Shown here: piece by piece, positions 1 to 64,000 of the stretch | Layout of the letters: each line of letters opens with the position of its first letter | How positions within the stretch are numbered: position 1 is the stretch's first letter | Assembly (NCBI GenBank): GCA_007136405.1 | Contig: SLHA01000007.1 | Coordinates: 1-64,000 of the forward strand | Direction: 5' to 3' | DNA from: Candidatus Latescibacterota bacterium | GTDB lineage: Bacteria > Latescibacterota > UBA2968 > UBA8231 | Length of the DNA stretch: 64,000 nucleotides | Program-made: the position numbers and the translations under genes | The notes under the pieces: generated by a model | What the model was told of the DNA's origin: nothing | What the model saw: the letters and a program-made list of their open reading frames with translations, nothing else | Database searches by the model: none

Positions 1-1
1 C

Positions 2-619
2 TGGAGCACGCAGTACGGGCTGGCCTTCGGTCAAACCAAGCTAGGGGACGGGGCGGTGCGCAAGACGGACGATCGCATCGATCTGGCCTCCACCATGACC
101 TACGTCATGGGAGTGTACGTCAATCCGTATGTCGGGGTTACATTGAACTCCCAGTTCGCGACGGGGTACAAGTATACGGATACCGACAAAGTCGCGGTGT
201 CCCGGTTCTTCGATCCAGCCTATCTGACGCAGACTGTGGGTCTGGGGTACCAACCTATGAGACAACTGAAAACGCGGGCTGGGCTGGGCCTGCGACAGAT
301 CGTCACTCGTCGATACCGAAGCTACGCCGGTGGTGACGAAGACGGTAACCGGGTCAAGGTGGATGCCGGTCTGGAGTCCGTCACGGAGGCCCGATGGCGT
401 CTTGCCGACAATGTTCTGCTGACTTCGCGGCTGCAGATCTTCGTACCGGTGACCGATGTGGACAGATCGTCCGTCCGCAACGACACCAACATCAACCTCG
501 AGGTATCGAGGTATGTCAGTACCAACCTGAGTCTGCAGATCGTGGACGACTCCTCGGCACATCCCGATACCCAGATCAAGCAGGTTCTGGCGGTCGGCCT
601 GTCGTACCGGTTCATGTGA
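2..619 (+). CDS. Outer-membrane beta-barrel protein, C-terminal part. The 5' end is truncated by the window edge.
   Basis: The reading frame is open from the window start. The translation shows alternating hydrophobic beta-strand character (YVMGVYVNPYVGVTL, LAVGLSYRF) and ends in an aromatic residue plus Met, typical of the OMP beta-signal. The track ORF 56..619 begins at an internal GTG. Confidence 0.5.
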   Translation, partial: WSTQYGLAFGQTKLGDGAVRKTDDRIDLASTMTYVMGVYVNPYVGVTLNSQFATGYKYTDTDKVAVSRFFDPAYLTQTVGLGYQPMRQLKTRAGLGLRQIVTRRYRSYAGGDEDGNRVKVDAGLESVTEARWRLADNVLLTSRLQIFVPVTDVDRSSVRNDTNINLEVSRYVSTNLSLQIVDDSSAHPDTQIKQVLAVGLSYRFM

Positions 620-656
620 GTGCAGCAGGTGTTGGGCAGACTCTAAGGGCCTTCGG

Positions 657-820
657 TGAGCGCAACGGGCGTTGGGCAAGCGGCATGACCATTGAGCCGG
701 CGCAACACGCGTCAAGCCAGTGCAATGGGCCTTCAGCCAGCGCCACAGGTGTGCGGACAAGCGCCACAGGTGTGCGGGCGAGCGCAACGGGCGTTGGGCC
801 GGCGCTACGGGCGTTCGGGC
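657..820. repeat. Array of five ~21-bp direct repeats (AGCGCNACRGGYGTKYGGNC), four contiguous at 738-820 and one at 657-677, immediately upstream of the sigma70 promoter
   Basis: Read directly: gagcgcaacgggcgttgggc / cagcgccacaggtgtgcggac / aagcgccacaggtgtgcgggc / gagcgcaacgggcgttgggcc / ggcgctacgggcgttcgggct. Confidence 0.7.
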
Positions 821-946
821 TGATACGGCAAGCGCGATCATGCCAGGCCGGCTTTGTTTTCCAGGCACCATGTCAGCCCACCGGCGCCCGGCGCGTGGCC
901 GGGGACGGACGCCGGCACCACGCGGCACGCGCCTGGCTGGAATCGC

Positions 947-976
947 TTGACATAGCGCCGTCCGGGAGGATATAAT
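947..976 (+). promoter_or_regulatory. Consensus sigma70-type promoter (TTGACA-N18-TATAAT) for the CBM9-like lipoprotein gene
   Basis: Exact TTGACA at 947-952 and exact TATAAT at 971-976, with an 18-nt spacer. GGAGG RBS at 997-1001 and ATG at 1008. Confidence 0.55.
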
Positions 977-1007
977 GAGCGGCACACCCACATCCGCGGA
1001 GGTCTCC

Positions 1008-1817
1008 ATGCGAACGCTACTGGCTCTGAGTTTGTTGTTTTTCGGCATCAACGGCTGCGCCATGGCTCCACGCGTGCCGGGGGGCAGCCCCCAGATGGTT
1101 TCATCGCGAGTCCAGGATCCGCCTGCCGAGGTACCTTCCTATGTCATCCCGCGCCGCGAAGGCCCGGTGGTGATCGATGGTCTGGCCGACGATGAAGCCT
1201 GGGCCGCAGCGGAACCCATTCATTTCATCTTCCCATGGGATGACGTCAGTCAGGCGAACGCACAGACCACGGTAGCCCGCATGCTGTACGATGACGACGC
1301 CCTGTACATCATCTACGATTGTGTGGATCCATACCTTCATTCCGAGGTCACCGAACGCGACGGACCGGTATACAACGAGGATGCGGTCGAGATCTTCGTA
1401 GCCCCGAATGCGGATGACATCAGCACCTACTTCGGGTTCGAGATGAACATCCTGGGCACCTTGCTCGACTATGTCGCGTACGACGGCGGCGTGGAGCGCA
1501 CGCCATCCGAGTCCATCCGCTTCCAGTGGCGCAGCGAAGGCGTGGACATCGCCACTACCTACGAGGGCACGTTGAACGATCACAGTGATATCGACGAAGG
1601 CTGGGTACTGGAAATCAGGATACCATTCGACAACTTCAGACACTACGGCGCGCGCATCCCGCCCCAGCCTGGCGACATGTGGCGCTTGAATCTGAATCGC
1701 ACGGCGGGATACAAGGGGCAGTTCAGCTTGTGGTCGGACACCCATGCACCGAGACCGTCGTTCCATCACTCGGCCCTGTTCGGCAAGGCGTATTTTTCCC
1801 ATCGGCCGGCGGATTGA
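1008..1817 (+). CDS. CBM9-like / DOMON-like carbohydrate-binding family protein, lipoprotein
   Basis: Lipobox signal MRTLLALSLLFFGINGCA. Start at the ATG 6 nt after a GGAGG RBS. The upstream in-frame ATG at 975 overlaps the -10 box, so 1008 was chosen. Domain-wide resemblance to the carbohydrate-binding family 9-like fold (WRLNLNR, GYKGQFSLWS). Confidence 0.6.
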   Translation: MRTLLALSLLFFGINGCAMAPRVPGGSPQMVSSRVQDPPAEVPSYVIPRREGPVVIDGLADDEAWAAAEPIHFIFPWDDVSQANAQTTVARMLYDDDALYIIYDCVDPYLHSEVTERDGPVYNEDAVEIFVAPNADDISTYFGFEMNILGTLLDYVAYDGGVERTPSESIRFQWRSEGVDIATTYEGTLNDHSDIDEGWVLEIRIPFDNFRHYGARIPPQPGDMWRLNLNRTAGYKGQFSLWSDTHAPRPSFHHSALFGKAYFSHRPAD

Positions 1818-1932
1818 CCGGGCCCAGCCTCTATTAACGGACCATGCGGCCGTCGCCCGCAATGGGATAAATCGCAAACTAGGTTACGCCCAGCAGGGGA
1901 CATTGCCACAGGAAAGGAAGGTCGACGACACG

Positions 1933-3978
1933 ATGCGTCTGCGTAAAGACGAACTGGTGGCGCTTGGTGTGGACAGCCGGAGGGCTGACCAGATCATGCG
2001 GCAATGGACCCTTGGTGAAGCCGGTTCACCAACCGAGTTGTGGCGGTATCTGGTGGCTCACGTGCTGCGGCCCGAACTCCCGTTCCCGGTGCACAGGTTG
2101 TTGTTCGAACGCACGTATGCTGACTGGAACCCGGTAGACGGTCCCCCGCCCGCCTGGTTTCCGGCTCCCGACACGGTCCGCAGCACGAATCTGTTTCAGC
2201 TGATGCAGGATATGCACCAGGATTCGTTTGCCGACCTCCATGCATGGTCGGTGACGCACCGCGACCGTTTCTGGGACGAGATGATCCGCCGGCTGGGGAT
2301 ACGGTTCATGGATCCCTACCAGGCCATCCGTTCCAACAGCAACCCCGAGCAACCGGACTGGCTTCCAGGTGCCCGATTGAACATCGTGGACAGCTGTTTC
2401 AGCGCCGCTCCGGACGCCGTGGCCATGGTCCGCCAGGATCTCGATGGCACGCTGCACGATGTCACCTACGCGCAGCTGCAGACTCTGACCGACCAGGTAG
2501 CCCATGGGGTGGTCAGCATGGGGCTGCAGCCGGGCGACGCGGTGGGCGTGGACCTGCCCATGAGCCTGGAGGCCGTAGCCATCTACCTGGGCATCATCAA
2601 GGCGGGCTGCGTCACCGTGGCGGTCGCCGACAGCCTGGCGCCAGCGGAAATCCACACCCGCCTGGAACTCGGCCGGGCGCAGGCCGTGTTCACCCAGGAC
2701 TACCTGGCCCGCGGCGCCCGTCGCATGCCCCTGTACGAGAAGGTGGTGCAAGCCGGCGCGCCGCGCTCCGTAGTGCTGGCCTGCGACGACGCGCTGGCGC
2801 TGGATCTGCGTCCGGGCGACCTGGGCTGGGACGAGTTCCTGGGTCCGGATCGGCCCTTTGTCACCGTGCCGCGCGCTCCCGGTGACACGCTGAGTCTGCT
2901 GTTCTCCTCCGGCACTACAGGAACCCCCAAGGCCATCCCGTGGACCCAGACCACCCCGCTGCGCTGCGCCGCCGACGCCTGGCTGCACCACGATATCCAG
3001 CCCGCAGAGCGCATCGCGTGGCCCAGCAGTCTCGGCTGGATGATGGGTCCCTGGTTGATCTTCGCCAGCCTGATCAACCGTGCCACCATGGCGTTGAGCT
3101 GCCATCCCCCCAACGGCCGGGGCTTCGGTCGCTTCGTCCAGGATGCCCGGGTCAACATACTCGGACTGGTACCGAGCCTGGTCCGCATCTGGCGCAATTC
3201 CGGCTGCATGGCCGGTCTGGACTGGAGTGCGGTCAAGGCCTTCAGCAGCACCGGGGAATGCTCCAATCCTACCGACATGCTGTTTCTGATGAGCCTTGCA
3301 GGCTATAAACCGATCGTCGAATATTGCGGAGGAACGGAGATCGGCGGCGCCTACATCACCGGCACGCTGGTGCAACCGGCCTCGCCAGGCACCTTCAGCA
3401 CGCCCGCCCTGGGACTGGACATTCGCATCCTGGACGACGCCGGACGAGCCGCCACCCGCGGCGAGGTGTTCATCGTGCCGCCGTCCATCGGCCTGTCCAA
3501 TGACCTGGTGGGCGCGGATCATCACCAGGTGTACTATGCCGATGTGCCGTCCACGCCGGACGGAACGTTGTTGCGCCGGCATGGGGACGAGATGGAGATC
3601 CTTGGAGCCGGGTACTACCGGGCCCATGGCAGGGTTGACGACACGATGAACCTGCACGGAATCAAGGTGAGTGCGGCCGAGATCGAGCGCGTGGTGGCCA
3701 CCGTGGAAGGCATTCACGATGCCGCCGCGGTGTCGGTCCCCACGGCCGGCGGCGGTCCGGAGGATCTGGTCGTGTTCGTCACGCTGGATTCGGATGGTGT
3801 GCCGGGTGAGCGCGAGCTCAAAAGCGCGGTACAGCGTGCCGTGCGCTCAGAGCTCAGCGCCACGTTCCGCGTGGCTGACGTGCGTGTGGTGCAGGCGCTG
3901 CCGCGCACGGCAAGCAACAAGATCATGCGTCGCTCGCTGCGCGACACCTGCATGGGCCGGGAGGTGCAACGGCCGTGA
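1933..3978 (+). CDS. AMP-forming acyl-CoA synthetase, acetyl-CoA / acetoacetyl-CoA synthetase family
   Basis: AMP-binding motif SSGTTGTPKAI. N-terminal ACS-family pattern DLHAWSVTHRDRFW. Start chosen at MRLRKDEL after a GGAAAGGAAGG RBS. The track ORF 1744.. begins upstream and overlaps the preceding gene. Confidence 0.8.
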   Translation: MRLRKDELVALGVDSRRADQIMRQWTLGEAGSPTELWRYLVAHVLRPELPFPVHRLLFERTYADWNPVDGPPPAWFPAPDTVRSTNLFQLMQDMHQDSFADLHAWSVTHRDRFWDEMIRRLGIRFMDPYQAIRSNSNPEQPDWLPGARLNIVDSCFSAAPDAVAMVRQDLDGTLHDVTYAQLQTLTDQVAHGVVSMGLQPGDAVGVDLPMSLEAVAIYLGIIKAGCVTVAVADSLAPAEIHTRLELGRAQAVFTQDYLARGARRMPLYEKVVQAGAPRSVVLACDDALALDLRPGDLGWDEFLGPDRPFVTVPRAPGDTLSLLFSSGTTGTPKAIPWTQTTPLRCAADAWLHHDIQPAERIAWPSSLGWMMGPWLIFASLINRATMALSCHPPNGRGFGRFVQDARVNILGLVPSLVRIWRNSGCMAGLDWSAVKAFSSTGECSNPTDMLFLMSLAGYKPIVEYCGGTEIGGAYITGTLVQPASPGTFSTPALGLDIRILDDAGRAATRGEVFIVPPSIGLSNDLVGADHHQVYYADVPSTPDGTLLRRHGDEMEILGAGYYRAHGRVDDTMNLHGIKVSAAEIERVVATVEGIHDAAAVSVPTAGGGPEDLVVFVTLDSDGVPGERELKSAVQRAVRSELSATFRVADVRVVQALPRTASNKIMRRSLRDTCMGREVQRP

Positions 3979-4041
3979 TCCGGTGCGGCCGTAAAGGGAT
4001 CCGGTGAGACCGGAAAAGAACCTCTTCCGGGGCGGCGGCCA

Positions 4042-5967
4042 TCATGCACTGCGGGCGATCGGCTGCCCGCTTCCGCTGGTCTCGTTACGATCAACGCCCG
4101 GGCGGCCGTCAACACCCGGCCGTCTATCAGCATCATACTGGTCGTGAGGGCCATACCGGTCGTCAGCGCCCGGCCTGCTGTCAGCACCCGGCCGGTCGTC
4201 AGCACGCGACCGGTCGTCAGCGCCATACTGGAGTTGGTGCAGCCGGTAATATACCCCCTGCTGTTGCAGCAGTGCCTCATGGGTACCGGATTCGCGCACC
4301 TTGCCCCGGTGCAGCACGAGGATGCGATCGGCGCTGCGTATGGTGGACAAACGATGCGCGATGACGATGGACGTGCGACCTCGCATCAGCCGCGCGACTG
4401 CCTCCTGGATCCACGTCTCGGTCTCCGTGTCCACGCTGGCCGTGGCTTCATCGAGCACCAATATCTGGGGATCACTGGCCAGCGCCCGGGCGAATGCCAG
4501 CAACTGTCGCTGGCCCGCGGACAGCGATGAACCGCGTTCACCGATGACGTGGAGGTAGCCGTCCGGCAGACGCCGGATAAAGCGATCCGCGTTGACGTCC
4601 ACGGCGGCTTGTTCGAGCTGGTGGCGGGAAACGTCGGGGCCGTGAAGCGCAATGTTACGCTCGATCGTTCCGGAAAACAGCAACACATCCTGATGCACCA
4701 CGCCGATACGGCGTCGCAGTTCGCGGGCGTCCCATTGACGGACGTCGATGCCGTCCACGAGTATGGACCCGCGCTGGATCGAATAGAAGCGGCAAAGCAG
4801 GGCGATGATGGTGCTCTTGCCCGAACCCGTGGCTCCGACGATCGCCAGGCTCTGACCCGGTTCGGCCCGGAACGACACATCCCGCAGCACCCACTCTTCA
4901 CCCTCGTAGGCGAACCACACATGGCGGAATTCGATCTCACCACGCAGGCTGCCGTCAGGCGCGATGCCGGACACCGGTTCCGCAGGGGTATCCAGGATCT
5001 CGAACAGTCTCTCCGATGACGCCATGGCCACCTGCAACGTGGCGTAGCGCTCGGCGATATCGCGGATAGGCATGAAGAACCGGGGCACGTACTGCAGCAT
5101 GGCTACCAGTACACCCCACTGCATGGTGTCCCGCAATACCTGTCCGGTTGCGTACCAGAGGACGAGAGCCAGCAGCAGCGAACCGCTCAATTCCATGAAC
5201 GGGAAATAGGCCGAATGGTACAGGGTACTGGTGAGCCGGGCCTGCAGGTAACTGTCGTTGCCCGCGTCGAACTGGCGCTGCGCCCGTTCCTCGGCGCCGA
5301 ACAGCTGCACGACCTCGATGCCGGAGATTGTCTCCTGGAGGGAAGCGGTGAAGGTGGCAAAACGGGTTCGCGCCCCCCGGAAGGCCTGGAAAGTGCGGCG
5401 CTGCAACCACACCGTGGCGATCGCCACCAAGGGCAGGACGGCGGCGGTCAGCAGTCCCAGCTTCACGTCCATGAACAGGATGAACCCCAGAATGGTGCAG
5501 ATGGTGAACAGATCCGAACACAGCGACACCATGCCGTCCGTGAACAATTCGTTGAGTGCATCCACGTCACTGGTGTTGCGCGCCATGAGCCGGCCCAGCG
5601 GCGTCCTGTCGAAGTACCGCACCGGGAGGCGCTGCAAATGCCGGAAAACCTGCAGCCGGACATCCCGCATAGCCCACTGCCCGACCATCTGCGTGGACCA
5701 ACTGCGTCCATATTGCAGTATGAACTGGCCGACCAGAAGGCCGATGTACAGCATGATCAGCCGCCCCAGCCCGGCAGCGTCACCCACGACGATGTACTCG
5801 TCCACTGCCACCTTGGTCAGGTATGGTCCTGCCTGGCTGACGATGGCAGCCATGATGATGAATCCGAAGGTCAGTACGACCCAGCGCGCATACGGACGCA
5901 GATACGCCAGTAACCGGCCCAGCAGCCGCGGATCCAGACTGCGCGTGGTGATCTCCGGCTCGTTCAC
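4042..5967 (-). CDS. ABC transporter, fused permease/ATP-binding subunit (exporter type, MsbA-like), with a C-terminal low-complexity repeat tail
   Basis: Six-TM N-terminal region. Walker A GATGSGKST, ABC signature LSAGQRQLLAFARAL, Walker B ILVLDEATASVD. The last ~60 aa are (A/G)D(D/S)RPG repeats. Confidence 0.85.
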   Translation of the reverse strand: MNEPEITTRSLDPRLLGRLLAYLRPYARWVVLTFGFIIMAAIVSQAGPYLTKVAVDEYIVVGDAAGLGRLIMLYIGLLVGQFILQYGRSWSTQMVGQWAMRDVRLQVFRHLQRLPVRYFDRTPLGRLMARNTSDVDALNELFTDGMVSLCSDLFTICTILGFILFMDVKLGLLTAAVLPLVAIATVWLQRRTFQAFRGARTRFATFTASLQETISGIEVVQLFGAEERAQRQFDAGNDSYLQARLTSTLYHSAYFPFMELSGSLLLALVLWYATGQVLRDTMQWGVLVAMLQYVPRFFMPIRDIAERYATLQVAMASSERLFEILDTPAEPVSGIAPDGSLRGEIEFRHVWFAYEGEEWVLRDVSFRAEPGQSLAIVGATGSGKSTIIALLCRFYSIQRGSILVDGIDVRQWDARELRRRIGVVHQDVLLFSGTIERNIALHGPDVSRHQLEQAAVDVNADRFIRRLPDGYLHVIGERGSSLSAGQRQLLAFARALASDPQILVLDEATASVDTETETWIQEAVARLMRGRTSIVIAHRLSTIRSADRILVLHRGKVRESGTHEALLQQQGVYYRLHQLQYGADDRSRADDRPGADSRPGADDRYGPHDQYDADRRPGVDGRPGVDRNETSGSGQPIARSA

Positions 5968-7745
5968 AGTTCAGTCAACTCCTGCGCCAGATCCTGGCGC
6001 CGGAACATGTCGGCATAGATCCCGTTCCGGGCCAGTAGCTCTTCATGGGTACCAAGCTCCGCGATGCGGCCGTCCTCGAGCACGGCGATGGCGTCTGCAT
6101 GGCGCACCGTGGACAGCCGGTGGGCGATGATGATGGTGGTTCGTTCGGCCATGATGGTGCGCAGGCGGCGCAGAATCTCTTCCTCGGTATGCGTGTCGAC
6201 GCTGGCCAAAGCGTCGTCCAGAATGAGAATCGCGGGACCGCGGATGAGCGCCCGGGCCAGGGCGGCGCGTTGTTTCTGGCCGCCCGACAGGGTGACACCG
6301 CGTTCGCCTATGAGGGTATCCAGACCGGCGGGAAAGGTGGCCAGTTCCTCCGTGAGCTGAGCGGTGTCCACAGCTCGTTCCACTTCATCCGGGTGGGCGC
6401 CGCCGCCATCCGCCTGGCCCAACCGGATGTTGGCACGTAGCGTATCCGAGAACAGAAAACTGTCCTGCGGCACATAACCGATGGACTGGCGCAGCTGGAC
6501 CAGCGGCAGGTCCTTGACGGGTCTGCCGTCCACCAGCACCGTGCCGGTGTCTGCCTCGATCAAACGGGGCACGAGTCGGGCCAGTGTCGATTTTCCCGCC
6601 CCCACCCGCCCGACCAGCGCCAGAGTACTGCCGGCGGGTACGTGCAGGGAGATATCCTGCAGCACGCGCTGCCCGTTGTAGGCGAAGCCGGCCTGACGGA
6701 ACTCGATCTCGCCCTGCAACCGGGGAACCGATGTGTCGCTGCCGGTATCCTGGGGCGGCTCGCGCAGAACCGCCTGTATGCGACGCAACGAGGCCAAGGC
6801 CCGCTGGTATTCATCCACCATGCGTCCGAGCAGCATCATGGGACGGCCCAGGCGAATGAGATACGCGTTGAACGCCACGAAGGCTCCCAGGGTCAACGCC
6901 CCCTGCATCACCCGCAGGCCGCCAAGCCAGAGAATGACGATCATCGAGATGCCGTTGAGCAGAAAGGTGAAGGGAAAGAACAGGCTGCGGATATTGACCA
7001 GGCGCCGGTTGCGAGCGACGAAATCGTCGTTGAGTTGCCCGAACTCGGCGAACTCCTGCTCTTCCCGGGCATACGCCTTGATCACGCGTATGCCGGACAG
7101 ACTCTCCTGTATTTTGGCGCTCATGGCGGCAAATTGCTCCTGCACCTGCCGAAAACCACGTCGCACCCTGCCCGAGACCCAGCGGGTAGTCAGAGCCATC
7201 AGCGGCATGGGAGCCAGCGCATACAAGGCCAGCTGCCAGTCGATGGTGCACATCAGTCCCAGACTGAGAACGAAGGCCAGTATACCGGTAAGCGTCATGC
7301 GAAAAGCATGGTGCATAAACCTCTGTATGGCTTCCACGTCATTGGTGGCTCGGGCCATGAGGTCTCCGACGCGCCGGCTCTGGAAATAGCTGCTGGGCAG
7401 CTGCAGCAGGTGGCGCACGTAGGCACGCCGTATATCCCTTTCCACATAACGCGAAACGCTGGTAAAGAACCAGCGCATACCCATATTGCCGCCCCATTGG
7501 ACCAGGGCCAGGACGCCGATGAAACCGGCTGTCAGAGCCACCTCCTGCTCCACCGAGCCGGTGATCAGATCCGCGGTGCAGTCCGCGTCCATGGCACAGC
7601 GAACCGTGTCGATGACGGTCTTCAGAATCAGCGGCATGACCGTGGTGATGGTCTGTCCGAGCAACAACAGGAGCAATCCGGCAGTCAGCTTGCCGCGATA
7701 GGGATGCACATATTCGGCAAAGGGTCGGTAAGGATTCAGGGACAT
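5964..7745 (-). CDS. ABC transporter, fused permease/ATP-binding subunit, partner of 4042-5967 (heterodimeric exporter)
   Basis: Walker A GRVGAGKST, signature LSGGQKQRAALARAL, Walker B ILILDDALASVD. Its stop overlaps the start of the downstream ABC gene by 4 nt. Confidence 0.85.
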   Translation of the reverse strand: MSLNPYRPFAEYVHPYRGKLTAGLLLLLLGQTITTVMPLILKTVIDTVRCAMDADCTADLITGSVEQEVALTAGFIGVLALVQWGGNMGMRWFFTSVSRYVERDIRRAYVRHLLQLPSSYFQSRRVGDLMARATNDVEAIQRFMHHAFRMTLTGILAFVLSLGLMCTIDWQLALYALAPMPLMALTTRWVSGRVRRGFRQVQEQFAAMSAKIQESLSGIRVIKAYAREEQEFAEFGQLNDDFVARNRRLVNIRSLFFPFTFLLNGISMIVILWLGGLRVMQGALTLGAFVAFNAYLIRLGRPMMLLGRMVDEYQRALASLRRIQAVLREPPQDTGSDTSVPRLQGEIEFRQAGFAYNGQRVLQDISLHVPAGSTLALVGRVGAGKSTLARLVPRLIEADTGTVLVDGRPVKDLPLVQLRQSIGYVPQDSFLFSDTLRANIRLGQADGGGAHPDEVERAVDTAQLTEELATFPAGLDTLIGERGVTLSGGQKQRAALARALIRGPAILILDDALASVDTHTEEEILRRLRTIMAERTTIIIAHRLSTVRHADAIAVLEDGRIAELGTHEELLARNGIYADMFRRQDLAQELTEL

Positions 7746-7946
7746 GGCGATATACAGGCAGGGCTCCGCCGCCTCGGCTCACCGCAGTAGGGAAGATCCA
7801 TTCGATGCACAAAATAGACTGACCGGTCAGTTCACGCAAGAGGCACGAGAGATAGCCCACGACCCATTCCCGCACCGCCCGGCACGCGCACAACTGCGGC
7901 CTGTCATCCAGGAGAGACGAAGGTCGGGAAGAGCCTGGAAGGGATC

Positions 7947-7988
7947 GGGGGCTGCCTGCCCGTTCGAAGTGCGTGCAGGCAGCCCCGG
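7947..7988. terminator. 12-bp GC hairpin between the ABC exporter and the encapsulin gene. Possible bidirectional terminator.
   Basis: GGGGCTGCCTGC-ccgttcgaagtgcgt-GCAGGCAGCCCC. No T-tract on either side. Confidence 0.3.
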
Positions 7989-8105
7989 GGTAGTCTGTGG
8001 ATCCTATGGGTTAATACGCAACCGGTCCGACAGGGCCGAGGGTGTTCCCGCGCCACCGACTGCGTCCGGACGCGAAGAGCCCTCAGGCCTGCGATCCACT
8101 ACCGT

Positions 8106-8909
8106 TCAGGATTTCCAGGCGAATACTGCCGCCGCTTCCGGGGTCAGTACCTGGAAGGTGAACGATTCGGTCAGGTACAACTGCACACTCCGGGTATCGT
8201 GCGCATGGTAGCCGATGGACAGGTCCTGGCCGCAGGTGAACACGTAGTCACCGCCGCGCCGGCTGAACAGGACCCCAGCCGTCAGCGCCGGGCTCCACTT
8301 GATGTCGGCCCCCACGAGTTCGCTCACACGCCGGACCAGGGGATAACCCTTGTCATCCCCGGCCATGACCATCTTGTAGGCTTCGGTACCCAGCATCAGT
8401 TGATACGGACCATTGATTCCTCTCTGCTGCAGCGTCAGGATGCCTTCTTCCAGAGCCGGGATGAACTTGCCGGCATCTTTGGTCAGCGGTACGGATTTAC
8501 CGGCCTCCTGGCAGATGCCCTTGATCTGCGCATCGGCGAAACCGTTGTACACGGTGGTTTCCTCGAACATGGCGATCTTGCGGGCGGCAACGCCGACAGC
8601 GTCCAGTTCAGGCGCCGGCGCACCGCGGTCGACATTGTCCAGATCCCAGATATCCAGTGAGAACGGGACGCGCAGCTCGATCAGAGGCTGCACCTTGCGC
8701 ATACCCCAGTGGACGCCATCCACCAGTTCCGTTCCACCCAGCTGCATCACGCCCAGGTTGACAGCTGCCTTTTCCCATCCGCCGGGTCCGGAAAAGTCGA
8801 CGAGGCCGCGAGCCGACAGATTGCCTTTCAGGACTCGTGTTGCTTCGGCATCGATCTCCTTCCAGGCCGCTGCCGTTATGGGTGCCATCGACCGTTTGAG
8901 AATATCCAT
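8106..8909 (-). CDS. Family-1 encapsulin nanocompartment shell protein (HK97 fold, linocin-M18-like)
   Basis: The translation MDILKRSMAPITAAAWKEIDAEA...LIELRVPFSLDIWDLDNVDRG...GPYQLMLGTEAYK...GQDLSIGY...TESFTFQVL aligns along its length with the T. maritima / Brevibacterium encapsulins. Start ATG is preceded by an AAGGAAAGGAAA RBS. The track ORF extends 33 codons further upstream and is spurious there. Confidence 0.9.
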   Translation of the reverse strand: MDILKRSMAPITAAAWKEIDAEATRVLKGNLSARGLVDFSGPGGWEKAAVNLGVMQLGGTELVDGVHWGMRKVQPLIELRVPFSLDIWDLDNVDRGAPAPELDAVGVAARKIAMFEETTVYNGFADAQIKGICQEAGKSVPLTKDAGKFIPALEEGILTLQQRGINGPYQLMLGTEAYKMVMAGDDKGYPLVRRVSELVGADIKWSPALTAGVLFSRRGGDYVFTCGQDLSIGYHAHDTRSVQLYLTESFTFQVLTPEAAAVFAWKS

Positions 8910-8967
8910 TTTGCCATTTCCTTTCCTTGGTTGTCCCATGCTGAGGGTCCACGACAATGCACCGTTT

Positions 8968-9312
8968 TCAACCGAGAGTGCCGATTCCCAGCCCGCCTTC
9001 CGCGACATCGTCCTCAGTTTCGCCTTCTGCCGCCTCGATCTCGGTGATCGGCAGGTCTTTGAACAAGTAAGTTTTCAACTCCGTATCGAATTCCGGCATG
9101 TTGCGGCGCAGGTATTCCATCAGCATGCTGGCATGCTCGATCTCTTCGTCGCGATTGTGTTCAAGCAGGGCTTTGAGCTGTGCATCCTGGGTGACCTCAG
9201 CACGTTGGTTGTAGTAATCCACGGCTTGCAGTTCTTCCTGCAGGCTGATGATTGCCCGGTGGATGTCCTGGATTGTACCGGACAGCCCGGTTTCCTGGTA
9301 TCCGTCACTCAT
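8968..9312 (-). CDS. Encapsulated ferritin-like protein (EncFtn-type cargo) with C-terminal encapsulin targeting peptide
   Basis: EncFtn signature ELQAVDYYNQRAEVTQDAQLKALLEHNRDEEIEHASMLMEYLRR. C-terminal GGLGIGTLG matches the family-1 cargo-loading peptide consensus (GSLGIGSLK-like). AAGGAG RBS before ATG (MSDGYQ). It lies 58 bp upstream of the shell gene. Confidence 0.85.
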   Translation of the reverse strand: MSDGYQETGLSGTIQDIHRAIISLQEELQAVDYYNQRAEVTQDAQLKALLEHNRDEEIEHASMLMEYLRRNMPEFDTELKTYLFKDLPITEIEAAEGETEDDVAEGGLGIGTLG

Positions 9313-9426
9313 GATGGGACTCCTTTCGTGTTGTCGGAACGCGACCCGGGGTAGCCAGCCAGATTTGGGAACCAACCCGGAACCTGGAGGGTGGAATAGA
9401 CCGGCCAACCACGCGGTCTTCGGCAG

Positions 9427-9822
9427 CTAGCCCTCGTTCTCAGCTATACATAAGCAAACACCAGTCCGCAGACAAGGGCTGTCAACAGCCATTGACCAGC
9501 CTTTCGACAGATCATGGCGCCGGCGGTAGACGTTCGCCACAAACGCTGTATACAAACCGCTATCCACACCGGCCGCGGCAGCGATGGCCGCGTTTTCGTC
9601 CAGCCAGTGGGGGGCCAGATCCAGGGCAATCCGCACAAAAGTCTCCGCCTGCGCCTGCAGGTGCCTCCGGGTCAATCCGGCCTCCCGCGCCGGTGCCAGG
9701 TACTGGAGCTCCAGATCCTGATGGATGGCTTCCCGGTTGATGCACCCCCAGGCAGCGCCTATCTCCGCCGGTGTGCCGGTCAGCGGCGTGCAGGCGACCG
9801 ATGCAGGGGATTGGTCCGACAC
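9427..9822 (-). CDS. Hypothetical protein (131 aa), first gene of the putative encapsulin operon
   Basis: GTG start 6 nt after a perfect AGGAGG RBS. The ORF is non-repetitive with moderately GC3-biased codons. No recognisable motif. The N-terminal 37 codons of the track ORF have poor GC3 and were discarded. Confidence 0.4.
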   Translation of the reverse strand: MSDQSPASVACTPLTGTPAEIGAAWGCINREAIHQDLELQYLAPAREAGLTRRHLQAQAETFVRIALDLAPHWLDENAAIAAAAGVDSGLYTAFVANVYRRRHDLSKGWSMAVDSPCLRTGVCLCIAENEG

Positions 9823-9975
9823 GGTAGACCTCCTGGTATCCTTGACGGCCCATTGCGGGCACAAGAGATTCACACCGCGGTAGAGCCAGTGCGCCGCCCG
9901 GTCACCTCGACTCCGGCCGGTCGCATCAGGCATTCACCGGCGCCGAATCGGATTACCAGCCAAGAGAGTGAACCC

Positions 9976-11199
9976 ATGCGCAATCATCCATTGGACGGCA
10001 TCCCCCGTCCGGATCTCCGCATCACCGATGTCGATGTCCTGCCGCTGTCCTACGCAGATCCCGCCGGCGACCTGTGGCATACCGGCAAGTACCAGGTCTG
10101 GAAGACGGACGGCGCCATCACGCGCATCTACACGGATCAGGGCATCGTCGGTATCGGCGAAGGCTCACCGTATGAGGGACCGGACTACATAAAAGAGTAT
10201 ACCGAGGAAACCATCAAGCCGCTGCTGCTCGGTATGAATCCGTTCGACGTGGAACTGCTGACCAACCGGGGCAATACCAGCCGGGCGGGCCGGGCTCCCT
10301 GGGCCGGGGTGGACACGGCATGCTGGGACATCATCGGCAAGGCAACGGATCGTCCGGTATACGAGTTGCTGGCCATCGACCATGAGCCTTCCCGCCGCAT
10401 CAAAATCTACGCCAGCGCCGGAGTCCAGCACGAATGGTACGCCGACGGCGAGCAGTTCCTCATCGAGGAAGCGCGGCGCTACCAGGAGCAGGGATACGAT
10501 GCCTTCAAATTCCGGTGCGGCACGGACTGGCAGTTCAGCGGCATGACCTATGACCGTTACTTCGGCATCCTGCGGCGCTTGCGGGAAGCCGTGGGGCCGG
10601 ATTTTCGCCTGATGCACGAAGGTATGGGAACCATGGGAGGACCGCTGGAGACTCTGGTCACCGAGGTGGCTCCCGTCCTGGAGGAACTGGGCTTCTACTG
10701 GTTCGAGGAAGCTCCTGGCAACACTGCGCTGGAGCATATCGATCTCTTCCTGCGGCTGCGCGACGCCATGCCCTCGGTGATGGTCTCCGGCGGCGAGCGG
10801 TTCCGCGAACGCTTCGAGGCGCAGGAGTGGCTGGACCGCGGCGCCCTGGACATCATCCAGACGGACTGTAACGTGACCGGCCTGACGGAAAACTGGCACA
10901 TCGCCCGCATGGCCCACCTGCGTGGCGTGCGCAGCATCCCGCACAACTGGCACGGCGGCGGCACCACCATGGCCAACGCCCATTTCGTCGCCGGTATTCC
11001 CAACGGCGAATACTGCGAGTTGAACCAGACGCACAATCCGCTCAAGGAGGAAATTTTCAAGGAACCGCTCACCGTGGTGGACGGCATGATGGAGCTGCCC
11101 GACAGACCCGGGTACGGTCTGGAGCTGATCGAGGATGTAGCGCAGAAGTTCCCGTACGTACCGGGATCGTATCAGAAACCGAATCCCAGATTGACCTGA
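9976..11199 (+). CDS. Enolase-superfamily enzyme (mandelate racemase / muconate lactonizing enzyme family), likely a sugar-acid dehydratase
   Basis: N-terminal capping domain (ITDVDVLPL...IYTDQGIVGIGEG) and TIM-barrel region with metal-ligand Asp/Glu spacing typical of MR/MLE members. The upstream 154 codons of the track ORF are Arg-rich and judged spurious. Confidence 0.75.
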   Translation: MRNHPLDGIPRPDLRITDVDVLPLSYADPAGDLWHTGKYQVWKTDGAITRIYTDQGIVGIGEGSPYEGPDYIKEYTEETIKPLLLGMNPFDVELLTNRGNTSRAGRAPWAGVDTACWDIIGKATDRPVYELLAIDHEPSRRIKIYASAGVQHEWYADGEQFLIEEARRYQEQGYDAFKFRCGTDWQFSGMTYDRYFGILRRLREAVGPDFRLMHEGMGTMGGPLETLVTEVAPVLEELGFYWFEEAPGNTALEHIDLFLRLRDAMPSVMVSGGERFRERFEAQEWLDRGALDIIQTDCNVTGLTENWHIARMAHLRGVRSIPHNWHGGGTTMANAHFVAGIPNGEYCELNQTHNPLKEEIFKEPLTVVDGMMELPDRPGYGLELIEDVAQKFPYVPGSYQKPNPRLT

Positions 11200-11455
11200 T
11201 GGTGCCGATCGTCACCGGTTCAGGCGAAACCACTCGTCGCCGGCACCGATGCGTCGGCTCGTTGCCGGCACAGACGCCTCAACGGAACGGCGCGTCCGCC
11301 GCCCGGGCAGAATGGCAACACAGGAGTTCGCGGGGGCGCGACGGCGCGTCCGTGTCCAGCGCCCTCGGCGGTCAAGGCCGAGCCAGCGGATCTTACCGCA
11401 ACCAGGCTGTACATGACTGGCCACAACCAAGCTGCACAAGAAAGGGAGAACCACC

Positions 11456-12700
11456 TTGTTCGAAGTCCCGGATTTCTACGATCCCAACTCACCGCGCGAC
11501 CTGCGCGTCCACCGGGTAACCGAGGATCCCAAGGGAGCTTCCGCGGTCTATCCTGACCGTCCCAGCTTCCTGGCGGACGGCCGGCGTTTCATCGTCCAGA
11601 CCTCCACCGGTCCGGCCATCTGTGATCTCGATGCCGGCGCCGCTCTGTATCCCGTCTTCACGGAGGATGCGCCCCGAAGCATTTTGTGCTCGCCGGACGG
11701 CCGCTACGGCTATTTCACCGCGAGCGGCCAAGAGGATTCCGGCAGCCTGACGGTGTCCAGAGTGGACCTCGAAACCCGGCACATCGAAGTGGTCTTTCAC
11801 GCCGAAGACCGGTTGCCCGGCGCGGACCTGCCGGCCAAGGACTTCCGCATGTCCACGGTCTCTGTGGACAACCGCCGGGTTGCGGGTATGGTAACCATCG
11901 GCGATGGCCAGTCCGCCGACAGCCAGCGTTGCGTCGTCATGCTGGATCTCGACAGCGGCCAGGCCAACCGCGTGGTGGCGAATCACGACTTCAACAATCC
12001 CCATCTACAGTACTGCCGGTCCACGGACCCGGAGGCGTCCCATGACCTGCTCATCCAGATGAACCACGGGGCCTATCTGGACGAACGCACCGGACAGTTC
12101 ATCGGCCTCGGACCGCCCGCAGACAAGGGTGTGGACGTGCATGCGGTGCGCGATGACGGCAGCAACTGGCGGGATCTGCCTTTCGGCCGGGATGGCCTGG
12201 AATCCTGTATCGGTCACCAGATCTGGCGCGGACAGGACCGGTCCGTCGTCACCGTAACGCTGCAGAACCTGGACACCAGCTACGGTTGGGCGGAAGGCTC
12301 AGCGCAGGAAGCCATAGCCGGCTGGCCGGTGCCCGCGGACAAGGACAGCCCCCATCTGGGACGGCTGCATCCGGGAGCCCGGCGGGTCGATCTGTCCCAG
12401 GGCTTCACCAGACCGCGCTTCTGCCACCTGGCCTGCGACGCCGCGGGCCTGCGTTTCGCCTTCGACACCTTTCCCATCTTCGACGGAGAACGGGCCGGGA
12501 TGCAGTTGATCGTCGGTTCGGCCGCCGATCTGGAAAGCCCGCTTCGATTCACCTACCTGCTCAACACCCAGGTGACCTTCAACAAGTCCAAGGGTTACCA
12601 CGCTCACCCCATTCTGTCGCCTGACGGCAGCATCCTGTTGTTCAACTCGAACCTTACGGGCATACCGCAGGTATACCTGGTCACCGGATTCGAGTGGTAA
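11456..12700 (+). CDS. TolB-like beta-propeller protein, resembling the oligogalacturonate-lyase family
   Basis: TTG start after an AAAGGGAGAA RBS. C-terminal GYHAHPILSPDGSILLFNSNLTGIPQVYLV is a typical TolB-type propeller blade. Repeated blade-like segments throughout. The specific function is uncertain. Confidence 0.5.
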   Translation: MFEVPDFYDPNSPRDLRVHRVTEDPKGASAVYPDRPSFLADGRRFIVQTSTGPAICDLDAGAALYPVFTEDAPRSILCSPDGRYGYFTASGQEDSGSLTVSRVDLETRHIEVVFHAEDRLPGADLPAKDFRMSTVSVDNRRVAGMVTIGDGQSADSQRCVVMLDLDSGQANRVVANHDFNNPHLQYCRSTDPEASHDLLIQMNHGAYLDERTGQFIGLGPPADKGVDVHAVRDDGSNWRDLPFGRDGLESCIGHQIWRGQDRSVVTVTLQNLDTSYGWAEGSAQEAIAGWPVPADKDSPHLGRLHPGARRVDLSQGFTRPRFCHLACDAAGLRFAFDTFPIFDGERAGMQLIVGSAADLESPLRFTYLLNTQVTFNKSKGYHAHPILSPDGSILLFNSNLTGIPQVYLVTGFEW

Positions 12701-12734
12701 TGGCGGTCTACCAATCCAGGAGAGAGGCAGAACC

Positions 12735-13622
12735 ATGCTCACTGACAGTGTACTGGATCTGATCGGCAATACCCCGCTGCTGCGGCTCAGGCAGGAGCAC
12801 ATCTACGCCAAGGCCGAGTTTCTCAATCCGGGCGGCAGCATCAAGGACCGCGTCGCCCTGGCCATGATCGAGGGCGCGGAGAGAGACGGCCGCCTGACCA
12901 GCGGCTCGGTGCTGGTGGAACCCACCTCCGGTAACACCGGCATCGGCATCGCCCTCGTAGGACGACTCAAGGGCTACCAGGTGCGCATCGTCATGCCGGA
13001 GAATATGAGCGATGAGCGCAAGAAACTGATCATCACCCTGGGCGCCGAACTCGTATTGACGCCGGCTGGCGCGAGCATCCAGGGGGCCGTCGACAGGGTC
13101 AAGGCCATGCAGGCCGAGGAAAGCCGGGTCTTCGTATGCCAGCAGTTTGAGAACCCGGACAATCCGCGCGTCCATTACGAAGAGACGGCCCATGAGCTCT
13201 GGCGCCAGATACGCGGCGACATCGGTTGCTTCGTGGCCGGGGTCGGCAGCGGCGGCACGCTCCAGGGCGTCGCCCGGTTTCTCCGCGAACGCAAACCGGA
13301 GGTGCGCATCGCGGCGGTAGAACCCAGGAATGTCGCCGCATTGTTGGGCCACGAACCCGGTCTGCATCAGATCCAGGGCATCGGCGACGGTTTCGTTCCG
13401 GATATTCTGGATGTTTCCCTGATCGATGCGGTCGTCGAGGTCACGGATGAAGATGCCATAGAGACCACACGTCAGCTTGGCAGGGATTATGGTTTGATGG
13501 TAGGGATATCGTCTGGCGCCAATGTCTGGGCCGCCCGCCAACTGGCCAAGCATATACCAGGCAATATCGCTACGGTGTTGCCAGACCGGGCGGAGCGGTA
13601 CTTCAGCACGGCGTTGATGTAG
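12735..13622 (+). CDS. cysK: Cysteine synthase A (O-acetylserine sulfhydrylase), PLP-dependent
   Basis: IGNTPLLRL...NPGGSIKDRVALAMI (PLP-binding Lys), GNTGIGIA, GVGSGGTLQG motifs. A GC-rich terminator hairpin follows it. Confidence 0.85.
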   Translation: MLTDSVLDLIGNTPLLRLRQEHIYAKAEFLNPGGSIKDRVALAMIEGAERDGRLTSGSVLVEPTSGNTGIGIALVGRLKGYQVRIVMPENMSDERKKLIITLGAELVLTPAGASIQGAVDRVKAMQAEESRVFVCQQFENPDNPRVHYEETAHELWRQIRGDIGCFVAGVGSGGTLQGVARFLRERKPEVRIAAVEPRNVAALLGHEPGLHQIQGIGDGFVPDILDVSLIDAVVEVTDEDAIETTRQLGRDYGLMVGISSGANVWAARQLAKHIPGNIATVLPDRAERYFSTALM

Positions 13623-13632
13623 ATCATCGCTC

Positions 13633-13662
13633 CTTGCCGGCGCCGGCGCCGGGCCGGCAAGG
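13633..13662 (+). terminator. GC-rich hairpin terminator after cysK
   Basis: CCTTGCCGGC-loop-GCCGGCAAGG perfect 10-bp stem. A second hairpin (GGACCGGA...TCCGGTCC) follows. Confidence 0.5.
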
Positions 13663-13779
13663 CGGAAGGACCGGACCGGCTGAACCGGCGCATCCGGTCC
13701 GGTTCCCGGCAACTCCACCAGGCATCCAACGCGGCACTAACAGGCCTGCAGGCGGTGCCGCGAAGACAATACTAACGCG

Positions 13780-13985
13780 GAGGCTTGCACCGCGGACATT
13801 TAGAGACTATGCTTGTGTAAGAAAGACATTATAACTGGAGATGAGGAGGCTAACCGCGCGAAAGCGCGGGGCGCAAAGGAGCGGGTCCTCGTCAGACAAC
13901 CGGGGCATCACAGACCAACGCTCGGTGGCTCTGCACAAGACAGCCGCACTGCTGAACCATCCGGCAGTGCGGTTTTTTCCAACCC
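13780..13985 (+). ncRNA. Candidate cis-regulatory leader RNA or small RNA of unknown class
   Basis: Non-coding 200-nt stretch starting in an AT-rich patch. It contains GGAGAUGAGGAGG...GCGCAAAGGAGCGGG...CUCUGCACAAGACAG, ends in an intrinsic terminator and abuts the AAGGAGG RBS of the next gene. Loose resemblance to the conserved glycine-riboswitch segments GGAGAG / GCGCCGAAGGAGCAA / CUCUCAGGCAAAAGGACAG, not secure by eye. Confidence 0.3.
13943..13978 (+). terminator. Canonical intrinsic terminator (8-bp GC stem plus T6 tract) ending a ~200-nt structured leader or sRNA upstream of the TPR lipoprotein gene
   Basis: CCGCACTG-ctgaaccatccgg-CAGTGCGG-TTTTTT. A T-tract terminator is unusual in this GC-rich window. 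Confidence 0.6.
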
Positions 13986-14013
13986 ACAGTTTGCGGCAAG
14001 GAGGTTGGCGGTT

Positions 14014-14478
14014 ATGATCCGACATGCCTTAACAGCTGCACTGATCCTGTTGCTGTGTGCCTGCGGTGATCCCTATCAGCAGGGACAAACGGCTTTCGAG
14101 GAAGGACGGTGGGAAGAGGCCATCGCCCGTCTGGAGCGGGTCCGGGTTCTGGATGCCAACTATCAGGAAGCAAGGCGTTTGATCGCGCGCGCCAACTTCC
14201 AGCTGGGAAAAGAAGCCTACGAGCGTCAGGAATGGAGCGATGCCCTGCAGTATCTGCAACGGGTCAGTCGCTCGGATGTTGATACTCAGGCAGCCCGTGA
14301 TCTGATCAGCAGCGCTCATTTCGAGCAGGCACAAGAGGCCTTGGAACACGGTGATCAGGAGGAGGCTGTGCGCCTGCTCAGCAGGGTCACCCGGGACTGG
14401 AAACGCTATGCCGAGGCCGAAAGCCTGCTCGTCAAGCTCAGGGATGAGGCTGCGCCGATCGCGGAGGATGCGGACTGA
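14014..14478 (+). CDS. TPR-like repeat lipoprotein
   Basis: AAGGAGG RBS. Lipobox MIRHALTAALILLLCACG. The sequence reads as tetratricopeptide-like helical repeats (EEGRWEEAIARLERV, YQEARRLIARANFQLG, WSDALQYLQRV). Confidence 0.6.
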   Translation: MIRHALTAALILLLCACGDPYQQGQTAFEEGRWEEAIARLERVRVLDANYQEARRLIARANFQLGKEAYERQEWSDALQYLQRVSRSDVDTQAARDLISSAHFEQAQEALEHGDQEEAVRLLSRVTRDWKRYAEAESLLVKLRDEAAPIAEDAD

Positions 14479-14545
14479 TCCGTCTCACGGTTCTGTTCAA
14501 CCGGGGTCCGGGCGCGGGCGGAACCGAACGAGGAGAAAGCCGACG

Positions 14546-15460
14546 ATGGAAGTGAGCATGATATGGGATAGAGCGCCCCACAATGCGTTCACCGATTTGA
14601 TACGTTTCCGTGAGCAGTGGTATTGCGCCTTCCGCGAAGGTGACAGTCATGTCTCGGAGAGCGGCAATCTGCGGGTGATCCGTTCTCTGGACGGCAGGCA
14701 CTGGACATCGGCCGCGCTGATGTGCTGGGATGGCGGCGATGTGCGCGATGCCAAGCTGTCGATCACAGCAGACGGCCAGCTCATGCTGAACGGCGCCGTG
14801 CGTCTGCTGCAGCCGCTGGGTGAGAACCGCCATCAGTCGCTGACCTGGCTGTCCCGGGACGGAGAGACCTGGAGCGGAGCGTACGCCTGTCCTTCGGGAC
14901 TGGGCACCTGGCGCTGGAGCGCCACCTGGCACCAGGGTGCAGGATACAGCTTCGGGTATAGCGGCAAAGACAGCCGCGGCACGCTGTACCGAACCTTTGA
15001 CGGGATCCACTGGGAAACGATCGCCCAGGAGGTTTTTCCCGAGGGTTATGCCAACGAGACTTCCATCGCCTTTGCGCCGGACACGGCGTACTGCCTGCTA
15101 CGCCGCGACCCGAGAGACGGCGGTCCGGAAACGGCGCAACTGGGTTCGGCGAAGCCTCCCTATGTCAACTGGACCTGGGTTGATCTCGGCCTGCGTCTGG
15201 GCGGCCCCAAGATGATCCGGTTGGAGGATGGTCGCCTGTTGGCTGTGGTGCGTCTACACGAACCTGCCCGGACGACGTTGTGCGAAGTTCAACCGGAACC
15301 CGGCCACGTGACGACACTGCTGGACCTGCCTTCGGGAGGAGACACCAGTTACGCCGGCATGGTGGTGCACCAGGGCCAGCTCTGGATCAGTTACTACTCG
15401 TCGCACCAGGAGAAGACGCAGATTTACCTGGCCAGGACCGATATTCCGGACCGTCACTGA
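14546..15460 (+). CDS. BNR/Asp-box repeat protein (sialidase-like beta-propeller)
   Basis: Three Asp-box-like motifs (SLDGRHWTS, SRDGETWSG, TFDGIHWET). GAGGAGAAAG RBS before MEVSMIW. The upstream part of the track ORF is Arg-rich and spurious. Confidence 0.6.
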   Translation: MEVSMIWDRAPHNAFTDLIRFREQWYCAFREGDSHVSESGNLRVIRSLDGRHWTSAALMCWDGGDVRDAKLSITADGQLMLNGAVRLLQPLGENRHQSLTWLSRDGETWSGAYACPSGLGTWRWSATWHQGAGYSFGYSGKDSRGTLYRTFDGIHWETIAQEVFPEGYANETSIAFAPDTAYCLLRRDPRDGGPETAQLGSAKPPYVNWTWVDLGLRLGGPKMIRLEDGRLLAVVRLHEPARTTLCEVQPEPGHVTTLLDLPSGGDTSYAGMVVHQGQLWISYYSSHQEKTQIYLARTDIPDRH

Positions 15461-15727
15461 CCGTTCCAGCCTCTTGGACCACCGCTTCCGGTGCTGTTGG
15501 CCTCCAGTATCCACGGGTGCCGCTTGTACAGGTCCTGGCGGTCTGAGGCGAAACATCCTCAGTGCTGGCGGCATTGACTCTGTCAGGCGCCACACAACTC
15601 ATCATACACGTGTTCTTCCCCTACGGGTGAAGAACCAACCCATTTCGGGCAATCCGGGGTCTGCCTTACGGGGCCCAATCCCGGATTCGCTGCGACCCAC
15701 AACGTCAGCCAAACGGACAGTGCCGAT

Positions 15728-16495
15728 ATGAAACTATCGTTGTCTGGCCGCATACTGCAGGGGAGCCCCACCCCGTTGTCGCCTGCCGATTTTATCCACC
15801 TGGCTCGTGATACCGGATTCGACCTGGTGGAGCTACGCGCCGATCAGGTTCCGGTGGACAGTTCCGAGGCCGAACTGGCTGCTCTGCACCGAGTGCTCGA
15901 TGATGCCGGAATCGGTGTCTCCATGCTGGTCATCGGCGGTGTTGCCGAAGTGGACTCCTGGATCCGCGTGGCCCGCGCGCTTGGCGTGTTGAACTTACGC
16001 GTCAACGGCACGGTAGATAGTATAGCCGCCGCAGCGGATGCGATGCCGGCTGACGTTCGGCTGGTCACGCAGATGCACAGCGGTTCGTCATTCGAGAATG
16101 TTGCCCAATCCGCCGCTAATCTGACCCGCATTCCCAGTCCGCGTTTCGGTCTGATGCCAGAGCCGGCCAACCTGCTCTTTGCCGGGGAGCGATGGTCGCC
16201 TGAGCTGTTCGCTCCCCTGCAGGAGCGGATATACGGCTGCAATGCCCAGAGCATCGCCCTGGATCCGGATAGCGGCAACCGGGTCATGATGAACGATGGC
16301 AGGCAGATCGGGTACAAGCGGCTGGATTGGCGCGACAACCATGATCTGGACTTCCCCGGTTTCCTTGCCGCTTTACGGGCCGTGGGATACGACGACTTCA
16401 TCAACTTCATCGATCCCTCGGATCCCGGCATGTCCCTGCAGGAACTGGCCGCCGGCACGGCGGCGTACGCCAGGGAGTGTCTGGCAGCAGTATGA
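15728..16495 (+). CDS. Sugar phosphate isomerase/epimerase (xylose-isomerase-like TIM barrel)
   Basis: Length and pattern of the AP-endonuclease-2 / xylose-isomerase-like TIM-barrel family. Conserved acidic residues in DLVELR and FENV-like segments. Confidence 0.55.
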   Translation: MKLSLSGRILQGSPTPLSPADFIHLARDTGFDLVELRADQVPVDSSEAELAALHRVLDDAGIGVSMLVIGGVAEVDSWIRVARALGVLNLRVNGTVDSIAAAADAMPADVRLVTQMHSGSSFENVAQSAANLTRIPSPRFGLMPEPANLLFAGERWSPELFAPLQERIYGCNAQSIALDPDSGNRVMMNDGRQIGYKRLDWRDNHDLDFPGFLAALRAVGYDDFINFIDPSDPGMSLQELAAGTAAYARECLAAV

Positions 16496-16632
16496 ATGGC
16501 ACGTCGTGCCAGGCGGCCGTTGGATCCACGGAACCATTGCGGCAAAGGGCGGCCGCGGCTGCCCATGGGAAACGCATGGCAACCGCGGCCGCCCTGTCCC
16601 TGTGGGGCAGCGCACCAGTCCCGCCGGATCCT

Positions 16633-18093
16633 TCAACACGATCCGGCGGGAACGAACCTCATGCTGTACAGGTCGGCATCGCGCATGACGAAGCGCAGCC
16701 GCACCGGACGGCTGGCCAGCGCCGAAACATCCGTGCCGTGCTTCCAGGCAGCATAGCCGCAGATCCGGTTACCGAAGATGTCCGCGGCCTCTCGCAATGC
16801 ATATCCCGGCAGCGGTTTGTTATCCGCATCGCGGATCTCCACGCGCATACTGCCCGCCGCGCTGGTGGCGTAATTCAGTTCCAGCCGTTCTCCCGTGAAA
16901 GTCAGTGGTCTGGTCAGCAATTCCCCACCGCTGTATGGCGCCCGGACGGAGGCGAATCCGTCCAGGCGCAGGCTGTACCGACGGATCTGGTTGCCGGGCT
17001 GAGCGTAGTGTTCATCGACATACAGACTCATCTCTTCGGGACCCGTCTGCACCACACCATCCACCGGATAGTTGCAGCGCGCTGACCAGTGACCCGGACC
17101 GATGCGCGGCTTGATGAAGGCCTCCATGAAGGTCCGGTCATACCAGGAGTTACCGGGCCGCGCCGTCATGAAGCAGGCGTCGCTGCAGGCATTCAACTGC
17201 GTTTGATTGATGCCGCGGACCCGCGCTTCCTCAGCAGTGATAGCCGGCCGGTTGGCCATGAAACGCGCCGGCAGGGCCACATAGATGTGAGGCGCCCGAA
17301 AGTAGGGGCGGGTCTGGTTGATGTAGAACTCCTCCACTGGTGCCGGCCTGCCACCGGTCCGGTAATCCATCACCACGCCCGGCTGCCAATGGCGGAAATC
17401 CGGGCTGGTGGCCCGCTTGATACGCCGCAGCCGGGTGGCGGTGGTGGTCGGCCCGCGGCGATCTTCTACGATACCCTCGCGGTTGCTGAACGTGCGGTAA
17501 TAAGCCACATACTGGCCTTCCGCTTCGCTCCAGAAACCCACATTCTGCGAATCGAAGGCACCATCGGAGATCAACGGCTCGGTCCCCAGCAGGCGCCAGG
17601 CGACGCCGTCCTCACTGACGAAGGCATTGAGGAATGCCTCGCGCCGGTTCTCTGCGTCCCGGGGGGTGAAATTCCGGCTGAACGCCTTGAACCGTTCACT
17701 TGCGGGTACGCCTGGACGGGTATCCACAAACGGCGCGAAGGTGTGGGTGTAGGGTTCCTCGGCCAGGATGATGTTGTTGTCGCTGTCGCCTTGCCAATCG
17801 TGCAGTTGCAGTGATGGCCGCTCGAAATGGACGCCGTCCGTGCTTCTAGCGACACAATACACCGCAGGTTCTCCGGGCAGGTGCCAGCCGCGATAGTACA
17901 GCAGGTAATGATCTCCGTCGTGCAGTATGGTCTGATACAGGCTGAAGGCGCCCTCCCAGGGCGCGTCGTGGCGCAGCACGATCTCCCGGGGTTCGGGCGC
18001 ATGCAGGTGCAGCGTCGTACGTTTCATCGTGTCGATCAGCAGTTCGTCCACGAACAGTTCGCGACGTGAACCGAGTTCCACGGGTGTCAGCAT
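16633..18093 (-). CDS. BNR/Asp-box beta-propeller glycoside-hydrolase-like protein (paralog of 51898-53397)
   Basis: Asp-box-like motifs STDGVHFERP, SEDGVAWRLL, SPDFRHWQPG. The C-terminal ~120 aa (…VRLRFVMRDADLYSMRFVP) is shared with the 51898-53397 protein. No signal peptide. Confidence 0.6.
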   Translation of the reverse strand: MLTPVELGSRRELFVDELLIDTMKRTTLHLHAPEPREIVLRHDAPWEGAFSLYQTILHDGDHYLLYYRGWHLPGEPAVYCVARSTDGVHFERPSLQLHDWQGDSDNNIILAEEPYTHTFAPFVDTRPGVPASERFKAFSRNFTPRDAENRREAFLNAFVSEDGVAWRLLGTEPLISDGAFDSQNVGFWSEAEGQYVAYYRTFSNREGIVEDRRGPTTTATRLRRIKRATSPDFRHWQPGVVMDYRTGGRPAPVEEFYINQTRPYFRAPHIYVALPARFMANRPAITAEEARVRGINQTQLNACSDACFMTARPGNSWYDRTFMEAFIKPRIGPGHWSARCNYPVDGVVQTGPEEMSLYVDEHYAQPGNQIRRYSLRLDGFASVRAPYSGGELLTRPLTFTGERLELNYATSAAGSMRVEIRDADNKPLPGYALREAADIFGNRICGYAAWKHGTDVSALASRPVRLRFVMRDADLYSMRFVPAGSC

Positions 18094-18270
18094 TCTTTGT
18101 CTCCCTGGTCTGTGTCGGCTCCGGGTTCAGCCGGCCGTTGTGTCCATAACGCGGTCACAGCAGCCCCAGCCCGCAGCGCAGTCGTTGAGCACCGGTTCAG
18201 CTGATCTTGCGCAGAGCGGCCTCGAGCTCGACACCCGAGGCCGACCGCCAAAGGTCAGCGGATCTCCCTG

Positions 18271-19704
18271 CTACCCCTCCCGGCTAGCGTTCCAGGTGGC
18301 CGGCCATTCGGCTCCGGCCGCGGCTGTTCCCTGCATCGTGTCGCCATCCACCGTACCGCTCATCGGATAGCGGCCGCGCAGCGTCACCCGGCTGCCGGAC
18401 ACCGTGCCGGACAGCTCCTGCTGCCCGTACTGGGTACGGTAGGTTCCCCGCACCTGCGCCCCCTCCTGCACGGCCTGTATCGTGTGCACCGCTTCCCCGG
18501 ACACGAACCGCATCCGGATACGCCAGTCCCCGGTGATATCGACCGTGGGAGGCGCCTCCGGGAGCACCGGTTCCGCGGCGACCGGAGTGGTCAACACTTC
18601 ACGCACCCGGTCGGCGACCACGGCGTCATCCCCGTCCTCCATCATGTAGGGGTTGATCTGCAGTTTGTCGCCGCGCAGGCTGACCAGCACCCGCGGCTCC
18701 CCGTCCAGCAGGTCCGCATGCGCCTGGCGGGGCGTGCGGCCCAGGGCTTCGTGGTCCCAGCCGATGTTGAGGTATGGCGTGACGTTGGCCACGCCCGGCA
18801 TCTCGTATTCGGTAGTGACGGTGGACACGTCCGCCACCGCCGCGCGCACCGTCTCCAGGTAACCTTCCCACATCTTCCATTCGGCGGCATGGTCGCGCCC
18901 GAGCAGGAAGGCCTCCACCGCGGCCAGCAGGGCCATGGCTTCCTCCTTGCCCACCTTCATGGACCGGCCCTGGCTGCCGTGCGGCGAAGCGTGCAGGTAC
19001 GCCGCCCGCAGCAGGTCCTTGCGCCCCAGGATCAGTCCCGAGGCCTGCGGGCCGCGCAGACACTTGCCGCCCGAATAGGCAACGCTGTCGGCGCCCATTT
19101 CGAGATAGCGGTTGGGCACTTCCAGACGCTGCGCTGCCGCGTCCACGAAGGTGGGCACGCCCTGCTCGCGGGCGATGGCGATCATGCGCTGCGGGGTGAT
19201 GCGACTGCGCGCCTCGGCGTCGCCGTCGATGAATACCAGGGCAGTGCGTTCACCGATGGCGGCACGCAGGTCGGTTTCCGTATCCACGGTGACCACCGTG
19301 CCGCCGGCGATCCGCATGCACTGCTCGTATCCGGACCGCAGGCATCCTTCCTGGATGATCTCGTTGCGCATACCGGTGGTGTCCGGCAGGCGCGTGATTT
19401 TCTCCGGGTCGCCGCCGGCGATGGCCGCCGCGGTGATCTGGTTGATGGCGGCGGCGCAACTGCAGGCGATATAGCCCCATTCGGCGCCGGTGATCTCCGC
19501 CAGACGCGCACCGATGGCTTCCATGAGTTCGGATATGCCGACATAGCCGTTGGTCGCCTCGACCATCGCCGCGGCCGCCACGTCGAGCATGCGCGAACCA
19601 CTCCAGACGGTGTACGTGCCGCTGGCATTGATGACCGGCCGGACACCCAGACTGGCGTAGGTGGAGGGTGTGATCCGCCCGGGAGTACTGGTGCTGGGAG
19701 ACAT
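18271..19704 (-). CDS. SelA-like PLP-dependent enzyme (L-seryl-tRNA(Sec) selenium transferase-like / DgaE-like) with ~100-aa C-terminal extension
   Basis: SelA-family PLP-lysine motif SGGKCLRGPQASG. ATG (MSPSTS) after an AAGGAG RBS. The upstream 126 codons of the track ORF are discarded. Confidence 0.7.
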   Translation of the reverse strand: MSPSTSTPGRITPSTYASLGVRPVINASGTYTVWSGSRMLDVAAAAMVEATNGYVGISELMEAIGARLAEITGAEWGYIACSCAAAINQITAAAIAGGDPEKITRLPDTTGMRNEIIQEGCLRSGYEQCMRIAGGTVVTVDTETDLRAAIGERTALVFIDGDAEARSRITPQRMIAIAREQGVPTFVDAAAQRLEVPNRYLEMGADSVAYSGGKCLRGPQASGLILGRKDLLRAAYLHASPHGSQGRSMKVGKEEAMALLAAVEAFLLGRDHAAEWKMWEGYLETVRAAVADVSTVTTEYEMPGVANVTPYLNIGWDHEALGRTPRQAHADLLDGEPRVLVSLRGDKLQINPYMMEDGDDAVVADRVREVLTTPVAAEPVLPEAPPTVDITGDWRIRMRFVSGEAVHTIQAVQEGAQVRGTYRTQYGQQELSGTVSGSRVTLRGRYPMSGTVDGDTMQGTAAAGAEWPATWNASREG

Positions 19705-19963
19705 CGTTGCTCCTTGCTGTTTCCCTGCGTGCCGCAACCGGCCCGCAGCGGTGAAAGATTCCGGACAGACCGCGGTGCGGCGCGAACAGCCGCAGCCGCA
19801 GCCTGCCGCGGCGTATGGTATCGCCGCGCCGGATTCCGGCGCGGCGCTGGTAGATTCCTGTCGACCGGGGCGCGGCACTGGCCGGTGGCGCCCGCGGGGC
19901 GAAATGGTCAGACCGCGTTCGCGGTGCAGGACCGGGGTTCTGGCCGACGCCGACTCCGGCGTT

Positions 19964-21196
19964 TCAGCGGCACACCCAGTATGCGGGTGGAGCGTCCTGC
20001 CAGCGCGGCATGGTGAGTCCGTGAGCGTCGAACATGAGCTTGCCCCCCTGGTAGGTGAGCATGGCTTCCAGCTTGCGATCACCGGTAATTTTCGCCCGTC
20101 CGCAGTCGTAGAAACCGAACTCGCCCCGGGCCATCTGCAGCACGGCGACGTCCGCCGCGGACCCCACGCTCAGCCGGCCCAACTCCGGATGATTGACTAT
20201 GCGCGCGGGTATGGTGGTGGCGCGCTCGATCACCTCATCCAGTTCCATGCCCATGTTGAGGTACTTGTTGCAGACTTCCAGGATGCTGGTCACCATGCCA
20301 TTAGCGGCGTTGCCGGTGTGCAGATCCGTGCTGATCGAATCCGGCGGGAAGCCCTGCTCCAGGGCGCGCACGGCGTGGCGGAACCAGAAGGATCCACCGC
20401 CGTGTCCCACGTCGAACAGCACACCGCGTTCGCGCGCCTGGAACAACGCCGGGTTGACCTGGCCGTCTTCCAGGATGATCGGATGCTGCTGGGCGAAAAC
20501 GTGAGTATGGATATCGCCGGGTCTCAGCTTGTGCAGGATGAGATCCTCGTACGAGCGCTCCGGGGGACGCGGCCAGAAATCCACCATGACCGGCATCTGG
20601 CACATTTCGCCAGCCTGCACGGCCCGTTCGACGCTGTCCCAGGGTGCATGCCTGTCGTCCCAGGGCTGGCGCGTCCAGTAGTGCGCGGTCTTCACCCCGA
20701 CGGCTTCCGGGAACGCCTTGCAGACGCCGGCGCACAATTCCGGCAGCATGTGGGCGCGGTCCTGCTCACCGGGACCCATGCCGTGATCGGCGATGTTGAC
20801 AAAAGACAGAATGCGGGTGCGTGCCTTGTCGATGACGCGTTCCTTGAAACGGCCGAAATCCAGCGGCCCGGCCGTACCGGCGTCCACCATGGTCGTCACA
20901 CCGGAGCGCCAGCTCTGGCCGTCGGCCACGATGCAGCCGCCGAAGTGCTCGGAAAATACGTGGCAGTGAATATGGATGTCGACCAGACCGGGGACCACAT
21001 ACATGCCGGTCACGTCGACGACCTGCTGAGCCGTATCCGCGGGTATAGCCGCATCTACGGCCGCTATCGTACCGTCGGCGATGGCCACGTCGAGCAAAGC
21101 CGAACGGCCGTTGGCCGGATCGATGCAGTGTCCGCCTTTGAGGAGGGTCTCGAAACGGGTGGACTCGCCTGAAGCAGATGCGTCCTGGGCAGCCAT
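19964..21196 (-). CDS. Metal-dependent amidohydrolase (dihydroorotase / D-aminoacylase-like fold)
   Basis: HxH metal site VDIHIHCHVF. Downstream His and Asp ligands (DVGHGGG). AAGGAG RBS before MAAQDAS. It lies directly upstream of the SelA-like gene on the same strand. Confidence 0.75.
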   Translation of the reverse strand: MAAQDASASGESTRFETLLKGGHCIDPANGRSALLDVAIADGTIAAVDAAIPADTAQQVVDVTGMYVVPGLVDIHIHCHVFSEHFGGCIVADGQSWRSGVTTMVDAGTAGPLDFGRFKERVIDKARTRILSFVNIADHGMGPGEQDRAHMLPELCAGVCKAFPEAVGVKTAHYWTRQPWDDRHAPWDSVERAVQAGEMCQMPVMVDFWPRPPERSYEDLILHKLRPGDIHTHVFAQQHPIILEDGQVNPALFQARERGVLFDVGHGGGSFWFRHAVRALEQGFPPDSISTDLHTGNAANGMVTSILEVCNKYLNMGMELDEVIERATTIPARIVNHPELGRLSVGSAADVAVLQMARGEFGFYDCGRAKITGDRKLEAMLTYQGGKLMFDAHGLTMPRWQDAPPAYWVCR

Positions 21197-21795
21197 GGAG
21201 CAACTCCTTGCGGGATGGTTGAGATCATTGAACGCTACCGAAACCGAGACTGGGAGCGAAAGAACGCTAGGATGGTGGATCCAGGCCAAACCGGCGCGGC
21301 GCGGCGCGGCAGGCGCCCGGCCGTTGCGGCGCCCCGGCCGGCGAGTTCGGCCAGCGATCGGGCCCAGATCGAACCGAGACCCGGCCGGGACCGGTGTTGT
21401 GCCGATCCCGATTCGTGGACGGGCCGGGATTTGCTGCAGGCGTTCCGGTTGTGCCACAGCCGAATACGCCGTTTCTTTGCCGTCTGGTCACCGTTGCGCG
21501 TTCGACCCGCCGTGCCGGTCATCACCGCCGGCAAGCCCGCAGCGGCACCATGGCCTACCGCCGCGGATGAATACCGGCACGCTACGGAGGCGAAAACGCC
21601 GGGTCGCAGATTGGCTACGTGGCCGGGTGCCAAAGGCCCGGCGCCGATGTCCCTTGGCAACCTCCGACGCCAAGCCCGGTGCCGAAGGTCCAGTGCCGAC
21701 GCCTGGTGCCAGGTCCAGCGTAAGCCCGGTGCCAATGTCCGGCGCCGCGAAGCGCCGGGATCCGTTTGTCCAGCGTAAACCGGAAAGGAAGACCC

Positions 21796-22935
21796 ATGCC
21801 AGCGCACGACCCACCTCACCACCCCTCGTGGCACCCCGCACCGATACCAACAAGCTGGGACGACCTGCTGACGGATGTCGCTTCGCAGGCGGACTGGGCC
21901 CGCAAGCGTCCGCTCGTGCGCGCGCGGTTCCTGGAGCTCATCCGGGATGAAGCCGCACCGCCCGCGCCGGCGGATCCGCAGGTCAGGCTGGAACGCGAGT
22001 GGGACGGCGGCGGCTTCCGCATCGAGTATATCAGTTACCAGGTGGAGAGTGACGAGCGCGCCCATGCCTATGTCGGCATCCCGCAGACGCCCGTGCCGGA
22101 TGGCGGTCTTCCCGGCGTGGTGTGCCTGCACGGCACCACGAACTGGGGGGCGCGCCGGACTCTGGGGCTGCCGCCGGAGCCGGGGGATCCCCACGCGGGC
22201 AAGGACGGCGTCCAGGGCAAGGACTACGCCCGCCAGCTGGTGCGCCGCGGCTATGTGACCATCTCGCCGGAGCATTTCTGTGCTGCGTCAAGGCTGCCGG
22301 CAGAGGGGCCGTACGATACCGCCGCCTTCTACCGCCGGCACCCGGACTGGTCCGCCGTCGGCAAATACATCCACGACAGCCGCGTGGCCTGCACGGTGCT
22401 GGCCGGCCGGCCGGAGGTGAACGGTGACCGGCTGGGCGTCACCGGACACTCCCTGGGAGGGCACGGCAGCATCTGGCTGGCGGCGTACGATGAACGCATC
22501 CGCTGCGCCGCACCCAGTTGCTCGGGACTGACCTTCCGGGAGAATCCCGAACCGCTGCACTGGTCGCGGGATTACTGGTATGTGTACTTCCCGCAGCTGC
22601 GCGAACTGTTCCTGGCCGGCGACCGGGTGCAATGCGACTTTCACGAGATGATGGCTCTGATTGCCCCGCGTCCTCTGCTGGAACGTTTTGCCCTGAACGA
22701 CGGCGACGCCACCGGTCAGGCGCACCGCGTCATGTTGCATCTCAAACTTCGTGAGTTGTACCGTCTCCTCGGCTACGAGCCCGCCCATGCATTCCTGGTC
22801 TTCGGCGACGGCCATTTCATCCCGGACCTCTCCAGCGCCGCCCTGCTGAGCTGGATGGACCGCTGGCTCAAGCATGACGGCGATCCGCTGGGGGGATGGG
22901 ACAGCAGGCTGGCACAGACCGGTGCCGCAGTCTGA
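21796..22935 (+). CDS. Alpha/beta-hydrolase (acetyl-xylan-esterase / dienelactone-hydrolase-like)
   Basis: Nucleophile elbow GHSLGGHG. GGAAAGGAAG RBS before MPAHDPP. Confidence 0.65.
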   Translation: MPAHDPPHHPSWHPAPIPTSWDDLLTDVASQADWARKRPLVRARFLELIRDEAAPPAPADPQVRLEREWDGGGFRIEYISYQVESDERAHAYVGIPQTPVPDGGLPGVVCLHGTTNWGARRTLGLPPEPGDPHAGKDGVQGKDYARQLVRRGYVTISPEHFCAASRLPAEGPYDTAAFYRRHPDWSAVGKYIHDSRVACTVLAGRPEVNGDRLGVTGHSLGGHGSIWLAAYDERIRCAAPSCSGLTFRENPEPLHWSRDYWYVYFPQLRELFLAGDRVQCDFHEMMALIAPRPLLERFALNDGDATGQAHRVMLHLKLRELYRLLGYEPAHAFLVFGDGHFIPDLSSAALLSWMDRWLKHDGDPLGGWDSRLAQTGAAV

Positions 22936-23050
22936 CCCGGCGGACGCGGCTTGACCGGCAACGCGGCCCGACTGTTGATGCAACCCGACCGGCAACATCG
23001 CCGCACGAACAGGCACGCGCCACGCCATGGGGGTGCGCCGGCGGGGGGCC

Positions 23051-24184
23051 TTACGCATCCAGTCGGTGCGCCTCCACGTACTCCCAGTCGATCTCCATGC
23101 CAAGCCCCGGTTTGTCCGGCAGGATGACGTTGCCCTCCGGATCCAGCGGATCACAAATCGCTTTCAGATAGGGCTCCGGTCTGTCGTAATCCAGGTCCGG
23201 CCGCAGGAGTCCGCGTTCGAAGTACTCGCAGGTGGTTTCCGGTGTGGCTCCCAGGATGTGGCTGTTGCACCAGCCGCCGCCGTGGATTTCACACTGGATG
23301 CCGAACGCCTGACAGAGCATGGCATGCTTGTAGCAGCCGGTGATGCCGCCGTAGTTGACGTCGATCCGGCTCATGTCCGAAGCCCCCTGCAACACCCACT
23401 CGGCGCGGCTGAAGATGCCGCCGGGTACGTGCTCGGGCGAGCACACGGCGATGTCCAGCTCGCGGCACAGGCGGCGGTACGCCTCCATGCGGGTTTCGAT
23501 CATCGGATGCTCCAGCCAGTAGAAGTCCAGTTTATCCAGTTCCCGGCCTACCTGGATCGACTGCTCCAGCGTATACACGCCGAAAGGATCCAGCATGAGC
23601 ACCATGTCCGGTCCCACGGCGTCGCGGACGGCGCGGCACACCTCGATGTCGGCTTCGGGGTAGCCGGGCAGCTGCGGTCCGGGTTCCCAGCGGTACGGAT
23701 CGAAGTGGATGTACGCGTGCACCTTGTACGCCTTGTATCCCAGGTTCTTCATGGCCACGGCGTGTTCGGCGTAGTCCTCCGGTCGGCCCATGTTGGGCCA
23801 GGTGCTGGCGTACGCCTTGACGCGGTCGCGGCAGCCACCCAGGCACTTGTGCACCGGCAGTCCGTTCATCCGGCCATACAGATCCCAGAGGAGGCAATCC
23901 ACGAAACCTGCCAGGCCTTCGGAGAAACCGGGGTGCTGGTCCATCCAGTGCCACAAGCGCTCCCGGTCCAGCGGATTGGCGCCCAACAGCAACGGCTTGA
24001 CCAGGCGTTCCATCGTACCTGGGTCGCCGCCCAGGTTGTATCCCGTCAGACCGTCGTCGGTGATGATTTTGGTGATGGCCGCCGTGGCCGGCCGCTCGTC
24101 ACCCCAGTAGTAATACCCCCAGCGGGTTGGATGCCGGCGCGTGGTGGTGCGGAAATGGATGACCTGGATATCGGCGATCTTCAT
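23051..24184 (-). CDS. Enolase-superfamily enzyme (MR/MLE family), second paralog
   Basis: AGGAGGAG RBS before MKIADIQVIHF. Capping and barrel domains typical of the family (WGYYYWG..., FYWLEHP, DVNYGGITG). Confidence 0.75.
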   Translation of the reverse strand: MKIADIQVIHFRTTTRRHPTRWGYYYWGDERPATAAITKIITDDGLTGYNLGGDPGTMERLVKPLLLGANPLDRERLWHWMDQHPGFSEGLAGFVDCLLWDLYGRMNGLPVHKCLGGCRDRVKAYASTWPNMGRPEDYAEHAVAMKNLGYKAYKVHAYIHFDPYRWEPGPQLPGYPEADIEVCRAVRDAVGPDMVLMLDPFGVYTLEQSIQVGRELDKLDFYWLEHPMIETRMEAYRRLCRELDIAVCSPEHVPGGIFSRAEWVLQGASDMSRIDVNYGGITGCYKHAMLCQAFGIQCEIHGGGWCNSHILGATPETTCEYFERGLLRPDLDYDRPEPYLKAICDPLDPEGNVILPDKPGLGMEIDWEYVEAHRLDA

Positions 24185-24367
24185 GAGACTCCTCCTGTCG
24201 ATCTCGTGGTCGAAATTGCGGTCGAGGCTGTGGTCAAAGCTGTAAACGAACCCGTCCCGGAAAAGCCACTTCCGGCGGGCCATGCGCTGTCCCTTCGATG
24301 CGCTTCGATGCGCTTCGATAATCTACACCCCGCAGCCAGGCAACGGAAAACCTGCTCTGACGGCTGG

Positions 24368-24520
24368 TCTGCCCCGAGGCGCGGCTGGCCGCTTATACCG
24401 CCGTTTCCGCGTGTGATTCAGCATGAATTCGCTCCCGAGGCGCGGCCGGGCCGCTTGCTGGCAGTTTCTGTGTGAGGCCGAGTGTGGATTCGCTCTCGAG
24501 GCGCGGCCGGACGGCCTGCC
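24368..24520. repeat. Three ~61-bp direct repeats in the divergent promoter region between enolase paralog 2 and the RraA-like gene
   Basis: Core (c/t)cCGAGGCGCGGC(t/c)GG(c/g)C repeated at 24373, 24434 and 24495. Flanking GTGTG(g)ATTC...CGCTC also repeated. Confidence 0.65.
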
Positions 24521-24706
24521 CGCAGACGACGGTTCGTTCCTGACAGTCCGGGCAGATTCGAACGCTGTCGCGGCACCGGCAGTGGAGCCCGAGCGCGACC
24601 ATTGGCCAGGATGGGTGAAAATCCGTATATAGACCACTTCGCCCTATGGAGGAATCCCGACCTCAACGTATGGCTTCGAAGTGCCAAACCCGCATCAGGA
24701 GCTCTC

Positions 24707-25474
24707 ATGACCAACGAAGATTACGGACCGGACATCACCCGCCCGTCGCGCCAACTGATCGATTCCCTGCGCCCCATCGGCGCCGCCACCGCGGCCAGCG
24801 AGCTGTCCAAGCTGGGCATCCGCGATCCGCACATCAAAGGCCTCACCAGCTACAAACCGGGCAAGACCATAGTCGGGCCGGCGCTGACTCTCCAGTTCAT
24901 GCCCAAACGCGAGGATGTGCACCCTACCGGCGAATATGCCGGTCCGAAACGGCAGAAACACCGCCATGTCCTCTACCACAGCCAGCCGGGGGACGTCGTC
25001 GTCGTCGATGCCCGCGGCGATATGGGCAGCGGGGTTTTCGGCGAGATGATGCTGACCTATTTCTTCGGACAGGGTGGCGCCGGGGTGGTCGTCGATGGCT
25101 GCATCCGGGATTTTCCCCATGCCCGGGAGCTGGACCTGGGGCTGTGGATCAAAGGCCTGACGCCCAACTTCCACGTGCAGACGAATATCTTTCCCCACGC
25201 CGTCAACGTGCCCATCGCCTGCGGTGGGGTGTACGTGGAACCGGGTGACATCATCATCGCCGATGACGATGGCGCCGTGGTCTGCCCCGTGGCCCTGGCC
25301 CCGGAGCTGGCCCGCAAAGCCGGTGAACACCACGACTGGGAGGAGTTCACGCGCATGCGCCTGCGACAGGGCGGCGACCTGCGCAAATACTATCCGCTCG
25401 ATGATGAGGCCAGGGCGGAATACGAACAGTGGGTGAAAGCCGGCAGTCCGTTGGATCAGACGGCGGGCCATTAG
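24707..25474 (+). CDS. RraA-like protein / 4-hydroxy-4-methyl-2-oxoglutarate (HMG/CHA) aldolase family
   Basis: Family-typical segments GDVVVVDARGDMGSGVFGEMM and GGAGVVVDGCIRD. Length 255 aa. Confidence 0.7.
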   Translation: MTNEDYGPDITRPSRQLIDSLRPIGAATAASELSKLGIRDPHIKGLTSYKPGKTIVGPALTLQFMPKREDVHPTGEYAGPKRQKHRHVLYHSQPGDVVVVDARGDMGSGVFGEMMLTYFFGQGGAGVVVDGCIRDFPHARELDLGLWIKGLTPNFHVQTNIFPHAVNVPIACGGVYVEPGDIIIADDDGAVVCPVALAPELARKAGEHHDWEEFTRMRLRQGGDLRKYYPLDDEARAEYEQWVKAGSPLDQTAGH

Positions 25475-25663
25475 ACGTACCGGCCGCAGGCGCAGGCATG
25501 ACGCCGGGAGCGGGCCGCCGCGGGTGCACCGGCAGATCCGCTCCGGATTGGGCACCAGGGGGTTAAGCAGCGTACCCCGGCGCACTTGCCGCCGGAGCAG
25601 GCGAAGGAGCGGGTTCCGGGGATCCGGCCTCGATCCAGCACCTGGCGAAAAAGCAGCGTAACT

Positions 25664-25760
25664 CGGGCGTGGGCCGCCGGAGTGGGCGCCGGAGCCGGGC
25701 AACCAGGTGCAACGGAAGCAGGCGCACCACCGGGCGTGGGCCGCCGGAGTGGGCGCTGCT
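25664..25760. repeat. Two copies, ~67 bp apart, of the 26-bp direct repeat CGGGCGTGGGCCGCCGGAGTGGGCGC in a convergent intergenic region
   Basis: Read directly at 25664-25689 and 25731-25756. A third degenerate copy lies near 25792. Confidence 0.55.
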
Positions 25761-25867
25761 AGCGAGCCGACGCCGACCGGCGGTGGGCCGCCGTAGCCGC
25801 CATGCCCGTGTCTGTGTCACCGATCGGGCACGGCAGCCACGGGAGCGTACACCCAGCGGGCATAGGT

Positions 25868-26521
25868 TTAGAATACCAGGTCCAGAAACTCCTCGTGCCG
25901 GTGGAAAGACCTGACGCTGAACGGCGCTACCGAGGACAGTTCCGGTTGCTCCAGGCCGCCGTTGCAGTTGTAGCGGCAGACAGCGAACTGCCAGACCACC
26001 CCCGACTCCGGCATGCCATCCACGCCGAAGGCCTGCCACGGTATGCAGATTTCCGTGGACCACTGGTTCCGGTCCTCCATCACAGCCACATGGAACTGGG
26101 CCTGACTGCGATGCGCCAGCGCCTCCTCAAAGGACGTCCGGCCCGCCATGAAGTCTTCCCGGTCGCGGATATACAGGTCCATCAGGAAGCTGTTGGGCGT
26201 CACGTGGATTTCCCAGTAGTCGCTGCGGGCGCGTCCGGGTTTGATGAAGAACTCCACCACATCGCCCAGCGTCCACATTTTCCGGTCGTCGGCGGTGGCC
26301 TGGGAGAAGATGTCGCTGTCCTGCAGACAGGTGTAGAACCAGAGTCCCGTAGCCGAACAGCCGACGTACGCCACACCGCCTTCTGCAGGCAATGCCTGGG
26401 GGCTTTCCCAGTACTGATAGAACCGGAGCGGCGTACAGGCAGCGTATTTGTCCGGCTGGGCGCCGCCGAAGTCGCCTGCCGTACCGGTTACCGGCGGGCA
26501 TGGAACACTTGCTGGATTCAT
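25868..26521 (-). CDS. CBM9-like / DOMON-like carbohydrate-binding family protein (paralog of 1008-1817, no signal peptide seen)
   Basis: Shared motifs with the first CBM9-like protein (YWEIHVTPNS, WQFAVCRYN). A terminator-like hairpin follows the gene. Confidence 0.5.
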   Translation of the reverse strand: MNPASVPCPPVTGTAGDFGGAQPDKYAACTPLRFYQYWESPQALPAEGGVAYVGCSATGLWFYTCLQDSDIFSQATADDRKMWTLGDVVEFFIKPGRARSDYWEIHVTPNSFLMDLYIRDREDFMAGRTSFEEALAHRSQAQFHVAVMEDRNQWSTEICIPWQAFGVDGMPESGVVWQFAVCRYNCNGGLEQPELSSVAPFSVRSFHRHEEFLDLVF

Positions 26522-26781
26522 AGTGTGTCATCCTTGTAACGAGTCCGCTGCGGGTGTATCTGCGCTCGCACGCTGCGTCCGCGATGGACGGGCACGGCAA
26601 CGCCCTTCCGGGTCATCGGGCTCAATCGAGCTCTCGCACCGCACGCGCTATGGACGCATGCCGACGCAGTATACGAACACCACGGCCATGCTGGCAGGGG
26701 AAGCCCGGCTCAGCCTTTGTACTTGGCTAGCGACTGATGCGCCTTGCAGGTGCGGCCGGCGTGCAGATTTTGCTCCTCGGC

Positions 26782-27852
26782 TCAACCTTTGCTCTTGGCC
26801 GGCGACTGATGCGCCGGGGGTCTCCAGGACGCGTCGTCCGGGGCCACAGTCTCCCACATGATGACGACACCCTCCCCCTCGTCGGCGATATCATTCAGCG
26901 TGTGACCGTCCCTGAGGTAAGGGCCGTTCATGTACACAAAACCGTGCATAGGCGCGATGATCCGCTCCACCTCGAGCGTGGTGAACGATACCAGCTCGCC
27001 CAGCACCGTGCCTTCATCCACCAGTTCACCCGGTTCCACCCGGGCGTAGTACAGCCCTTCCATGGGCGCCGCCAGCTCCACCCGGCGCCCGCCGGCGCGG
27101 AACGGAGGCGCCTGCGGCTCTCCAGACAGCATACCAAGCCACCGCATCACGTTGAACGCACCCTGCACGAGCTCCCGCACCGAGTCCGGCCGGGTGACCA
27201 TCTCGCCGCGCGGCTCGACCGTGATGGCGGGAATGCTGAGATCCCGCGCACAGCACACGCGGACATCGACCCCGGGTTTGAGGAAGGTTTTGGGCTGGTC
27301 TCCCTTGCCACCGACCATCTCGATACACGGCAGACCGAAGACGCGGGCCAATTCGATGGCGATGTCGTATTCCGGCTCTCCCATCCAGATGGCCGAAGCG
27401 TAGCGAGCGTTGATACCGTGATAATCGAGGACCGCGTCCGCATGCCGTACCAGATTGTCGAACAGCGCGTGGACGATTCGTTGTACATTCTCGCCCTGCG
27501 GATCACCCGGCCAGGCCCGGTTGGCATTGGGTTCACCCTCCGGCAGGTACGATCTGGAGCGGATGGCCAGGGGATTCGCCACCGGCACCGCGACCAGCGT
27601 ACCGCTGAGTGCAGTCGGCTCTGTCGCAGCGACGATGTCCAGAATGGCCTTGATGCCGTTCAGCTCGGTTCCATGCTGGGAGGCGTGCAGGTACAGCGTG
27701 GGGCCGGAAGTCGCACCCCGGACGACATAGCCCGGAAGCGGCAGCACTGTCCCATCCTTCTGTTCGACCGGCAGACTGAAGCGTGTACAACTTGCCGGTT
27801 CGAAGTCAGTCCACAGGGGTTCCGGGGATGGTTCGGCAGTCCTGCTGGTCAT
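26782..27852 (-). CDS. Succinylglutamate desuccinylase / aspartoacylase (AstE/AspA) family deacylase
   Basis: Zn-ligand pattern of the AstE/AspA-M14 fold (HASQHGTELNG ... DYHG). Confidence 0.65.
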   Translation of the reverse strand: MTSRTAEPSPEPLWTDFEPASCTRFSLPVEQKDGTVLPLPGYVVRGATSGPTLYLHASQHGTELNGIKAILDIVAATEPTALSGTLVAVPVANPLAIRSRSYLPEGEPNANRAWPGDPQGENVQRIVHALFDNLVRHADAVLDYHGINARYASAIWMGEPEYDIAIELARVFGLPCIEMVGGKGDQPKTFLKPGVDVRVCCARDLSIPAITVEPRGEMVTRPDSVRELVQGAFNVMRWLGMLSGEPQAPPFRAGGRRVELAAPMEGLYYARVEPGELVDEGTVLGELVSFTTLEVERIIAPMHGFVYMNGPYLRDGHTLNDIADEGEGVVIMWETVAPDDASWRPPAHQSPAKSKG

Positions 27853-27897
27853 GGTGACATCCTTTCATCAGCGAGTACGAACGCGTGCACATCATCC

Positions 27898-29010
27898 TCA
27901 GGCTACCCGGTAACGTTCCAGCACGTCCGGGTCCAGTTCCACGCCCAGTCCGGGCGTGTCATCCAGGACCAACTCGCCGCCGGCGAATCGCATGGAATGG
28001 CGCACCAGTTGCTGCGCCAGCGGTGAAGGCGCCCGGGTATACTCGGTCAACGGTGCAGCCGCGGCTGCGGTCCACTGCGCGGAAGCGGCCAGCAGCACAC
28101 CGGTGCCGAAGGCATGAGGCACCGGTCGCGCTCCGGTGCGCTGGGCCATTGCCGCGATGCGCTGACCTGGCGTGATACCACCCACACGCCCCAGATCCGG
28201 TTGCACCACGTGAATCCGGCCGATCTGCAGCAGCTGTTCGTATTCCTCCAGCAAGGTCACCGATTCACCGGCGGCAATGCTGATGGAAGAGGCCGCCGAC
28301 AATTCGCCGTATCCCCGTGTGTCGTACGGGTGCAGCGGTTCTTCCAGCCAGAAGATATCGTACGGCGCGAAGCGTTCCACCCGGGCCAGGGCTCCGTGTA
28401 CGTCCCAGCAGCGGCCGGCATCCACCATGAGCGTGACCCGGGGGCCCAGCGCGTCGCGGGCCGCTGCAACCAGTTCCTCGTCCAGTCGCAGATCCGGCCC
28501 CATGGGACCCCAGCCGTATTTCACCGCCCGATATCCGGCCTCGACGAACTGCCGGGCCGATGCGGCGACGCCTTGCGGCCGGTCCGGCCACAGGACACTG
28601 GCATAACACGGCACTGCATCCACCGCGTCCGGACGCAGCAGACGGCGCACAGGCTGCCCGGCGACTTTTCCCTGGATATCCCACAGCGCCATGTCCACGC
28701 CGCTCATCGTGTGGCGGGCCACACCGCCGGGTCCGTACCAGGCCGTGCCGGCGATCATGGCGGCCATGATGCCTTCGGTGTCCATCGGATCCATACCCCG
28801 CACGATGTGCGCGAGCCCGTGACGAAAAGGTGCCGAACGCGGCGACTCGACCACGGCCCGGGCGACGTAGGAACAGGACACGACCTCGCCCAGTCCGGTA
28901 ATCCCGGCATCCGTGTGCACGGCGACCAGCAGGCAGTCCTGCGTGCCATCCGGGATTTCACGGACTTCGGGGAGGCGCAGATGGATGGCTTCCACATGGG
29001 TAATTTTCAC
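27898..29010 (-). CDS. Enolase-superfamily enzyme (MR/MLE family), third paralog
   Basis: GTG start (VKITHVEAIHL) 6 nt after an AGGAG RBS. Capping domain …AGITGLGEV… and barrel domain …FWLEEP…, …DLGRVGGIT…. Confidence 0.75.
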   Translation of the reverse strand: MKITHVEAIHLRLPEVREIPDGTQDCLLVAVHTDAGITGLGEVVSCSYVARAVVESPRSAPFRHGLAHIVRGMDPMDTEGIMAAMIAGTAWYGPGGVARHTMSGVDMALWDIQGKVAGQPVRRLLRPDAVDAVPCYASVLWPDRPQGVAASARQFVEAGYRAVKYGWGPMGPDLRLDEELVAAARDALGPRVTLMVDAGRCWDVHGALARVERFAPYDIFWLEEPLHPYDTRGYGELSAASSISIAAGESVTLLEEYEQLLQIGRIHVVQPDLGRVGGITPGQRIAAMAQRTGARPVPHAFGTGVLLAASAQWTAAAAAPLTEYTRAPSPLAQQLVRHSMRFAGGELVLDDTPGLGVELDPDVLERYRVA

Positions 29011-29177
29011 AGTCAGCTCCTGAGATGGATGGTGGCGCATCGATGTATCGCAGGTTCACGGTGTATCGCAGGTTAACCGCGGCGCGGCGGCGCACCGTCA
29101 TGGCTGGGACTGGAGTCATCCAGGCCCGGCGGCGCACCTTCATGGCCCGGGCTGCCGCATGCTGAAGCCCATCGACG

Positions 29178-29825
29178 TCACGGCAGATCGAGCAGCTGGT
29201 GCAACCGGCACGACAGACGCCAGTCCGGGTGAAGCCGAAGGATGCGCAGGGCTTTGTCCACATACCGGGGCTGCAGAGATTCGGGCTGCAGATAAACCCG
29301 CTCCGCCAACTCGGCCTGGACGTGGGCCGCGCTGAAGCACTCCCCGACCACGTATTTGAGTTCGGTGATGCGCCGGTAGCCGCTGGCAACCGGATACCGC
29401 TTGGGCGAAACCGTCCAGTATTCGATCAGTTCGAACAACTCGGCCGGCGGACTGATGGTGCCGTTAGTCTCGATGTGCAGCCGGTAACCGCACTGCAGGA
29501 GCTGGCGCGCGAGCGGAGCGATATGCTGGCCCAGCGGCTCCCCTCCCGTGATGCAGACCCAACGGGCGGGATGCTCCCGCACCGCGGCGCGGATCGCGGC
29601 CACGGACATCAGACGGAAGTGCTGGAACCGGGTATCACAGAACGCACAGCGCAAGTTACAGTGGGCCAGACGCACAAAGGTCGTCGGCTCGCCGATACGC
29701 CCGCCTTCTCCCTCGATGGAGTAGAAAATCTCGTTGACATGCAGCACGCCATCGTCACGCCATGGTGCCAACGTGTCTGGAAAGGGTGGGGCGGTTTCGT
29801 TCTGCGTGTCTGACGGACTGTGCAT
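29178..29825 (-). CDS. queE: 7-carboxy-7-deazaguanine synthase (radical SAM)
   Basis: QueE-specific cluster motif LAHCNLRCAFCDT. Size ~215 aa. Confidence 0.8.
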   Translation of the reverse strand: MHSPSDTQNETAPPFPDTLAPWRDDGVLHVNEIFYSIEGEGGRIGEPTTFVRLAHCNLRCAFCDTRFQHFRLMSVAAIRAAVREHPARWVCITGGEPLGQHIAPLARQLLQCGYRLHIETNGTISPPAELFELIEYWTVSPKRYPVASGYRRITELKYVVGECFSAAHVQAELAERVYLQPESLQPRYVDKALRILRLHPDWRLSCRLHQLLDLP

Positions 29826-29888
29826 CGATCTCCCGTCTCATCTTTCCGGGGCAGTACCCCGGATCACACCGCTGGTAGGCGCGTGGCG

Positions 29889-30671
29889 TCAGAACCAGTC
29901 TGACAGTCTGGCCAGTTCCCAGCGAACGGTGTACGGATCCACGCGCACACCGCGCCTGAACCCCCGGCTGGCTGCCTGGGCTGCATCCAGTCGCTTGTAG
30001 CGGATTTCGAACTGCACCGGAGCGTCAAAGGTAAACGGCGCCACCTCACCGCAGCGCCGGGCCGCACGTTCCGCGCCCTGGCGTATCTCCTGGACCACGC
30101 GTCTGGGATGCTTGCTCACCGCGGCGTTCCAGCCGTGAGCGATCTTGGTGGTCACCGTCTGGATGCCCGGGAAAAATCGTTGCGCCTCGGCGACGCACTG
30201 GTGATCGCCGGCCACGAAGAGCAGCGGCACACCCTGCTCGCCGGCCATGGCGGCATCGATCTCCACTTCCCCCACTTCACAACCGTTGACTTTCATATAC
30301 TGGTATGTGGCGGAACTGAAACTATGGCAAAGCACCCCATTGCCCGAATTGTCCATGGCATGGTACCCCACCAGCAACACCCCGTCGAATCCCGCCTCCA
30401 GCCCGGGCCACCGATGCGCGAACCCCGTTCCCAGGGCGATGTCGCAGCGTTCGTCCAGGGCATCGTAGTCCAGGTTCAGGCTGCCGCCGTGGTTGTCCCA
30501 GACGATCACCTGCTCGGCTCCGGCATCGAACAAACCGCGAGCCGCAGCGTCGGCTTCCCGGGTAGCCTGCCGCCTGGCCATGTCGAAGTTGGGCGAACCG
30601 GACAGCGAACCGCCGGCAGAACCGACGGCGCAGGCCACACCCTCGCAGTCTACAGCAACGATGAACTGCAT
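29889..30671 (-). CDS. D-aminopeptidase DppA family (peptidase M55)
   Basis: N-terminus MQFIVAVDCEGVACAVG after a GAAGGAG RBS. HxxE and conserved His patterns of the M55 fold. Confidence 0.6.
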   Translation of the reverse strand: MQFIVAVDCEGVACAVGSAGGSLSGSPNFDMARRQATREADAAARGLFDAGAEQVIVWDNHGGSLNLDYDALDERCDIALGTGFAHRWPGLEAGFDGVLLVGYHAMDNSGNGVLCHSFSSATYQYMKVNGCEVGEVEIDAAMAGEQGVPLLFVAGDHQCVAEAQRFFPGIQTVTTKIAHGWNAAVSKHPRRVVQEIRQGAERAARRCGEVAPFTFDAPVQFEIRYKRLDAAQAASRGFRRGVRVDPYTVRWELARLSDWF

Positions 30672-31043
30672 CTTCCTTGCGTCTCCTTCAGAGGGGTCGA
30701 ATCGCTCCGGACGTGCGCCAGACTCGGACACCGCGACCCGGGTGATGTCGATCTCCGGTTCAAAGGGTTCGGATCGCCCCGGTAGTCCGTCAGGTCCTCC
30801 GGGCGTCCGGTGATCCGGCAAGTTGCCTTGAGCGCAGCGCCGATTTCACCCGGAAGTGATGGTACGCCGCGTCGAAGAACGCAGCAAGGCACCCTAACCG
30901 AATTCCAGGTGAACAGATAGTGCGTCGCATGCTGCCACACTGACACCGGCACGCCATTCGAAGGCGAACGGCACTGTCATTGTGTCACAACATACGACAC
31001 GATTCACAGCCCTCCGCCTTCTCGCCACACTCACATTAAATAT

Positions 31044-31072
31044 AACATGTTTATTTTCAATATGTTACACTA
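31044..31072. promoter_or_regulatory. AT-rich island with the inverted repeat TAACAT-N13-ATGTTA upstream of the Hsp20 gene pair. Candidate heat-shock operator.
   Basis: ataacatgtttattttcaatatgttac in an otherwise ~65% GC context. Does not match the CIRCE or HAIR consensus. Confidence 0.35.
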
Positions 31073-31181
31073 CAGCCAACGACCTCTGGCACATGACTTG
31101 CTTGAGGATATAGCGAAAGCGAAGACGACGGGAGCAGGGCTCCCAAGGCTGTAACCGGCTTTTCCACAAAGGAGGACCAAA

Positions 31182-31637
31182 ATGTTGACCCGAGGCTTCT
31201 ATCCCAGCACGTACCGCGGCGGCGAGCGTTCCTTGCATCCTTTCCGGGAACTGCAGCAGATCCAGGACGAGATGGACCGCCTGTTCCACCGCGCCTATCC
31301 ACGCGCAACCGAATATCCTCCGCTCAACATATGGAGCAACGAGGAAGAGACGATCGTGCAGGCCGAGTTACCGGGTTACTCGCCCGATGAAATCGACATC
31401 TCCGTGGTTCAGAACACTTTGACGCTTCGCGGCGAACGCAAGCCCGATGCCCTGCAGCAGGGAGACACGTACCATCGCCGCGAACGCCGGACCGGGCGCT
31501 TCGTACGCACCGTCGAACTGCCGTTCGAAGTAGACAACAGTGCCGTGGAGGCGGAAAGCAAGGTTGGCATCCTGTCGATTCGCCTGCCGCGCGCCGAGGA
31601 GCACAAACCGAAGAAAATCCAGGTCAAGGCATCGTGA
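31182..31637 (+). CDS. Small heat-shock protein, Hsp20 / alpha-crystallin family
   Basis: AAAGGAGG RBS. Alpha-crystallin domain (ELPGYSPDEIDISV...GILSIRLPR). Confidence 0.85.
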   Translation: MLTRGFYPSTYRGGERSLHPFRELQQIQDEMDRLFHRAYPRATEYPPLNIWSNEEETIVQAELPGYSPDEIDISVVQNTLTLRGERKPDALQQGDTYHRRERRTGRFVRTVELPFEVDNSAVEAESKVGILSIRLPRAEEHKPKKIQVKAS

Positions 31638-31776
31638 ACGGCGCCACCGGACTCGACGCCCGGAGCGAGCAGACCCACGCGTCCGTGAGCTCCAGCAAAA
31701 CCGCGCGTCCGTGAACGGTACAATAAGCTGATAAGCTGTGTATAGCATTCAGGAACGCAAGAGAAGAGGTGACATC

Positions 31777-32187
31777 ATGGCCAACGACAATCAGGATTTG
31801 CAGACTCGCTCAGCCGAGAATCAAGCGGTACAATCGCCGGAGAGGACGCGTCAGCGTCCGGTGTTTTCCCCGCCGGCCGACGTTTTCGAAACCGGCGACA
31901 AGATCGTCATCGTTGCCGACATGCCCGGGGTGAGCGAAAAAGACGTGGACATCACGTTGGAGAAGAACATCCTCACCCTGTCGGGGAAGACCGAATCCCC
32001 GGGTCGCGAAGGCTACCGCCTCAGCTATGGCGAATACGATGAAGGGGATTACGAGCGCAGTTTCGCGCTGTCCGAGGGAGTGGATCGGAACGGTATACAG
32101 GCAGCGGTGCGCAACGGTGTGCTGCGCGTGACCCTGCCCAAGGCCAAAGAGGCGGCCGCGCGGAAGATACCGGTGCGTGCCGAATGA
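31777..32187 (+). CDS. Small heat-shock protein, Hsp20 family (second copy)
   Basis: Alpha-crystallin domain (ADMPGVSEKDVDITL...GVLRVTLPK). Start at MANDNQ after a GAAGAGGTGA RBS. Confidence 0.8.
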   Translation: MANDNQDLQTRSAENQAVQSPERTRQRPVFSPPADVFETGDKIVIVADMPGVSEKDVDITLEKNILTLSGKTESPGREGYRLSYGEYDEGDYERSFALSEGVDRNGIQAAVRNGVLRVTLPKAKEAAARKIPVRAE

Positions 32188-32331
32188 CCGGGCTGCCGCC
32201 GTGCGGGTCACGGCGGATTTGGCCACGCCAGACAGTCATCAGCCACAAAGCAAGCGCGGATCAGTCACTAAGCAGGCGGGGGGACCGGGCTGAGCCTGGT
32301 CCCCCCGCCTGTATTCCCGCTGGTGCAGGGG

Positions 32332-33030
32332 TCAGTCGTTTCGCCCTCCCAGCAGTCCGGCACGAATCAGGAAGTAGAGCAGTTGGGCCACCGAGGCAGC
32401 AGCTGCCGCCACGTACGTCATAGCAGCGGCGTTGAGCACGGCCGCCACACCCTGGTATTCTTCGCCGCGAACGATGCCATGTTCGTACAGCAGCTGCTTG
32501 GCCCGCGACGAAGCATTGAATTCCACGGGAAGCGTCACGATCTGGAACGCCACCAGGAAAGAGAACAAGACAATTCCGAGGTGGATCAGGCCCATGGCAC
32601 CCATCATGAAACCGATGAAGATCAGCCAGAACGCCAGGTTGCTGCCCACTGACGCAGGCTTGGCCAGGGCCTGCCATGCAGTCATCACGGCATAGCCGGT
32701 ATCGTGTTGGATGGCGTGGCCCGTCTCATGGGCGGCAATGCCGGCCGCCGCAACGGACTTGCCGTTGTACACGCCGGAGGATAGACGCAGTTTGCGCTCA
32801 TTAGGCGAGTAGTGATCCGACAGCCAGCCGCGCGTTTCCTCCACATCCACATCCGTTACCCCATTGGCCCGGAGAATCTGCCTGGCGATCTGAGCGCCGG
32901 TCATGCCGGAACGCAGCCCATATTTCGAATAGGTCTGGTACCGGGACTTGACCAGCCACTGGGCATACAGGGAAAAGATGAGCACCGGTGCCATGATGAT
33001 CAGGTAAAGGGGATCAAAAAGCGCCAACAT
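32332..33030 (-). CDS. Putative neutral zinc metallopeptidase (Zn_peptidase_2 family membrane protein)
   Basis: HETGHAIQH Zn-binding motif. TM helices at both ends. Confidence 0.7.
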   Translation of the reverse strand: MLALFDPLYLIIMAPVLIFSLYAQWLVKSRYQTYSKYGLRSGMTGAQIARQILRANGVTDVDVEETRGWLSDHYSPNERKLRLSSGVYNGKSVAAAGIAAHETGHAIQHDTGYAVMTAWQALAKPASVGSNLAFWLIFIGFMMGAMGLIHLGIVLFSFLVAFQIVTLPVEFNASSRAKQLLYEHGIVRGEEYQGVAAVLNAAAMTYVAAAAASVAQLLYFLIRAGLLGGRND

Positions 33031-33267
33031 CGCTCCAGGACTCCTGTCTAAGCTGTTGATTCGGTAGCAATTTACCGCACCTCATGGCCAGGCGGCCATA
33101 TTGTGTTATATATATAACCGGTTGAGGCGGCTGTCAATCGGACCTCAGGGTTTCTTTTCGACCGGTGCGATGCAGAAACGGCATGAGACCGTGGTATTCA
33201 CTTGCTTTTTGCGTAGATTACTATGGTAAGGTATGTGTCGCAACCACGTCCACGGACTCAGGAGGTC

Positions 33268-34062
33268 ATGATGTCTGCCGTACGCCGGCCCGCCGTGGCC
33301 GGTTTGTTTTACCCCGAAGATCCGGAGCAGTTGCGCGCTCAGGTACGATATTTCCTGGACCAGGCGTCGAACCCCGTTATCGACGCGCCCAAGGCCCTCA
33401 TCGTTCCGCACGCCGGGTACCCCTATTCGGGTCCGGTGGCGGGAACAGCCTATACTCAACTAAAGTCTATAGCCACAGGTATCGAGCGCGTCGTCCTGCT
33501 GGGCCCGGCGCACCGGGTTCCACTCAGCGGTGTCGCACTGCCGGAGGCGGAGGCGTTTCAGAGCCCCTTGGGGCAGGTTCCCCTGGATGGGGATGCTTGT
33601 GACGTCCTGCGCCAACTGCCGCAGGTCAGCATGAATGATCGCGCCCATGCCATGGAGCATAGCCTGGAGGTGCAGCTGCCGTTTCTCCAGCACATCCTGC
33701 CGCACGGCTTTCTGCTGACGCCTCTGCTGGTCGGAAACGCCACGGTTACCCAGGTTGCAGCTGTTCTGAACGCAGTCTGGGGTGAATCGGAAACGCTGAT
33801 CGTGGTAAGCTCCGACCTGAGTCACTACAAGGATTACGCCACTGCCCGCTCCATGGACGAGCTCACATCGCGTGCCATCATCAATCTGGACCCTGACGGC
33901 CTGCATCCGGAAACCGCTTGCGGGTGCACAGGCATACAAGGTCTGCTGGCGGTCGCACGCCAGCGCGGGCTCAAGGTGCACCAGTTGGATCTGCGCAACT
34001 CGGGTGATACGGCCGGGACCCGGGACCAGGTGGTCGGATACGGTGCCTATGCCTTCTACTGA
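33268..34062 (+). CDS. AmmeMemoRadiSam system protein B (MEMO1 family)
   Basis: MEMO1 signature AGLFYPEDPEQL...VPHAGYPYSGPVAG...GPAHR. AGGAGG RBS. Confidence 0.8.
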   Translation: MMSAVRRPAVAGLFYPEDPEQLRAQVRYFLDQASNPVIDAPKALIVPHAGYPYSGPVAGTAYTQLKSIATGIERVVLLGPAHRVPLSGVALPEAEAFQSPLGQVPLDGDACDVLRQLPQVSMNDRAHAMEHSLEVQLPFLQHILPHGFLLTPLLVGNATVTQVAAVLNAVWGESETLIVVSSDLSHYKDYATARSMDELTSRAIINLDPDGLHPETACGCTGIQGLLAVARQRGLKVHQLDLRNSGDTAGTRDQVVGYGAYAFY

Positions 34063-34645
34063 ATCGTCGTCAACCCCGGCAACGGGTGTCAGCCCGGAAG
34101 GACGGCGGACCTTACTCGGTGTGGCCTGGCAGACCGTGATCCAACGTGCCGCAGACAGGCCGACGCCGGTGATAAACGCCCGGGACTATCCACCCGAGCT
34201 TCGGCAGGTGCGTGCCACCTTCGTCACCCTGCGGGTGAACGAGGCGTTGCGGGGGTGTATCGGTACTTGCCAGGCGGTTCGTCCGCTGGTGGAAGACGTG
34301 GCCCACAATGCCGCGGCAGCCGCGTCCATGGATCCGCGATTTCCGCCCCTGACTATGTCGGACATCCCGGGATTGCACCTCGAGATCTCGCTTCTCAGCG
34401 TTCCGGAGCCCCTGCCGGTCCATTCGGAAGAGGAACTGTTGGATCAGGTACGCCCCGGCGTGGACGGGCTACTGCTGGAGGAAGGTCCACACCGGGGCAC
34501 GCTGCTCCCGGGCGTGTGGGAGGCTCTGCCTGAACCCCGGGACTTCGTGCGACAGCTGAAGCTGAAGGCCGGGCTCCCGGCGGATTACTGGTCTCCGGAC
34601 ATCGCCGTATACCGGTATACAGTGGAGTCCATTGAGGAAGACTGA
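34049..34645 (+). CDS. AmmeMemoRadiSam system protein A (AMMECR1 domain)
   Basis: AMMECR1 motif LRGCIGT. Start overlaps the stop of the MEMO1-like gene, indicating translational coupling. Confidence 0.75.
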   Translation: MPSTESSSTPATGVSPEGRRTLLGVAWQTVIQRAADRPTPVINARDYPPELRQVRATFVTLRVNEALRGCIGTCQAVRPLVEDVAHNAAAAASMDPRFPPLTMSDIPGLHLEISLLSVPEPLPVHSEEELLDQVRPGVDGLLLEEGPHRGTLLPGVWEALPEPRDFVRQLKLKAGLPADYWSPDIAVYRYTVESIEED

Positions 34646-34945
34646 TATTCGTGTGGTGCCTCTTATGCAATCCGTGGCCAGCATGTATTCAGCTCCCGTG
34701 ACCGCAGCGCCAGGATCGGAGGCCTCTGCTTGTCATGCCGCCGGCGACGGTCGACCTTGTCGCGCCGGCATCAGGCGGTGTTGTCGCGGATCTTGTATCA
34801 TTCCTCTGCGTCGAGTCTGCGAATGCGTACGACGCAGGTAGGAGCACTACCTGGCGGTGGTACGTTCCACGGGTGCATCCGGAACTCGTACCGGCCTCGC
34901 CAGTGCCGGGATCAATCCATCGCATCATCCATGGAGGAGTCCATC

Positions 34946-35791
34946 ATGGGCACTCTGCTGACTGTTGCCGTCGTGCTTGCCGGAATCGGGGCAAGCCATG
35001 CCGACGTGCATTTCGTCGAGGAAATCGTCAACCGGGGATTCGGCCCGCAGCGGATCGGTGCGCGCCGCACGACGAACGAGGTGTACATCAAGGGGGCGCG
35101 CCAGAAAGTGAAGTCCACCATCAGCACCTCGGAACAGACGGCGCGCCAGCTGCGCGATCAGGGCCGATCGCTGCAGACGACCACCATCCTGCGCCTGGAC
35201 GACAAGAATGTGTACGAGGTTGATCTGGAGTCGCAGACTTACGTGCAGCGGCCGGTACCACCAGCGTCCAAACCGGCGGCCAAAAAGGCTGCGGAACCCG
35301 CCAGCACAGATCCGCGTATACGCTTTACCGTCACCGAGACCGGAGACACCACGCGCATAGCGGGCGTGCTGAGCAGACGGGTGATCGCTCGGATGCAGGC
35401 CCGGTACATGGACCCGGAGACCGGAGCGGTTCGCCGGGAAAACCGCTACACCTATGATGCCTGGCTGGCGGCGGACTTCCCTGGCTACAAGGAGATCAAG
35501 GCCTTCCAGCAGCTCCAGGAAGAGTCCACCTCGTTTCCGCCGTTGATCAGCGGCGGCATCCAGCAACTTCAGGAGGTCGTGCAGGACTCGGATGAGCTGG
35601 AAGCGCACCTGCAGGCGCTGGAGGGTTTCCCCATGCGCTCCACCATCCGCGTGACCGTGATGCGGCCAGGCCAGGAAGCAGAGACCGAGGTCTTCCGCCT
35701 GGACCGGCAGATCACGAAGTTTCAACACCATCCCCTGGATGACACCGTGTTCCAGGTGTCCGAAGGGCTGAGTCAGATCAAGACACGGTAA
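34946..35791 (+). CDS. Hypothetical secreted protein
   Basis: Signal peptide MGTLLTVAVVLAGIGASHA. GGAGGA RBS. No recognisable motif. Confidence 0.5.
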   Translation: MGTLLTVAVVLAGIGASHADVHFVEEIVNRGFGPQRIGARRTTNEVYIKGARQKVKSTISTSEQTARQLRDQGRSLQTTTILRLDDKNVYEVDLESQTYVQRPVPPASKPAAKKAAEPASTDPRIRFTVTETGDTTRIAGVLSRRVIARMQARYMDPETGAVRRENRYTYDAWLAADFPGYKEIKAFQQLQEESTSFPPLISGGIQQLQEVVQDSDELEAHLQALEGFPMRSTIRVTVMRPGQEAETEVFRLDRQITKFQHHPLDDTVFQVSEGLSQIKTR

Positions 35792-35813
35792 GGCCGGACA
35801 GAGAAAGGTTGCC

Positions 35814-38800
35814 ATGAAAAAGGGTGGACGAAACGCCCTGGTTGCGGTTGTGGCCGGTGTCGGGAGCATGCTGCTGCTGGGACTGTTCACTCCGGCCGGT
35901 CCCTGGTTGACTACGCGAATCGTGAAGTTGCTGAGCGCAGGTGAGGGTTGGGAATTGTCGGTCGACGCGCACACGGGGTCGTTCTTCACCGGATTTGCCT
36001 TACACCAGGTAGAAGCCCACAGTGTCGAGTCGGGTATCCATATCAGCCTGGAGCGACTGGACGCATCCCTGTGGGACAGATCCCTGGCCCTGTCCAGTCC
36101 GGCCATCCGCATGGATATCACACCGGTCAAGCCGGCGCCACCGGACACCATCGCACCGGAACCGCTGCGCCTGCCTGTGAACTGGCTTCCGGCCATGCAG
36201 CTTACGGACGGAAGTCTGGATGTCCATTGGACCGATACCGGCGAGCGACTGCAACTGAGAGGCGTGGGCGCACACTACAGCCCCGGCCCCACGGAGCAGG
36301 GCGTGCTGGAACTGGGCGTGTCGCACTGGGTTTTGCGGAGTACGGAAACCGACAGCCTGCCGGGCCACTTCAAGGCAGCCTTGCGGCTGGCGCCGGCAAG
36401 CGTATGGCTGGACTCCATGGCCTTCGGGTTGACGCTGGACACGCTGCATGTCGATCTGGAAGGCAGCGGCCGCCTGCTGCTGGAGCACGGGTATCCCGTG
36501 GATGTGGCGCTGCAAACGCGGCTCCACGATACGGCCCGTACCATACATGGCCGCATGGATCTGGAAACCAGCGGCCTGCTGGAACCGCTGGATATGCAAT
36601 TCGGCATCGCCGGTGATGCCGAGCATCCGCTGACCGCGGCGGTGAACTGGGCGGCTCGCGGCCGCGCCGAAGGCCCTCGCCTGACGCTGGACTCTCTTCA
36701 TGTGGCGCTGCTGGGCGGCCATGTGGCCGCCAGTGGCGGGTACGACCTGGACACCGACCGGCTGAACCTCCGGCTGGACGCTGAGGATATGAACCTCTCC
36801 GGACTCCTGGAAGGGTGGATCTTCGGTCCGTCGCAGCTGAACCTGCAGATGACCGCGGACCTGGCGGCGAAACACTATGACCTGGAAGGAAGATTGATCA
36901 TTCGGGATCTGGTCCTCGGTGACGCGGAACCGTTCACCGTGCAGGCGGATCTTCGGCATCGGCCTGATCATACCACCAGCATCGAGCTGTCCAGTCGCCT
37001 GGGCTGGCTGGAAGCGGCCGGCACCCTGAATCCGGTAGCGGGCCTGGATCCAGGCCAGTACGATCTGGTGCTGGAAGGTCAACTGGACGTCGAGCCCTGG
37101 TTGGGCCTCACCAGCGCACCTGTCCGTGTAGGCGGCCGGCTGAGGGGCGCCGATCACCAGGTGCTTTTGTCCACAGACCACGCCCCAGGGCCACTGGGGG
37201 AGCGTTTCGGCGTCCTGGCCCTGGATCTGCACTTGCGCGACCACCGCGACCTGCAAGCCCGCCTGACGCTGGAAGAGCAGCAATTACAGATGCTCGCCAG
37301 TATAGACCTGGCCACGGAACGCCTGGACACCCTGAAGACCACGCTTGCGCCCCTTGCCCTGGAGCGCCTGGCCGCCGGCGTGGATGGCACGGTATCCGGA
37401 AACGTGCAGGCCTCCGGCCGATTCTCGGGCGAGCAATTGCAGGCGCAGGGCAGCCTGCATCTGGACGGTCTGGCATACCAGGAGTGGCATACCGGACCCG
37501 TACGATTGGAGCTGGCGTATGCGGATCAACGTCTGCACGCCATCCTGGAAGGCAGCGGTCTGAATATCGACGCCGTGGTCGACACCACCATGCACATGGA
37601 TCTGACCGCCACCTTTACGGGAGCAATGTTGTATACCCGGGCGGGGGTCATCAACCCGGCTGACCGCAGCGACAACGGACCGGACACCACTGCCGGAAAC
37701 CGGACGGACGCATCCTCCGCACAGGATGAAAGGGTCGCTGCCAGCCTCACCGGTCAGCTGACCTGGCAGGGCCCGCTGGCGCAGCCGGAAGCGGCCACCG
37801 GGAAGCTGGATCTGGAAGATCTGGAGCTTTCATACCAGGAGTGGAGCGTGTATACGCTGTCGCCTCTGGCGCTGGTGTGGAGCCACGGCCGACTGACCGT
37901 GGACCAGGCGGAGTTGAATACCCCCCTGGGCCCATTGAACCTCAGAGGCAGCCTGGCGGCAGACTCGCTGTCGCTGAACGCAGTGTTGCCGGCCGTGGAT
38001 TGGAGCCGGATGACGCCGGGTCTGGAGGCCACCGGTTCGGTGCACCTGAAGCTGTCCGGCAGCACGGACGTGCCCCATGCACATGGCACTGTCACACTGA
38101 ACGACATCATGCTGGACAAACGTCCGGTCGGTTCCGCCAAGGCCGTGCTGGCCTTTGACGACAGCCTGCGCCTGGATCTGTCACTGGACCAGACGGCGCT
38201 CGCACAGTCGAATACGGACCCTGCTGAACCTGCGGCGGAGATCGTTCTGCGGTTTCCGTCAGGCCCCCTGCGCGGCCTGCTGAACGGTGCTGACGCCAAC
38301 GCCGCGTACGATATCCAGGATACCCGGGCTACGCTCGAGCTGGCGGCCCGTCAGGTCAACCTGAATGCCGTTCTCACACACCTTACGGAACACCCCAGCA
38401 AAGGCCATATCACCCTGGACGGGACTGTAGCGCTGCCCATCCGGGTCATACTGGAGGAGCTTGCAGGCTCACTACCGGGTGATGCTGGCGCCACATACGC
38501 TGAAGCGGCATTGCCGGGCAGCAGCTTGCTGACCGCCCTGGACGGAACGGTCACCTTCAGGGCCCTGCACTTCGAAACCGAGTTGAACGGCACTCCGGTC
38601 ACCGCGGATCTGGTCCCGGGCGGAACGCTGGTCGCCCACAACCGTGAGCTTGTCCTGAGCGACCTGCAAGTGGTCATGCAGCGATTTGACCGTGATCTGA
38701 GACGCGACGTCAAGGCAGGCCGGGTCCGGTTCGACGGTGCATTATCCGGCGAGGCGTTGTCGCGGTTGGAGCTGCTTGTCGAGGATCTGGATCTGGAGCT

Positions 38801-40364
38801 TTTCGACGGACCGGATGGCACTGCCAACATGCGGGCCGTCATCAGTGGCACGCCGCAGCAGCCAGAGCTGGACGTCGCTCTGGACTTGACCATCGGCGGA
38901 TTGGGGCAGGTCAACGCCCGCCTGGCACGCGCACATCACGCTGATGCCATCGAACTGGGCGCAACCTTCGCCACGGTGCTGGGCGACACCCTGGTGGTGC
39001 ACGGCCAGGTTCCCTGGAACCACGCATCCGGCTTGCCGGACCTTGCCGGTGGCACGGCCAGTCTGCGAACTGACGGACTGGACCTCCAGTTGATAGCCGA
39101 TATGTTGGCGGACTTCGCGATCGACCACGTGGAAGGCAGGTTGACTGCCGCAGTCGACATCGTCGGGCTTACCCTGAACGCCGAGTTGCACGGACAGATC
39201 ACCGTAGACGATCTGGGGGTCAGAATAGCTGACATCGATCCTACCTACCGCTTCCCCCAGGGGCGTCTGGTTTTCACCGGTCATCGCCTTGACCTGGAGA
39301 ATTTTCACAGCCCTGCCTCCCGTCAGAACGGCCGCATGGATCTTACCGGTCATATCGTGCTGGAACAGCTTGATGCGCCGGAATACGACCTGCAACTGCG
39401 CACCGACGGTCTGCGCCTCATGTTTCTGGATGTTTTCGACGCGGACCACATCGATCTGCGCATTGACCTGACCGGAACCACCACCAGCGCCCGTCTGGCG
39501 GGCGAGGTTCGCATCAGGAGAGCACTGGCCGAACCTTTGCTGGTCGCCTTCAACGCCCCTCCCGTGCCGCCACCGCCGCCCACCCTGAGAGACGAGTTTC
39601 TCGAACAGACAGCACTGGATCTGGTCGTCGATATCCGTAATCTGAAATTCGATACCGAACTGGCCAACGCAGACGTCTCCGGTGCTATCGATATCGGCGG
39701 CACCTTCCAGAAGCCGATATTTCAGGGGGGCATTCAGATCGATGAGGGCTCGGTCTTCATCCTGAACCGTGAATTCCTCTTCGAGCACGGCCGCATCGTG
39801 CTCAACAACCTGGAACCCACGCGCTCACTGCTGGATGTGGCCTATGATCCGCTGATTCTCAATCCGGAGCTCGATCTGAGCGCCCAGTCCAGCGTGATCG
39901 ATCGTGACAGTCGTGATGAATACGTGGTGCAACTGGATGTCAGGGGAACGGCGCGTAACCCAGCACCGCAGTTCACGTCGATGCCTGCCCTGGATTTCAA
40001 CAGCATCTTCCGCCTGCTGGCCTTTGGTTCCACTCAATCGCAGATGGAATACAGCGCCGCCCTGGGCACCGCTGCGGGCCAGCTGTTGAGCAAACACGTG
40101 GAGCGGGTCGGGCTGGACGAATTCACCGTGCTGCCTTCGGGCTCGGTCATCGGCACGGTGGGTTTGACGACACTGAGGCTGGGCAAGTATTTCGAGAATC
40201 TCCCCTTGCCGGTTTGGGTGCAGTACGAAGCGGCGTTGACGGATATGTCTTCCGGTGAGGTGCGGCTCGAGCACCGGCTGCTCAACTACCTCACCGTGTC
40301 CGGCACGGCGCACAGTAAGTATGAACGATATGGCTTGGGATTAGGACTGAGGAGGAGATTCTGA
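35814..40364 (+). CDS. tamB: Translocation and assembly module subunit TamB (AsmA-like, DUF490 C-terminus)
   Basis: 1516 aa. N-terminal signal-anchor. Very long beta-rich repetitive region. C-terminal DUF490-like LDFNSIFRLLAFG...YLTVSGTAHS. Confidence 0.8.
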   Translation: MKKGGRNALVAVVAGVGSMLLLGLFTPAGPWLTTRIVKLLSAGEGWELSVDAHTGSFFTGFALHQVEAHSVESGIHISLERLDASLWDRSLALSSPAIRMDITPVKPAPPDTIAPEPLRLPVNWLPAMQLTDGSLDVHWTDTGERLQLRGVGAHYSPGPTEQGVLELGVSHWVLRSTETDSLPGHFKAALRLAPASVWLDSMAFGLTLDTLHVDLEGSGRLLLEHGYPVDVALQTRLHDTARTIHGRMDLETSGLLEPLDMQFGIAGDAEHPLTAAVNWAARGRAEGPRLTLDSLHVALLGGHVAASGGYDLDTDRLNLRLDAEDMNLSGLLEGWIFGPSQLNLQMTADLAAKHYDLEGRLIIRDLVLGDAEPFTVQADLRHRPDHTTSIELSSRLGWLEAAGTLNPVAGLDPGQYDLVLEGQLDVEPWLGLTSAPVRVGGRLRGADHQVLLSTDHAPGPLGERFGVLALDLHLRDHRDLQARLTLEEQQLQMLASIDLATERLDTLKTTLAPLALERLAAGVDGTVSGNVQASGRFSGEQLQAQGSLHLDGLAYQEWHTGPVRLELAYADQRLHAILEGSGLNIDAVVDTTMHMDLTATFTGAMLYTRAGVINPADRSDNGPDTTAGNRTDASSAQDERVAASLTGQLTWQGPLAQPEAATGKLDLEDLELSYQEWSVYTLSPLALVWSHGRLTVDQAELNTPLGPLNLRGSLAADSLSLNAVLPAVDWSRMTPGLEATGSVHLKLSGSTDVPHAHGTVTLNDIMLDKRPVGSAKAVLAFDDSLRLDLSLDQTALAQSNTDPAEPAAEIVLRFPSGPLRGLLNGADANAAYDIQDTRATLELAARQVNLNAVLTHLTEHPSKGHITLDGTVALPIRVILEELAGSLPGDAGATYAEAALPGSSLLTALDGTVTFRALHFETELNGTPVTADLVPGGTLVAHNRELVLSDLQVVMQRFDRDLRRDVKAGRVRFDGALSGEALSRLELLVEDLDLELFDGPDGTANMRAVISGTPQQPELDVALDLTIGGLGQVNARLARAHHADAIELGATFATVLGDTLVVHGQVPWNHASGLPDLAGGTASLRTDGLDLQLIADMLADFAIDHVEGRLTAAVDIVGLTLNAELHGQITVDDLGVRIADIDPTYRFPQGRLVFTGHRLDLENFHSPASRQNGRMDLTGHIVLEQLDAPEYDLQLRTDGLRLMFLDVFDADHIDLRIDLTGTTTSARLAGEVRIRRALAEPLLVAFNAPPVPPPPPTLRDEFLEQTALDLVVDIRNLKFDTELANADVSGAIDIGGTFQKPIFQGGIQIDEGSVFILNREFLFEHGRIVLNNLEPTRSLLDVAYDPLILNPELDLSAQSSVIDRDSRDEYVVQLDVRGTARNPAPQFTSMPALDFNSIFRLLAFGSTQSQMEYSAALGTAAGQLLSKHVERVGLDEFTVLPSGSVIGTVGLTTLRLGKYFENLPLPVWVQYEAALTDMSSGEVRLEHRLLNYLTVSGTAHSKYERYGLGLGLRRRF

Positions 40365-42628
40365 TGTCGCAGGATTCGGCGCCGTACGGCGGCCGGCATC
40401 GGAGCCTCCGCAGCGCGGCTATGCGTGTCAACAGCACGTTGCGCCATGGTGACTGGCTGCGCCCTGCGCTCGTATGGATACTGATCATCCCGTTCCTGAT
40501 GCTGCCCTGCGCCGACGCGGCGGAGACCGGTGCGGATCGCCAGGTATCGCCGCGCGAAGCGGACGGTCTGCGGGTCGAGGCGATCCGATTCGTGTACCCT
40601 GGTGAGCAGGCATTGAGCAACAGAGACCTGCGCAGCGCTATGCGCATCCAGGAAGGAGGACGCTTCCGCCACGGTTTTTTCCGGGGAGACCTGGCCACCC
40701 TGGTGGCGCTGTACCAGAGCCGCGGCTACCGCGAGGCCCAGATCACGCGGCGACAGCTCATAGTGGACGAAAACGACCGTCTGCGCATAACCATCGAACT
40801 GGACAGCGGTCCCCGCTGGCGCGTGCGCCAGGTGAGTGTCGTCGGCACCGAGACCTTTTCCGTACCCGAGTTGCTGGCCCAGGTTCCCGTGGCAACGGGA
40901 GACGACCTGAACTACGGTCGGGTGCTGGAGGGCGAGCGCAATTTGCAGATCTACCTCAACCGGCGCGGACATGCACGGGCAACCATCTCCAACGAATGGA
41001 TCGACTACCCGGAATCCCATATCGCCGACGTGATCTACCATGTCAACGCCGGCCCGCGGATGTACATCGGCGAGATCACCATTCAGGACGAGGACGATCT
41101 GCAGACGCGCAGCAGCCTGGTCTGGAACGCGCTGACGTTCAAAGAGGGTGACCTGTACGATCCGGGCGAACTGTCGCGCAGCCGCCAGGCGTTGACCGAG
41201 ACCGAACTGTTCCGCTCCGTTTTCTTCTCCACCCCTGAACGGGCCATTGAAGATAGTCTCCAACCGGTCCATATCCGGTTGCAGGAACGCAAGTTCATCG
41301 TGCTGGACGCCAACGCGTACGTCAACTACGTTCCCGGCGATATCAATCCGCGCGTGGCCGGCTCCATACAGCACATCAACTGGCTGGGACGCGGTATGAA
41401 GCTGGGCCTGGATGCCAGCTGGGGTGAACCGCTTCAGGGTGGAACCGTGTTCATGATGGAGCGCGACCTGTTGCGCTCCGGCGCGGACCTGGTCCTGTCG
41501 GTAGGTGTAACTGACCGTTGGGGCGGCACACAGGTATTCGCCGACCCGGATGAAGAGCGGCAATTCGACCTCCTCACCACCAACGACTCCGTCCTGGAGG
41601 GACTGCTGCTGTTTGGCGGCGAGGACGTCGCCCGGCAGTACATACAGACCGTCGTCTACGACTACACGGCCATCACCCGGCGGAAGGAAATCTCGGGAAC
41701 CTTGTCGCGCCGCTGGTTCGAGAGCTTCAACACCCAGGCCCGGGTCGACTATACGCGGGCCCGAAGTGCGCCGGACCCGACGCGGAACATCCGCTATACG
41801 CCCAGTGACATTCACACAGGCCCCACGGACCCGGGAGACGACGATCCCTGGGATGACGATCCGTGGGATGACCCCTGGGATGATGACCCCTGGAACGATG
41901 ATCCGTGGAACGATGATCCGTGGGGCAATGGCGACAACGGCAACGCGGCCAATGGCACCGCGCCGGGCTACCTGGACTACAGCGATGGCCATATCCCCAT
42001 CGACGGTACTTGGAAGTCCATCCTCACGGACCGGTCTCGATCCATCAACCTGTCCACGGAAATCGTCCGGGACACCCGCGACAGCCAGATCGCTCCCAGC
42101 CGCGGATCGTTCGTGCGCCTGAGCGGATTGTACGCTATCCAGCTGGATGCCCGCACCACGGATGTGGTGGACGGTACCGCCGAGGTCCGCCAGTATCAGC
42201 GTCTTTCCAGGCGCTTCACACTGGCCATGGCCGGACAGTACACCCGCACCGCCGCCGTTGACAAAGATCGCGCCTTGCCGCAGGTCTACTGGAAGCGGTT
42301 TGGGGGCGACGGCAGCGTGCGCGGAGTGGAGCGGGACGGTATCGTCGCCATCGGCGGCGGCCGCACAGGGGTCAACCTGCGCGCCGAATTGCGTTACCAG
42401 TCCGGAGCCTTCGGCATGGTGGGTTTCCTGGACCGGGGCAATGTATGGCGACGATCCAGCGACTACGAGTGGCACGACCTGATACGCCCCAGCGGTATGG
42501 TCGACGGCTACGGCATCGGACTGCGCTATGTGGTGGGTTTCCCGTTCCGGCTGGACATCGCATTTTCAGACGGCTTCAACACCGAGGACAGATTCCGGAT
42601 CTACTTCAGCATCGGCCAGGCATTCTGA
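40364..42628 (+). CDS. tamA: Omp85-family outer-membrane protein TamA/BamA-like (POTRA domains plus 16-strand barrel), with a DPW acidic repeat insertion
   Basis: POTRA-like domains. C-terminal beta-signal …[13 protein letters not shown] overlaps the tamB stop (ATGA...TGA context). Insertion [34 protein letters not shown]. Confidence 0.75.
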
Positions 42629-42674
42629 ACACCGGTCCGTCACTACAGGCGGATTCGCAGAGAGGAGAACTTGG

Positions 42675-44537
42675 ATGGCCAGTGGCAGATACCGCAGCAG
42701 CGCGACCACGCAGGGTCGCCGCATGGCTGGCGCCCGCGCTCTCTGGCGCGCCACGGGCATGACTAGTGAGGATTTTGACAAACCCATCGTCGCCATCGCC
42801 AATTCGTTCACCCAGTTCGTTCCGGGGCATGTGCACCTGCACGCCGTCGGTCAGCAGGTCAAAAAGGTGATCGAAGCAAACGGCGGTGTCGGCGTGGAGT
42901 TCAACACCATCGCCGTAGACGACGGCATTGCCATGGGCCACGATGGCATGCTCTATTCGTTGCCCAGCCGTGATCTGATCGCGGACAGCATCGAATACAT
43001 GGTAAACGCCCACAAGGCGGATGCGTTGTTCTGCATCTCCAATTGCGACAAGATCACTCCCGGGATGCAGATCGCCGCGCTCCGGCTCAACCTGCCCACC
43101 ATTTTCGTCTCCGGCGGTCCCATGGAAGCCGGCAAGGCGCATCTGCCATCCGGGGAAACCAAGCTCGACCTGATCGATTCGATGATCGCCGCCGGGGATG
43201 CCTCGGTCAGTGACGAGGAACTGGAGCAGATCGAAGCCATGGCCTGTCCTACATGCGGTTCCTGCTCCGGAATGTTCACCGCCAACTCGATGAACTGCCT
43301 GTGCGAGGCCATCGGCCTGGCACTGCCCGGCAACGGTACCATCCTGGCCAGTCACAAACTCCGCTGGGAGCTGTTCGAACAGGCCGGAGCCCGTATCGTG
43401 GAGATGGCACGCGCCTACTATCTGCAGGGTGACCACTCCGTGCTGCCACGCAGCATCTGCACCATGGCAGCCTTCGAGAACGCCATGTCCCTGGACATCG
43501 CCATGGGCGGCTCCACCAACACCGTACTGCACCTGCTGGCCATGGCCCGTGCCGCCGAAGTTCCGTTCACCATGGCCGACATCGACCGGCTGTCGCGTCA
43601 GGTGCCGTGCATTTGTAAAGTGGCGCCCTCCACGAACCAATACCATATCGAGGATGTGGCCCGTGCCGGCGGCATTGCCGCCATTCTCGGCGAACTGCAC
43701 CGGGCCGGCAGGATCCACGGTGAACCGCATACCGTACTCGGCCTCACCCAGGAAGAGCAACTCGGCTGCAGCGACATCCGCGACCCCCGCGGCACAGCCG
43801 ACCGGTTCGCCCATCAACGCAGCCTGGCCGCACCCGGCAACCAGCGGTCCATCGTCGCCTTCAGCCAGGAATCGTGGTTCGACACCGCGGATACGGACGC
43901 GCGCCACGGCTGTATCCGCGCCGTGGAACACGCGTATTCGCAAGATGGCGGCCTGGCGGTGCTGTATGGCAACATCGCCACGGAGGGTTGCATCGTGAAG
44001 ACGGCCGGCGTGGACGAGTCCATTCTGGTATTCGAAGGTCCGGCGAAAATCTACGAGAGCCAGGAGGAGGCCTGCGATGCCATTCTCGACGGCCAGGTGC
44101 AGGCCGGCGACGTGGTCGTCATCCGGTACGAGGGGCCCAAAGGCGGCCCGGGCATGCAGGAGATGCTGTACCCCACCTCATACATCAAGTCGCGCAAACT
44201 GGGCACGCAGTGTGCCCTGCTCACGGACGGCCGGTTCAGCGGCGGCACTTCCGGACTGTCCATCGGTCACGTCTCGCCGGAGGCGGCGGAAGGTGGCGCC
44301 ATCGCGCTGCTCGAGGACGGAGACCTGGTCCGGATCGACATCCCCAACCGGTCGATCGACGTGCAACTGTCCGACGCCGCGTTGAATGAGCGGCGCCAGC
44401 GACTGGAAGCCACCAGCGACAAGGCCTACAAGCCCGCCCGCCGCCAACGGCAGGTTTCCGAAGCGCTGCGGACCTACGCCGCGTTGACCACCAGCGCCGC
44501 CCGGGGCGCCGTCCGCGACGTCAGCCAGGTGGAATAG
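42675..44537 (+). CDS. ilvD: Dihydroxy-acid dehydratase
   Basis: Near-collinear similarity to E. coli IlvD from the N-terminus ([14 protein letters not shown]...[13 protein letters not shown]) through [29 protein letters not shown], to the C-terminal [26 protein letters not shown]. Confidence 0.9.
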
Positions 44538-44635
44538 AAACAGTGGAGATATCAGGGCTGTAGCATTGTGGCGCCGCTGCTGGCAGTGGCGTGGCCGCGG
44601 GGGACTGAGCCGGGGCTGACGGCCGGTGAGCGCCC

Positions 44636-45469
44636 GTGACCCATCAACCCCCCAGCGGAGATGAGCACTTGAAGAAGAAGGTTCTACTGACAGGCATCAA
44701 CGGTACCGTAGCGCAAGCGCTGAAGAGGCAGCTGTCGGAGCGCTACGATATTACGGGTATCAGCGTCGCCCGCATGGACTCGGTTATCGACCGGATCGGC
44801 ACGCTTCCAGAGCCAACCTGGCGCGCCCAGCTGCAAGCGTACGGCCAGCAGGTGATGGAGCAGCTCACTTCCGCCCTGCATGGGGTGGATGCCGTGGCGC
44901 ACCTGGGCTGGAATACCCGCGACGAACACTGCGGCGCGGGTCTGGATCCCCTCAACATATTCGTGGTCGACTGCGTATACCGCGCCGCCATCGCTGAAAA
45001 GATCCCGCGCATCTACATGGCCAGCTCGGTACACGCGTATGATTTTCCACGCTTCTACCAACAGGACGTGGAGCCTGTCAAGCCATTCCCGGACGTGCGG
45101 CAGGATCCCTTCGGCGTTCCGCCCACCAGTCTGTACGGCGTGAGTAAACGCTGGATGGAGATTGCCGGCCAGTATTATGCCAACCAGCTGCATGACGGTC
45201 AAAAAATCCTGGTGGTGCGGCTGGGTGCCGTGAATGGGAACGGCCTGCCGTATCGCCCCGGCAGCCGGCTGTGGAACAGCCATCAGGACCTGGGCGGGCT
45301 GTTGACGGCGTTCATCGAATGTGAGAATGCACCCAGATTCTGGGTGTCGTTCGGCGTCTCCAACAACCATGGGGGGGCGTTTACCCAGCCGCTCTTCGAC
45401 CCCGTCAACCCCTATGGCTTCGAACCCGGCGGCAATGCCTTCGAGGTAGACATGCCGGATCGGACTTGA
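44636..45469 (+). CDS. NAD-dependent epimerase/dehydratase family protein (Rossmann fold)
   Basis: N-terminal KKVLLTGINGTVAQAL dinucleotide-binding motif. YxxxK-like SLYGVSK catalytic motif. An alternative TTG start at 44669 is possible. Confidence 0.6.
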   Translation: MTHQPPSGDEHLKKKVLLTGINGTVAQALKRQLSERYDITGISVARMDSVIDRIGTLPEPTWRAQLQAYGQQVMEQLTSALHGVDAVAHLGWNTRDEHCGAGLDPLNIFVVDCVYRAAIAEKIPRIYMASSVHAYDFPRFYQQDVEPVKPFPDVRQDPFGVPPTSLYGVSKRWMEIAGQYYANQLHDGQKILVVRLGAVNGNGLPYRPGSRLWNSHQDLGGLLTAFIECENAPRFWVSFGVSNNHGGAFTQPLFDPVNPYGFEPGGNAFEVDMPDRT

Positions 45470-45671
45470 CGGCTGCTGAGCGCGCGGCCGCAGTGTCCTC
45501 GGCGTAACGGCCTCAGGGAAGGCCTGTCAACCAGATCCCGGCGACCGCCTGCCACCACGAATTCGCCGATCTGCCAGAGTGGCCCGGCATTTCGAATATG
45601 GGCTGCCGCGCCATCCGTTCCGGTGCTGACACAGCCGGAAGCACACGCCCGAAAACACCAGGAGGTTGTCC

Positions 45672-46964
45672 ATGGCTCTTCATCTGGGTCTCGCCCGTGC
45701 CGACATCACGCCACCAGTGGGCATACCTATGGTCGGTTTTGCCGGCCGTGACGACTCGACGGACGTGCACGATCCGCTTACTGCCACGGCCTTGCTGCTG
45801 GTTGACGCCGGAGACCCATTGCTGCTCGTATGCATGGATCTCCTGCAATTGACCGGGGACACGGTGGCCACGTGCCGCCAGGCCATGGCCGTCGCGTCCG
45901 GCGTCCCGGCCGAACGCATCATGCTGGCTTGCGCCCATAATCACTACGGGCCCAACGTCGACCGGGGTGAGGGACGGGACGTCGTCGACGCCTATCGCAA
46001 TCACTTGCTGCACGTGCTGGCCGGGCTGGCCCAACGTGCCGCGGCGGCGCCGGTGGAGACCCGCCTCGGCGTGGGCTGGGGCTCGTCGGACATCGGCATC
46101 AACCGGCGCGAACGGCGCTCCGACGGCCAGATCGTCCTGGGTAACAACCCGGACGGACCCGTCGACCGGGATGTGGGAGTGGCGCGTTTCGACGCGCCCG
46201 ACGGCACGCCGTTGGCCGTCCTCGCCCATTTCGCCTGTCACCCGGTCTGCCAGGGCAGCCGCATGACCGCGTTGTCGGCGGATTACCCGGGCAGCATGCG
46301 CCAGGTGGTGGAGTCATTGGCGGGCGCGCCCTGTCTGTTCCTGCAGGGCGCCGGAGCCAACATCAACCCGATCCGCATGGAACACGCGTATGAACCGGCA
46401 CGGACGCTGGGCACGCGACTGGGCTGCGAAGTGGCGCGCGTCTGGGAAACCATCGAACCGCGGGAATCCGGCGGCGTGGCCGCGGTAACCGAGTGGGTCG
46501 AACTGCCCGGGTACCGGTACGACTCGGAAGCCAACGCCCGGACGCTGCGGGACGAGTTGCGCCAGCAGGCGGAGAAACTGGATGTCCCGGGGGCATCGGC
46601 CAGCGCGCGCTACTGGACTCAGGCCCGGCTGGAGCGGGTCGAGCAGGTGGTGGCGGCCTGGTCCGGGCAAGGAACGCTGGAACCGATCAGGGCCGAGTTG
46701 CAGGCCTGGCGAATCGGCGAGCTGGCACTCACCAGTGCTCCCGGCGAGATATTCAACGAAATCGGCCGCCGGGTAAAACAGGCCTCGCCGTTCCGGCACA
46801 CCTTCTTCGCTGCCTACGCCAACGGCTCCATCGGTTACGTGCCCGTGCGCGAAGCGTATCCGGAGGGGGGCTACGAAGTGACCCACGCCTGTCGCGTGGA
46901 CCCGGAAGCCGGTGATCTGATCGTCGACGCCGGTGTCCGCCTGCTCGGCCAGCTGGTGTCCTGA
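45672..46964 (+). CDS. Neutral/alkaline non-lysosomal ceramidase-like hydrolase (N-terminal domain family)
   Basis: AGGAGG RBS. N-terminal LGLARADITPPVGIPMVGFAGR and CAHNHYGP-type motifs characteristic of the neutral ceramidase N-terminal domain. Confidence 0.55.
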   Translation: MALHLGLARADITPPVGIPMVGFAGRDDSTDVHDPLTATALLLVDAGDPLLLVCMDLLQLTGDTVATCRQAMAVASGVPAERIMLACAHNHYGPNVDRGEGRDVVDAYRNHLLHVLAGLAQRAAAAPVETRLGVGWGSSDIGINRRERRSDGQIVLGNNPDGPVDRDVGVARFDAPDGTPLAVLAHFACHPVCQGSRMTALSADYPGSMRQVVESLAGAPCLFLQGAGANINPIRMEHAYEPARTLGTRLGCEVARVWETIEPRESGGVAAVTEWVELPGYRYDSEANARTLRDELRQQAEKLDVPGASASARYWTQARLERVEQVVAAWSGQGTLEPIRAELQAWRIGELALTSAPGEIFNEIGRRVKQASPFRHTFFAAYANGSIGYVPVREAYPEGGYEVTHACRVDPEAGDLIVDAGVRLLGQLVS

Positions 46965-47224
46965 GTCGCTGATGGACCGGGCAGCGGGGCGAGATAATGC
47001 GCCGAGGGCGCGGACGCAGCGCGTCGCGCCTCCAGCCCAGGTGCGCCACGGCATCCACCTCGTGCAGAGCGGAAGTGAGCTGCTCCATCGACAGCCTGCG
47101 CCCGTTATCTGGCATTTCGGAGCTCGTTACCTCGCGGAGACGGGCGGCGGCCTTTGGCGCTAGTCGCCGCAGTTCCTTCGTCACTGCCGTGTGTCTGCCC
47201 GGCCCGCGCACCCGGAGAACGACG

Positions 47225-49372
47225 ATGACCATGACACCGACCGCGCCCGTTTCGCCGCGCCACAAGCCGGTGCGCAGCACCACGCTGGAACGGCTCCGCC
47301 TCACCCGCCAGGCGGACCTCGACGTCACCGGCCTGCCGCAGCCCCTGCAGCTGGGCGAGGGCTTCCGGCGTCTCCTCGACGCCATCGACGTGCCGGTGGA
47401 ACTGGACGATCTCATCGTCGGGCGCATCCGCGAGGAAGTACCAGACGCGGCCGGGGAAGCCGAACTGCAGCAGATCGTGGCGGCGTGGAACGGACGCCCG
47501 GTACCGCCGTGGATGCTGGACGGAGGGCACGAGTGCTTCGCCTGGGAACGGCTGCTGCGCCTGGGCCTGACCGGGCTGGAAGCTGAGGCCCGCCAGCGGC
47601 TGACCGCGGCCAGGGAGGCCGCGGAACCGCAGGCGGTGCAGGACTTTCTGGCCGGAGCGGAGCGCGTATACCAGGCCTTCCAGCGCTATGCCGAACGTTA
47701 TGCCCGGGCCGCCGCCAGGGCCGGGCTGCCCGAGGCGGCGCAGGCCTGCCGGGCCGCCTCCCAGGGTCCCCCCGGGACGTTTCACCAGGCCTTGCAGCTG
47801 GTGTGGCTGGTGGGCCATGTGTACTGCACCATGACCTGTGCCAATCCCACGCTGACCTTTGGCCGGCTGGACCTGCTTCTGGCGCCGTTCTATCGGAAAG
47901 ACCTGCGCGCCGGACGCCTGTCGCGCCAGCAGGCCGGCGACCTGATCGCCGACTTCTACCTCAAGAACGAACTCATTCTGGGCCGCGGCGAGCACCAGAT
48001 GAGCGGCGGCTCGGAACACGACACAGGCTGGATCCGCAACCTGACCTACGATGCGCCCCAGTACGTGGTTCTGGGGGGACGCCGTCCCGCCGGCGTGCCG
48101 TCGTTCGATGCAGTCACGCAACTGTTCCTGGAGCGCATCGAACCCTCCAACGAAAATCCCGTGATCGTGCTCCGCTACCACCGTGAGCTGTCGGCGCGGC
48201 TGTGGGCGACCGCCTGCGGCAAGATGGCGACCAACGCGTCCATGATGGTCTACAACGACGAATGCGTGATCCCGGCCATGGAAGCGTGCGGAATTCCCTC
48301 TGCGGATGCGGTGACCTACACCCTGCACGGCTGCAACTGGCCGGACATTCCGGGCGTGCAGCGGGCGCTGGACTACCCCATGCCGGTATTGCCCGCACTG
48401 GTGCGGGAGGCGTTGCTGGACCTGGAGGGAGAACTGGACACCATCGAGCCGTTGTACGCTAGCTTCACCGCGCGCTTCGCTGCCCAGGCGGACGATATCT
48501 GCGCGCGTTTTCGCCAGTCCCGCGGCACCTGGGACGACAAGGCTCCCGGGCCGCTGCGGGTGGACGACTGTTTCCTGGACGGTCCGGTACAGACGGGCCG
48601 CTCCTGGAGCCTGGGGGGCGTGCGTTACGCCAATATCGTCTGCGCCTTGATTGCGCTGGCCACCGCGGCGGACTCCGTGGCTGCCGTGGAGGAATTGGTG
48701 GTGCGGCAGCGCCGGGTGCCGCTGCACGAGCTGCAGGCCGCCCTGCAAGATGACTTCGCCGGCCACGAACCCCTGCGACACCTGTGCCTGCAGGCTCCCA
48801 AGTTCGGGCAGGACGACGACCGCGCCGACGTTCACGCCCGGCGGCTCCTGCAGATCACCCAACACCAGCTCGACCTGGCCTCGCGTCCGGGCACGCCGGA
48901 CCAGGTAATCGTCTTCCGCAGCCTGGAGACGGACATGCGGCACATTCCCTTCGGCCGGCAGGTCGGGGCCACACCGGACGGACGCCGGGCTGGTGAACCA
49001 CTCAGCGAGAACACGTCGCCGTATCCCGGATCGTGCCGCCGCGGACTGACGGCCATGCTGTGCTCGGTGGCCAGCCTGCCGCTGCAAAGGATCTGTTCCG
49101 GAGCGCTCAACGTCCGTCTGAATCCCACCCTGGTGACCGGACCGGACGGACAGAAACGCCTGGAAGGACTGCTGCGGGCTTTTTTTGACATGGGAGGCCT
49201 GCAGGCCCAACTGTCTATCGTCGACACAGACGAGTTGCACCGGGCACAGGCTAATCCGGAAGGGCACCGCGACCTGATGGTGCGCATCACCGGGTACAGC
49301 GCCGTTTTCGTCGACATGGCGCCGCAGGCGCAGAAGGAGATCTTCCGGCGCGAGGAGATGAGCCAGGCTTGA
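47225..49372 (+). CDS. Glycyl radical enzyme (PFL2 / glycerol-dehydratase-like clade), substrate unknown
   Basis: C-terminal glycyl radical motif MVRITGYSAVFVDM. Mid-protein catalytic Cys context TLHGCNWPDI. 715 aa. GGAGA RBS before MTMTPTAPV. Confidence 0.8.
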   Translation: MTMTPTAPVSPRHKPVRSTTLERLRLTRQADLDVTGLPQPLQLGEGFRRLLDAIDVPVELDDLIVGRIREEVPDAAGEAELQQIVAAWNGRPVPPWMLDGGHECFAWERLLRLGLTGLEAEARQRLTAAREAAEPQAVQDFLAGAERVYQAFQRYAERYARAAARAGLPEAAQACRAASQGPPGTFHQALQLVWLVGHVYCTMTCANPTLTFGRLDLLLAPFYRKDLRAGRLSRQQAGDLIADFYLKNELILGRGEHQMSGGSEHDTGWIRNLTYDAPQYVVLGGRRPAGVPSFDAVTQLFLERIEPSNENPVIVLRYHRELSARLWATACGKMATNASMMVYNDECVIPAMEACGIPSADAVTYTLHGCNWPDIPGVQRALDYPMPVLPALVREALLDLEGELDTIEPLYASFTARFAAQADDICARFRQSRGTWDDKAPGPLRVDDCFLDGPVQTGRSWSLGGVRYANIVCALIALATAADSVAAVEELVVRQRRVPLHELQAALQDDFAGHEPLRHLCLQAPKFGQDDDRADVHARRLLQITQHQLDLASRPGTPDQVIVFRSLETDMRHIPFGRQVGATPDGRRAGEPLSENTSPYPGSCRRGLTAMLCSVASLPLQRICSGALNVRLNPTLVTGPDGQKRLEGLLRAFFDMGGLQAQLSIVDTDELHRAQANPEGHRDLMVRITGYSAVFVDMAPQAQKEIFRREEMSQA

Positions 49373-49566
49373 CGCCTGATCCGGGAAGAACCAGCTTTGG
49401 TCGCGATCCCGGACCATCACGGCGCCCTGAACGATGCAGCAAGCCGTGGCAGCTCCGATCCGGCCACCGGTCCGGCCACCGATCCCGACGGGCGGCTACC
49501 CTGTTCCGGACAGGACCTGGCTCTCGCCGTGCTCGCCGGACACAAAACGACACAGAAGGATCCACC

Positions 49567-50904
49567 ATGCCCAGGATCGTCATCATCGGCGCCGGCAGCG
49601 GTTTCGGCGGGCGTCTCTCCGTGGACATCATGTCCCGCCCGGTGTTGCGGGACTCGGAAATCGGCCTGTGCGACATCCACGCCGGTCGCCTCGAGCGGGT
49701 CAGCGACTATGTCCGCCGCACCGCTGAGCACCACGGCCTGCCTACCCGTGTGCGTGCCGACCAGGACCGTCGCAAACTGCTGCCCGGGGCGGATTTCGTC
49801 ATCACCTCGGTGGCCGTGGGCGGTGCCGCTTACTCCGGTTCGCCGGCCCTGGAGGAGGTGGAGATTCCCCGCAAGTACGGCATCGAGCAGTCCGTGGCGG
49901 ACACGGTGGGCGTGGGCGGCGTGTTCCGTTTCCTGCGCACCGGACCCGTGCAGCACCAGTTCTTCCGGGACATGGAGGAGCTCTGCCCGGACGCCTGCGT
50001 GCTCAACCACACCAACCCCATGGCCATGCTGACCTGGCTGCACTCGCTGGATTCCAGCGTGCGCAACGTGGGATTGTGCCACAGCGTCCAGGGCACCACG
50101 GCCAAGCTGGCCCGCATCGCCGGGGTCCCGCCGGAGGAAACCTCGCACTGGGTGGCGGGGATCAACCATCAGGCCTGGGTGCTGCAACTGCGTCACGGTA
50201 AGGAGGACCTGTACCCCCGCCTGCGCGCCGCGCTGGATGACCCGGTAGTGGTTCGGGACGATACGGTGCGGTTCGAGCTGATGAAGCAGTTCGGGTATTT
50301 CGTCACGGAGAGTACTCGCCACAATTCCGAATACCTGCCGTACTTCCGCCGCACGCCGGAGCTGATGGAACGCTTCGGACTGGAGAAGCGGCAGATCGGT
50401 GCGGCGCCGCCGCGCGTACGGGAGTGGATGAAGGATACGGGCGTGGAAGGCGGCGACGGCCCGGTGGGAGCATTGCGCCCGTCCCAGGAGTTCACCACCG
50501 GCATCATGGAGGCCATGCTGACCGACGTACCCTACCGCTTCAACGGCAATGTGATGAACTCCGGCCTCATCGACAATCTGCCTTCCGGATGTTGCGTGGA
50601 GGTTCCTTGCATGGTGGACGCGCGCGGCGTACACCCCTGTCATGTGGGCGCCCTGCCACCCCAACTGGCCGCGCTCAACCGCTCCAATGTGGCCGTCCAG
50701 GAACTGGCCGTCCGCGCCGTGCTGGAGCGGGACCGGGAAGCCGCCTTCCACGCCTGCGCCCTGGACCCCCTGACCGCGGCCGTGGCCTCGCTGGACCAGA
50801 TCCGCGCCATGTTCGACGAGTTGTGGGCCGCGGAGGAACATCTGCTCAAGTGGTTCGATCCGGCGCACACCGGACCGCTGCCGGAGCTCTGCGCGGCCCA
50901 CTGA
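49567..50904 (+). CDS. Glycoside hydrolase family 4 (NAD+/Mn2+-dependent alpha-glucosidase / alpha-galactosidase type)
   Basis: N-terminal Rossmann MPRIVIIGAGSGFG. GH4 catalytic Cys-His motif GLCHSVQG. Confidence 0.8.
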   Translation: MPRIVIIGAGSGFGGRLSVDIMSRPVLRDSEIGLCDIHAGRLERVSDYVRRTAEHHGLPTRVRADQDRRKLLPGADFVITSVAVGGAAYSGSPALEEVEIPRKYGIEQSVADTVGVGGVFRFLRTGPVQHQFFRDMEELCPDACVLNHTNPMAMLTWLHSLDSSVRNVGLCHSVQGTTAKLARIAGVPPEETSHWVAGINHQAWVLQLRHGKEDLYPRLRAALDDPVVVRDDTVRFELMKQFGYFVTESTRHNSEYLPYFRRTPELMERFGLEKRQIGAAPPRVREWMKDTGVEGGDGPVGALRPSQEFTTGIMEAMLTDVPYRFNGNVMNSGLIDNLPSGCCVEVPCMVDARGVHPCHVGALPPQLAALNRSNVAVQELAVRAVLERDREAAFHACALDPLTAAVASLDQIRAMFDELWAAEEHLLKWFDPAHTGPLPELCAAH

Positions 50905-50949
50905 AAGAGGCAGCTGCCATGTCGCAGATGGGCGCCGCCGGGTGTCGGT

Positions 50950-51588
50950 TCAGAAGGATTTCACCTGTCCCCAACTCACCGGTTCGACAGGGGTCATGAC
51001 TCGCCCGCCCAACCGGAAATCGTCCAGGCCGACGACCAGGTCACCGGCGCCGTGCAGGCGAATTTCGGTGGTGTAGACGTTGGCCATGGTCTGCTGGAAT
51101 GAAGGCGAGTTGGATTCCTGCACCCAGCCGGCTTCGACAGCCTCGGCATCCGACCAGGTCGGATCGAAGAGAATGCGGGTCCGATGCCAGACCCCCGGCG
51201 TGAAGTCCTGCGTCAGACGGCGATGCCAGCCGTTGTAGGCGCCGCTCGAGTAGCGGACGCGGAAAAACGCGTTGGTGAAAGTTCCCTCGATGAACTGGAG
51301 CGCCACCTCCACGTAGGTATAGCCATGAGCCGTAAAGTCACCCACATAGGGCTCGTTGCGTTGCAGCGCTCCGACGATGTTGAAGCCGTCATCAACCTCG
51401 TAGGAACGCAGGTAGCCGCTGTTGTTCATCCCGCCTTCAGCATGGACCTCGATGGCGGTTTTGCTGGTGTTGGGTTCCCATCCACCGGTAGTTCCCGCAT
51501 TCCATCCTTCATATATTCCGCTGGCCAGGACGGAACCTGACGCGACCAGCACGGATAAAAGGCCTGATGCACATACTCGACCAAACAT
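50950..51588 (-). CDS. Hypothetical secreted protein
   Basis: GGAGG RBS. Signal peptide MFGRVCASGLLSVLVASGSVLASG. No recognisable motif. Confidence 0.45.
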   Translation of the reverse strand: MFGRVCASGLLSVLVASGSVLASGIYEGWNAGTTGGWEPNTSKTAIEVHAEGGMNNSGYLRSYEVDDGFNIVGALQRNEPYVGDFTAHGYTYVEVALQFIEGTFTNAFFRVRYSSGAYNGWHRRLTQDFTPGVWHRTRILFDPTWSDAEAVEAGWVQESNSPSFQQTMANVYTTEIRLHGAGDLVVGLDDFRLGGRVMTPVEPVSWGQVKSF

Positions 51589-51897
51589 ATGGAACCCTCC
51601 CCGGGTTGACGGTGTCCGCGGCACACCACGAGCCGCCGGGCAGACGTGCTCGTGGGTCTTTGTCATCCACAGGAAGATCACTCCGAGTATACGCATCGCG
51701 TTGCGATCGTGCCAGCTCGCGGTTCCGCGACCGCCGTCGGGCCGGCCGAAGGGTCCGCTGCCCGGCGCCAGGTCCTGTTCGCATAGCCCCCTCGTCCAAG
51801 TATGGGTTTCGGCTGGTCAAGCAAGTTTCTGAACAGCTGCATCTCCGTGGACCTGCTGACTGGAGCTGAGCCCCAACTGCCTAGCAAGGAATACAGC

Positions 51898-53397
51898 ATG
51901 ACAGCCGCGATACCCATCGGTACCAACAGAGAGCTTTGCGTCGACTTAGAGCTCATCCACTCGACCAACGCCAGGCTCGCGCTGCAGAAACCCACGCAGA
52001 AGGAACTGTGCTTCCGCTTCGACGCGCCGCACGACGGCTCGTACAACGGATACCACGTGCTCATCCGGGACGGAGACACCCTGCGCCTGTACTACAGGGC
52101 GGGAGACCTGATCACGCCGGACGGGAAAAAGATGCTGGAACTGAAGCAGGCCACCTACACCTGCGTGATCGAGAGCACAGACGGGGTGAACTGGTACCGC
52201 CCTTCTCTGGGGCTGGTGGAAGTCAACGGCAGTACGGACAACAACATCGTGTCGAACCAACCGTCGATCAACGCCGCGTTCATACCTTTCATCGACACCA
52301 ACCCGGCCTGCCCCGCCGACGCGCGCTACAAGGCCCTGGACTACACCCGGAGCAGCGACGCCGCTGGCAAGCCCGCTTCCAGACTGGCCGCCTTCAAGTC
52401 AGCCGACGGATTCCGGTGGACACCCATGTTCGACCAGCCTCTGGCCATGGACGGTGCCTTTGACTCCTCCAACCTCGCTTTCTGGGACCCGACACGACAG
52501 ACCTACTGGGCCTACATCCGCAACTTCCACGACGTTCCGGGGTTTCCCCGCGATGACCGCGACCATCCGGACCTCAACCGGAGGATCCGCGACATCCGAT
52601 GGTCACAGTCGGCGGATTTCCGCCGCTGGAGCCCCCCCGAGCAGCTCGATTTCGGTGGCAGCGCCGATATCCCGTTGTATGTGAGCGCCGTCGTACCATA
52701 CTACCGCGCACCCGGCTTCTTTCTGGGGTTCCCGGCGCGTTACATCGAAAGGCACGACTGGTCGCCGTCGTACGGGCAGTTGCCGGATCCCGTGTTCCGC
52801 CGAACCGTGATGGAGCACCATCCGCGGTATGGGCTGGCCCTGACGGACTGCGCGTTCATGTCCAGCAGAGACGGTAAAAGCTGGCGCCGCTCAGAGGAAG
52901 CGTTCCTGCGTCCTGGACTGGGCCACGCCACCAACTGGCGCTACGGCGACGGTTTCCTGTCCATCGGCATGCAGGAAACGCCACCGGATCTGCAGGGAGC
53001 GGTCAACGATATCTCCATGTATGTTCTGGAGCACTCCTGGCGAGGCAACAAGGAACTGCGCCGCTACACCATCCGACCAGACGGTTTCATGGCTCTGGCG
53101 GCCGGTTCTGTAGTAAGCGAGACCTTGACCAAACCCTTCACCTTTGCGGGAACCCAGCTCAGCCTGAACGTGTCCACATCGGTCATGGGCGGTATGAAAG
53201 TGGAAATGCAGGATGCCGGCGGCCGGGCCATCGAAGGCTTTACCATGAACGATTGTGACGAGATACTGGGCGACCGTCTGGACTACATCGTACACTGGAA
53301 CGGCGCCAGCGACGTTAGTCGTCTGGCCGGCAAAGCGGTACGCATGAGGCTGGTGATGGCCGACGCAGACCTGTTTTCGTTCAGGTTCGAGCCGTAA
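51898..53397 (+). CDS. BNR/Asp-box beta-propeller glycoside-hydrolase-like protein (paralog of 16633-18093)
   Basis: Asp-box-like motifs STDGVNWYRP, SADGFRWTPM, SRDGKSWRRS. C-terminal domain ending VRMRLVMADADLFSFRFEP, shared with the paralog. Confidence 0.6.
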   Translation: MTAAIPIGTNRELCVDLELIHSTNARLALQKPTQKELCFRFDAPHDGSYNGYHVLIRDGDTLRLYYRAGDLITPDGKKMLELKQATYTCVIESTDGVNWYRPSLGLVEVNGSTDNNIVSNQPSINAAFIPFIDTNPACPADARYKALDYTRSSDAAGKPASRLAAFKSADGFRWTPMFDQPLAMDGAFDSSNLAFWDPTRQTYWAYIRNFHDVPGFPRDDRDHPDLNRRIRDIRWSQSADFRRWSPPEQLDFGGSADIPLYVSAVVPYYRAPGFFLGFPARYIERHDWSPSYGQLPDPVFRRTVMEHHPRYGLALTDCAFMSSRDGKSWRRSEEAFLRPGLGHATNWRYGDGFLSIGMQETPPDLQGAVNDISMYVLEHSWRGNKELRRYTIRPDGFMALAAGSVVSETLTKPFTFAGTQLSLNVSTSVMGGMKVEMQDAGGRAIEGFTMNDCDEILGDRLDYIVHWNGASDVSRLAGKAVRMRLVMADADLFSFRFEP

Positions 53398-53525
53398 AAG
53401 GTTATGTACTTCGAGAGTATGTCAAACTGATTGGCTCGCTACGGTAAGCAGGTGTCCATTCGCGCTTCCGACGTCATGTTGGCGTGGCGGCAACCCACTA
53501 CAAGGCAGCGCAGGAGAACGAGCGG

Positions 53526-54164
53526 ATGAAGCAGACGTTGTTGAGACTCTGGATCGTGCGTCATGGCGAGACGGAGGCGAACCAGAAGCAGTATATCCAG
53601 GGTCAATCCGAATCACCGCTGACAGCGATGGGTATCAGTCAGGCGAACAGACTCGCAAAACGTCTGCGAGGTTTTCGTTTCGATGCCGTTTTCTCCAGTG
53701 ATCTTTCCCGCGCCGTAGACACCGCAACCATCATCGCCCCGAAGAACGAGATCATCACGCTCAGACACCTGCGTGAACGGGCTCTGGGTCCCCTTGAAGG
53801 AAAGTCGTTCGAGGAAGCTGAGGCGGAGTATCCTGTCCTCCTGGCTGCCGTACGCTCGTATGCGGCCGCTGAAGACGCCGTGCCTGAGAGCATGGAGACC
53901 CGTACCCGACTGGTCGCCCGGGCGGGTGAGGCACTGGAGGATATCCGGGCCCGTTGCCCGGAAGGGGCGGCGGTGGCCGTTTCGCATGGCGGGCTGCTAT
54001 CCGCCATATTCTGCCATGTCATCGGCACCATCCCGCCGTATCGACCCAGGGTGACCAATACCTCGCTCAGTCTCATCGTTCATGACGGCCGCCGCTGGCA
54101 GCTGAGCACCTGGAACGATACCCTCCATCTGCACGAACCGGGCGAGCCCGCCATTCCGTGGTGA
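53526..54164 (+). CDS. Histidine phosphatase family protein (phosphoglycerate-mutase-like)
   Basis: Catalytic RHGET motif (LWIVRHGETEAN) and a downstream His (AVSHGG). Confidence 0.75.
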   Translation: MKQTLLRLWIVRHGETEANQKQYIQGQSESPLTAMGISQANRLAKRLRGFRFDAVFSSDLSRAVDTATIIAPKNEIITLRHLRERALGPLEGKSFEEAEAEYPVLLAAVRSYAAAEDAVPESMETRTRLVARAGEALEDIRARCPEGAAVAVSHGGLLSAIFCHVIGTIPPYRPRVTNTSLSLIVHDGRRWQLSTWNDTLHLHEPGEPAIPW

Positions 54165-54395
54165 CGGGTGACAGGCAGCAACGGCCTGGTCCATGGCGCC
54201 CTGGTTTCGCTTGCAGCCGGCAAGCGGGTTCAACGAGCCGGCGATCCAGTTATCCGGGGAGTGCAGGGCCGCATGCGGCAAGACCCGGGTCATGGGTGTT
54301 TTCCACACCGGCGATCATCTCCGCCTACGCGCTCCCACCGCGCGCCAGCGGGTACGGCTGCGGCTACTGGCGCCCAGACAGCGCCATAGGTTACT

Positions 54396-54485
54396 TGTTC
54401 GCCATGGCTTCGCGCCGGTGGCTGCCGTACTGGTTCATCGCCATGGCATCGCACCGGTGGTGTCCATATCGCTTCATCGCACCCT
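54396..54485. repeat. 2.3 copies of a 39-bp tandem repeat, each containing a GCCATGGC palindrome, in the 5' UTR of the second GH4 gene
   Basis: ttgttcgccatggcttcgcgccggtggctgccgtactgg / ttcatcgccatggcatcgcaccggtggtgtccatatcgc / ttcatcgcaccc. Ends 8 nt before the RBS. Confidence 0.65.
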
Positions 54486-54504
54486 TTCGGCTGGAGGTCT
54501 TGGT

Positions 54505-55881
54505 ATGTCGTCTGTGAAAGTAACCGTTGTCGGCGCCGGCAGCGTCGTCTTCTCGCTCGGTCTGGTGAAAGACCTGTGCCTTACCGCAGGTTTGACAGGC
54601 AGCATGGTCCACTTCATGGATATCGATGAGGAACGGCTGGATGTGGTATACCGGCTGGCGCAGCGCTACGCCGAAGACCTGGGGGCGGATCTCCAATTCG
54701 CCCGTACGCTGGACCGCGCCAAAGCCCTGGACGGAGCTGATTTCGTCATCAACACGGCGACGGTCACCCACAACGAGCACTTCATGAAGCGCCGCCGCGA
54801 GATGGTTGCCGGGCACGGCTATTTCTACGGACGCACCGGAATGCCGGAGTATCACAACCTGCAGTTGATGCTGGATGTGGCGCAGGACGTGGAGCGCGTG
54901 GCGCCGGAGGCGTGGATTCTGCTGGCAGGCAATCCCGTCTTCGACGGCACCACTCTGATGGGGCGGGAAACCGAGGTGAAGGTGTGCGGCCTGTGCCACG
55001 GACATTACGGCTACCGTCAGGTCGCCCGCGCCATCGGCCTCGACCCTGACCAGGTGACGTGGCAGGCGCCCGGCCTCAACCACAATATCTGGCTGACCCA
55101 CTTCCACTACCAGGGCCAGGATGCCTATCCCCTGCTGGACCAGTGGATTGCCGCGAGCATCGAGCAGTACTGGCAGGAAAACGAGGAGAAGGGCGTGCCG
55201 GCGCAGTTGTCGCCCGCGGCCATCCACCAGTACCGGATGTACGGCCTGTTCCCCATCGGCGATACCCCGCGGCGCGGCGGCTGGTGGTATCACACGGATC
55301 TGGAGACGCGGATGCGCTGGTACGGTGCCGGCGGCGGCGGTGATACGCCGGCCGGCCGGGACCGCATTCTCAAGGGCAAAGAGGAGAAGTACGCGCAGAT
55401 GAAATCCGCTGCCTACGACGCCCAGGTACGTCCCATCACCCTGTTCGGCGACACGAAGACGACGGAGCAGCACATTCCCATCATCGATGGACTCGTCAAC
55501 GACAACGAATACCGGGCCCAGGTCAACGTCATGAACGAGGGCGCACTGCCCGGCCTGCCGGACGATGTGGCGGTGGAAGTGCCCGCCGTCGTCAACCGGA
55601 TGGGCATTCAGCCGCTCCGCGTCGAGCCGCTGCCCAACAAGGTCATGGTGGAGTGCATCTACCCGGACTGGCTGGCGATGGAACAGGCGCTGGAAGCCCT
55701 GCTCAGCGGCGACAAGTCGATGATGCTATACGGCGTTCTCCATAGTCACCAGACGCGCTCCTATGAGCAGGCGGTGGATGTGCTGGAGGCCCTGTTCGAC
55801 ATCGAACCCAACGAGCCCATGGCCTACATCGAGGACATTCGCGACCACTATGCGTGGCCGGAGCATTGGGCCCAGCCGTGA
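54505..55881 (+). CDS. Glycoside hydrolase family 4 (second paralog)
   Basis: VKVTVVGAGSVVF Rossmann motif. GH4 motif CGLCHGHYG. GGAGG RBS. Confidence 0.8.
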   Translation: MSSVKVTVVGAGSVVFSLGLVKDLCLTAGLTGSMVHFMDIDEERLDVVYRLAQRYAEDLGADLQFARTLDRAKALDGADFVINTATVTHNEHFMKRRREMVAGHGYFYGRTGMPEYHNLQLMLDVAQDVERVAPEAWILLAGNPVFDGTTLMGRETEVKVCGLCHGHYGYRQVARAIGLDPDQVTWQAPGLNHNIWLTHFHYQGQDAYPLLDQWIAASIEQYWQENEEKGVPAQLSPAAIHQYRMYGLFPIGDTPRRGGWWYHTDLETRMRWYGAGGGGDTPAGRDRILKGKEEKYAQMKSAAYDAQVRPITLFGDTKTTEQHIPIIDGLVNDNEYRAQVNVMNEGALPGLPDDVAVEVPAVVNRMGIQPLRVEPLPNKVMVECIYPDWLAMEQALEALLSGDKSMMLYGVLHSHQTRSYEQAVDVLEALFDIEPNEPMAYIEDIRDHYAWPEHWAQP

Positions 55882-56027
55882 TCCGGCCTTTCCACCAGGA
55901 AAAACGCCAGCGCCGTGGGGTCCACGCCGGCGACCTCGAGCATGAGTCTCAGGTAGATTGCCAGGAGAAGGATCAGCAGGACGATCACCACCCCGAGCCC
56001 GAGCAGCATCGCATTGGCTCTCTTCAT
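55848..56027 (-). CDS. Small (59-aa) single-pass membrane peptide
   Basis: Perfect AAGGAGG RBS 6 nt before ATG. Hydrophobic helix LLGLGVVIVLLILLLAIYL. It overlaps the convergent GH4 gene end by ~34 nt, which lowers confidence. Confidence 0.35.
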   Translation of the reverse strand: MKRANAMLLGLGVVIVLLILLLAIYLRLMLEVAGVDPTALAFFLVERPDHGWAQCSGHA

Positions 56028-56174
56028 CACTCGCCTCCTTTCCGGTGCCTGCCGCCGGCGCGCACAGCAGGCTCGCGCACCGGCGGCAGGCGCTCCCCTT
56101 CATGACGCGATGCGCGTCGCGCCCTTACACCGTTACGCCGATCCGCTCCGTCCTGAGCCTGGATCGCTATCGTC

Positions 56175-56993
56175 TCAGGACACTGCATCGCTCACCTCGG
56201 TTTCGTGCAGACGGACACAGGTGGCGATCCAGAAGAATGGCGCCAGAAGCGCCTGGTAGATCACTCCCACGACGACCCGGACGATGCCCGAGGTAGCAGC
56301 CAGAGACTCATGCCAGGGCGTATCTTTACCGGCATTCCGAAGTAACTCGAGCAGGCTGGCCTGCGGCATCATGCCGTCAAAGTAACCCGTGAAGACGATC
56401 CTGAAAACGGCCGCGGCGACCCACGACAGGGCGATGAAGAACACCACCAGCGACAGTATCGTCTTGATGAAATGCAGCTTCCGGAAATAGGCCGCGCCGA
56501 AAAGGAAGATCGACTGCATGATCCAGTAGTTGTGCACCGCCCGCAGCGCCTCCCGATCGAGCGGGTTGAAGATGCCCGGAGAGCTCCCGGTCAGCACGCC
56601 GGCGATTCCAGCGGCCAGGACTGTCGCCAGAAAGTAGCCGACAAGCACCGCTGAGGCGTAGCCGACGCTGGTGAGGAGCAATCTGGCGACGAACTTCTCG
56701 GCGGTCGACGCCGGCAGCATGAACCAGTCGTGGTTTCGCGCCTTGTCATGCACCTCGCGGAAGGCCCTCGAGGTGACGATCAAACCACCGATGTACAGGA
56801 GCTGCCTGAAGACGGCCTGATGACCGCCTGCCGTGCCGATGACGAGCGTCGGCGTGTGCGTGGAGATGCCGTGCATCAGGTAGAAGAGAAGAACGATACC
56901 CGCGACCGTCGCCGCACTCAGTGCCACCGGCCGCAGGACCTCGGCGATGTCGCGCTTGAGCAGAAGCCGGATCCTCCGGAGGGTCCCGTTCAT
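56175..56993 (-). CDS. ABC-2-type transporter permease
   Basis: Six predicted TM helices. Start codon overlaps the stop of the upstream ATPase gene (ATGA). Confidence 0.55.
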   Translation of the reverse strand: MNGTLRRIRLLLKRDIAEVLRPVALSAATVAGIVLLFYLMHGISTHTPTLVIGTAGGHQAVFRQLLYIGGLIVTSRAFREVHDKARNHDWFMLPASTAEKFVARLLLTSVGYASAVLVGYFLATVLAAGIAGVLTGSSPGIFNPLDREALRAVHNYWIMQSIFLFGAAYFRKLHFIKTILSLVVFFIALSWVAAAVFRIVFTGYFDGMMPQASLLELLRNAGKDTPWHESLAATSGIVRVVVGVIYQALLAPFFWIATCVRLHETEVSDAVS

Positions 56994-57838
56994 CACCGGC
57001 CTCCTTCCACGCACGCCTGTTCGACCCGTTCGGGTGCCTGGATGATGGCGTTGAACAGGAGCTCCAGATCCACGGGCGTACCGTCGCCGCGACGGCGGCG
57101 GAGCACGGTGTATCCGTCCATCGTCTGCTCCGCATACACCGCGTCATCGGCCGGCGGAACCGGTTCGTGAGACATCGCCAGCGCCCGCGAGACCACGTCA
57201 AGCTCGTGGAAGAAGACGATTCTGCCATTCTCGAGCACGATGATCGGATCGATCAGATTCTCCATGTCGCGAACCTGATGGGTGCTGATGAGGATAACCT
57301 GTCCTGCAGCCAGCGATGCCGCCACGGTTCGTCTGAACTGCCGCTTGGAGGGGATGTCGAGACCGTTCGTCGGCTCGTCGAAAAAGAGCATCCTGCACCC
57401 CGTAGCGAGGGCAAAGGCGAGCAGAAACTTCTTTTTTTGCCCGAACGACAGCGTCGAGAGCCGTTGGTCCAGGTTTACCTCGAGTTCCAGGGCAAGCGTC
57501 GTGAAGCGGCTCGAGTCGAACCCCGGGTAGAAAGGCGCGTACAGGCTGACGTACGCGTGTCCCGTGATGGCGGGGACCCGGAACTCCTCCGGCAGGAAGA
57601 ACATATTCCTCAGAAGCTCCGGTGCACGATCGGCCGGATCCCTGTCCAGCACCGTGCAGCGGCCGCCGTGCGGGAACAGCTGGCCCGACATAAGCCGAAG
57701 CAGCGTTGTCTTCCCCGTGCCATTGCGCCCGAGCAATCCGTAGATGCCTCCGTGGGCGATGTCCAGCGAAAGCTCCCTGAACAACGGCTCTCGACTGTGT
57801 CCGCTATATGAGAAGGACAGGGCCTCGATGCTGATCAC
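56993..57838 (-). CDS. ABC transporter ATP-binding protein (ABC-2 exporter type)
   Basis: Walker A GRNGTGKTT, signature LSFGQKKK, Walker B LFFDEPTNGLD. Confidence 0.8.
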   Translation of the reverse strand: MISIEALSFSYSGHSREPLFRELSLDIAHGGIYGLLGRNGTGKTTLLRLMSGQLFPHGGRCTVLDRDPADRAPELLRNMFFLPEEFRVPAITGHAYVSLYAPFYPGFDSSRFTTLALELEVNLDQRLSTLSFGQKKKFLLAFALATGCRMLFFDEPTNGLDIPSKRQFRRTVAASLAAGQVILISTHQVRDMENLIDPIIVLENGRIVFFHELDVVSRALAMSHEPVPPADDAVYAEQTMDGYTVLRRRRGDGTPVDLELLFNAIIQAPERVEQACVEGGR

Positions 57839-57910
57839 ATCAGCCTCCAGGTGTATTCGAAGAAGAGTGAACTATACAACATCGTGTATTGCCGGCACGC
57901 GTCGTCAGAG

Positions 57911-59401
57911 TCAATGCTGGGCGCCGGCTACCGCACCTCCGGCGAAGCCCTGGTATTCGTCCAGAAACCACTCGGCCGCCTTCACCATGAGGACCGACAC
58001 CTCGTCGTTCTTGAAGGCCATACTGATCCTGAGCGAGCCCAGATAATGGTCGGTGATATAGATGAGCATATCGAGCTTGTGGGGTTCCACCCAGGCGGCC
58101 GAAGCCAGGCATCGGTACGGCGTGCCGGGGGCTGTGCCGATCCTGGGGCCGAAGTAGTTCCGCTGAGGGAACTCGCCGGCAACCATACCGCCGATACCGA
58201 ACCGCAGCCGGTTGTCACCCTGGGCATTGGTGTATTCCCAGGTGCCCTCATCGCCGTCGAACACCAGACGCATCCGCTCTATGCCCATGGGATTGTCCGC
58301 CATCGCATACCAGGTGCCATCGATCCTGCCGGCCATGGCCGATTTACGCGCTCCGTCCTGCGGCAGGATGGTCAACGTGCCGATCTTCCGTTCAAGGGAG
58401 CGGTGGGCGCCGGGGTTTGCCGGTAACGCGGCATCAGACAGTTCAGCGTACAACTCCTGCCGCATCGCGTCTAGAATACCCCTGCGTCCGCCTTCTTTGT
58501 TGAGATCGGCCCCCTGAGTATCGGCAGTGCAGGCGAAGAGAAAGTCCTTATCCGGATAACAGATGGCCAACTGACTGCCCATCCCCCGGAAAGCGAATCC
58601 GTTGTCCTTTTCGCGCCAGATCTGATATCCGTAACCCCGATTACCGCCGAGGGAATTGTCGATCTGTTTTGACGTCGCCGCCTGGACGTACCCCTCGGGG
58701 AGGAGCTGTCGCGATCCCCAGCGACCGCCGTTCATGCAGACCCAGGCGACCTTGGCCATATCCCGCAGGGTGCAGATCACGCCCGAACCGCCCCACGAGG
58801 TGCCTTCGGGGCATTGTATGCACCAGGCATCCGGCGAAAAACCGATGGGATCGAGCAGGAAGGGACGCATGTATTCGAGGAAGGGTAGACCGCTGATCCG
58901 TTCCACGATGGTGGTCAAGGTGACCGTAGCGGAGGTATCGTAGGAGAAAATGGTCCCCGGCGGATGACTCGGTATCTTGTTGAAGAACGTCCAGGCCCAG
59001 TCCTTGTCTGTACGGGTGTACGTCGTGCTGTTATGTGGAGTGGCCATCATCAGCAGATCCCTGACCGTGGCACTCTCCAGGTAGGGATGGACCTGTTCCG
59101 GTTGCTTGTCAGAAAAAAACTTGACCACCTGATCATCGAGGTGCATTTTGCCTTGATCGACCATCAACCCGACTGCCAGGGAGACGAAACTCTTGCTCAC
59201 CGAGTACATGCGGTGCATGCTGTCGCCGGAATACGGCGACCAGTATCCCTCCGCGGCCACCTTGCCGTGACGCACGAGCAGGAATCCGTGCATGCAGATG
59301 CGCTCGGTATCGAGCCGTTCGACAAAACGCCGCACCGCCTGTGAAGGTATACCTGCTGATTCCGGTGTGCTTGCCGGTGTAAAAACCGTGGTGTCGCTCA
59401 T
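57911..59401 (-). CDS. Serine hydrolase, beta-lactamase / penicillin-binding-protein fold (class-C-like)
   Basis: S-x-x-K active-site motif SVSKSF. Size and pattern are those of transpeptidase-fold esterases. Confidence 0.7.
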   Translation of the reverse strand: MSDTTVFTPASTPESAGIPSQAVRRFVERLDTERICMHGFLLVRHGKVAAEGYWSPYSGDSMHRMYSVSKSFVSLAVGLMVDQGKMHLDDQVVKFFSDKQPEQVHPYLESATVRDLLMMATPHNSTTYTRTDKDWAWTFFNKIPSHPPGTIFSYDTSATVTLTTIVERISGLPFLEYMRPFLLDPIGFSPDAWCIQCPEGTSWGGSGVICTLRDMAKVAWVCMNGGRWGSRQLLPEGYVQAATSKQIDNSLGGNRGYGYQIWREKDNGFAFRGMGSQLAICYPDKDFLFACTADTQGADLNKEGGRRGILDAMRQELYAELSDAALPANPGAHRSLERKIGTLTILPQDGARKSAMAGRIDGTWYAMADNPMGIERMRLVFDGDEGTWEYTNAQGDNRLRFGIGGMVAGEFPQRNYFGPRIGTAPGTPYRCLASAAWVEPHKLDMLIYITDHYLGSLRISMAFKNDEVSVLMVKAAEWFLDEYQGFAGGAVAGAQH

Positions 59402-59584
59402 ATCGGCAGCTCCGTCGAATAGGTGTTAGGTGTGTTGATACTGCCGGGGCGGCCGGCGCCATTCGACCCTGAGACCCTGGTTCGCGGCGCGCCCCCTGAA
59501 GGTTGTCCGTGTCAATGTGTATCTACACGGCTGCGGCAGCGCAAGCCGGCATCCGGGTAGCCCAGCCTGTCGAGCGGGTGCGGA

Positions 59585-60580
59585 TCAGGCGAGCCAATCG
59601 GGCGTGGGCAAGCCCTTTTCGCGCAGGAAAACCGGGTTGAACAGCCTGCTCTTGTAGCGCGATCCATGGTCGCAGAGGATGGTCACTATGGTATGGCCTG
59701 GCCCCAGTTCGCGCGCCACCCGAATCGCCCCGGCAATGTTGATTCCAGACGAGCCGCCGAGAATCAGCCCCTGTTCACGCACCAACCCGAAGATGATGGG
59801 CAAGGCCTCGGCATCAGCGATCTGGAACTGGTCATCGGGCCGGAACCCTTCCAGGTTAGCGGTGATCCGCCCCTGGCCGATGCCTTCAGTGATGGAATCC
59901 CCCTCGTCCGCCAGCTCACCGTGCGCGTAGTAGTGATAGAGCGCCGCGCCCATGGGATCGGCCAGATAGATCCTGACGTCCCTGTTGCGCTCCCGCAGCG
60001 CCATCGCCACGCCTGCAAGCGTGCCGCCGGTGCCGACAGCGCAGACGAACGCGTCCACCGTGCCCCCAGTCTGTTGCCAGATCTCCGGTCCCAGATGGCG
60101 GGCATGGCCATCACGGTTGGCGACATTGTCGAACTGGTTGGCCCATATCGCCCCATTCGGGTCTGTCTCGGCCCGTTCCGCGGCGATGCGGCCCGAGACC
60201 TTCACGTAGTTGTCGGGATCGCTGTAGGGGACGGCCGGCACCTCGATCAGCTCCGCGCCGGCGAGCCTCAGCATATCTTTCTTTTCCGGGCTCTGCGTCT
60301 CCGGAATGACGATAACGGTGCGATATCCCCTGGCGCTGCCGATGACGGCGAGACCGATGCCGGTATTGCCGGCCGTGCCCTCGATGATGGTCCCGCCAGT
60401 CCGAAGCAGTCCCTTCGCCTCCGCGTCCTCGATGATCGCCAGGGCGGCCCGGTCCTTGATACTCCCGCCTGGATTGAGGAATTCGCACTTGCCGAGGATC
60501 CTGCAACCGGTCTCCTCCGACGCCCGGCGCAGGCGCAGAAGCGGCGTATTGCCGACCAGGTCCGCCAGCGAATCAGCCAT
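59585..60580 (-). CDS. Cysteine-synthase / cystathionine-beta-synthase family PLP enzyme (second CysK-like copy)
   Basis: GNTPLLRL...NPGGSIKDRAALAII (PLP Lys), GNTGIGLA, GTGGTLAG motifs. 8-nt overlap with the upstream oxidoreductase gene. Confidence 0.75.
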   Translation of the reverse strand: MADSLADLVGNTPLLRLRRASEETGCRILGKCEFLNPGGSIKDRAALAIIEDAEAKGLLRTGGTIIEGTAGNTGIGLAVIGSARGYRTVIVIPETQSPEKKDMLRLAGAELIEVPAVPYSDPDNYVKVSGRIAAERAETDPNGAIWANQFDNVANRDGHARHLGPEIWQQTGGTVDAFVCAVGTGGTLAGVAMALRERNRDVRIYLADPMGAALYHYYAHGELADEGDSITEGIGQGRITANLEGFRPDDQFQIADAEALPIIFGLVREQGLILGGSSGINIAGAIRVARELGPGHTIVTILCDHGSRYKSRLFNPVFLREKGLPTPDWLA

Positions 60581-61745
60581 CGGACGTCACCTCCCCCAGG
60601 TTGAATTGCGGTATCCGCAGCAGCTCGCCATCGTGCAGCGCCGACTGGTGCGCCATGATCCCGCCGACCGTCATGTTGAGCGCCTGCGCCACGTCGATCA
60701 GCGGCGCACGGTCCATCAGGATGGCTTCCACGAACTCGCTCATCAGGTACCCGTGCGACCCCCCGTGGCCGCCGGCCGCCACGCCGGGCGGCAACGGGGG
60801 CCGGCGGATTTCGGGCAGCGCGACGCCTTCCTGGCCGCTGGCATAGTTGCCGTAATACGTGCCGTGCTGGGTCCGGATGCGGCCAGTCTCGCCGCCTTGT
60901 CCCGGGGTATCCCAGCTCACTGCCATACGCGCCATACCGCCCTCACTGGTGCGAAACAGCGCTACCTCGGTGCCGAAGGGATTGCCGAACGAGTTGTTCT
61001 CCGGCTTCAGGTGATCGATGTGACTGGGCATGCCCATGCAGCTGACTTCGGTGAAACTTCCACCGGTGACCCCGACATAGTAGGCGTTGGAGTGGGTCGG
61101 GTACCACTGGGGTGGCAGCCCGGTGCGCCAGCCCTCGTGGGACGCCAGAGGCGTGCCGAAATAATGCCAGTACTCGCCCTCCGCATACACGACCCTTCCC
61201 AGCCTGCCGGCGCGATACAGCTCCCGCATGCAGTAAAGGTCCGCGTGATAGTAGGAGGTCTCGAACATCATGTAGTGCCGGCCGGTGGTCCGGACCGTGT
61301 CGAACAACGCGTGAGCGTCCTCCAGGGACCCGAACACCGCCGGCACGGCACAGGCCACGTGCTTACCCGCCCGCAGCGCTGCCATGGTCAGACGGGCATG
61401 ACTGGGCGCATCCGTGGCCACGAAGACGGCCTCGATGGAATGGTCGGCCAGCATCGCCTCGCACGACTCATAGGTGGTCGCGCAACGGCAGGCGCGCGCC
61501 AACTCGGCGCGCTTGTCGGCATCCAGCTCGGCAACCGCCGCGATCGTCACGTTGGGATGGTCCTGAAAATGGAACGCGGCACCGAAACGGCAGACGCCGT
61601 AACCGGCGATGCCCACCCGGAGCTTCCGGTCGGATACCGGTTGCCACGCCTCACTGCTCGACGGATCGGCAGCCGATGTCTCGAATCCCTGAATGGTGTT
61701 CGACGGATCTATCGGAACCGCGCCGTGCTGCGATGCTTCGTTCAT
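60573..61745 (-). CDS. Gfo/Idh/MocA family NAD(P)-dependent oxidoreductase
   Basis: N-terminal Rossmann LRVGIAGYGVCRFG. Family pattern EKP-like, AV(F/Y)VATD...H. CAGGAG RBS before MNEASQ. Confidence 0.7.
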   Translation of the reverse strand: MNEASQHGAVPIDPSNTIQGFETSAADPSSSEAWQPVSDRKLRVGIAGYGVCRFGAAFHFQDHPNVTIAAVAELDADKRAELARACRCATTYESCEAMLADHSIEAVFVATDAPSHARLTMAALRAGKHVACAVPAVFGSLEDAHALFDTVRTTGRHYMMFETSYYHADLYCMRELYRAGRLGRVVYAEGEYWHYFGTPLASHEGWRTGLPPQWYPTHSNAYYVGVTGGSFTEVSCMGMPSHIDHLKPENNSFGNPFGTEVALFRTSEGGMARMAVSWDTPGQGGETGRIRTQHGTYYGNYASGQEGVALPEIRRPPLPPGVAAGGHGGSHGYLMSEFVEAILMDRAPLIDVAQALNMTVGGIMAHQSALHDGELLRIPQFNLGEVTSDG

Positions 61746-62010
61746 AATTCGGTCTCCTGTTGTCGGCCGCGCCGGGACGTCCCCGAACTCCAGGCCCCAG
61801 TATAACGTAGTTCCTCCACTCGGGTCCCGTCGGACCCGTTTCCGTGCGCACCGGGAGCGTCGAGGCATCCGAACAGGAAAAGCCTCTTTGGCGCCGCGAT
61901 GGGCTCGATGTAGCGCATCCGCCGGACTGGGCCCCAGGCCCGGGAATAGACGCAGGACCGTTGCTCCGGCGATCTATAGCTATAGCGCCCTGCCCTCCGT
62001 TCTGCCTGTT

Positions 62011-63963
62011 TCAAGAGGATCGAAGTCCCGTTTGAGCTGGCATCGTGGGGAACCGGTAAGAAGGGGTTCCGGCACCGCGTTCGAGGCCGATAGTCAGGCG
62101 GATCTGGGTGCCGGGCGGCAGCATTACGGCAAAGTGGCTATCCGCCACCTCCGCCTGCTGATTGCCGATCTTCAGGCTCGCGTCGGCGTGTTCGCCTACG
62201 GCTCCCGGGTACTCGCTTTGACGCCGGGTGCAGGTCACCGTGGTGAAGCGATGTTCGCCCAGTGTGCCGGCCTGAAGGATCAGCCGGCGGCTTTCCACAC
62301 CGCTGAGATTGACCAGGTGCACGACGATCTGCTGCTGTTCCACCTGCTCGACCAGGGCAGCGACATCGGGCGGCAGTCCCGGACGGCGGCGCTGGGCGTC
62401 GAAATAGCGCAACGGCGCCAGCAGCAGTCCGCCGTTATAGATCAGCTGCGGCGCTCCCAGGGTGAGTTGCACCAGGGCTTCGGTGGTCACGGGATTGAGT
62501 TGCTGCCACCAGTGGATATGGTTGTCGCGCGGGTCGGTACGATCCTGGCGGATCTGTTCCAGCCGCCGATAGACCTGGGCCAGTGCGGCCTGCAGAATCC
62601 GCTCTGGATAATGCGGATTGTCGCCGTGCAGGAAGCAGAACCAGGGTTGCTCGTGGCCCGCATCTTCCTTGGTGCGAAAGGAGAAGACGTGCCGCCAGTC
62701 GTAGTCTTCGCACCGGCGCAATTCTTCCAGCATGGTCCTGTCCTCCGGCGCGCCGGTGACATTCCACAAGGCTGCCGGGAAAATCGGTGACAGCGGTTGA
62801 TAGTCGGACCAGCCATTCTCGCCGTAGCAATAGGGTACCAACCAGCTCTGACGCTGTTCTCCCAGGGCGCGCATCTGGCCGATCCAGTGATGCTCCAGGC
62901 TCATCGGCCGGGCATGCACGTCGGCCATTTCACCCTGGTCCATGATTTTGCGAAGCTGGGTTCGAGGCAGTTCCAGCCAATGCGCTTCCCCGGTCGCCAG
63001 GTAACAGCATATCCCGGCGACCAGCGTGGCATAACCGATGTTGTAGAAACCATGCGGCCAGGTCCAGCCGTACATGCTGCCGTACCAGCGGCCCTCCATG
63101 TATTCGCCCACTTGGCCGGACAGACCCACATTGTCCGGAATCAGGCCGTCGTTGGCCGCGGCCCGTTCGACCCAGGCGCCCACGTAATCCTGCAGCCAGG
63201 CCCGGTACTTGTCCTCGCCGGTCAACAGGTAGGCATTGGTCACCAGTGAGCAAACGCCCAGGTTGGCGACGGCGTCGCCCCGGCTCATGCGTGCCTTCAT
63301 GGCCTCTCCCATGCGCCGCGCCTTGACCGGATCCTTCAGGTCCTCGATACCCTGGATACCGTCCAGGTCTTCGTAGGGCAATCCATACACCGCCATACCC
63401 GGCGAGTAGCCGTAAGAAGGCTTGTCGTTGTCGCCGTAAAGCCAGCGCGGCCCCTTGCTACCGTTGTGAGCGCATCGGATGATCTTTCTGTCCGCATCGT
63501 AGTTCGGCGCTTCCGGATCCTCGTTCAGGTAGAAACCGGCGAAACGCGTGGCCCGTTCGCGGTTGTCCGCATGGTGCGGGTCTGCCATGCACAACAGGTA
63601 GAAATAGATGTAGCTCTCGCTCTGGTGGAACTGATCGTAGCCGATTTCGTATTCCTTGTGCAGGTGCCCCAGTTCCTCCAGCAGACGGGTGGTGGCCTCC
63701 CACTGCCGCTGACCGAGGTCCAGCATCCGGTCGCTGCCACCGAGCAGGTAGAGCAGCGGCCAGTTGTAGAAGCTCTCGTAGAAATCATCGGCGCCATCGC
63801 GGCCCGGATGCGGTCCGGTCCGCCAGATCAACCGGCCGTCCGGATGGGTGTATTTGTCCAGAAACGGCTGGACGGCCTGCTCCATGACATCAAAAAGGCG
63901 ACGTTCCAGCACCGCCCAGGCCGGAGCATCGACCAGGGGGATGTTCGCTTCGATTTCGATCAC
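62011..63963 (-). CDS. Hypothetical protein (650 aa), function unknown. Possibly a carbohydrate-active enzyme, but this guess rests only on the glycan-utilisation gene context; no sequence motif was identified.
   Basis: GTG start 6 nt after a CAGGAGC RBS. Long, non-repetitive, Trp/Tyr-rich ORF (…WTWPHGFYNIGYATLVAGICCYLATGEAHW…). No signal peptide. Nothing in the sequence itself indicates a fold or catalytic family. Confidence 0.5.
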   Translation of the reverse strand: MIEIEANIPLVDAPAWAVLERRLFDVMEQAVQPFLDKYTHPDGRLIWRTGPHPGRDGADDFYESFYNWPLLYLLGGSDRMLDLGQRQWEATTRLLEELGHLHKEYEIGYDQFHQSESYIYFYLLCMADPHHADNRERATRFAGFYLNEDPEAPNYDADRKIIRCAHNGSKGPRWLYGDNDKPSYGYSPGMAVYGLPYEDLDGIQGIEDLKDPVKARRMGEAMKARMSRGDAVANLGVCSLVTNAYLLTGEDKYRAWLQDYVGAWVERAAANDGLIPDNVGLSGQVGEYMEGRWYGSMYGWTWPHGFYNIGYATLVAGICCYLATGEAHWLELPRTQLRKIMDQGEMADVHARPMSLEHHWIGQMRALGEQRQSWLVPYCYGENGWSDYQPLSPIFPAALWNVTGAPEDRTMLEELRRCEDYDWRHVFSFRTKEDAGHEQPWFCFLHGDNPHYPERILQAALAQVYRRLEQIRQDRTDPRDNHIHWWQQLNPVTTEALVQLTLGAPQLIYNGGLLLAPLRYFDAQRRRPGLPPDVAALVEQVEQQQIVVHLVNLSGVESRRLILQAGTLGEHRFTTVTCTRRQSEYPGAVGEHADASLKIGNQQAEVADSHFAVMLPPGTQIRLTIGLERGAGTPSYRFPTMPAQTGLRSS

Positions 63964-64000
63964 GGATCAGCTCCTGCAGGGTGAATGACCAGAAGACCGG

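Follow-up and report, generated by a model that had tools for sequence, protein, structure and literature searches.

A probable two-gene family-1 encapsulin operon with an EncFtn cargo in an uncultured bacterium, preceded by a putative remnant of a C45-like hydrolase gene

The locus described here lies in a window of 64 kb, meaning the whole stretch of DNA that was analyzed. As judged from sequence, it is very probably a classical two-gene family-1 encapsulin operon, in which the gene of an encapsulated ferritin-like protein (EncFtn) precedes the shell gene, with the 131-aa open reading frame upstream (ORF131) as a gene remnant and the ABC exporter downstream as an unrelated neighbor. EncFtn-loaded family-1 encapsulins are well characterized in structure and biochemistry, and the EncFtn-encapsulin pair is an already known kind of system. 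The locus is one more example of it, from an uncultured lineage. The main value of the analysis is correct annotation: ORF131 should be listed as the fragment of a truncated C45-like gene rather than as a new encapsulin component, and the ABC exporter should not be counted in an "iron nanocompartment module".

Results

Gene organization of the locus

All genes that had been named in a sequence-only reading of this DNA were found, and all lie on the minus strand. The features are as follows.

8106-8909, minus strand: family-1 encapsulin shell gene, 267 aa, starting with MDILKRSMAPI
8968-9312, minus strand: EncFtn cargo gene, 114 aa, ending in AEGGLGIGTLG
8971-8997, minus strand: C-terminal targeting (cargo-loading) peptide of EncFtn, GGLGIGTLG, assigned by consensus fit
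9427-9822, minus strand: ORF131, 131 aa, most likely the remnant of a C45-like (Ntn-hydrolase) gene, assigned by family HMM alignment
9520-9822, minus strand: gene-derived part of ORF131, codons 1-101, homologous to C45-like relatives
9430-9519, minus strand: tail of ORF131, codons 102-131, without homology
5964-7745, minus strand: ABC half-transporter gene 1, with ABC_membrane and ABC_tran domains
4042-5967, minus strand: ABC half-transporter gene 2, with ABC_membrane and ABC_tran domains
7948-7986, minus strand: strong stem-loop, located about 120 nt past the stop codon of the shell gene

The EncFtn gene is located 58 nt upstream of the shell gene, and ORF131 is located 114 nt upstream of the EncFtn gene on the same strand. 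The shell gene and the ABC gene pair are separated by 360 nt. Longer mechanical ORFs for the shell (300 aa) and for EncFtn (146 aa) were disfavored, since the alignments to homologues and to solved structures begin at the shorter starts.

Rfam was searched with positions 7500-10200 at permissive E-values and with the whole window, and no RNA element was found in or around the operon. The sigma-70 promoter scan of positions 7600-10200 returned no site. In the terminator scan, terminator-like sites were no commoner than in shuffled sequence. The source-given names of the three proteins were looked up among the members of a clustered protein collection, and none was present.

The shell protein belongs to the encapsulin family

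The shell protein was compared with curated profiles. Pfam PF04454 (Linocin_M18) was matched over model positions 1-253 of 253 with an E-value of 1.7e-78 and 263.8 bits (cut-off 24.3). The NCBIfam equivalog NF041155 (encap_f1) was matched over positions 1-260 of 261 with 266.8 bits (cut-off 100). These matches place the product of 8106-8909 in the encapsulin family, as had been proposed from the sequence-only reading.

In the comparison with solved structures, residues 1-261 aligned near-gapless to the shell of Haliangium ochraceum (7odw, 1.2e-63), and the shells of T. maritima, Klebsiella, and Mycobacterium were matched at 1e-53 to 1e-57. The near-gapless full-length alignment to 7odw and to the T. 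maritima shell 3dkt (8.6e-56) points to an HK97 fold, with its A-domain, P-domain, E-loop, and N-terminal helix. The particle is most likely a T=1 shell of 60 subunits with a diameter of about 24 nm. This is suggested by the protein length of 267 aa and by the best matches of the protein, the T=1 shells of H. ochraceum, T. maritima, and mycobacteria, and also by the E-value of only about 1e-5 for the Q. thermotolerans-type (T=4-type) shell 6nj8.

The cargo protein and its targeting peptide

The 114-aa protein was matched by PF22277 (EncFtn-like) at 1e-35 with 121.8 bits (cut-off 27) and by TIGR04535 with 130.5 bits (cut-off 125). Shell and cargo thus both score above the curated cut-offs of the encapsulin and EncFtn families, at levels not attributable to chance, and both can be aligned along their entire length with solved members of these families. 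Among solved relatives, the E-values were 2.5e-28 for 3k6c, 1e-22 to 1e-25 for R. rubrum EncFtn, and 2.5e-23 for H. ochraceum EncFtn. The ferroxidase center of R. rubrum EncFtn consists of Glu32, Tyr39, Glu62, and His65, of which Glu62 and His65 form part of the ExxH motif (PMC11202242). In the alignment to the solved relatives, a position in the protein studied here equals the R. rubrum position minus 5. All four ferroxidase-center residues are kept, as E27, Y34, E57, and H60. The profile scores and these residues identify the ferritin-like gene as an EncFtn gene that keeps the metal-site residues.

The targeting-peptide consensus of ferritin-like proteins (FLPs) was published as L(F)-X1-V(I)-X2X3-L(I), where X1 is G, T, or S and X2X3 is GS or GT (PMC11202242). 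The EncFtn of the window ends in LGIGTL after an acidic linker, and this motif fits the published consensus. In the motif scan, GGLGIGTLG was the only genuine C-terminal motif of the targeting type in the 64-kb window. A second C-terminal motif resembling a cargo-loading peptide, at 32801-33013 on the minus strand, was rejected because its ORF is nested in another frame of a real 232-aa gene.

Conservation of the gene pair in related loci

In each of the 38 related genomic loci, the gene immediately preceding the shell gene encodes EncFtn. A targeting-type motif was found at or near the EncFtn C-terminus in each of the 38 loci, mostly as SLGIGSL; the variants included GLGIGKM (L008), SLAVGDL (L013), and SLRVGSL (L045). 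The motif is therefore kept in the orthologs, and the assignment of GGLGIGTLG as a cargo-loading peptide stands. Taken together, the profiles, the motif, and the 38 loci support the original proposal of a family-1 encapsulin with an EncFtn cargo that would be loaded via its C-terminal targeting peptide.

A Lentisphaerae MAG has the nearest encapsulin relative, whose shell is 68% identical. The DNA similarity to this MAG is limited to the EncFtn and shell genes, and the flanks differ. No evidence contradicting the encapsulin-EncFtn reading was encountered.

ORF131 is most likely a truncated C45-like gene

The perfect AGGAGG-N6-GTG start that had been described for the 131-aa ORF was confirmed at 9427-9822 on the minus strand, with tctacc as the 6-nt spacer. 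A longer mechanical ORF of 168 aa was disfavored, since the public assemblies (P0001) call the 131-aa GTG start. In P0002, the closest homologue, the start is placed equivalently and follows immediately on the stop codon of the gene before it.

The word-index homologue search with ORF131 returned only two matches, a copy from the same species and the fragment P0002 with 62% identity. This search was insufficient to place ORF131, and an exhaustive profile search was needed, by which 102 relatives were found. The full-length relatives are about 400-470 aa long and match at their N-termini only. They match NCBIfam C45_proenzyme (NF040521) at 1e-11 to 1e-23, and also Pfam AAT. Since their scores reach at most 81 bits, just below the curated C45 cut-off of 85, the full-length relatives are classified from these profiles as a divergent C45-like clade. 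ORF131 itself was matched at positions 1-70 of NF040521 with an E-value of 5e-4.

A C45-like family HMM was then built from 40 full-length relatives. Residues 9-101 of ORF131 align to positions 7-98 of this 429-position HMM with 93.4 bits, and the alignment then ends; ORF131 spans the N-terminal 23% of the enzyme family. Homology is lost only a few residues ahead of the position of the catalytic Cys. ORF131 reads SKGWSMAV where the relatives have (P)ECTSYAV, and the nucleophile Cys is missing. The relatives go on with ECTSYA...LFHKTRDN, whereas ORF131 goes on with GWSMAV... and stops at residue 131. ORF131 has neither the HKTRDN motif nor the roughly 300 residues of the catalytic body. Its last 30 codons lack codon-position GC structure and do not have a coding-type composition. 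The GC3 of this tail is 0.516 compared with 0.772 for codons 1-101, and it is the lowest among 2531 31-codon windows from neighboring genes.

These comparisons suggest that ORF131 is most likely the N-terminal remnant of a C45-like autoproteolytic Ntn-hydrolase gene. The truncation was determined by comparison with the family and not from a direct before-and-after pair of loci. Counting against a remnant, the ribosome-binding site, the start codon, and 101 well-conserved codons of ORF131 are intact, and its identity to P0002 is 62%. ORF131 may therefore still be expressed, or may have a residual or new function. Six contigs of the same species all carry ORF131 unchanged, but since their overall identity exceeds 99.9%, this says nothing on selection.

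The rest of the C45-like enzyme was searched for elsewhere in the 64-kb window and was not found; all matches outside 9380-9900 had E-values of 0.005 or higher. The solved-structure search with P0002 gave chance matches only (E > 0.7), and the Pfam search with ORF131 and P0002 gave no match. The ancestral locus was searched for in metagenome contigs by use of the divergently transcribed enolase-superfamily neighbor, and no intact locus was found. The neighbor was present in 44 metagenome loci at 26-85% identity, and a C45-like, ABC, EncFtn, or shell gene was nearby in 0 of the 44.

The ABC exporter genes and the stem-loop

The two ABC half-transporter genes overlap by 4 nt. Only generic MsbA-like or multidrug-like models were matched, all below their cut-offs. 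The stem-loop at 7948-7986, between the shell gene and this pair, has 15-nt arms with 93% complementarity and a folding energy of -29.5 kcal/mol (z = -3.99), and none of 200 shuffled sequences folded as well. Its sequence is unique in the window. The strong folding is local to the hairpin: taken as a whole, the 360-nt spacer is no more stable than its shuffled versions (z = -0.62). The stem-loop has no U-tract, and the terminator scan did not report it. As a putative terminator it may define where the transcript ends, or it may act as a stabilizer, and in this way it may separate the operon from the ABC genes.

Alternative explanations of the locus

The shell gene could be viewed as the major capsid protein gene of an HK97-type prophage instead of an encapsulin gene, since encapsulins and HK97 capsids share a common fold and misannotation between them is known in both directions (PMC8346489). 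This is almost certainly not the case here: the shell protein scores far over the curated family-1 equivalog cut-off, its best solved relatives are all encapsulins, and a cargo gene with a targeting peptide is located directly upstream. Terminase, portal, and protease genes were searched for within about 10 kb around the shell gene on the same-species contigs, and none was called; the called genes are metabolic or transport genes. The downstream side of the encapsulin operon was also considered, because the ABC exporter could form one functional module with it that handles, for instance, iron or oxidative stress. The exporter is on the same strand immediately downstream of the shell gene, and this layout is kept in all six same-species contigs, but contigs with more than 99.9% identity provide no independent information. 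A comparable exporter within 6 kb was found in 0 of the 38 related loci, with L033 alone showing a weak ATPase-domain match on the opposite strand. Together with the 360-nt gap, its hairpin of -29.5 kcal/mol, and the generic sub-cut-off matches of the exporter, this makes a shared module very unlikely. The heterodimeric exporter reported directly downstream is real as a gene pair, but its link to the encapsulin is not supported.

On the upstream side, the sequence-only reading had raised ORF131 as a possible third component. Whether as second cargo, as assembly chaperone, or as regulator, it would be co-expressed with EncFtn and the shell; its strand, its distance of 114 nt, and its perfect start agree with this, and there is no convincing terminator between ORF131 and the EncFtn gene, only a weak 6-pair candidate at 9469-9454. 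However, no targeting-peptide motif occurs anywhere in ORF131, at the C-terminus as already noted or elsewhere, and the window-wide scan found that of EncFtn alone. The suggested conservation check across the related encapsulin loci, performed with tblastn and the family HMM, found ORF131 or C45-like sequence in 0 of 38. The 823-bp contig of P0002, the sole close homologue, has no EncFtn or shell sequence. With a product that corresponds to 23% of an enzyme from its N-terminus and ends in a non-coding-like tail, a third component is extremely unlikely. It is unlikely, too, that ORF131 is a functional stand-alone small protein, namely a domesticated C45-like N-terminal region unrelated to the encapsulin. 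Codons 1-101 keep a host-like codon composition (GC3 0.772), the identity is 62% to P0002 and about 40-50% to the full-length relatives, and the translation signals are intact. In every full-length relative, however, this region is succeeded by the Cys nucleophile and by about 300 aa of catalytic body. The short members among the 102 family matches, judged by their sequence ends alone, look heterogeneous; many end within conserved motifs or in unrelated, often Arg/Pro-rich tails, like contig-end or frameshifted fragments. The composition of the ORF131 tail favors read-through into non-coding DNA.

Comparison with known systems

The encapsulin and EncFtn of Haliangium ochraceum (PDB 7odw, 7oe2, 5n5f) provide the closest solved shell, with a single one-residue gap over residues 1-261. 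The two-gene architecture, the C-terminal localization sequence, and a shell of about 266 aa are shared. The H. ochraceum cargo is a strong match. Identity to this system is no more than moderate. In the EncFtn of the window, a shorter linker joins the helical domain to the peptide, and the protein has 114 aa in total compared with 131 aa in the 7oe2 chain. The host here also differs: it is an uncultured bacterium, and the encapsulin nearest to its own is that of the Lentisphaerae MAG. Compared with R. rubrum EncFtn (Rru_A0973, PDB 5da5), the four conserved ferroxidase residues are shared, but the equivalent of Glu34 is Gln29, and the window protein is known from sequence alone. The alignment to the Thermotoga maritima shell (PDB 3dkt) covers residues 1-261 of the window shell, and the targeting peptide fits a consensus that was derived from the R. 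rubrum and T. maritima systems.

Nitrosomonas europaea NE0167 (PDB 3k6c), a short FLP, is the best match to the helical EncFtn domain, over residues 2-90. NE0167 has no recognizable C-terminal targeting peptide (PMC11202242), whereas the EncFtn of the window has one and adjoins a shell gene. With respect to the C45 acyltransferases/hydrolases (NF040521; PF03417 AAT), residues 9-101 of ORF131 correspond to the segment preceding the nucleophile Cys, but this Cys is missing, and neither the HKTRDN motif nor the catalytic body follows.

Proposed function and origin

The EncFtn protein would assemble into annular decamers (D5), whose dimer interfaces would carry the di-iron ferroxidase center formed by E27, E57, and H60 with Y34. 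Its flexible C-terminal tail, ending in LGIGTL, is predicted to dock inside the shell of the 267-aa protein, presumably of the HK97 fold, during self-assembly. Fe2+ would pass through the shell pores and be oxidized by EncFtn, and the ferric mineral would be held within the shell, so that the compartment would store iron and protect against oxidative stress driven by it. ORF131 would have kept the ribosome-binding site, the start codon, and about the first 100 codons of a C45-like gene, with the nucleophile Cys and the catalytic body lost.

A more specific origin can be imagined, in which a horizontally acquired EncFtn-encapsulin cassette replaced the 3' three-quarters of the C45-like gene, the operon uses the promoter and leader of that gene, and the ORF131 product was perhaps co-opted as an accessory. 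This scenario is considered very unlikely. Direct and inverted repeats were searched for around the cassette as insertion scars, and only short pairs at chance level were found. Three observations are compatible with this scenario. The GC3 of the two cassette genes is 0.68 and 0.74, compared with 0.77-0.80 in the neighbors. In the comparison with the nearest relative, DNA similarity extends over these two genes only. Finally, about 190 nt separate the point at which ORF131 loses its homology from the EncFtn ribosome-binding site downstream of it.

Encapsulin shell and EncFtn cargo

The locus is an ordinary family-1 EncFtn encapsulin operon, a system of a kind already known, and it was correctly recognised by the sequence-only reading. 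The genes concerned are listed below; every feature described in that reading is present on the minus strand where it had been placed.

4042-5967, minus strand: ABC half-transporter gene 2, with transmembrane domain and ATPase domain
5964-7745, minus strand: ABC half-transporter gene 1, with transmembrane domain and ATPase domain
8106-8909, minus strand: encapsulin shell ORF, 267 aa
8968-9312, minus strand: EncFtn ORF, 114 aa, ending in AEGGLGIGTLG
9427-9822, minus strand: ORF131, 131 aa, with AGGAGG, six bases and a GTG start

The identity of 8106-8909 as the encapsulin shell was borne out by strong matches to the family models. Pfam Linocin_M18 spans the 267-aa product end to end (1.7e-78), and the NCBIfam family-1 encapsulin equivalog scored 266.8 bits (cut-off 100). 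Among solved structures, shell residues 1-261 align with the Haliangium ochraceum shell 7odw at 1.2e-63 with one single-residue gap. The Thermotoga, Klebsiella and Mycobacterium shells matched at 1e-53 to 1e-57, and the larger Quasibacillus-type shell 6nj8 at only about 1e-5. Because of its length and nearest relatives, the shell is predicted to be T=1 with 60 subunits. Gene calls in six same-species contigs include no phage morphogenesis genes in the roughly 10 kb around the shell.

The 114-aa product scored above the cut-offs for both PF22277 and TIGR04535, and its matches to solved EncFtn proteins range from 1e-22 to 1e-28. The ferroxidase-centre residues of R. rubrum EncFtn are Glu32, Tyr39, Glu62 and His65 (PMC11202242). 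In the alignment with this protein the query position equals the chain position minus 5; therefore E27, Y34, E57 and H60 are the counterparts, and all four are conserved. The targeting-peptide consensus for FLP is L(F)-X1-V(I)-X2X3-L(I), where X1 is G, T or S and X2X3 is GS or GT (PMC11202242). The C-terminal L-G-I-G-T-L matches this consensus.

Conservation and possible origin of the EncFtn-shell pair

One genome per species was scanned, which yielded 38 related loci encoding shell relatives with 41-68% identity. In each, the shell gene is immediately preceded by an EncFtn gene, and a motif of the same type is found at or near the EncFtn C-terminus (38/38). The majority have SLGIGSL; among the variants are GLGIGKM (closest relative), SLAVGDL (related locus L013) and SLRVGSL (related locus L045). 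With the motif present in all 38 loci and the shell product matching its family, neither finding that would have refuted the sequence-only reading was made.

The closest relative is a Lentisphaerae MAG with a shell identity of 68%. Its nucleotide similarity to the window runs from the EncFtn ribosome-binding site to the shell stop codon, and the genes flanking the pair are wholly different. Third-position GC is 0.68 in EncFtn and 0.74 in the shell gene, versus 0.77-0.80 in neighbouring genes. The slightly lower value of the 8106-9312 cassette is compatible with horizontal acquisition without proving it. No insertion scars were found around the two-gene cassette. When an ancestral locus was sought in metagenomes with the divergent enolase-superfamily neighbour, none of the 44 loci obtained shared the neighbours. 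In some metagenome loci, namely L051 (477-4699) and L066 (4067-12246), relatives of the window's MR_MLE (enolase-superfamily) gene form tandem arrays of 3-4 paralogues; the window has a single copy.

Proposed function

According to the general model of encapsulin/EncFtn iron storage (PMC8346489 and PMC11202242), EncFtn decamers would be held by their C-terminal peptides on the interior surface of an HK97-fold shell that self-assembles. Fe2+ would pass the shell pores and be oxidised at the EncFtn di-iron centres. The ferric mineral would stay in the lumen, providing iron storage and less iron-driven oxidative damage. For this locus, family membership at the sequence level, the catalytic and targeting motifs and the conserved pairing of the two genes are established; assembly of the compartment, its T number, its chemistry and the transcript boundaries are predictions.

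ORF131 as a probable gene remnant

ORF131 had been raised as a possible third component. Its AGGAGG-N6-GTG start is present as described, directly upstream on the minus strand. Among 5.8 billion proteins, a word-index search returned only the same-species copy and P0002, a 181-aa protein with 62% identity located on an 823-bp contig. ORF131 and P0002 also match the NCBIfam C45_proenzyme model weakly, over its first 70-113 of 313 positions. When 1.84 billion representatives were searched exhaustively with a profile, 102 relatives emerged. Those of full length (about 400-470 aa) are matched at their N-termini only; all 8 tested match C45_proenzyme (1e-11 to 1e-23), and 4 of the 8 match Pfam AAT.

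In the multiple alignment, VYR is followed by ECTSYA and then by LFHKTRDN, both in the relatives and in P0002. By analogy with the C45 family, ECTSYA would be the self-cleavage site with the nucleophile Cys of the relatives. ORF131 reads SKGWSMAV at this site and ends at residue 131. When an HMM of 40 full-length relatives is aligned to it, residues 9-101 correspond to positions 7-98 of the 429 in the model, and the alignment goes no further. Codons 1-101 have a normal coding composition (GC by codon position 0.70, 0.53 and 0.77); codons 102-131 are flat (0.55, 0.52 and 0.52). With a third-position GC of 0.516, the tail has the lowest value when set among 2531 windows of 31 codons taken from seven neighbouring genes. 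No match to any of the 102 relatives was found by tblastn in the window outside 9380-9900.

The simplest reading makes ORF131 the remnant of a C45-like hydrolase gene. That gene would have kept its original ribosome-binding site, its start codon and its initial ~100 codons, and the last ~30 codons of the ORF would be read-through. A third encapsulin component is not supported: ORF131 is an N-terminal C45-like fragment with no targeting-peptide motif, and C45-like sequence was found by tblastn and HMM in none of the 38 related loci.

P0002 (L007, 1-823) is the sole close homologue of ORF131 found beyond the near-identical same-species contigs. It tracks the C45-like family as far as residue ~145, diverges, and stops at 181 just before an AT-rich stretch. 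This abnormal end may mean that truncation occurred independently a second time, or that the contig is chimeric.

ABC exporter and other elements

The two ABC genes share a 4-nt overlap and clearly form a heterodimeric exporter pair, as had been noted; a 360-nt spacer separates them from the shell gene upstream. Only generic models of the MsbA or multidrug type match them, under curated cut-offs. The link to the encapsulin is not supported, and none of the 38 related loci has a comparable exporter within 6 kb; the sole weak ATPase-domain match, in related locus L033, is on the opposite strand. The adjacency occurs only in the same-species contigs, which carry no independent weight because they are >99.9% identical to the window. 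The spacer between the shell and ABC genes contains a stem-loop at 7948-7986 (15-bp arms, -29.5 kcal/mol, z = -3.99), which occurs once in the window and has no U-tract. Its role may be to terminate transcription or to stabilise RNA.

At its 3' end (4042-4230, minus strand), the second ABC gene specifies about 55 additional C-terminal residues, rich in D, R, P and G (ADDRSRADDRPGADSRPGADDRYGPHDQYDADRRPGVDGRPGVD...); imperfect tandem repeats of 18 nt and 72 nt at 4091-4228 encode this extension. Further short arrays of imperfect tandem repeats, with periods between 15 and 61 nt, were seen at 659-820, 24373-24510, 41830-41924 and 54399-54480. A c-di-GMP-I riboswitch aptamer (RF01051) was detected at 13838-13956 on the plus strand, scoring 40.6 bits (gathering score 35) over the full model (1-87). 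It lies 58 nt upstream of a plus-strand gene (14014-14478) for a TPR-containing, lipoprotein-like product of 154 aa, with weak TPR matches and LLLCACG in its N-terminus.

Follow-up and report, generated by a model that had tools for sequence, protein, structure and literature searches.

A divergent c-di-GMP-I (GEMM-I) leader, probably a transcriptional ON switch, precedes a TPR lipoprotein gene in an uncultured soda-lake bacterium

We analyzed the intergenic region between cysK and a TPR lipoprotein gene in a window of 64,000 nt (the whole stretch of DNA studied here). The gap measures 391 nt, is non-coding and contains, from 5′ to 3′, two strong GC hairpins, two smaller hairpins, an AT-rich dip, a structured stretch, a hairpin followed by T6, a 19-nt spacer and AAGGAGG (Table 1). 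An earlier note on this DNA, made from the letters alone, had described two GC hairpins after cysK and a non-coding stretch with an AT-rich start, and both descriptions held: the hairpins are there, and GC content is 32.5% at 13800-13839 versus 63.6% for the window. The leader was also non-coding, as the note had it. On six public contigs, gene callers give the lipoprotein as the 154-aa version with an ATG start, and a 221-aa TTG-started ORF (13813-14478) was rejected as a coding sequence across the leader, because all gene calls take the ATG at 14014, which has a strong Shine-Dalgarno sequence. A promoter scan found no match to the sigma-70 consensus at the leader; the best match found by hand is weak (TTGCAC at 13785-90 and TATGCT at 13808-13, spaced by 17 nt; 7/12).

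Table 1. Positions of genes and RNA elements between cysK and the third gene downstream of the leader
Feature	Position	Strand	Description and basis
cysK	12735-13622		TIGR01139 above its cut-off
Two strong GC hairpins directly 3′ of cysK	~13632-13705		-54.4 kcal/mol, z -2.9
Two smaller hairpins	13730-13762 and 13776-13794
AT-rich segment directly upstream of the aptamer (putative promoter)	13797-13836	+	Low GC
c-di-GMP-I (GEMM-I) aptamer	13838-13956	+	RF01051, full model 1-87
Alternative 8-bp helix	GAUGAGGA 13840-47 with UCCUCGUC 13886-93	+	Encloses P2; incompatible with P3 and a free J1/2
G20 equivalent	13848	+	G; RF01051 model position 11
P2 hairpin	13849-13874	+	2 bp 13849-50/13873-74, internal loop UAA/GGC, 6 bp 13854-59/13864-69; RF01051 alignment
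GAAA tetraloop of P2	13860-63	+	RF01051 alignment
AAA linker	13875-13877	+	RF01051 alignment; A13875 = A47 equivalent
P3	13877-13950	+	13877-78/13949-50; 13882-84/13944-46; 13885-87/13939-41; RF01051 and R1 alignments
P3 non-standard pairs	G13879.A13948, A13880.C13947	+	Marked v in the alignments
P3 loop insert	13888-13938	+	~45 nt versus 13 in the consensus
P3 AG bulge	13942-43	+	G13943 = G83 equivalent, partner of C13872
Intrinsic terminator	13944-13978	+	Stem 13944-54/13962-72, loop AACCAUC 13955-61, U6 13973-78
C92 equivalent	13952	+	Pairs with G13964 in the terminator fold
Shine-Dalgarno AAGGAGG	13998-14004	+	9 nt before ATG 14014; read from the sequence
TPR lipoprotein (proposed first regulated gene)	14014-14478	+	154 aa, signal peptide ending LLCAC; Pfam TPR_16, TPR_2 and TPR_19 above cut-offs
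304-aa protein, no Pfam match	14546-15460	+	67-nt gap; some sources name homologs exo-alpha-sialidase
Xylose-isomerase-like TIM-barrel protein	15728-16495	+	267-nt gap; Pfam

The lipoprotein was found identical on six public contigs (three in NCBI assemblies, two in ENA assemblies and one in a sequencing run), which are 99.8-100% identical to the window and carry the leader unchanged in all six. In the supplements of PMC6146748 and PMC6704655 and in the NCBI lineage, the PWKT and PXAB assemblies are given as MAGs of Candidatus Handelsmanbacteria from soda-lake sediments of the Kulunda Steppe, and the SKWH assembly as Latescibacteria class UBA2968. The host belongs to an uncultured Ca. Handelsmanbacteria/Latescibacteria lineage, and its genome was assembled from soda-lake sediment metagenomes.

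We scanned the whole window with Rfam 15 at gathering thresholds and, in a second, permissive scan, at E<=1. The covariance-model scan, which the earlier note had suggested, resolved the class that it had left open: RF01051 (c-di-GMP-I) was the only Rfam match at gathering score in the 64-kb window. The match covered model positions 1-87 of 87 and scored 40.6 bits against a gathering threshold of 35, a margin of only 5.6 bits, with an E of 1.7e-4 for the whole window against all 4227 Rfam families. The permissive scan added no other match at the leader locus, and no tandem aptamer or further GEMM copy was detected in the window (E<=1) or in 13600-14100 (E<=10). The signal of the leader is this covariance-model match and not folding energy; the folding energy of the 241-nt stretch as a whole is not unusual (z -1.58).

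We then compared the leader with Vc2, the GEMM-I type aptamer of Vibrio cholerae, using a correspondence between Vc2 residue numbers and Rfam model positions that is in part presumed. P2 is built of stems of 2 bp and 6 bp with a 3-nt internal loop between them and a GNRA (GAAA) cap, matching the GEMM definition, and is followed by the AAA linker found in 320 of 322 GEMM sequences (PMC1950547). In the RF01051 alignment, the equivalents of the ligand contacts G20, A47 and C92 are all kept, as G13848, A13875 and C13952. G20 recognizes one ligand guanine, with G marking the c-di-GMP type and A the cGAMP type (PMC6140456); A47 is a ligand-contact residue (PMC4744006) that intercalates between the ligand bases; and C92 is the Watson-Crick partner of the second ligand guanine (PMC6140456). 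The interhelical Watson-Crick pair C44-G83 of Vc2, described as universally conserved (PMC4744006), is likewise kept: its C is C13872, in the internal loop of P2, and its G is G13943, in the AG bulge of P3. In P3, 8 of the 10 consensus pairs form, and pairs 3 and 4 are G.A and A.C. Judged by the sequence-and-structure model, the architecture and the ligand-contact nucleotides, the leader is a divergent member of the c-di-GMP-I family, and its ligand would be c-di-GMP.

To place the leader among its relatives, we scanned metagenomes with a pattern in which the conserved P2 frame was fixed and the inner four stem positions on each side were free. The scan returned 90 aptamers; of these, 80 have all four free positions paired and 10 have three of the four, in over 50 different sequence combinations. 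A loose regular expression for the 3′ motif served to choose 58 relatives for an alignment; 93.1% of cells were paired for the GEMM-I structure, as compared with 78.0% in shuffles and 32-46% for slid partners, and 16 of 23 pairs had changes on both sides. A covariance model built from these 58 relatives with the window excluded (R1) matched only 13836-13961 in the window, at 45.9 bits and a rough E of ~1e-9. The 5′ half of this match arises by construction, because the selecting pattern came from the leader sequence, whereas the 3′ half (GACAGCCG..CUGC..AA) lies outside the pattern but is only partly independent, as the loose 3′ regular expression chose the training set.

The earlier note had also proposed that compensatory changes be sought in orthologous leaders, and no ortholog was found among the loci searched. 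At cysK-anchored loci of 80 other genomes, at most 83% identical, there were no common neighbors and no leader. Homologs of the gene following the lipoprotein gene (71-80% identity) lie in other contexts and have no GEMM match, and none of the metagenomic aptamer matches among the relatives shares the flanks or the lipoprotein. A search of 5.8 billion proteins returned no homolog of the lipoprotein, nor the lipoprotein itself. Because the six public copies are identical and no orthologous leader was found, the covariation support is that of the relatives and not the leader's own.

At its 3′ end the leader carries the hairpin with TTTTTT that the earlier note had recognized as a terminator. The hairpin is predicted at -23.3 kcal/mol (z -5.94), and none of 200 shuffles was as stable. 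Its stem is longer than the 8 bp that had been read, comprising 11 bp, one of them G.U; including two U's from the tract would bring it to 13 bp. In a custom scan, this was the best hairpin with a T-run among 24 runs of T>=5 on both strands of the window, so the note was right to single it out, but not to call it the only one, since a weaker second candidate lies on the minus strand near 55945-55900. Similarly, the terminator does stand just before AAGGAGG, although it does not directly abut it, as 19 nt (13979-13997) separate the U-tract from the Shine-Dalgarno sequence. A standard terminator scan missed 13944-13978, which the custom scan recovered; the miss may be explained by extension of the stem into the tract, which leaves fewer than five T.

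The 5′ arm of the terminator, CCGCACUGCUG (13944-13954), is made up of the 3′ strand of P3, the ligand-pairing C13952 and the two bases that follow it. These 11 nt are common to aptamer and terminator, and the two structures are therefore mutually exclusive. For 13830-13985, nearest-neighbor energies alone gave the terminator fold as the minimum, at -63.0 kcal/mol, and -44.7 kcal/mol for the aptamer-enforced fold. As the terminator fold is by far the more stable, termination is expected to be the default, and ligand binding must supply the difference. The 19-nt spacer is too short for a promoter, and the lipoprotein gene is therefore expected to be transcribed through the terminator. Because expression needs read-through, the leader is predicted to be an ON switch, in which more c-di-GMP gives more transcription, and we infer that it works in this direction in vivo. 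A terminator overlapping the second hairpin is present in 78 of 322 GEMMs, for which Weinberg et al. proposed the same ON mechanism (PMC1950547), and in 7 of 64 of our relatives.

These findings make it probable, in our judgment, that the leader is a c-di-GMP class I riboswitch acting on transcription as an ON switch. Transcription would start in the AT-rich stretch, probably just upstream of the aptamer. Without ligand, the terminator would form and the transcript would end 36 nt upstream of the start codon, at the U-tract; the 8-bp alternative helix, which pairs the 5′ junction with the 5′ side of P3, would probably favor this OFF state. With c-di-GMP bound, P3 and the pocket would retain the CCGCACUGCUG strand, the terminator would be blocked and polymerase would enter the TPR lipoprotein gene, with read-through probably reaching the two genes beyond it.

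The leader departs from the consensus at several places. Positions -3 and -2 from G20 are G13845 and G13846, whereas the relatives have A in 78/79 and 70/79, respectively. The -2 position corresponds to A18 of Vc2, which is listed as ligand-contacting in a molecular-dynamics preprint (10.1101/871194); the two adenines that are absent here are a conserved feature and not a class-defining one. The third pair of P3 is G13879.A13948, versus C-G in 54 of 58 relatives, and is unpaired in none of them. The GAAA loop has no 11-nt tetraloop receptor, with CCUCG...CAAG in place of the CUAAG...UAUG of the relatives, which does not exclude membership, because only about half of GEMMs have a receptor (PMC1950547). 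The loop over which P3 has to close is 51 nt long and shows no significant structure. The predicted P3 extension was no more stable than shuffled sequence (z 0.02), and the insert was rejected as a stable extension helix on this value. In the R1 alignment, the consensus P1 positions are unpaired (marked v), with no helix directly after C92. The best substitute pairs GAUG (13840-43) with CAUC (13958-61) and leaves a 5-nt gap after C92, and the other consists of two G.U pairs. Among the relatives, P1 is paired in only 69% of cells.

Several of these departures coincide with the alternative 8-bp helix. In the nascent RNA (13838-13900), P2 is predicted to sit inside this helix, with an energy of -27.1 kcal/mol (z -3.79; 0/200 shuffles). 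The alternative duplex amounts to -13.1 kcal/mol here, as compared with -3.9 +/- 2.0 kcal/mol (minimum -8.9) in 78 relatives, none of which has the 8-bp helix. It is predicted to form ~50 nt ahead of transcription of the 3′ strand of P3, and could act as a trap for the RNA. We suggest that it may be an anti-aptamer element. In the OFF state the junction and the 5′ strand of P3 would then be sequestered by the helix, and the 3′ strand by the terminator. Alternatively, the surroundings of the pocket may have drifted or been re-specified.

The departures bear on an explanation that we consider unlikely, namely that the leader, although a GEMM-I homolog, has lost its response to c-di-GMP, either with pocket surroundings re-specified for another ligand or affinity range, or as a decaying aptamer within what is mainly a constitutive or otherwise controlled attenuator. 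Consistent with it, three nearly invariant pocket-adjacent positions are changed (G13845, G13846 and G13879.A13948), the receptor is missing, P1 is displaced, the score is low and the strong alternative helix is found in no relative. However, the equivalents of G20, A47, C92 and C44-G83 are all kept, some relatives also differ at -2, and the terminator sits exactly on the 3′ strand of P3 and C92, like that of working ON switches. Moreover, the gene has a strong Shine-Dalgarno sequence and its frame is intact in six assemblies, and a terminator acting constitutively 36 nt upstream of the ATG would silence it.

On a further reading of the same changes, the leader would be the first representative seen of a divergent GEMM-I subtype, whose pocket-adjacent changes (AA to GG 5′ of G20; G.A for C-G in P3) and receptor loss co-evolved with the 8-bp anti-aptamer helix. 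The outcome would be either an altered ligand or affinity, or an unusual two-helix exchange in whose OFF state neither strand of P3 is free, the junction holding the 5′ strand and the terminator the 3′ strand. We hold this reading to be quite unlikely; a divergent subtype with a two-helix exchange platform would be of moderate interest if confirmed.

The earlier note had offered a transcription-attenuation riboswitch or an independent sRNA. The first of these stands, with the terminator just before the ribosome-binding site of the lipoprotein, and the sRNA alternative is unsupported apart from the terminated leader transcript that would exist in the OFF state. More broadly, there is a slim chance that the element is no riboswitch and that the Rfam match is accidental; the hairpin with its U-tract would then serve as the last terminator of cysK or finish a separate small RNA. 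The folding energy of the leader is indeed unexceptional (z -1.58; aptamer alone, z -0.20), and a short terminated RNA would be produced. Against this, the match is full-length and includes all ligand-contact nucleotides, with an E of 1.7e-4 over the whole window and all families and of 1e-9 with R1 (rough, and with a 3′ half that is only partly independent). The two strongest hairpins already lie directly after cysK, 240-340 nt upstream of the terminator, and the 19 nt that follow the terminator leave no room for a lipoprotein promoter.

A 3′3′-cGAMP riboswitch (GEMM-Ib), like that of Geobacter, has the same fold, belongs to the same clan and shares the terminator layout of the pilM ON switch, and the pocket-adjacent changes leave some room for altered selectivity. 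However, GEMM-Ib is defined by A at position 20, and wild-type Vc2, with G20, binds cGAMP at ~10 uM versus picomolar for c-di-GMP (PMC6140456). The leader has G13848 where that class has A, and we rejected this assignment as very improbable. A glycine riboswitch, whose conserved blocks the earlier note had thought to resemble segments of the leader, or another known class has practically no standing, because no glycine family matched 13600-14100 at E<=10, which rules out glycine at the level of sequence and structure models, and the only significant match was to the c-di-GMP-I clan.

We return to the preferred reading, a c-di-GMP-responsive ON switch, and the genes that it would control. GEMM targets follow the pattern "environment, membrane, motility" (PMC1950547). 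The earlier note had been troubled by a mismatch between gene function and riboswitch class, which disappears because a membrane or envelope lipoprotein gene is a typical GEMM target (PMC1950547). The first genes after the related aptamers encode GGDEF (5), HD-type phosphodiesterase-like (2), EAL, pilin-like and FliD proteins, as well as fibronectin-type, PKD and Ig-like surface proteins and secreted peptidases, a regulon of the kind expected for the c-di-GMP type. The TPR lipoprotein fits the target pattern, and TPR proteins were not recurrent in this small sample of first genes. A custom T-run scan found no T-tract terminator between the lipoprotein gene and the next two genes, and the 304-aa gene and the TIM-barrel gene (14546-16495) are probably co-transcribed with it. 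A crude search of the window for motifs of c-di-GMP enzymes (GGDEF, HD-GYP and two EAL-domain signature strings) found none.

A leader that is otherwise unannotated would thereby gain a concrete signal, c-di-GMP, and a direction, ON. This suggests that in a haloalkaliphilic sediment bacterium high c-di-GMP would raise an envelope TPR lipoprotein and probably also a sialidase-like propeller protein and a sugar-isomerase-like enzyme; such a response would be typical of a switch to a surface-attached lifestyle. Knowledge of the GEMM-I family, of how it works and of how widely it is spread among taxa dates from 2007-2008. What is new here is the instance only, a divergent copy from an uncultured soda-lake lineage, located before a TPR lipoprotein operon and bearing an unusually strong alternative helix. 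The copy opens no new class, and adds one divergent sequence for testing which junction nucleotides are dispensable. For finding it, a standard Rfam scan suffices.

With GEMM-I, whose type example is Vc2, the leader has in common the P2/P3 architecture, the GAAA loop, the AAA linker, G20/A47/C92 and C44-G83, as well as the position in the 5′-UTR of an envelope protein gene and a terminator that overlaps the 3′ side of P3. It differs from GEMM-I in having GG for AA at -3/-2, G.A for C-G in P3, no 11-nt receptor, no P1 directly after C92, an insert of ~45 nt in P3 and the 8-bp alternative helix. The variant c-di-GMP-I-GGC (RF03167), which belongs to the same clan, scored 40.2 bits on the same stretch, well below its gathering threshold of 59. 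The variant consensus has G after the closing GC of P2 (GACGCGAAG), whereas the leader has A13875, as does the canonical class, and RF03167 was rejected on both counts. Bc1 of the Bacillus cereus group likewise combines a class I aptamer with rho-independent termination, within a long expression platform (PMC11218506), but has two terminators and dual regulation, whereas the leader has one terminator, which directly overlaps P3. The pilM riboswitch of Geobacter metallireducens (GEMM-Ib) is an ON switch that has been dissected experimentally, and its terminator captures C75 (PMC9262584). It has A at the G20 position and senses cGAMP, whereas the leader has G13848; in both, the terminator and the aptamer exclude each other, and the ligand-recognizing cytosine (C75 in pilM, C13952 here) is paired in the terminator.

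Between cysK and the predicted c-di-GMP-I (GEMM-I) riboswitch leader, we found four GC-rich hairpins that lack a U-tract (Table). All four lie within 13632-13794, and the first two jointly fold with −54.4 kcal/mol (z −2.9). The hairpins may be U-tract-less terminators of cysK, or else repeat-like elements. The CysK protein (12735-13622) is 75-83% identical to the proteins of L001-L080, the cysK-anchored loci from other genomes, and the MAGs that encode these matches carry labels such as Verrucomicrobia, Planctomycetes, Hydrogenedentes and Anaerolineae. The window cysK and L001-L080 have no neighboring genes in common. These varied matches and the lack of shared neighbors indicate that cysK is a poor taxonomic and synteny anchor for this genome.

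The earlier note had seen no other clean T-tract terminator in the window than that of the leader. A second hairpin followed by a T5 run, however, lies downstream of a minus-strand gene ending at 56175 and is likely an intrinsic terminator; thus, the leader terminator is probably not the only one in the window. In the MFE fold, we also observed a small hairpin (13979-14008), in which CCAACC (13979-84) pairs with GGUUGG (14003-08). In read-through transcripts, this predicted hairpin could partly cover the final two G's of the Shine-Dalgarno sequence of the TPR lipoprotein gene.

A protein homology search with the lipoprotein (14014-14478) returned zero matches, not even itself, despite the presence of its exact sequence on at least 10 contigs of the linked collection. 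Because the search missed even the identical sequence, a statement that this lipoprotein has no homologs is unreliable. The next gene (14546-15460) encodes a 304-aa protein without a Pfam or NCBIfam match; it has more than 4000 homologs, named exo-alpha-sialidase by some sources. In other contigs, BNR_2 sialidase-like and GH95 genes adjoin these homologs, and in one contig the homologs are encoded directly 3' of type II secretion/type IV pilus genes, one of which codes for an ATPase with an MshEN domain, a domain known to bind c-di-GMP. Further downstream, the 267-nt gap 5' of the TIM-barrel gene contains a stable hairpin (AAUCCGGGGUC...GAUCCCGGAUU region, 15650-15690), and folding of the stretch 15590-15730 gave z −2.64. 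This hairpin could be a terminator or a processing site that splits the TIM-barrel gene from the riboswitch-controlled transcript.

Coordinates of hairpins, homologs and tandem aptamers
Feature	Location	Coordinates	Strand	Remark
GC-rich hairpin	cysK-leader	about 13632-13662		no U-tract
GC-rich hairpin	cysK-leader	about 13668-13705		no U-tract
GC-rich hairpin	cysK-leader	about 13730-13762		no U-tract
GC-rich hairpin	cysK-leader	about 13776-13794		no U-tract
Hairpin + T5 run	window	55945-55900	minus	−20.9 kcal/mol; ranks second in window
304-aa homolog	L088	1926-2921		
304-aa homolog	L089	4001-4948		
Tandem GEMM-I	L107	2545-2741		
Tandem GEMM-I	L110	169-350		
Tandem GEMM-I	L114	6706-7649		
Tandem GEMM-I	L118	1983-2178		
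Tandem GEMM-I	L119	1025-1220		
Tandem GEMM-I	L153	13570-13765		

Several metagenomic relatives carry two tandem GEMM-I aptamers, often spaced by 165 nt and with one terminator per aptamer. These pairs agree with the tandem arrangement of GEMM reported in 2007.

Follow-up and report, generated by a model that had tools for sequence, protein, structure and literature searches.

Glycyl radical enzymes (GREs) perform chemically difficult anaerobic reactions. The nearest solved relatives of the enzyme described here include YbiW and PflD, which convert 1,5-anhydroglucitol-6-phosphate and 1,5-anhydromannitol-6-phosphate to 1-deoxyfructose-6-phosphate, a product then cleaved by an aldolase; according to a review of June 2026, the glutamate of their CXE motif (YbiW Glu443, PflD Glu433) deprotonates the C2 hydroxyl (PMC13450708). 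The C-O eliminases and isomerases covered by that review keep this motif, and for glycerol dehydratase (GD) it names His164 as the residue that protonates the leaving hydroxyl (PMC13450708). The same source contains a GRE fingerprint, RVxG[FWY]x6-8[FL]x4Qx2[IV]x2R, describes the function of Archaeoglobus fulgidus PFL2 as debated, with no reaction assigned to it, and states that whole GRE clades are still uncharacterised (PMC13450708).

Gene identification and protein fold

The window, meaning the whole 64-kb stretch of Latescibacterota DNA that was analysed, possesses a real gene whose product is a genuine GRE. The features at its start are as follows.

47214-47217, forward strand: GGAG ribosome-binding site, 7 nt 5′ of the ATG (read directly from the sequence)
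47225-49372, forward strand: GRE coding sequence, 715 aa, of the CNW clade (see below) of PFL2-type GREs (translation, Pfam, public gene call)

The start at 47225 is supported by an identical public gene call of 715 aa (P0001), by the GGAG site and by the non-coding profile of a 228-nt in-frame extension 5′ of it (GC1/2/3 of 0.55/0.76/0.78, with 0.72/0.48/0.84 for the coding sequence itself). The C-terminal part of the ORF contains MVRITGYSAVFVDM, and the sequence-only reading of a 715-aa ORF with a C-terminal glycine motif agrees with both the translation and the public call. Pfam matches were obtained to PFL-like (PF02901, 1e-64, 219.8 bits) and Gly_radical (PF01228, 2.6e-17, 63.7 bits, cut-off 22.2). 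The AlphaFold model has a pLDDT of 85.3 and a pTM of 0.88, the least confident internal segment being the GRGEHQM insert discussed below, with the Gly domain also of low confidence. Foldseek aligned this model to solved GREs of all classes (TM 0.73-0.79, E-values down to 5e-35), and PF02901, AlphaFold and Foldseek together identify the ten-stranded beta/alpha barrel of the GRE fold. The enzyme is 19-24% identical to each of the solved GREs, the known classes all being equally distant by Foldseek, and PDB sequence and profile matches extend to every GRE class, with eliminases and isomerases at 230-290 bits.

The CNW clade

By its sequence the enzyme belongs to a distinct GRE clade, named here the CNW clade for its invariant Cys-Asn-Trp catalytic loop. 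At 50% identity the clade comprises approximately 30 clusters, every one of them from uncultured bacteria; in a representative library, CNW and GRGEH co-occur in about 30 of the 2,125 GRE-like clusters at 50% identity. Its hosts are Latescibacterota, Poribacteria, Planctomycetota, Lentisphaerota, Chloroflexota, Gemmatimonadota and rumen or gut Clostridia, none of the 66 species-level genomes being from a cultured organism. The median length is 729 aa, making shortness a trait of the clade, so that the enzyme, described earlier as short, is so in relation to characterised GREs of 780-850 aa but not among its own relatives. The best NCBIfam match is a subfamily model, TIGR01774 (271 bits, cut-off 678), while none of the NCBIfam equivalog models reaches its cut-off, all scoring far below. 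Literature searches found no description of the clade. A high-scoring neighbour cluster (P0429) retains a GCDE loop.

The environmental subgroup differs from the type A enzymes of Clostridia at Glu103, Gln279 and Thr597, and the two may therefore differ in substrate. Marine members are flanked by PhyH and luciferase-like monooxygenase genes, families usually needing O2, an unexpected setting for an O2-labile enzyme. Some sources name homologues 'formate C-acetyltransferase' or 'trans-4-hydroxy-L-proline dehydratase'; these labels are automatic.

Active-site residues

The active-site inspection proposed in the sequence-only reading was carried out, and gave a single catalytic cysteine, a tryptophan in place of the CXE glutamate and a retained histidine.

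47528-47530, forward strand: His102, retained equivalent of GD His164 (profile alignment to 1r8w)
47843-47866, forward strand: NPTLTFGR strand, in which Pro208 and Thr209 replace GD His281 and Ser282 (profile alignment to 1r8w, conservation)
47981-48064, forward strand: clade-specific insert GRGEHQM...TGW-RNLTYDAPQY, residues 253-280 (conservation, alignment)
48317-48352, forward strand: Cys loop YTLHGCNWPDIP, with Cys370 (48332-48334) as thiyl-radical site (conservation, alignment) and Trp372 (48338-48340) at the position of the CXE catalytic Glu (alignment to GD and YbiW)
49271-49318, forward strand: Gly loop DLMVRITGYSAVFVDM, with Gly690 (49292-49294) as radical-storage glycine (conservation, Pfam)

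Both the glycyl radical motif and the Gly-Cys active site claimed earlier hold up, as Gly690 and Cys370 are each present in 120 of 120 homologues and the former lies in a Gly_radical match; conservation of the two loops across phyla reflects strict purifying selection. The fingerprint cited above is matched by RITGYSAVFVDMAPQAQKEIFRR with Ile for Val and Met for Phe/Leu, substitutions that are both invariant across the clade.

In the Cys loop, the clade has G-C-N-W-P-D in place of C-x-E. Asn is found in 120 and Trp in 119 of the 120 homologues; the CNW loop is kept down to 33% identity, with CNW or CNH across all branches. Cys370 aligns with GD C433 and with the YbiW catalytic cysteine, and Trp372 with GD Glu435; in the sequence search against the PDB, GCIET of YbiW is aligned with GCNWP of the query. 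Among 61 distinct members from both branches Cys370 is invariant and is the sole invariant cysteine of the clade, which makes PFL-like or RNR-like multi-cysteine chemistry unlikely. His102 is likewise invariant in the 61 members, and GD Asp447 has no counterpart in the profile alignment to 1r8w.

The GRGEHQM segment is an insertion relative to both GD and CutC (profile alignment), and G253-M259 is invariant in both branches. From their conservation, Glu256 and His257 are candidates for a relocated acid/base pair, and the insert as a whole is a candidate substrate-binding element. Judged from the alignments, the loss of the CXE glutamate argues against the canonical eliminase mechanism, and the earlier suggestion of a dehydratase is not supported for one of the canonical kind, since Trp372 stands for the glutamate and the equivalents of GD His281, Ser282 and Asp447 are missing.

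These changes could also be read as a sign of different chemistry and not of a relocated base, with the clade carrying out a reaction new for GREs, such as C-C cleavage or formation or the reductive dehydroxylation of a sugar derivative. The tryptophan, the lost GD equivalents, the gain of an invariant polar insert and the equal distance from all known classes are consistent with this, as is the retention of CXE by all the characterised C-O eliminases and isomerases of the review (PMC13450708). However, His102 is retained, cluster P0429 still has GCDE, just one cysteine is invariant, and the aldolase and reductase partners described below suit a carbonyl-forming dehydration or isomerisation, so that a new reaction type is considered rather unlikely.

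Genomic context

The neighbouring and related genes of the window referred to in this section are listed here.

12576-13622, forward strand: PALP (CysK-like) gene
45672-46964, forward strand: distant ceramidase-like hydrolase, context only (Pfam Ceramidase_alk, 33 bits, cut-off 32.1)
49567-50904, forward strand: GH4 glycosidase of the alpha-galactosidase type, context only (Pfam GH4; NF011657, 507 vs 486 bits)
59585-60586, reverse strand: second PALP (CysK-like) gene

The GRE had been placed between a neutral-ceramidase-like hydrolase and a GH4 glycosidase in a glycan-degradation locus with BNR glycosidases. The GH4 gene is indeed downstream, with a second one at 54505-55881, but the ceramidase assignment is weak, the match to PDB 2zws (E-value 1.4e-6) covering 64 residues. 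Elsewhere a homologue of this hydrolase is found near the GRE in one locus only (L014), and a full-length ceramidase lies 3 kb away in two others (L078, L079). The gaps are 260 nt from the ceramidase-like gene to the GRE and 194 nt from the GRE to GH4, which leaves co-transcription of GRE and GH4 uncertain. No Pfam BNR match and no strict Asp-box was found; the proteins probably meant are two paralogs (16633-18126 and 51802-53397, 36% identical) which carry only degenerate S-x-D-G-x-x-W motifs. Upstream of the GRE are TamB, Omp85 and a true IlvD (1064 vs 710 bits), and the window also has genes for encapsulin, ABC exporters, peptidases, HSP20 and Memo/AMMECR1, a mixed content for which 'glycan-degradation locus' is an overstatement. 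Even the closest relatives (77% and 73% identity) do not share the gene order of the window.

The link to carbohydrates itself fares better, as it recurs independently across the clade. GH95 lies directly downstream of the GRE in four PVC-group loci, GH4 being near it in the window and in locus L025 only. In Clostridia, the type A operon includes xylulokinase XylB (385 vs 380 bits), DeoC (236 vs 117) and a Zn-ADH, type C has a sugar ABC transporter with GH127, and type D is an operon of GRE, aldo-keto reductase and activase. The surroundings in the environmental branch are heterogeneous, and the sole recurrent family there, a URO-D-like protein, has no gene in the 64-kb window. The balance tips somewhat towards a sugar-derived substrate.

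A lipid, amino-acid or aromatic-derived substrate, with the glycosidases simply reflecting glycan-rich genomes, is an unlikely alternative given that sugar-processing partners have arisen independently in different phyla, in five or more types of operon or gene pair, and that the candidate residues of the active site, all invariant, are strongly polar. In its favour are the decarboxylase/methyltransferase fold of the recurrent URO-D-like neighbour, the presence of ceramidase-like proteins near the GRE in three lineages, the esterases, PmbA/TldD and citrate/2-methylcitrate synthase beside it in other loci, and the neighbours of Clostridia type B (sortase, methyltransferase, GT2), which are not catabolic.

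The two CysK-like genes noted earlier are present, and had been taken as compatible with a sulfo-lyase. A C-S lyase releasing sulfite from a sulfonated sugar metabolite could also account for a TauE/SafE-type permease gene that, in locus L021, ends 35 nt before the GRE and for the sulfatase and FGE genes of some PVC-type loci. It is nevertheless very improbable: the permease occurs in 1 of about 70 loci, the PALP genes are unlinked (one over 10 kb and the other about 34 kb from the GRE), the scores for the solved C-S lyases HpsG (6lon), IseG (5ymr) and IslA (7kq3) do not exceed those for other GREs, and the window annotation has no sulfite reductase or sulfonate transporter nearby.

Comparison with characterised GREs

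The best single-sequence PDB matches are YbiW and PflD (8id7, 8yjn, 8yjo, 8id0; E-value 1e-56, fold TM 0.75). Their aldolase-cleaved sugar phosphate product is paralleled by the kinase and DeoC of the type A operon. They differ in having a glutamate where the CNW enzyme has Trp372 and in lacking the GRGEHQM insert; identity is 23-24%, the CNW enzyme is some 60-95 aa shorter, and the PflD-type model NF007437 gives 187 bits (cut-off 1109).

With the B12-independent C-O 1,2-eliminases GD and propanediol dehydratase (PD; 1r8w/1r9d, 5i2g, 9rco), 1r8w is the top Foldseek match (E-value 5e-35, TM 0.77) and GD the second-best profile match (285 bits). The type D pairing of GRE and reductase resembles that of dehydratase and alcohol dehydrogenase, but there are no microcompartment genes with the CNW GRE, and the large, polar insert makes a simple C3 diol substrate unlikely. 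The choline TMA-lyase CutC and HplG (5a0z, 9f3w, 7vua), here as C-N cleaving enzymes, share the fold and give the highest profile score (289 bits). They have CXE, however; TIGR04394 gives 195 vs 1050 bits, and no cut-cluster or amine-related genes are beside the CNW GRE. The second-best Foldseek match is A. fulgidus PFL2 (2f3o, TM 0.78), an archaeal protein of another clade with 22% identity.

The same environmental bacteria also have short GRE paralogs, likewise uncharacterised, of a TCVE type ('GRE-2', 634-727 aa) and a GCSE type (671-714 aa). These share phyla with the CNW enzymes and lie beside the same activase clade, in loci L009 and L075 within 1-3 kb of the CNW GRE, but keep CXE, have no GRGEHQM insert and are 27-29% identical to it.

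Membership of each described class was considered. The 1,2-eliminases (GD, PD, HypD, HpfG, CutC, IslA, HpsG) were rejected on the absence of CXE and on scores below cut-off (in bits/cut-off, HpsG 223/1000, HypD 195/1100, CutC 195/1050, HpfG 185/1000), and the isomerases (HplG, YbiW, PflD) on the absence of CXE and the NF007437 score. The formate lyases (PFL, TdcE) have a Cys pair where the CNW enzyme has a single Cys (HGCNW), with TIGR01255 at 72 bits (cut-off 994) and PFL structures at 78-108 bits. The decarboxylases (HPAD, IAD, PAD) have a CXE-type Cys loop and a large subunit of approximately 870-900 aa, joined in HPAD by a small subunit, in comparison to 715 aa here, where CXE is also lacking, and their models give 111 vs 1150 bits (NF033715) and 144 vs 1100 bits (NF033718). 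X-succinate synthases, a class marked by accessory beta/gamma subunits and fumarate-binding residues, were compared on similarity scores only and are lower than the eliminases (BSS 105-176, MASS 100-158 bits). AAREs are described as having Ala, Ser or Thr at the radical-storage position (PMC11528403, PMC13450708), and the conserved Gly690 excludes this class.

The proposal of an uncharacterised GRE and not an ordinary PFL is borne out by the TIGR01255 score and the single invariant cysteine, the top PDB sequence matches being YbiW, CutC and GD. That it is just a divergent member of a characterised family, as these matches and the homologue labels might suggest, is highly improbable with equivalog models at 72-223 bits against cut-offs of 994-1109, neither CXE nor a Cys-Cys pair, 19-24% identity to solved GREs and labels that are automatic.

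Activating enzyme

As stated earlier, the window has no GRE activase: neither its CxxxCxxC ORFs of 150 aa or more nor tblastn searches using two activase probes gave one, and its sole radical-SAM gene is QueE-like.

29178-29837, reverse strand: QueE-like gene, the only radical-SAM gene of the window, outside the system (CNLRCAFC motif, Radical_SAM)

Five QueE models match its product with E-values of 1e-15 to 1e-26, all below cut-off (best 93 vs 300 bits), and there are no matches to PFL-AE or GRE-activase models.

The description of the GRE as an orphan applies within the 64-kb window but not to the clade, for which at least 24 loci have canonical activases. Such a gene adjoins the CNW GRE in about 21 of the 38 loci of the Clostridia branch and directly precedes it in L015; for L009 and L075 the distance is 1-3 kb, and in L042 one activase serves two tandem CNW GREs. 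The clade-associated activases are TIGR02494-positive (297 and 365 bits, cut-off 174). Most environmental loci have no adjoining activase; an environmental activase clade is found in the same phyla as the CNW GREs. In three annotated MAGs the GRE and an unlinked activase are probably in the same genome, as indicated indirectly by NCBI accession proximity (gaps of 2,169, 2,589 and 2,878). For MAGs of the source organism itself no activase was located, the four candidates all being from other samples. As relatives have the activase next door or elsewhere in the genome, the CNW GRE is not truly an orphan, and we are confident that it is a real, activase-dependent GRE of an uncharacterised clade. 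In CNW-bearing lineages the activase gene is usually beside another GRE paralog, and 'no activase nearby' is not evidence for an orphan GRE.

The lack of a PFL-AE-type gene in the window and of an adjoining activase in most environmental loci, the relatedness of QueE, NrdG and PFL-AE as radical-SAM enzymes and a 33-bit NrdG2 match might point to a relic or activase-free, non-radical protein or to activation by the QueE-like protein, but there is very little chance of either in view of the purifying selection on both loops, the activases of the clade, the far better match to the five QueE models than to NrdG2 and the position of the gene 17 kb away among unrelated genes.

Proposed function

The best explanation as a whole, with a probability of roughly 0.5, is a GRE activated in trans that probably cleaves a C-O bond of a sugar-derived substrate. 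Activation would be by a PFL-AE-type activase encoded beyond the window and probably common to other short GRE paralogs. The radical at Gly690 would generate a thiyl radical at Cys370, which may take hydrogen from a small sugar-derived molecule (a monosaccharide, a polyol or their phosphates). What follows would most likely be radical C-O cleavage, by dehydration or ring-opening isomerisation, to a deoxy-carbonyl product, with His102 as putative acid and Glu256 and His257 of the insert possibly replacing the role of the missing glutamate. In rumen Clostridia a deoxyribose-phosphate aldolase or an aldo-keto reductase may then act on the product. Carbonyl-forming chemistry is suggested by these partner enzymes, by the retained His102 and by the place of YbiW/PflD among the nearest solved relatives, while the assignment to C-O cleavage in particular is tentative.

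A bolder version of this proposal, possible but doubtful, is that the CNW clade forms an eighth functional class of GREs, in which the base has moved from CXE to Glu256/His257 for a new sugar transformation. For example, a pentitol or other polyol phosphate would be dehydrated to a 2-deoxy-aldose phosphate, and deoxyribose-phosphate aldolase would then cleave this product to acetaldehyde and glyceraldehyde-3-phosphate.

To our knowledge, every assignment of a further GRE clade has so far uncovered a pathway not known before, among them choline to TMA and those of hydroxyproline, sulfonates and anhydro-sugars. CNW enzymes are widely distributed, both in uncultured phyla that degrade glycans and in Clostridia of the rumen and gut. 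Having lost the CXE glutamate and gained an invariant polar insert, the clade probably either achieves radical C-O cleavage in a new way or carries out chemistry that is itself new. The Clostridia operons (kinase, DeoC, activase and GRE; GRE, reductase and activase) offer a testable biochemical entry. If the clade is indeed an eighth class, it would provide rumen Clostridia with a redox-neutral radical route for the fermentation of reduced sugars, and a variant of that route would run in uncultured Latescibacterota, Planctomycetota, Verrucomicrobiota-type lineages and Poribacteria that degrade glycans.

The glycyl radical enzyme gene and its family

The ORF at 47225-49372 (+) translates into a protein of 715 aa with the C-terminal end ...DLMVRITGYSAVFVDM..., and a public gene call (P0001) is identical to it at 715 aa. 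A GGAG lies 7 nt 5′ of the ATG at 47225. A longer in-frame ORF, starting at ATG 46997 (791 aa), was dropped on account of homologue lengths and of the 228-nt extension, whose GC-position profile is non-coding (GC1/2/3 of 0.55/0.76/0.78 vs 0.72/0.48/0.84 for the CDS). Intergenic gaps of 260 nt on the side of a ceramidase-like gene and 194 nt on the side of a GH4 gene flank the ORF; the 260-nt leader gave no Rfam match at the gathering threshold and a folding z-score of 0.76, while promoter and terminator scans around the gene stayed at background level and were uninformative.

Pfam identifies PFL-like (1e-64) and Gly_radical (2.6e-17) domains in the protein, and its AlphaFold model (pLDDT 85.3, pTM 0.88), for which an alignment of 32 family sequences served as input, superposes on solved glycyl radical enzymes (GREs) of every class with TM values of 0.73-0.79 at just 19-24% identity. 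ORF, domains and fold all bear out the sequence-only reading that this is a real GRE gene. Gly690 and Cys370, the glycyl-radical and catalytic residues, are each conserved in 120 of 120 homologues, and the protein fits the published Gly fingerprint but for two substitutions, Ile instead of Val and Met instead of Phe/Leu. As its radical residue is Gly, the protein is not an AARE. It belongs to the GRE superfamily on every testable criterion save an activating enzyme demonstrated in its own genome.

Scores with NCBIfam equivalog models stay far below their cut-offs; the best match is TIGR01774 (271 bits vs cut-off 678), and the PFL model scores 72 vs 994. Profile scores against solved eliminases and isomerases are all alike (230-290 bits) and those against BSS, HPAD and PFL are lower. 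The protein lacks the CXE motif (the Cys loop with catalytic Glu that is the hallmark of eliminases and isomerases) as well as the Cys-Cys pair of PFL. A GRE review of June 2026 lists seven classes and refers to whole clades as uncharacterised (PMC13450708).

The window GRE is no singleton; it is a member of a coherent clade, here termed CNW after the invariant Cys-Asn-Trp of its Cys loop, which is accompanied by a characteristic insert. A search of 5.8 billion proteins found at least 120 clusters with 55-77% identity to it and lengths of 702-789 aa (median 729), so that its description as short holds against characterised enzymes (780-850 aa) and fails against its own homologues. The closest named relatives are from Latescibacterota (77% and 73%). 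Scanning of 185,579 species-representative genomes gave 66 GRE loci, all 66 from MAGs, among which that of the window does not figure. Those with 48-73% identity form an environmental branch from Latescibacterota, Poribacteria, Planctomycetota, SAR202, Anaerolineae, Armatimonadota, Lentisphaerota/Victivallales, Verrucomicrobiota and Gemmatimonadota, with a second large branch in rumen and gut Clostridia (32-45%). Among 1.84 billion 50%-identity representatives there are 2,125 GRE-like clusters (E ≤ 1e-30), about 30 of which bear both CNW signatures. A neighbouring cluster that also scores highly keeps a canonical G-C-D-E loop and is without the insert, which indicates that the clade adjoins CXE-type enzymes. 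Literature searches for the CNW clade, for a GRE with DeoC/kinase and for a GRE with URO-D found no description. One locus (L042) carries tandem CNW GREs (4714-6903 and 6928-9117) behind a single activase, and one Oscillospiraceae MAG has three copies on separate contigs (L024, L028, L044).

Active site and clade-specific insert

The Cys loop of the clade reads T-Y-T-M-H-G-C-N-W-P-D-I-P, its C-N-W core being kept down to 33% identity with C-N-H as a rare variant. In the profile alignment to glycerol dehydratase (GD; 1r8w), Cys370 aligns with C433, Trp372 with Glu435, the retained His102 with His164 and Pro208/Thr209 with His281/Ser282, while Asp447 has no counterpart. In GD, according to the review, Glu435 takes a proton from the substrate and His164 donates one to the leaving hydroxyl; the CXE motif is kept by all six C-O eliminases and by the three isomerases HplG, YbiW and PflD (PMC13450708). 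The CNW clade thus differs from GD in having Trp at the position of the Cys-loop Glu, while keeping the His164 counterpart.

Relative to GD and CutC the clade has an insertion, the least confidently modelled internal segment of the AlphaFold structure, whose core G253-R-G-E-H-Q-M259 is invariant in both branches, as are R271, D276 and Y280. Just one cysteine is invariant clade-wide. A second catalytic Cys for PFL- or RNR-like chemistry (Cys201 or Cys566) was dropped, as these are invariant in the environmental branch only.

Glu103, Gln279 and Thr597 are retained in the environmental subgroup, whereas types A, B and E of the Clostridia branch have hydrophobic residues at these positions; in types C and D it is the surroundings of the Cys loop that are different. 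These residue differences suggest that substrates probably differ between subgroups, and the window enzyme and Clostridia type A, which differ consistently at the three positions, may not share a function.

Probable activation in trans

The sequence-only reading reported that the window holds no activase (radical-SAM GRE-activating enzyme), which a motif and model scan and tblastn both confirmed. The sole CxxxCxxC radical-SAM ORF of the 64 kb (29178-29837, -) is QueE-like and matches no activase model, and tblastn with two family activases gave no match. Being an orphan is not a trait of the family, however: in about 21 of about 38 Clostridia-branch loci the gene next to the GRE is an ORF bearing GPGIRTTVF-x-GC-x-L-x-C-x-WCHNPE, the activase hallmark, and the two scored reached 297 and 365 bits vs the TIGR02494 cut-off of 174.

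Such linkage is rare in the environmental branch. An activase lies immediately upstream of the CNW GRE in a Latescibacterota locus (L015) and 1-3 kb upstream in L009 and L075, there beside a second, different GRE and URO-D-like genes. These activases, 63-79% identical to one another, belong to a clade that shares its phyla with the CNW GRE and elsewhere adjoins two other short CXE-type GRE paralogues (TCVE and GCSE loops). In three annotated MAGs a CNW GRE and such an activase probably belong to one genome, namely two of 'Pseudomonadales' (MDP7594123/MDP7596292 and HJN49428/HJN52017) and one of Poribacteria (MBD3181987/MBD3184865). Their accession gaps of 2,169, 2,589 and 2,878 are of the span expected within one genome submission. 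For the window's own genome, four candidate activases picked by their source pattern (P0166, P0163, P0196, P0209) proved to be from other samples. Activation in trans is the most economical reading for the window enzyme.

The short paralogues, which are very short CXE-type GREs (634-727 aa for the TCVE type and 671-714 aa for the GCSE type), also occur together with an activase and one or more URO-D-like genes in a module that recurs in environmental bacteria. It is found in L084-L086 (751-5009), L075 (1498-9805, with an aldehyde:ferredoxin oxidoreductase), L009 (4951-9956), L088 (6001-9073) and L091, and is followed within 1-3 kb by the CNW GRE in L009 and L075. These paralogues and their URO-D association appear to be uncharacterised too.

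Gene content of the window

The window (63.6% GC) derives from a diderm bacterium, as judged by TamB and Omp85 at 35.8-42.6 kb, and two unannotated MAGs, GCA_007129025.1 and GCA_003567195.1, contain contigs that match it. Its IlvD has its best named match in Latescibacterota (77%), a weak indication since Acidobacteriota reach 75%. Around the GRE the gene order is IlvD, SDR, ceramidase-like, GRE, GH4, two unknowns, histidine phosphatase and second GH4. The GH4 neighbour is confirmed and of the alpha-galactosidase type (507 bits vs 486). A ceramidase-like gene does lie 5′ of the GRE, its likeness to neutral ceramidases being distant (a 33-bit Pfam match and 64 residues of 2zws). IlvD was rejected as a pathway partner in the window, as it is a bona fide dihydroxy-acid dehydratase (1064 bits vs cut-off 710) beside housekeeping TamB and Omp85; in L075 an IlvD-family gene lies directly 3′ of the GRE.

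Elsewhere the window encodes an acyl-CoA synthetase, ABC exporters, encapsulin, three enolase-superfamily and two PALP genes, peptidases, HSP20s, Memo/AMMECR1 and a CBM9 protein, a mixed content for which the term glycan-degradation locus is too strong. The BNR glycosidases proposed for it found no backing: there is no Pfam BNR match in the window, and regex patterns for the Asp-box, strict or loose, have no match in its unannotated ORFs. Degenerate motifs (STDGVNW, SADGFRW, SRDGKSW) occur in just two paralogous proteins without Pfam, NCBIfam or PDB match, one of them 2.4 kb downstream of the GRE. These are probably the BNR candidates meant and may represent an unrecognised beta-propeller glycosidase-like family.

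Further features of the window
8106-9074 (-), encapsulin shell (Linocin_M18, 263 bits)
9496-11199 (+), 23051-24322 (-) and 27898-29055 (-), scattered MR_MLE enolase-superfamily genes
13838-13956 (+), c-di-GMP-I riboswitch RF01051 (40.6 bits vs gathering score 35), upstream of an unannotated ORF without Pfam match, 14306-15460 (+)
16633-18126 (-) and 51802-53397 (+), paralogous unknown proteins (36% identity, E 2e-95)
33217-34062 (+) and 33821-34645 (+), Memo and AMMECR1 side by side

The AmmeMemoRadiSam radical-SAM partner is not adjacent to the last pair, the next ORF (34646-35791) having neither a Pfam match nor CxxxCxxC. Alongside the MR_MLE genes are an RraA-like aldolase, a glucuronyl-esterase-like protein and the CBM9 protein, a set which suggests sugar-acid metabolism positionally unrelated to the GRE.

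Neighbourhoods across the clade and possible substrate

The Clostridia branch has several tight operon types around the GRE. The type A FGGY kinase scores 385 bits vs 380 with the xylulokinase model and its deoxyribose-phosphate aldolase 236 vs 117.

Gene neighbourhoods of CNW GREs
Clostridia type A, IclR/GntR regulators, Zn-alcohol dehydrogenase, FGGY kinase, SMP-30-like beta-propeller, then deoxyribose-phosphate aldolase, activase, GRE
Clostridia type B, unrelated neighbours
Clostridia type C, sensor kinase, sugar ABC transporter, GH127, GRE, activase
Clostridia type D, GRE, aldo-keto reductase, activase
PVC group, GH95 after the GRE at L069 12072-14582, L032 9919-12195, L035 2205-3944 and L027 4642-5859

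In these four Lentisphaerota/Victivallales/Verrucomicrobiota loci the GH95 gene (alpha-L-fucosidase family) is directly 3′ of the GRE and slightly overlaps it, forming a conserved gene pair. GH95 aside, URO-D-like genes are the only recurrent neighbours in the environmental branch (6 of 78 pooled neighbour ORFs, and beyond these L004, L075 and L084-86); the window has none. Outside the window, GH4 is found near the GRE in L025 only and a ceramidase-like homologue in L014 only, with a full-length ceramidase 3 kb from the GRE in marine L078 and L079. The 77% relative has a different context, with citrate/2-methylcitrate synthase and an enolase-superfamily dehydratase. The marine loci L076-L079, including Tara mesopelagic ones, carry CNW GREs among genes for PhyH dioxygenase and luciferase-like monooxygenase, families usually requiring O2 and an unusual setting for an oxygen-labile GRE; further neighbours are Zn-ADH, a tyrosine-phosphatase-like gene, PmbA/TldD and the full-length neutral ceramidase.

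A sulfo-lyase linked to the CysK-like genes, as suggested from the sequence, has as its support one TauE adjacency (L021) and distant PALP genes, and was rejected since the permease is absent beside the GRE of other loci and from the window. In L021, and in that locus only, the TauE/SafE-family permease (9073-9873, +) ends 35 nt 5′ of the GRE, with an anSME-like radical-SAM/SPASM protein at 4581-5810 (-).

A sugar-derived substrate is favoured for the clade by several independent sugar-gene associations, to which the window's own neighbours add little. The partnership with an aldolase or a reductase suggests a carbonyl product, which would fit dehydration or ring-opening isomerisation; the isomerisation followed by an aldolase described for YbiW/PflD in the review (PMC13450708) is a parallel.

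The features shown for the CNW clade are the GRE fold, Gly and Cys loops, CXE loss, retained His102, invariant insert and activase linkage. In the mechanism proposed, a PFL-AE-type activase encoded elsewhere would install the radical on Gly690, from which it would move to Cys370, and the thiyl radical would take hydrogen from a sugar, polyol or sugar phosphate. His102 could then protonate the leaving oxygen, with Glu256/His257 of the insert as the putative base replacing the missing Glu, to give a deoxy-carbonyl compound. More speculatively, the type A route might convert a polyol phosphate to a 2-deoxy-aldose phosphate, which DeoC would split into acetaldehyde and glyceraldehyde-3-phosphate.

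What drew attention at first, an orphan, short enzyme in a glycan locus with possible sulfo-lyase activity, is thus largely explained away or unsupported. The CNW clade itself is a genuine GRE group of considerable size, found in uncultured organisms only, whose active site is remodelled; it is of moderate specialist interest and has a clear experimental entry point.
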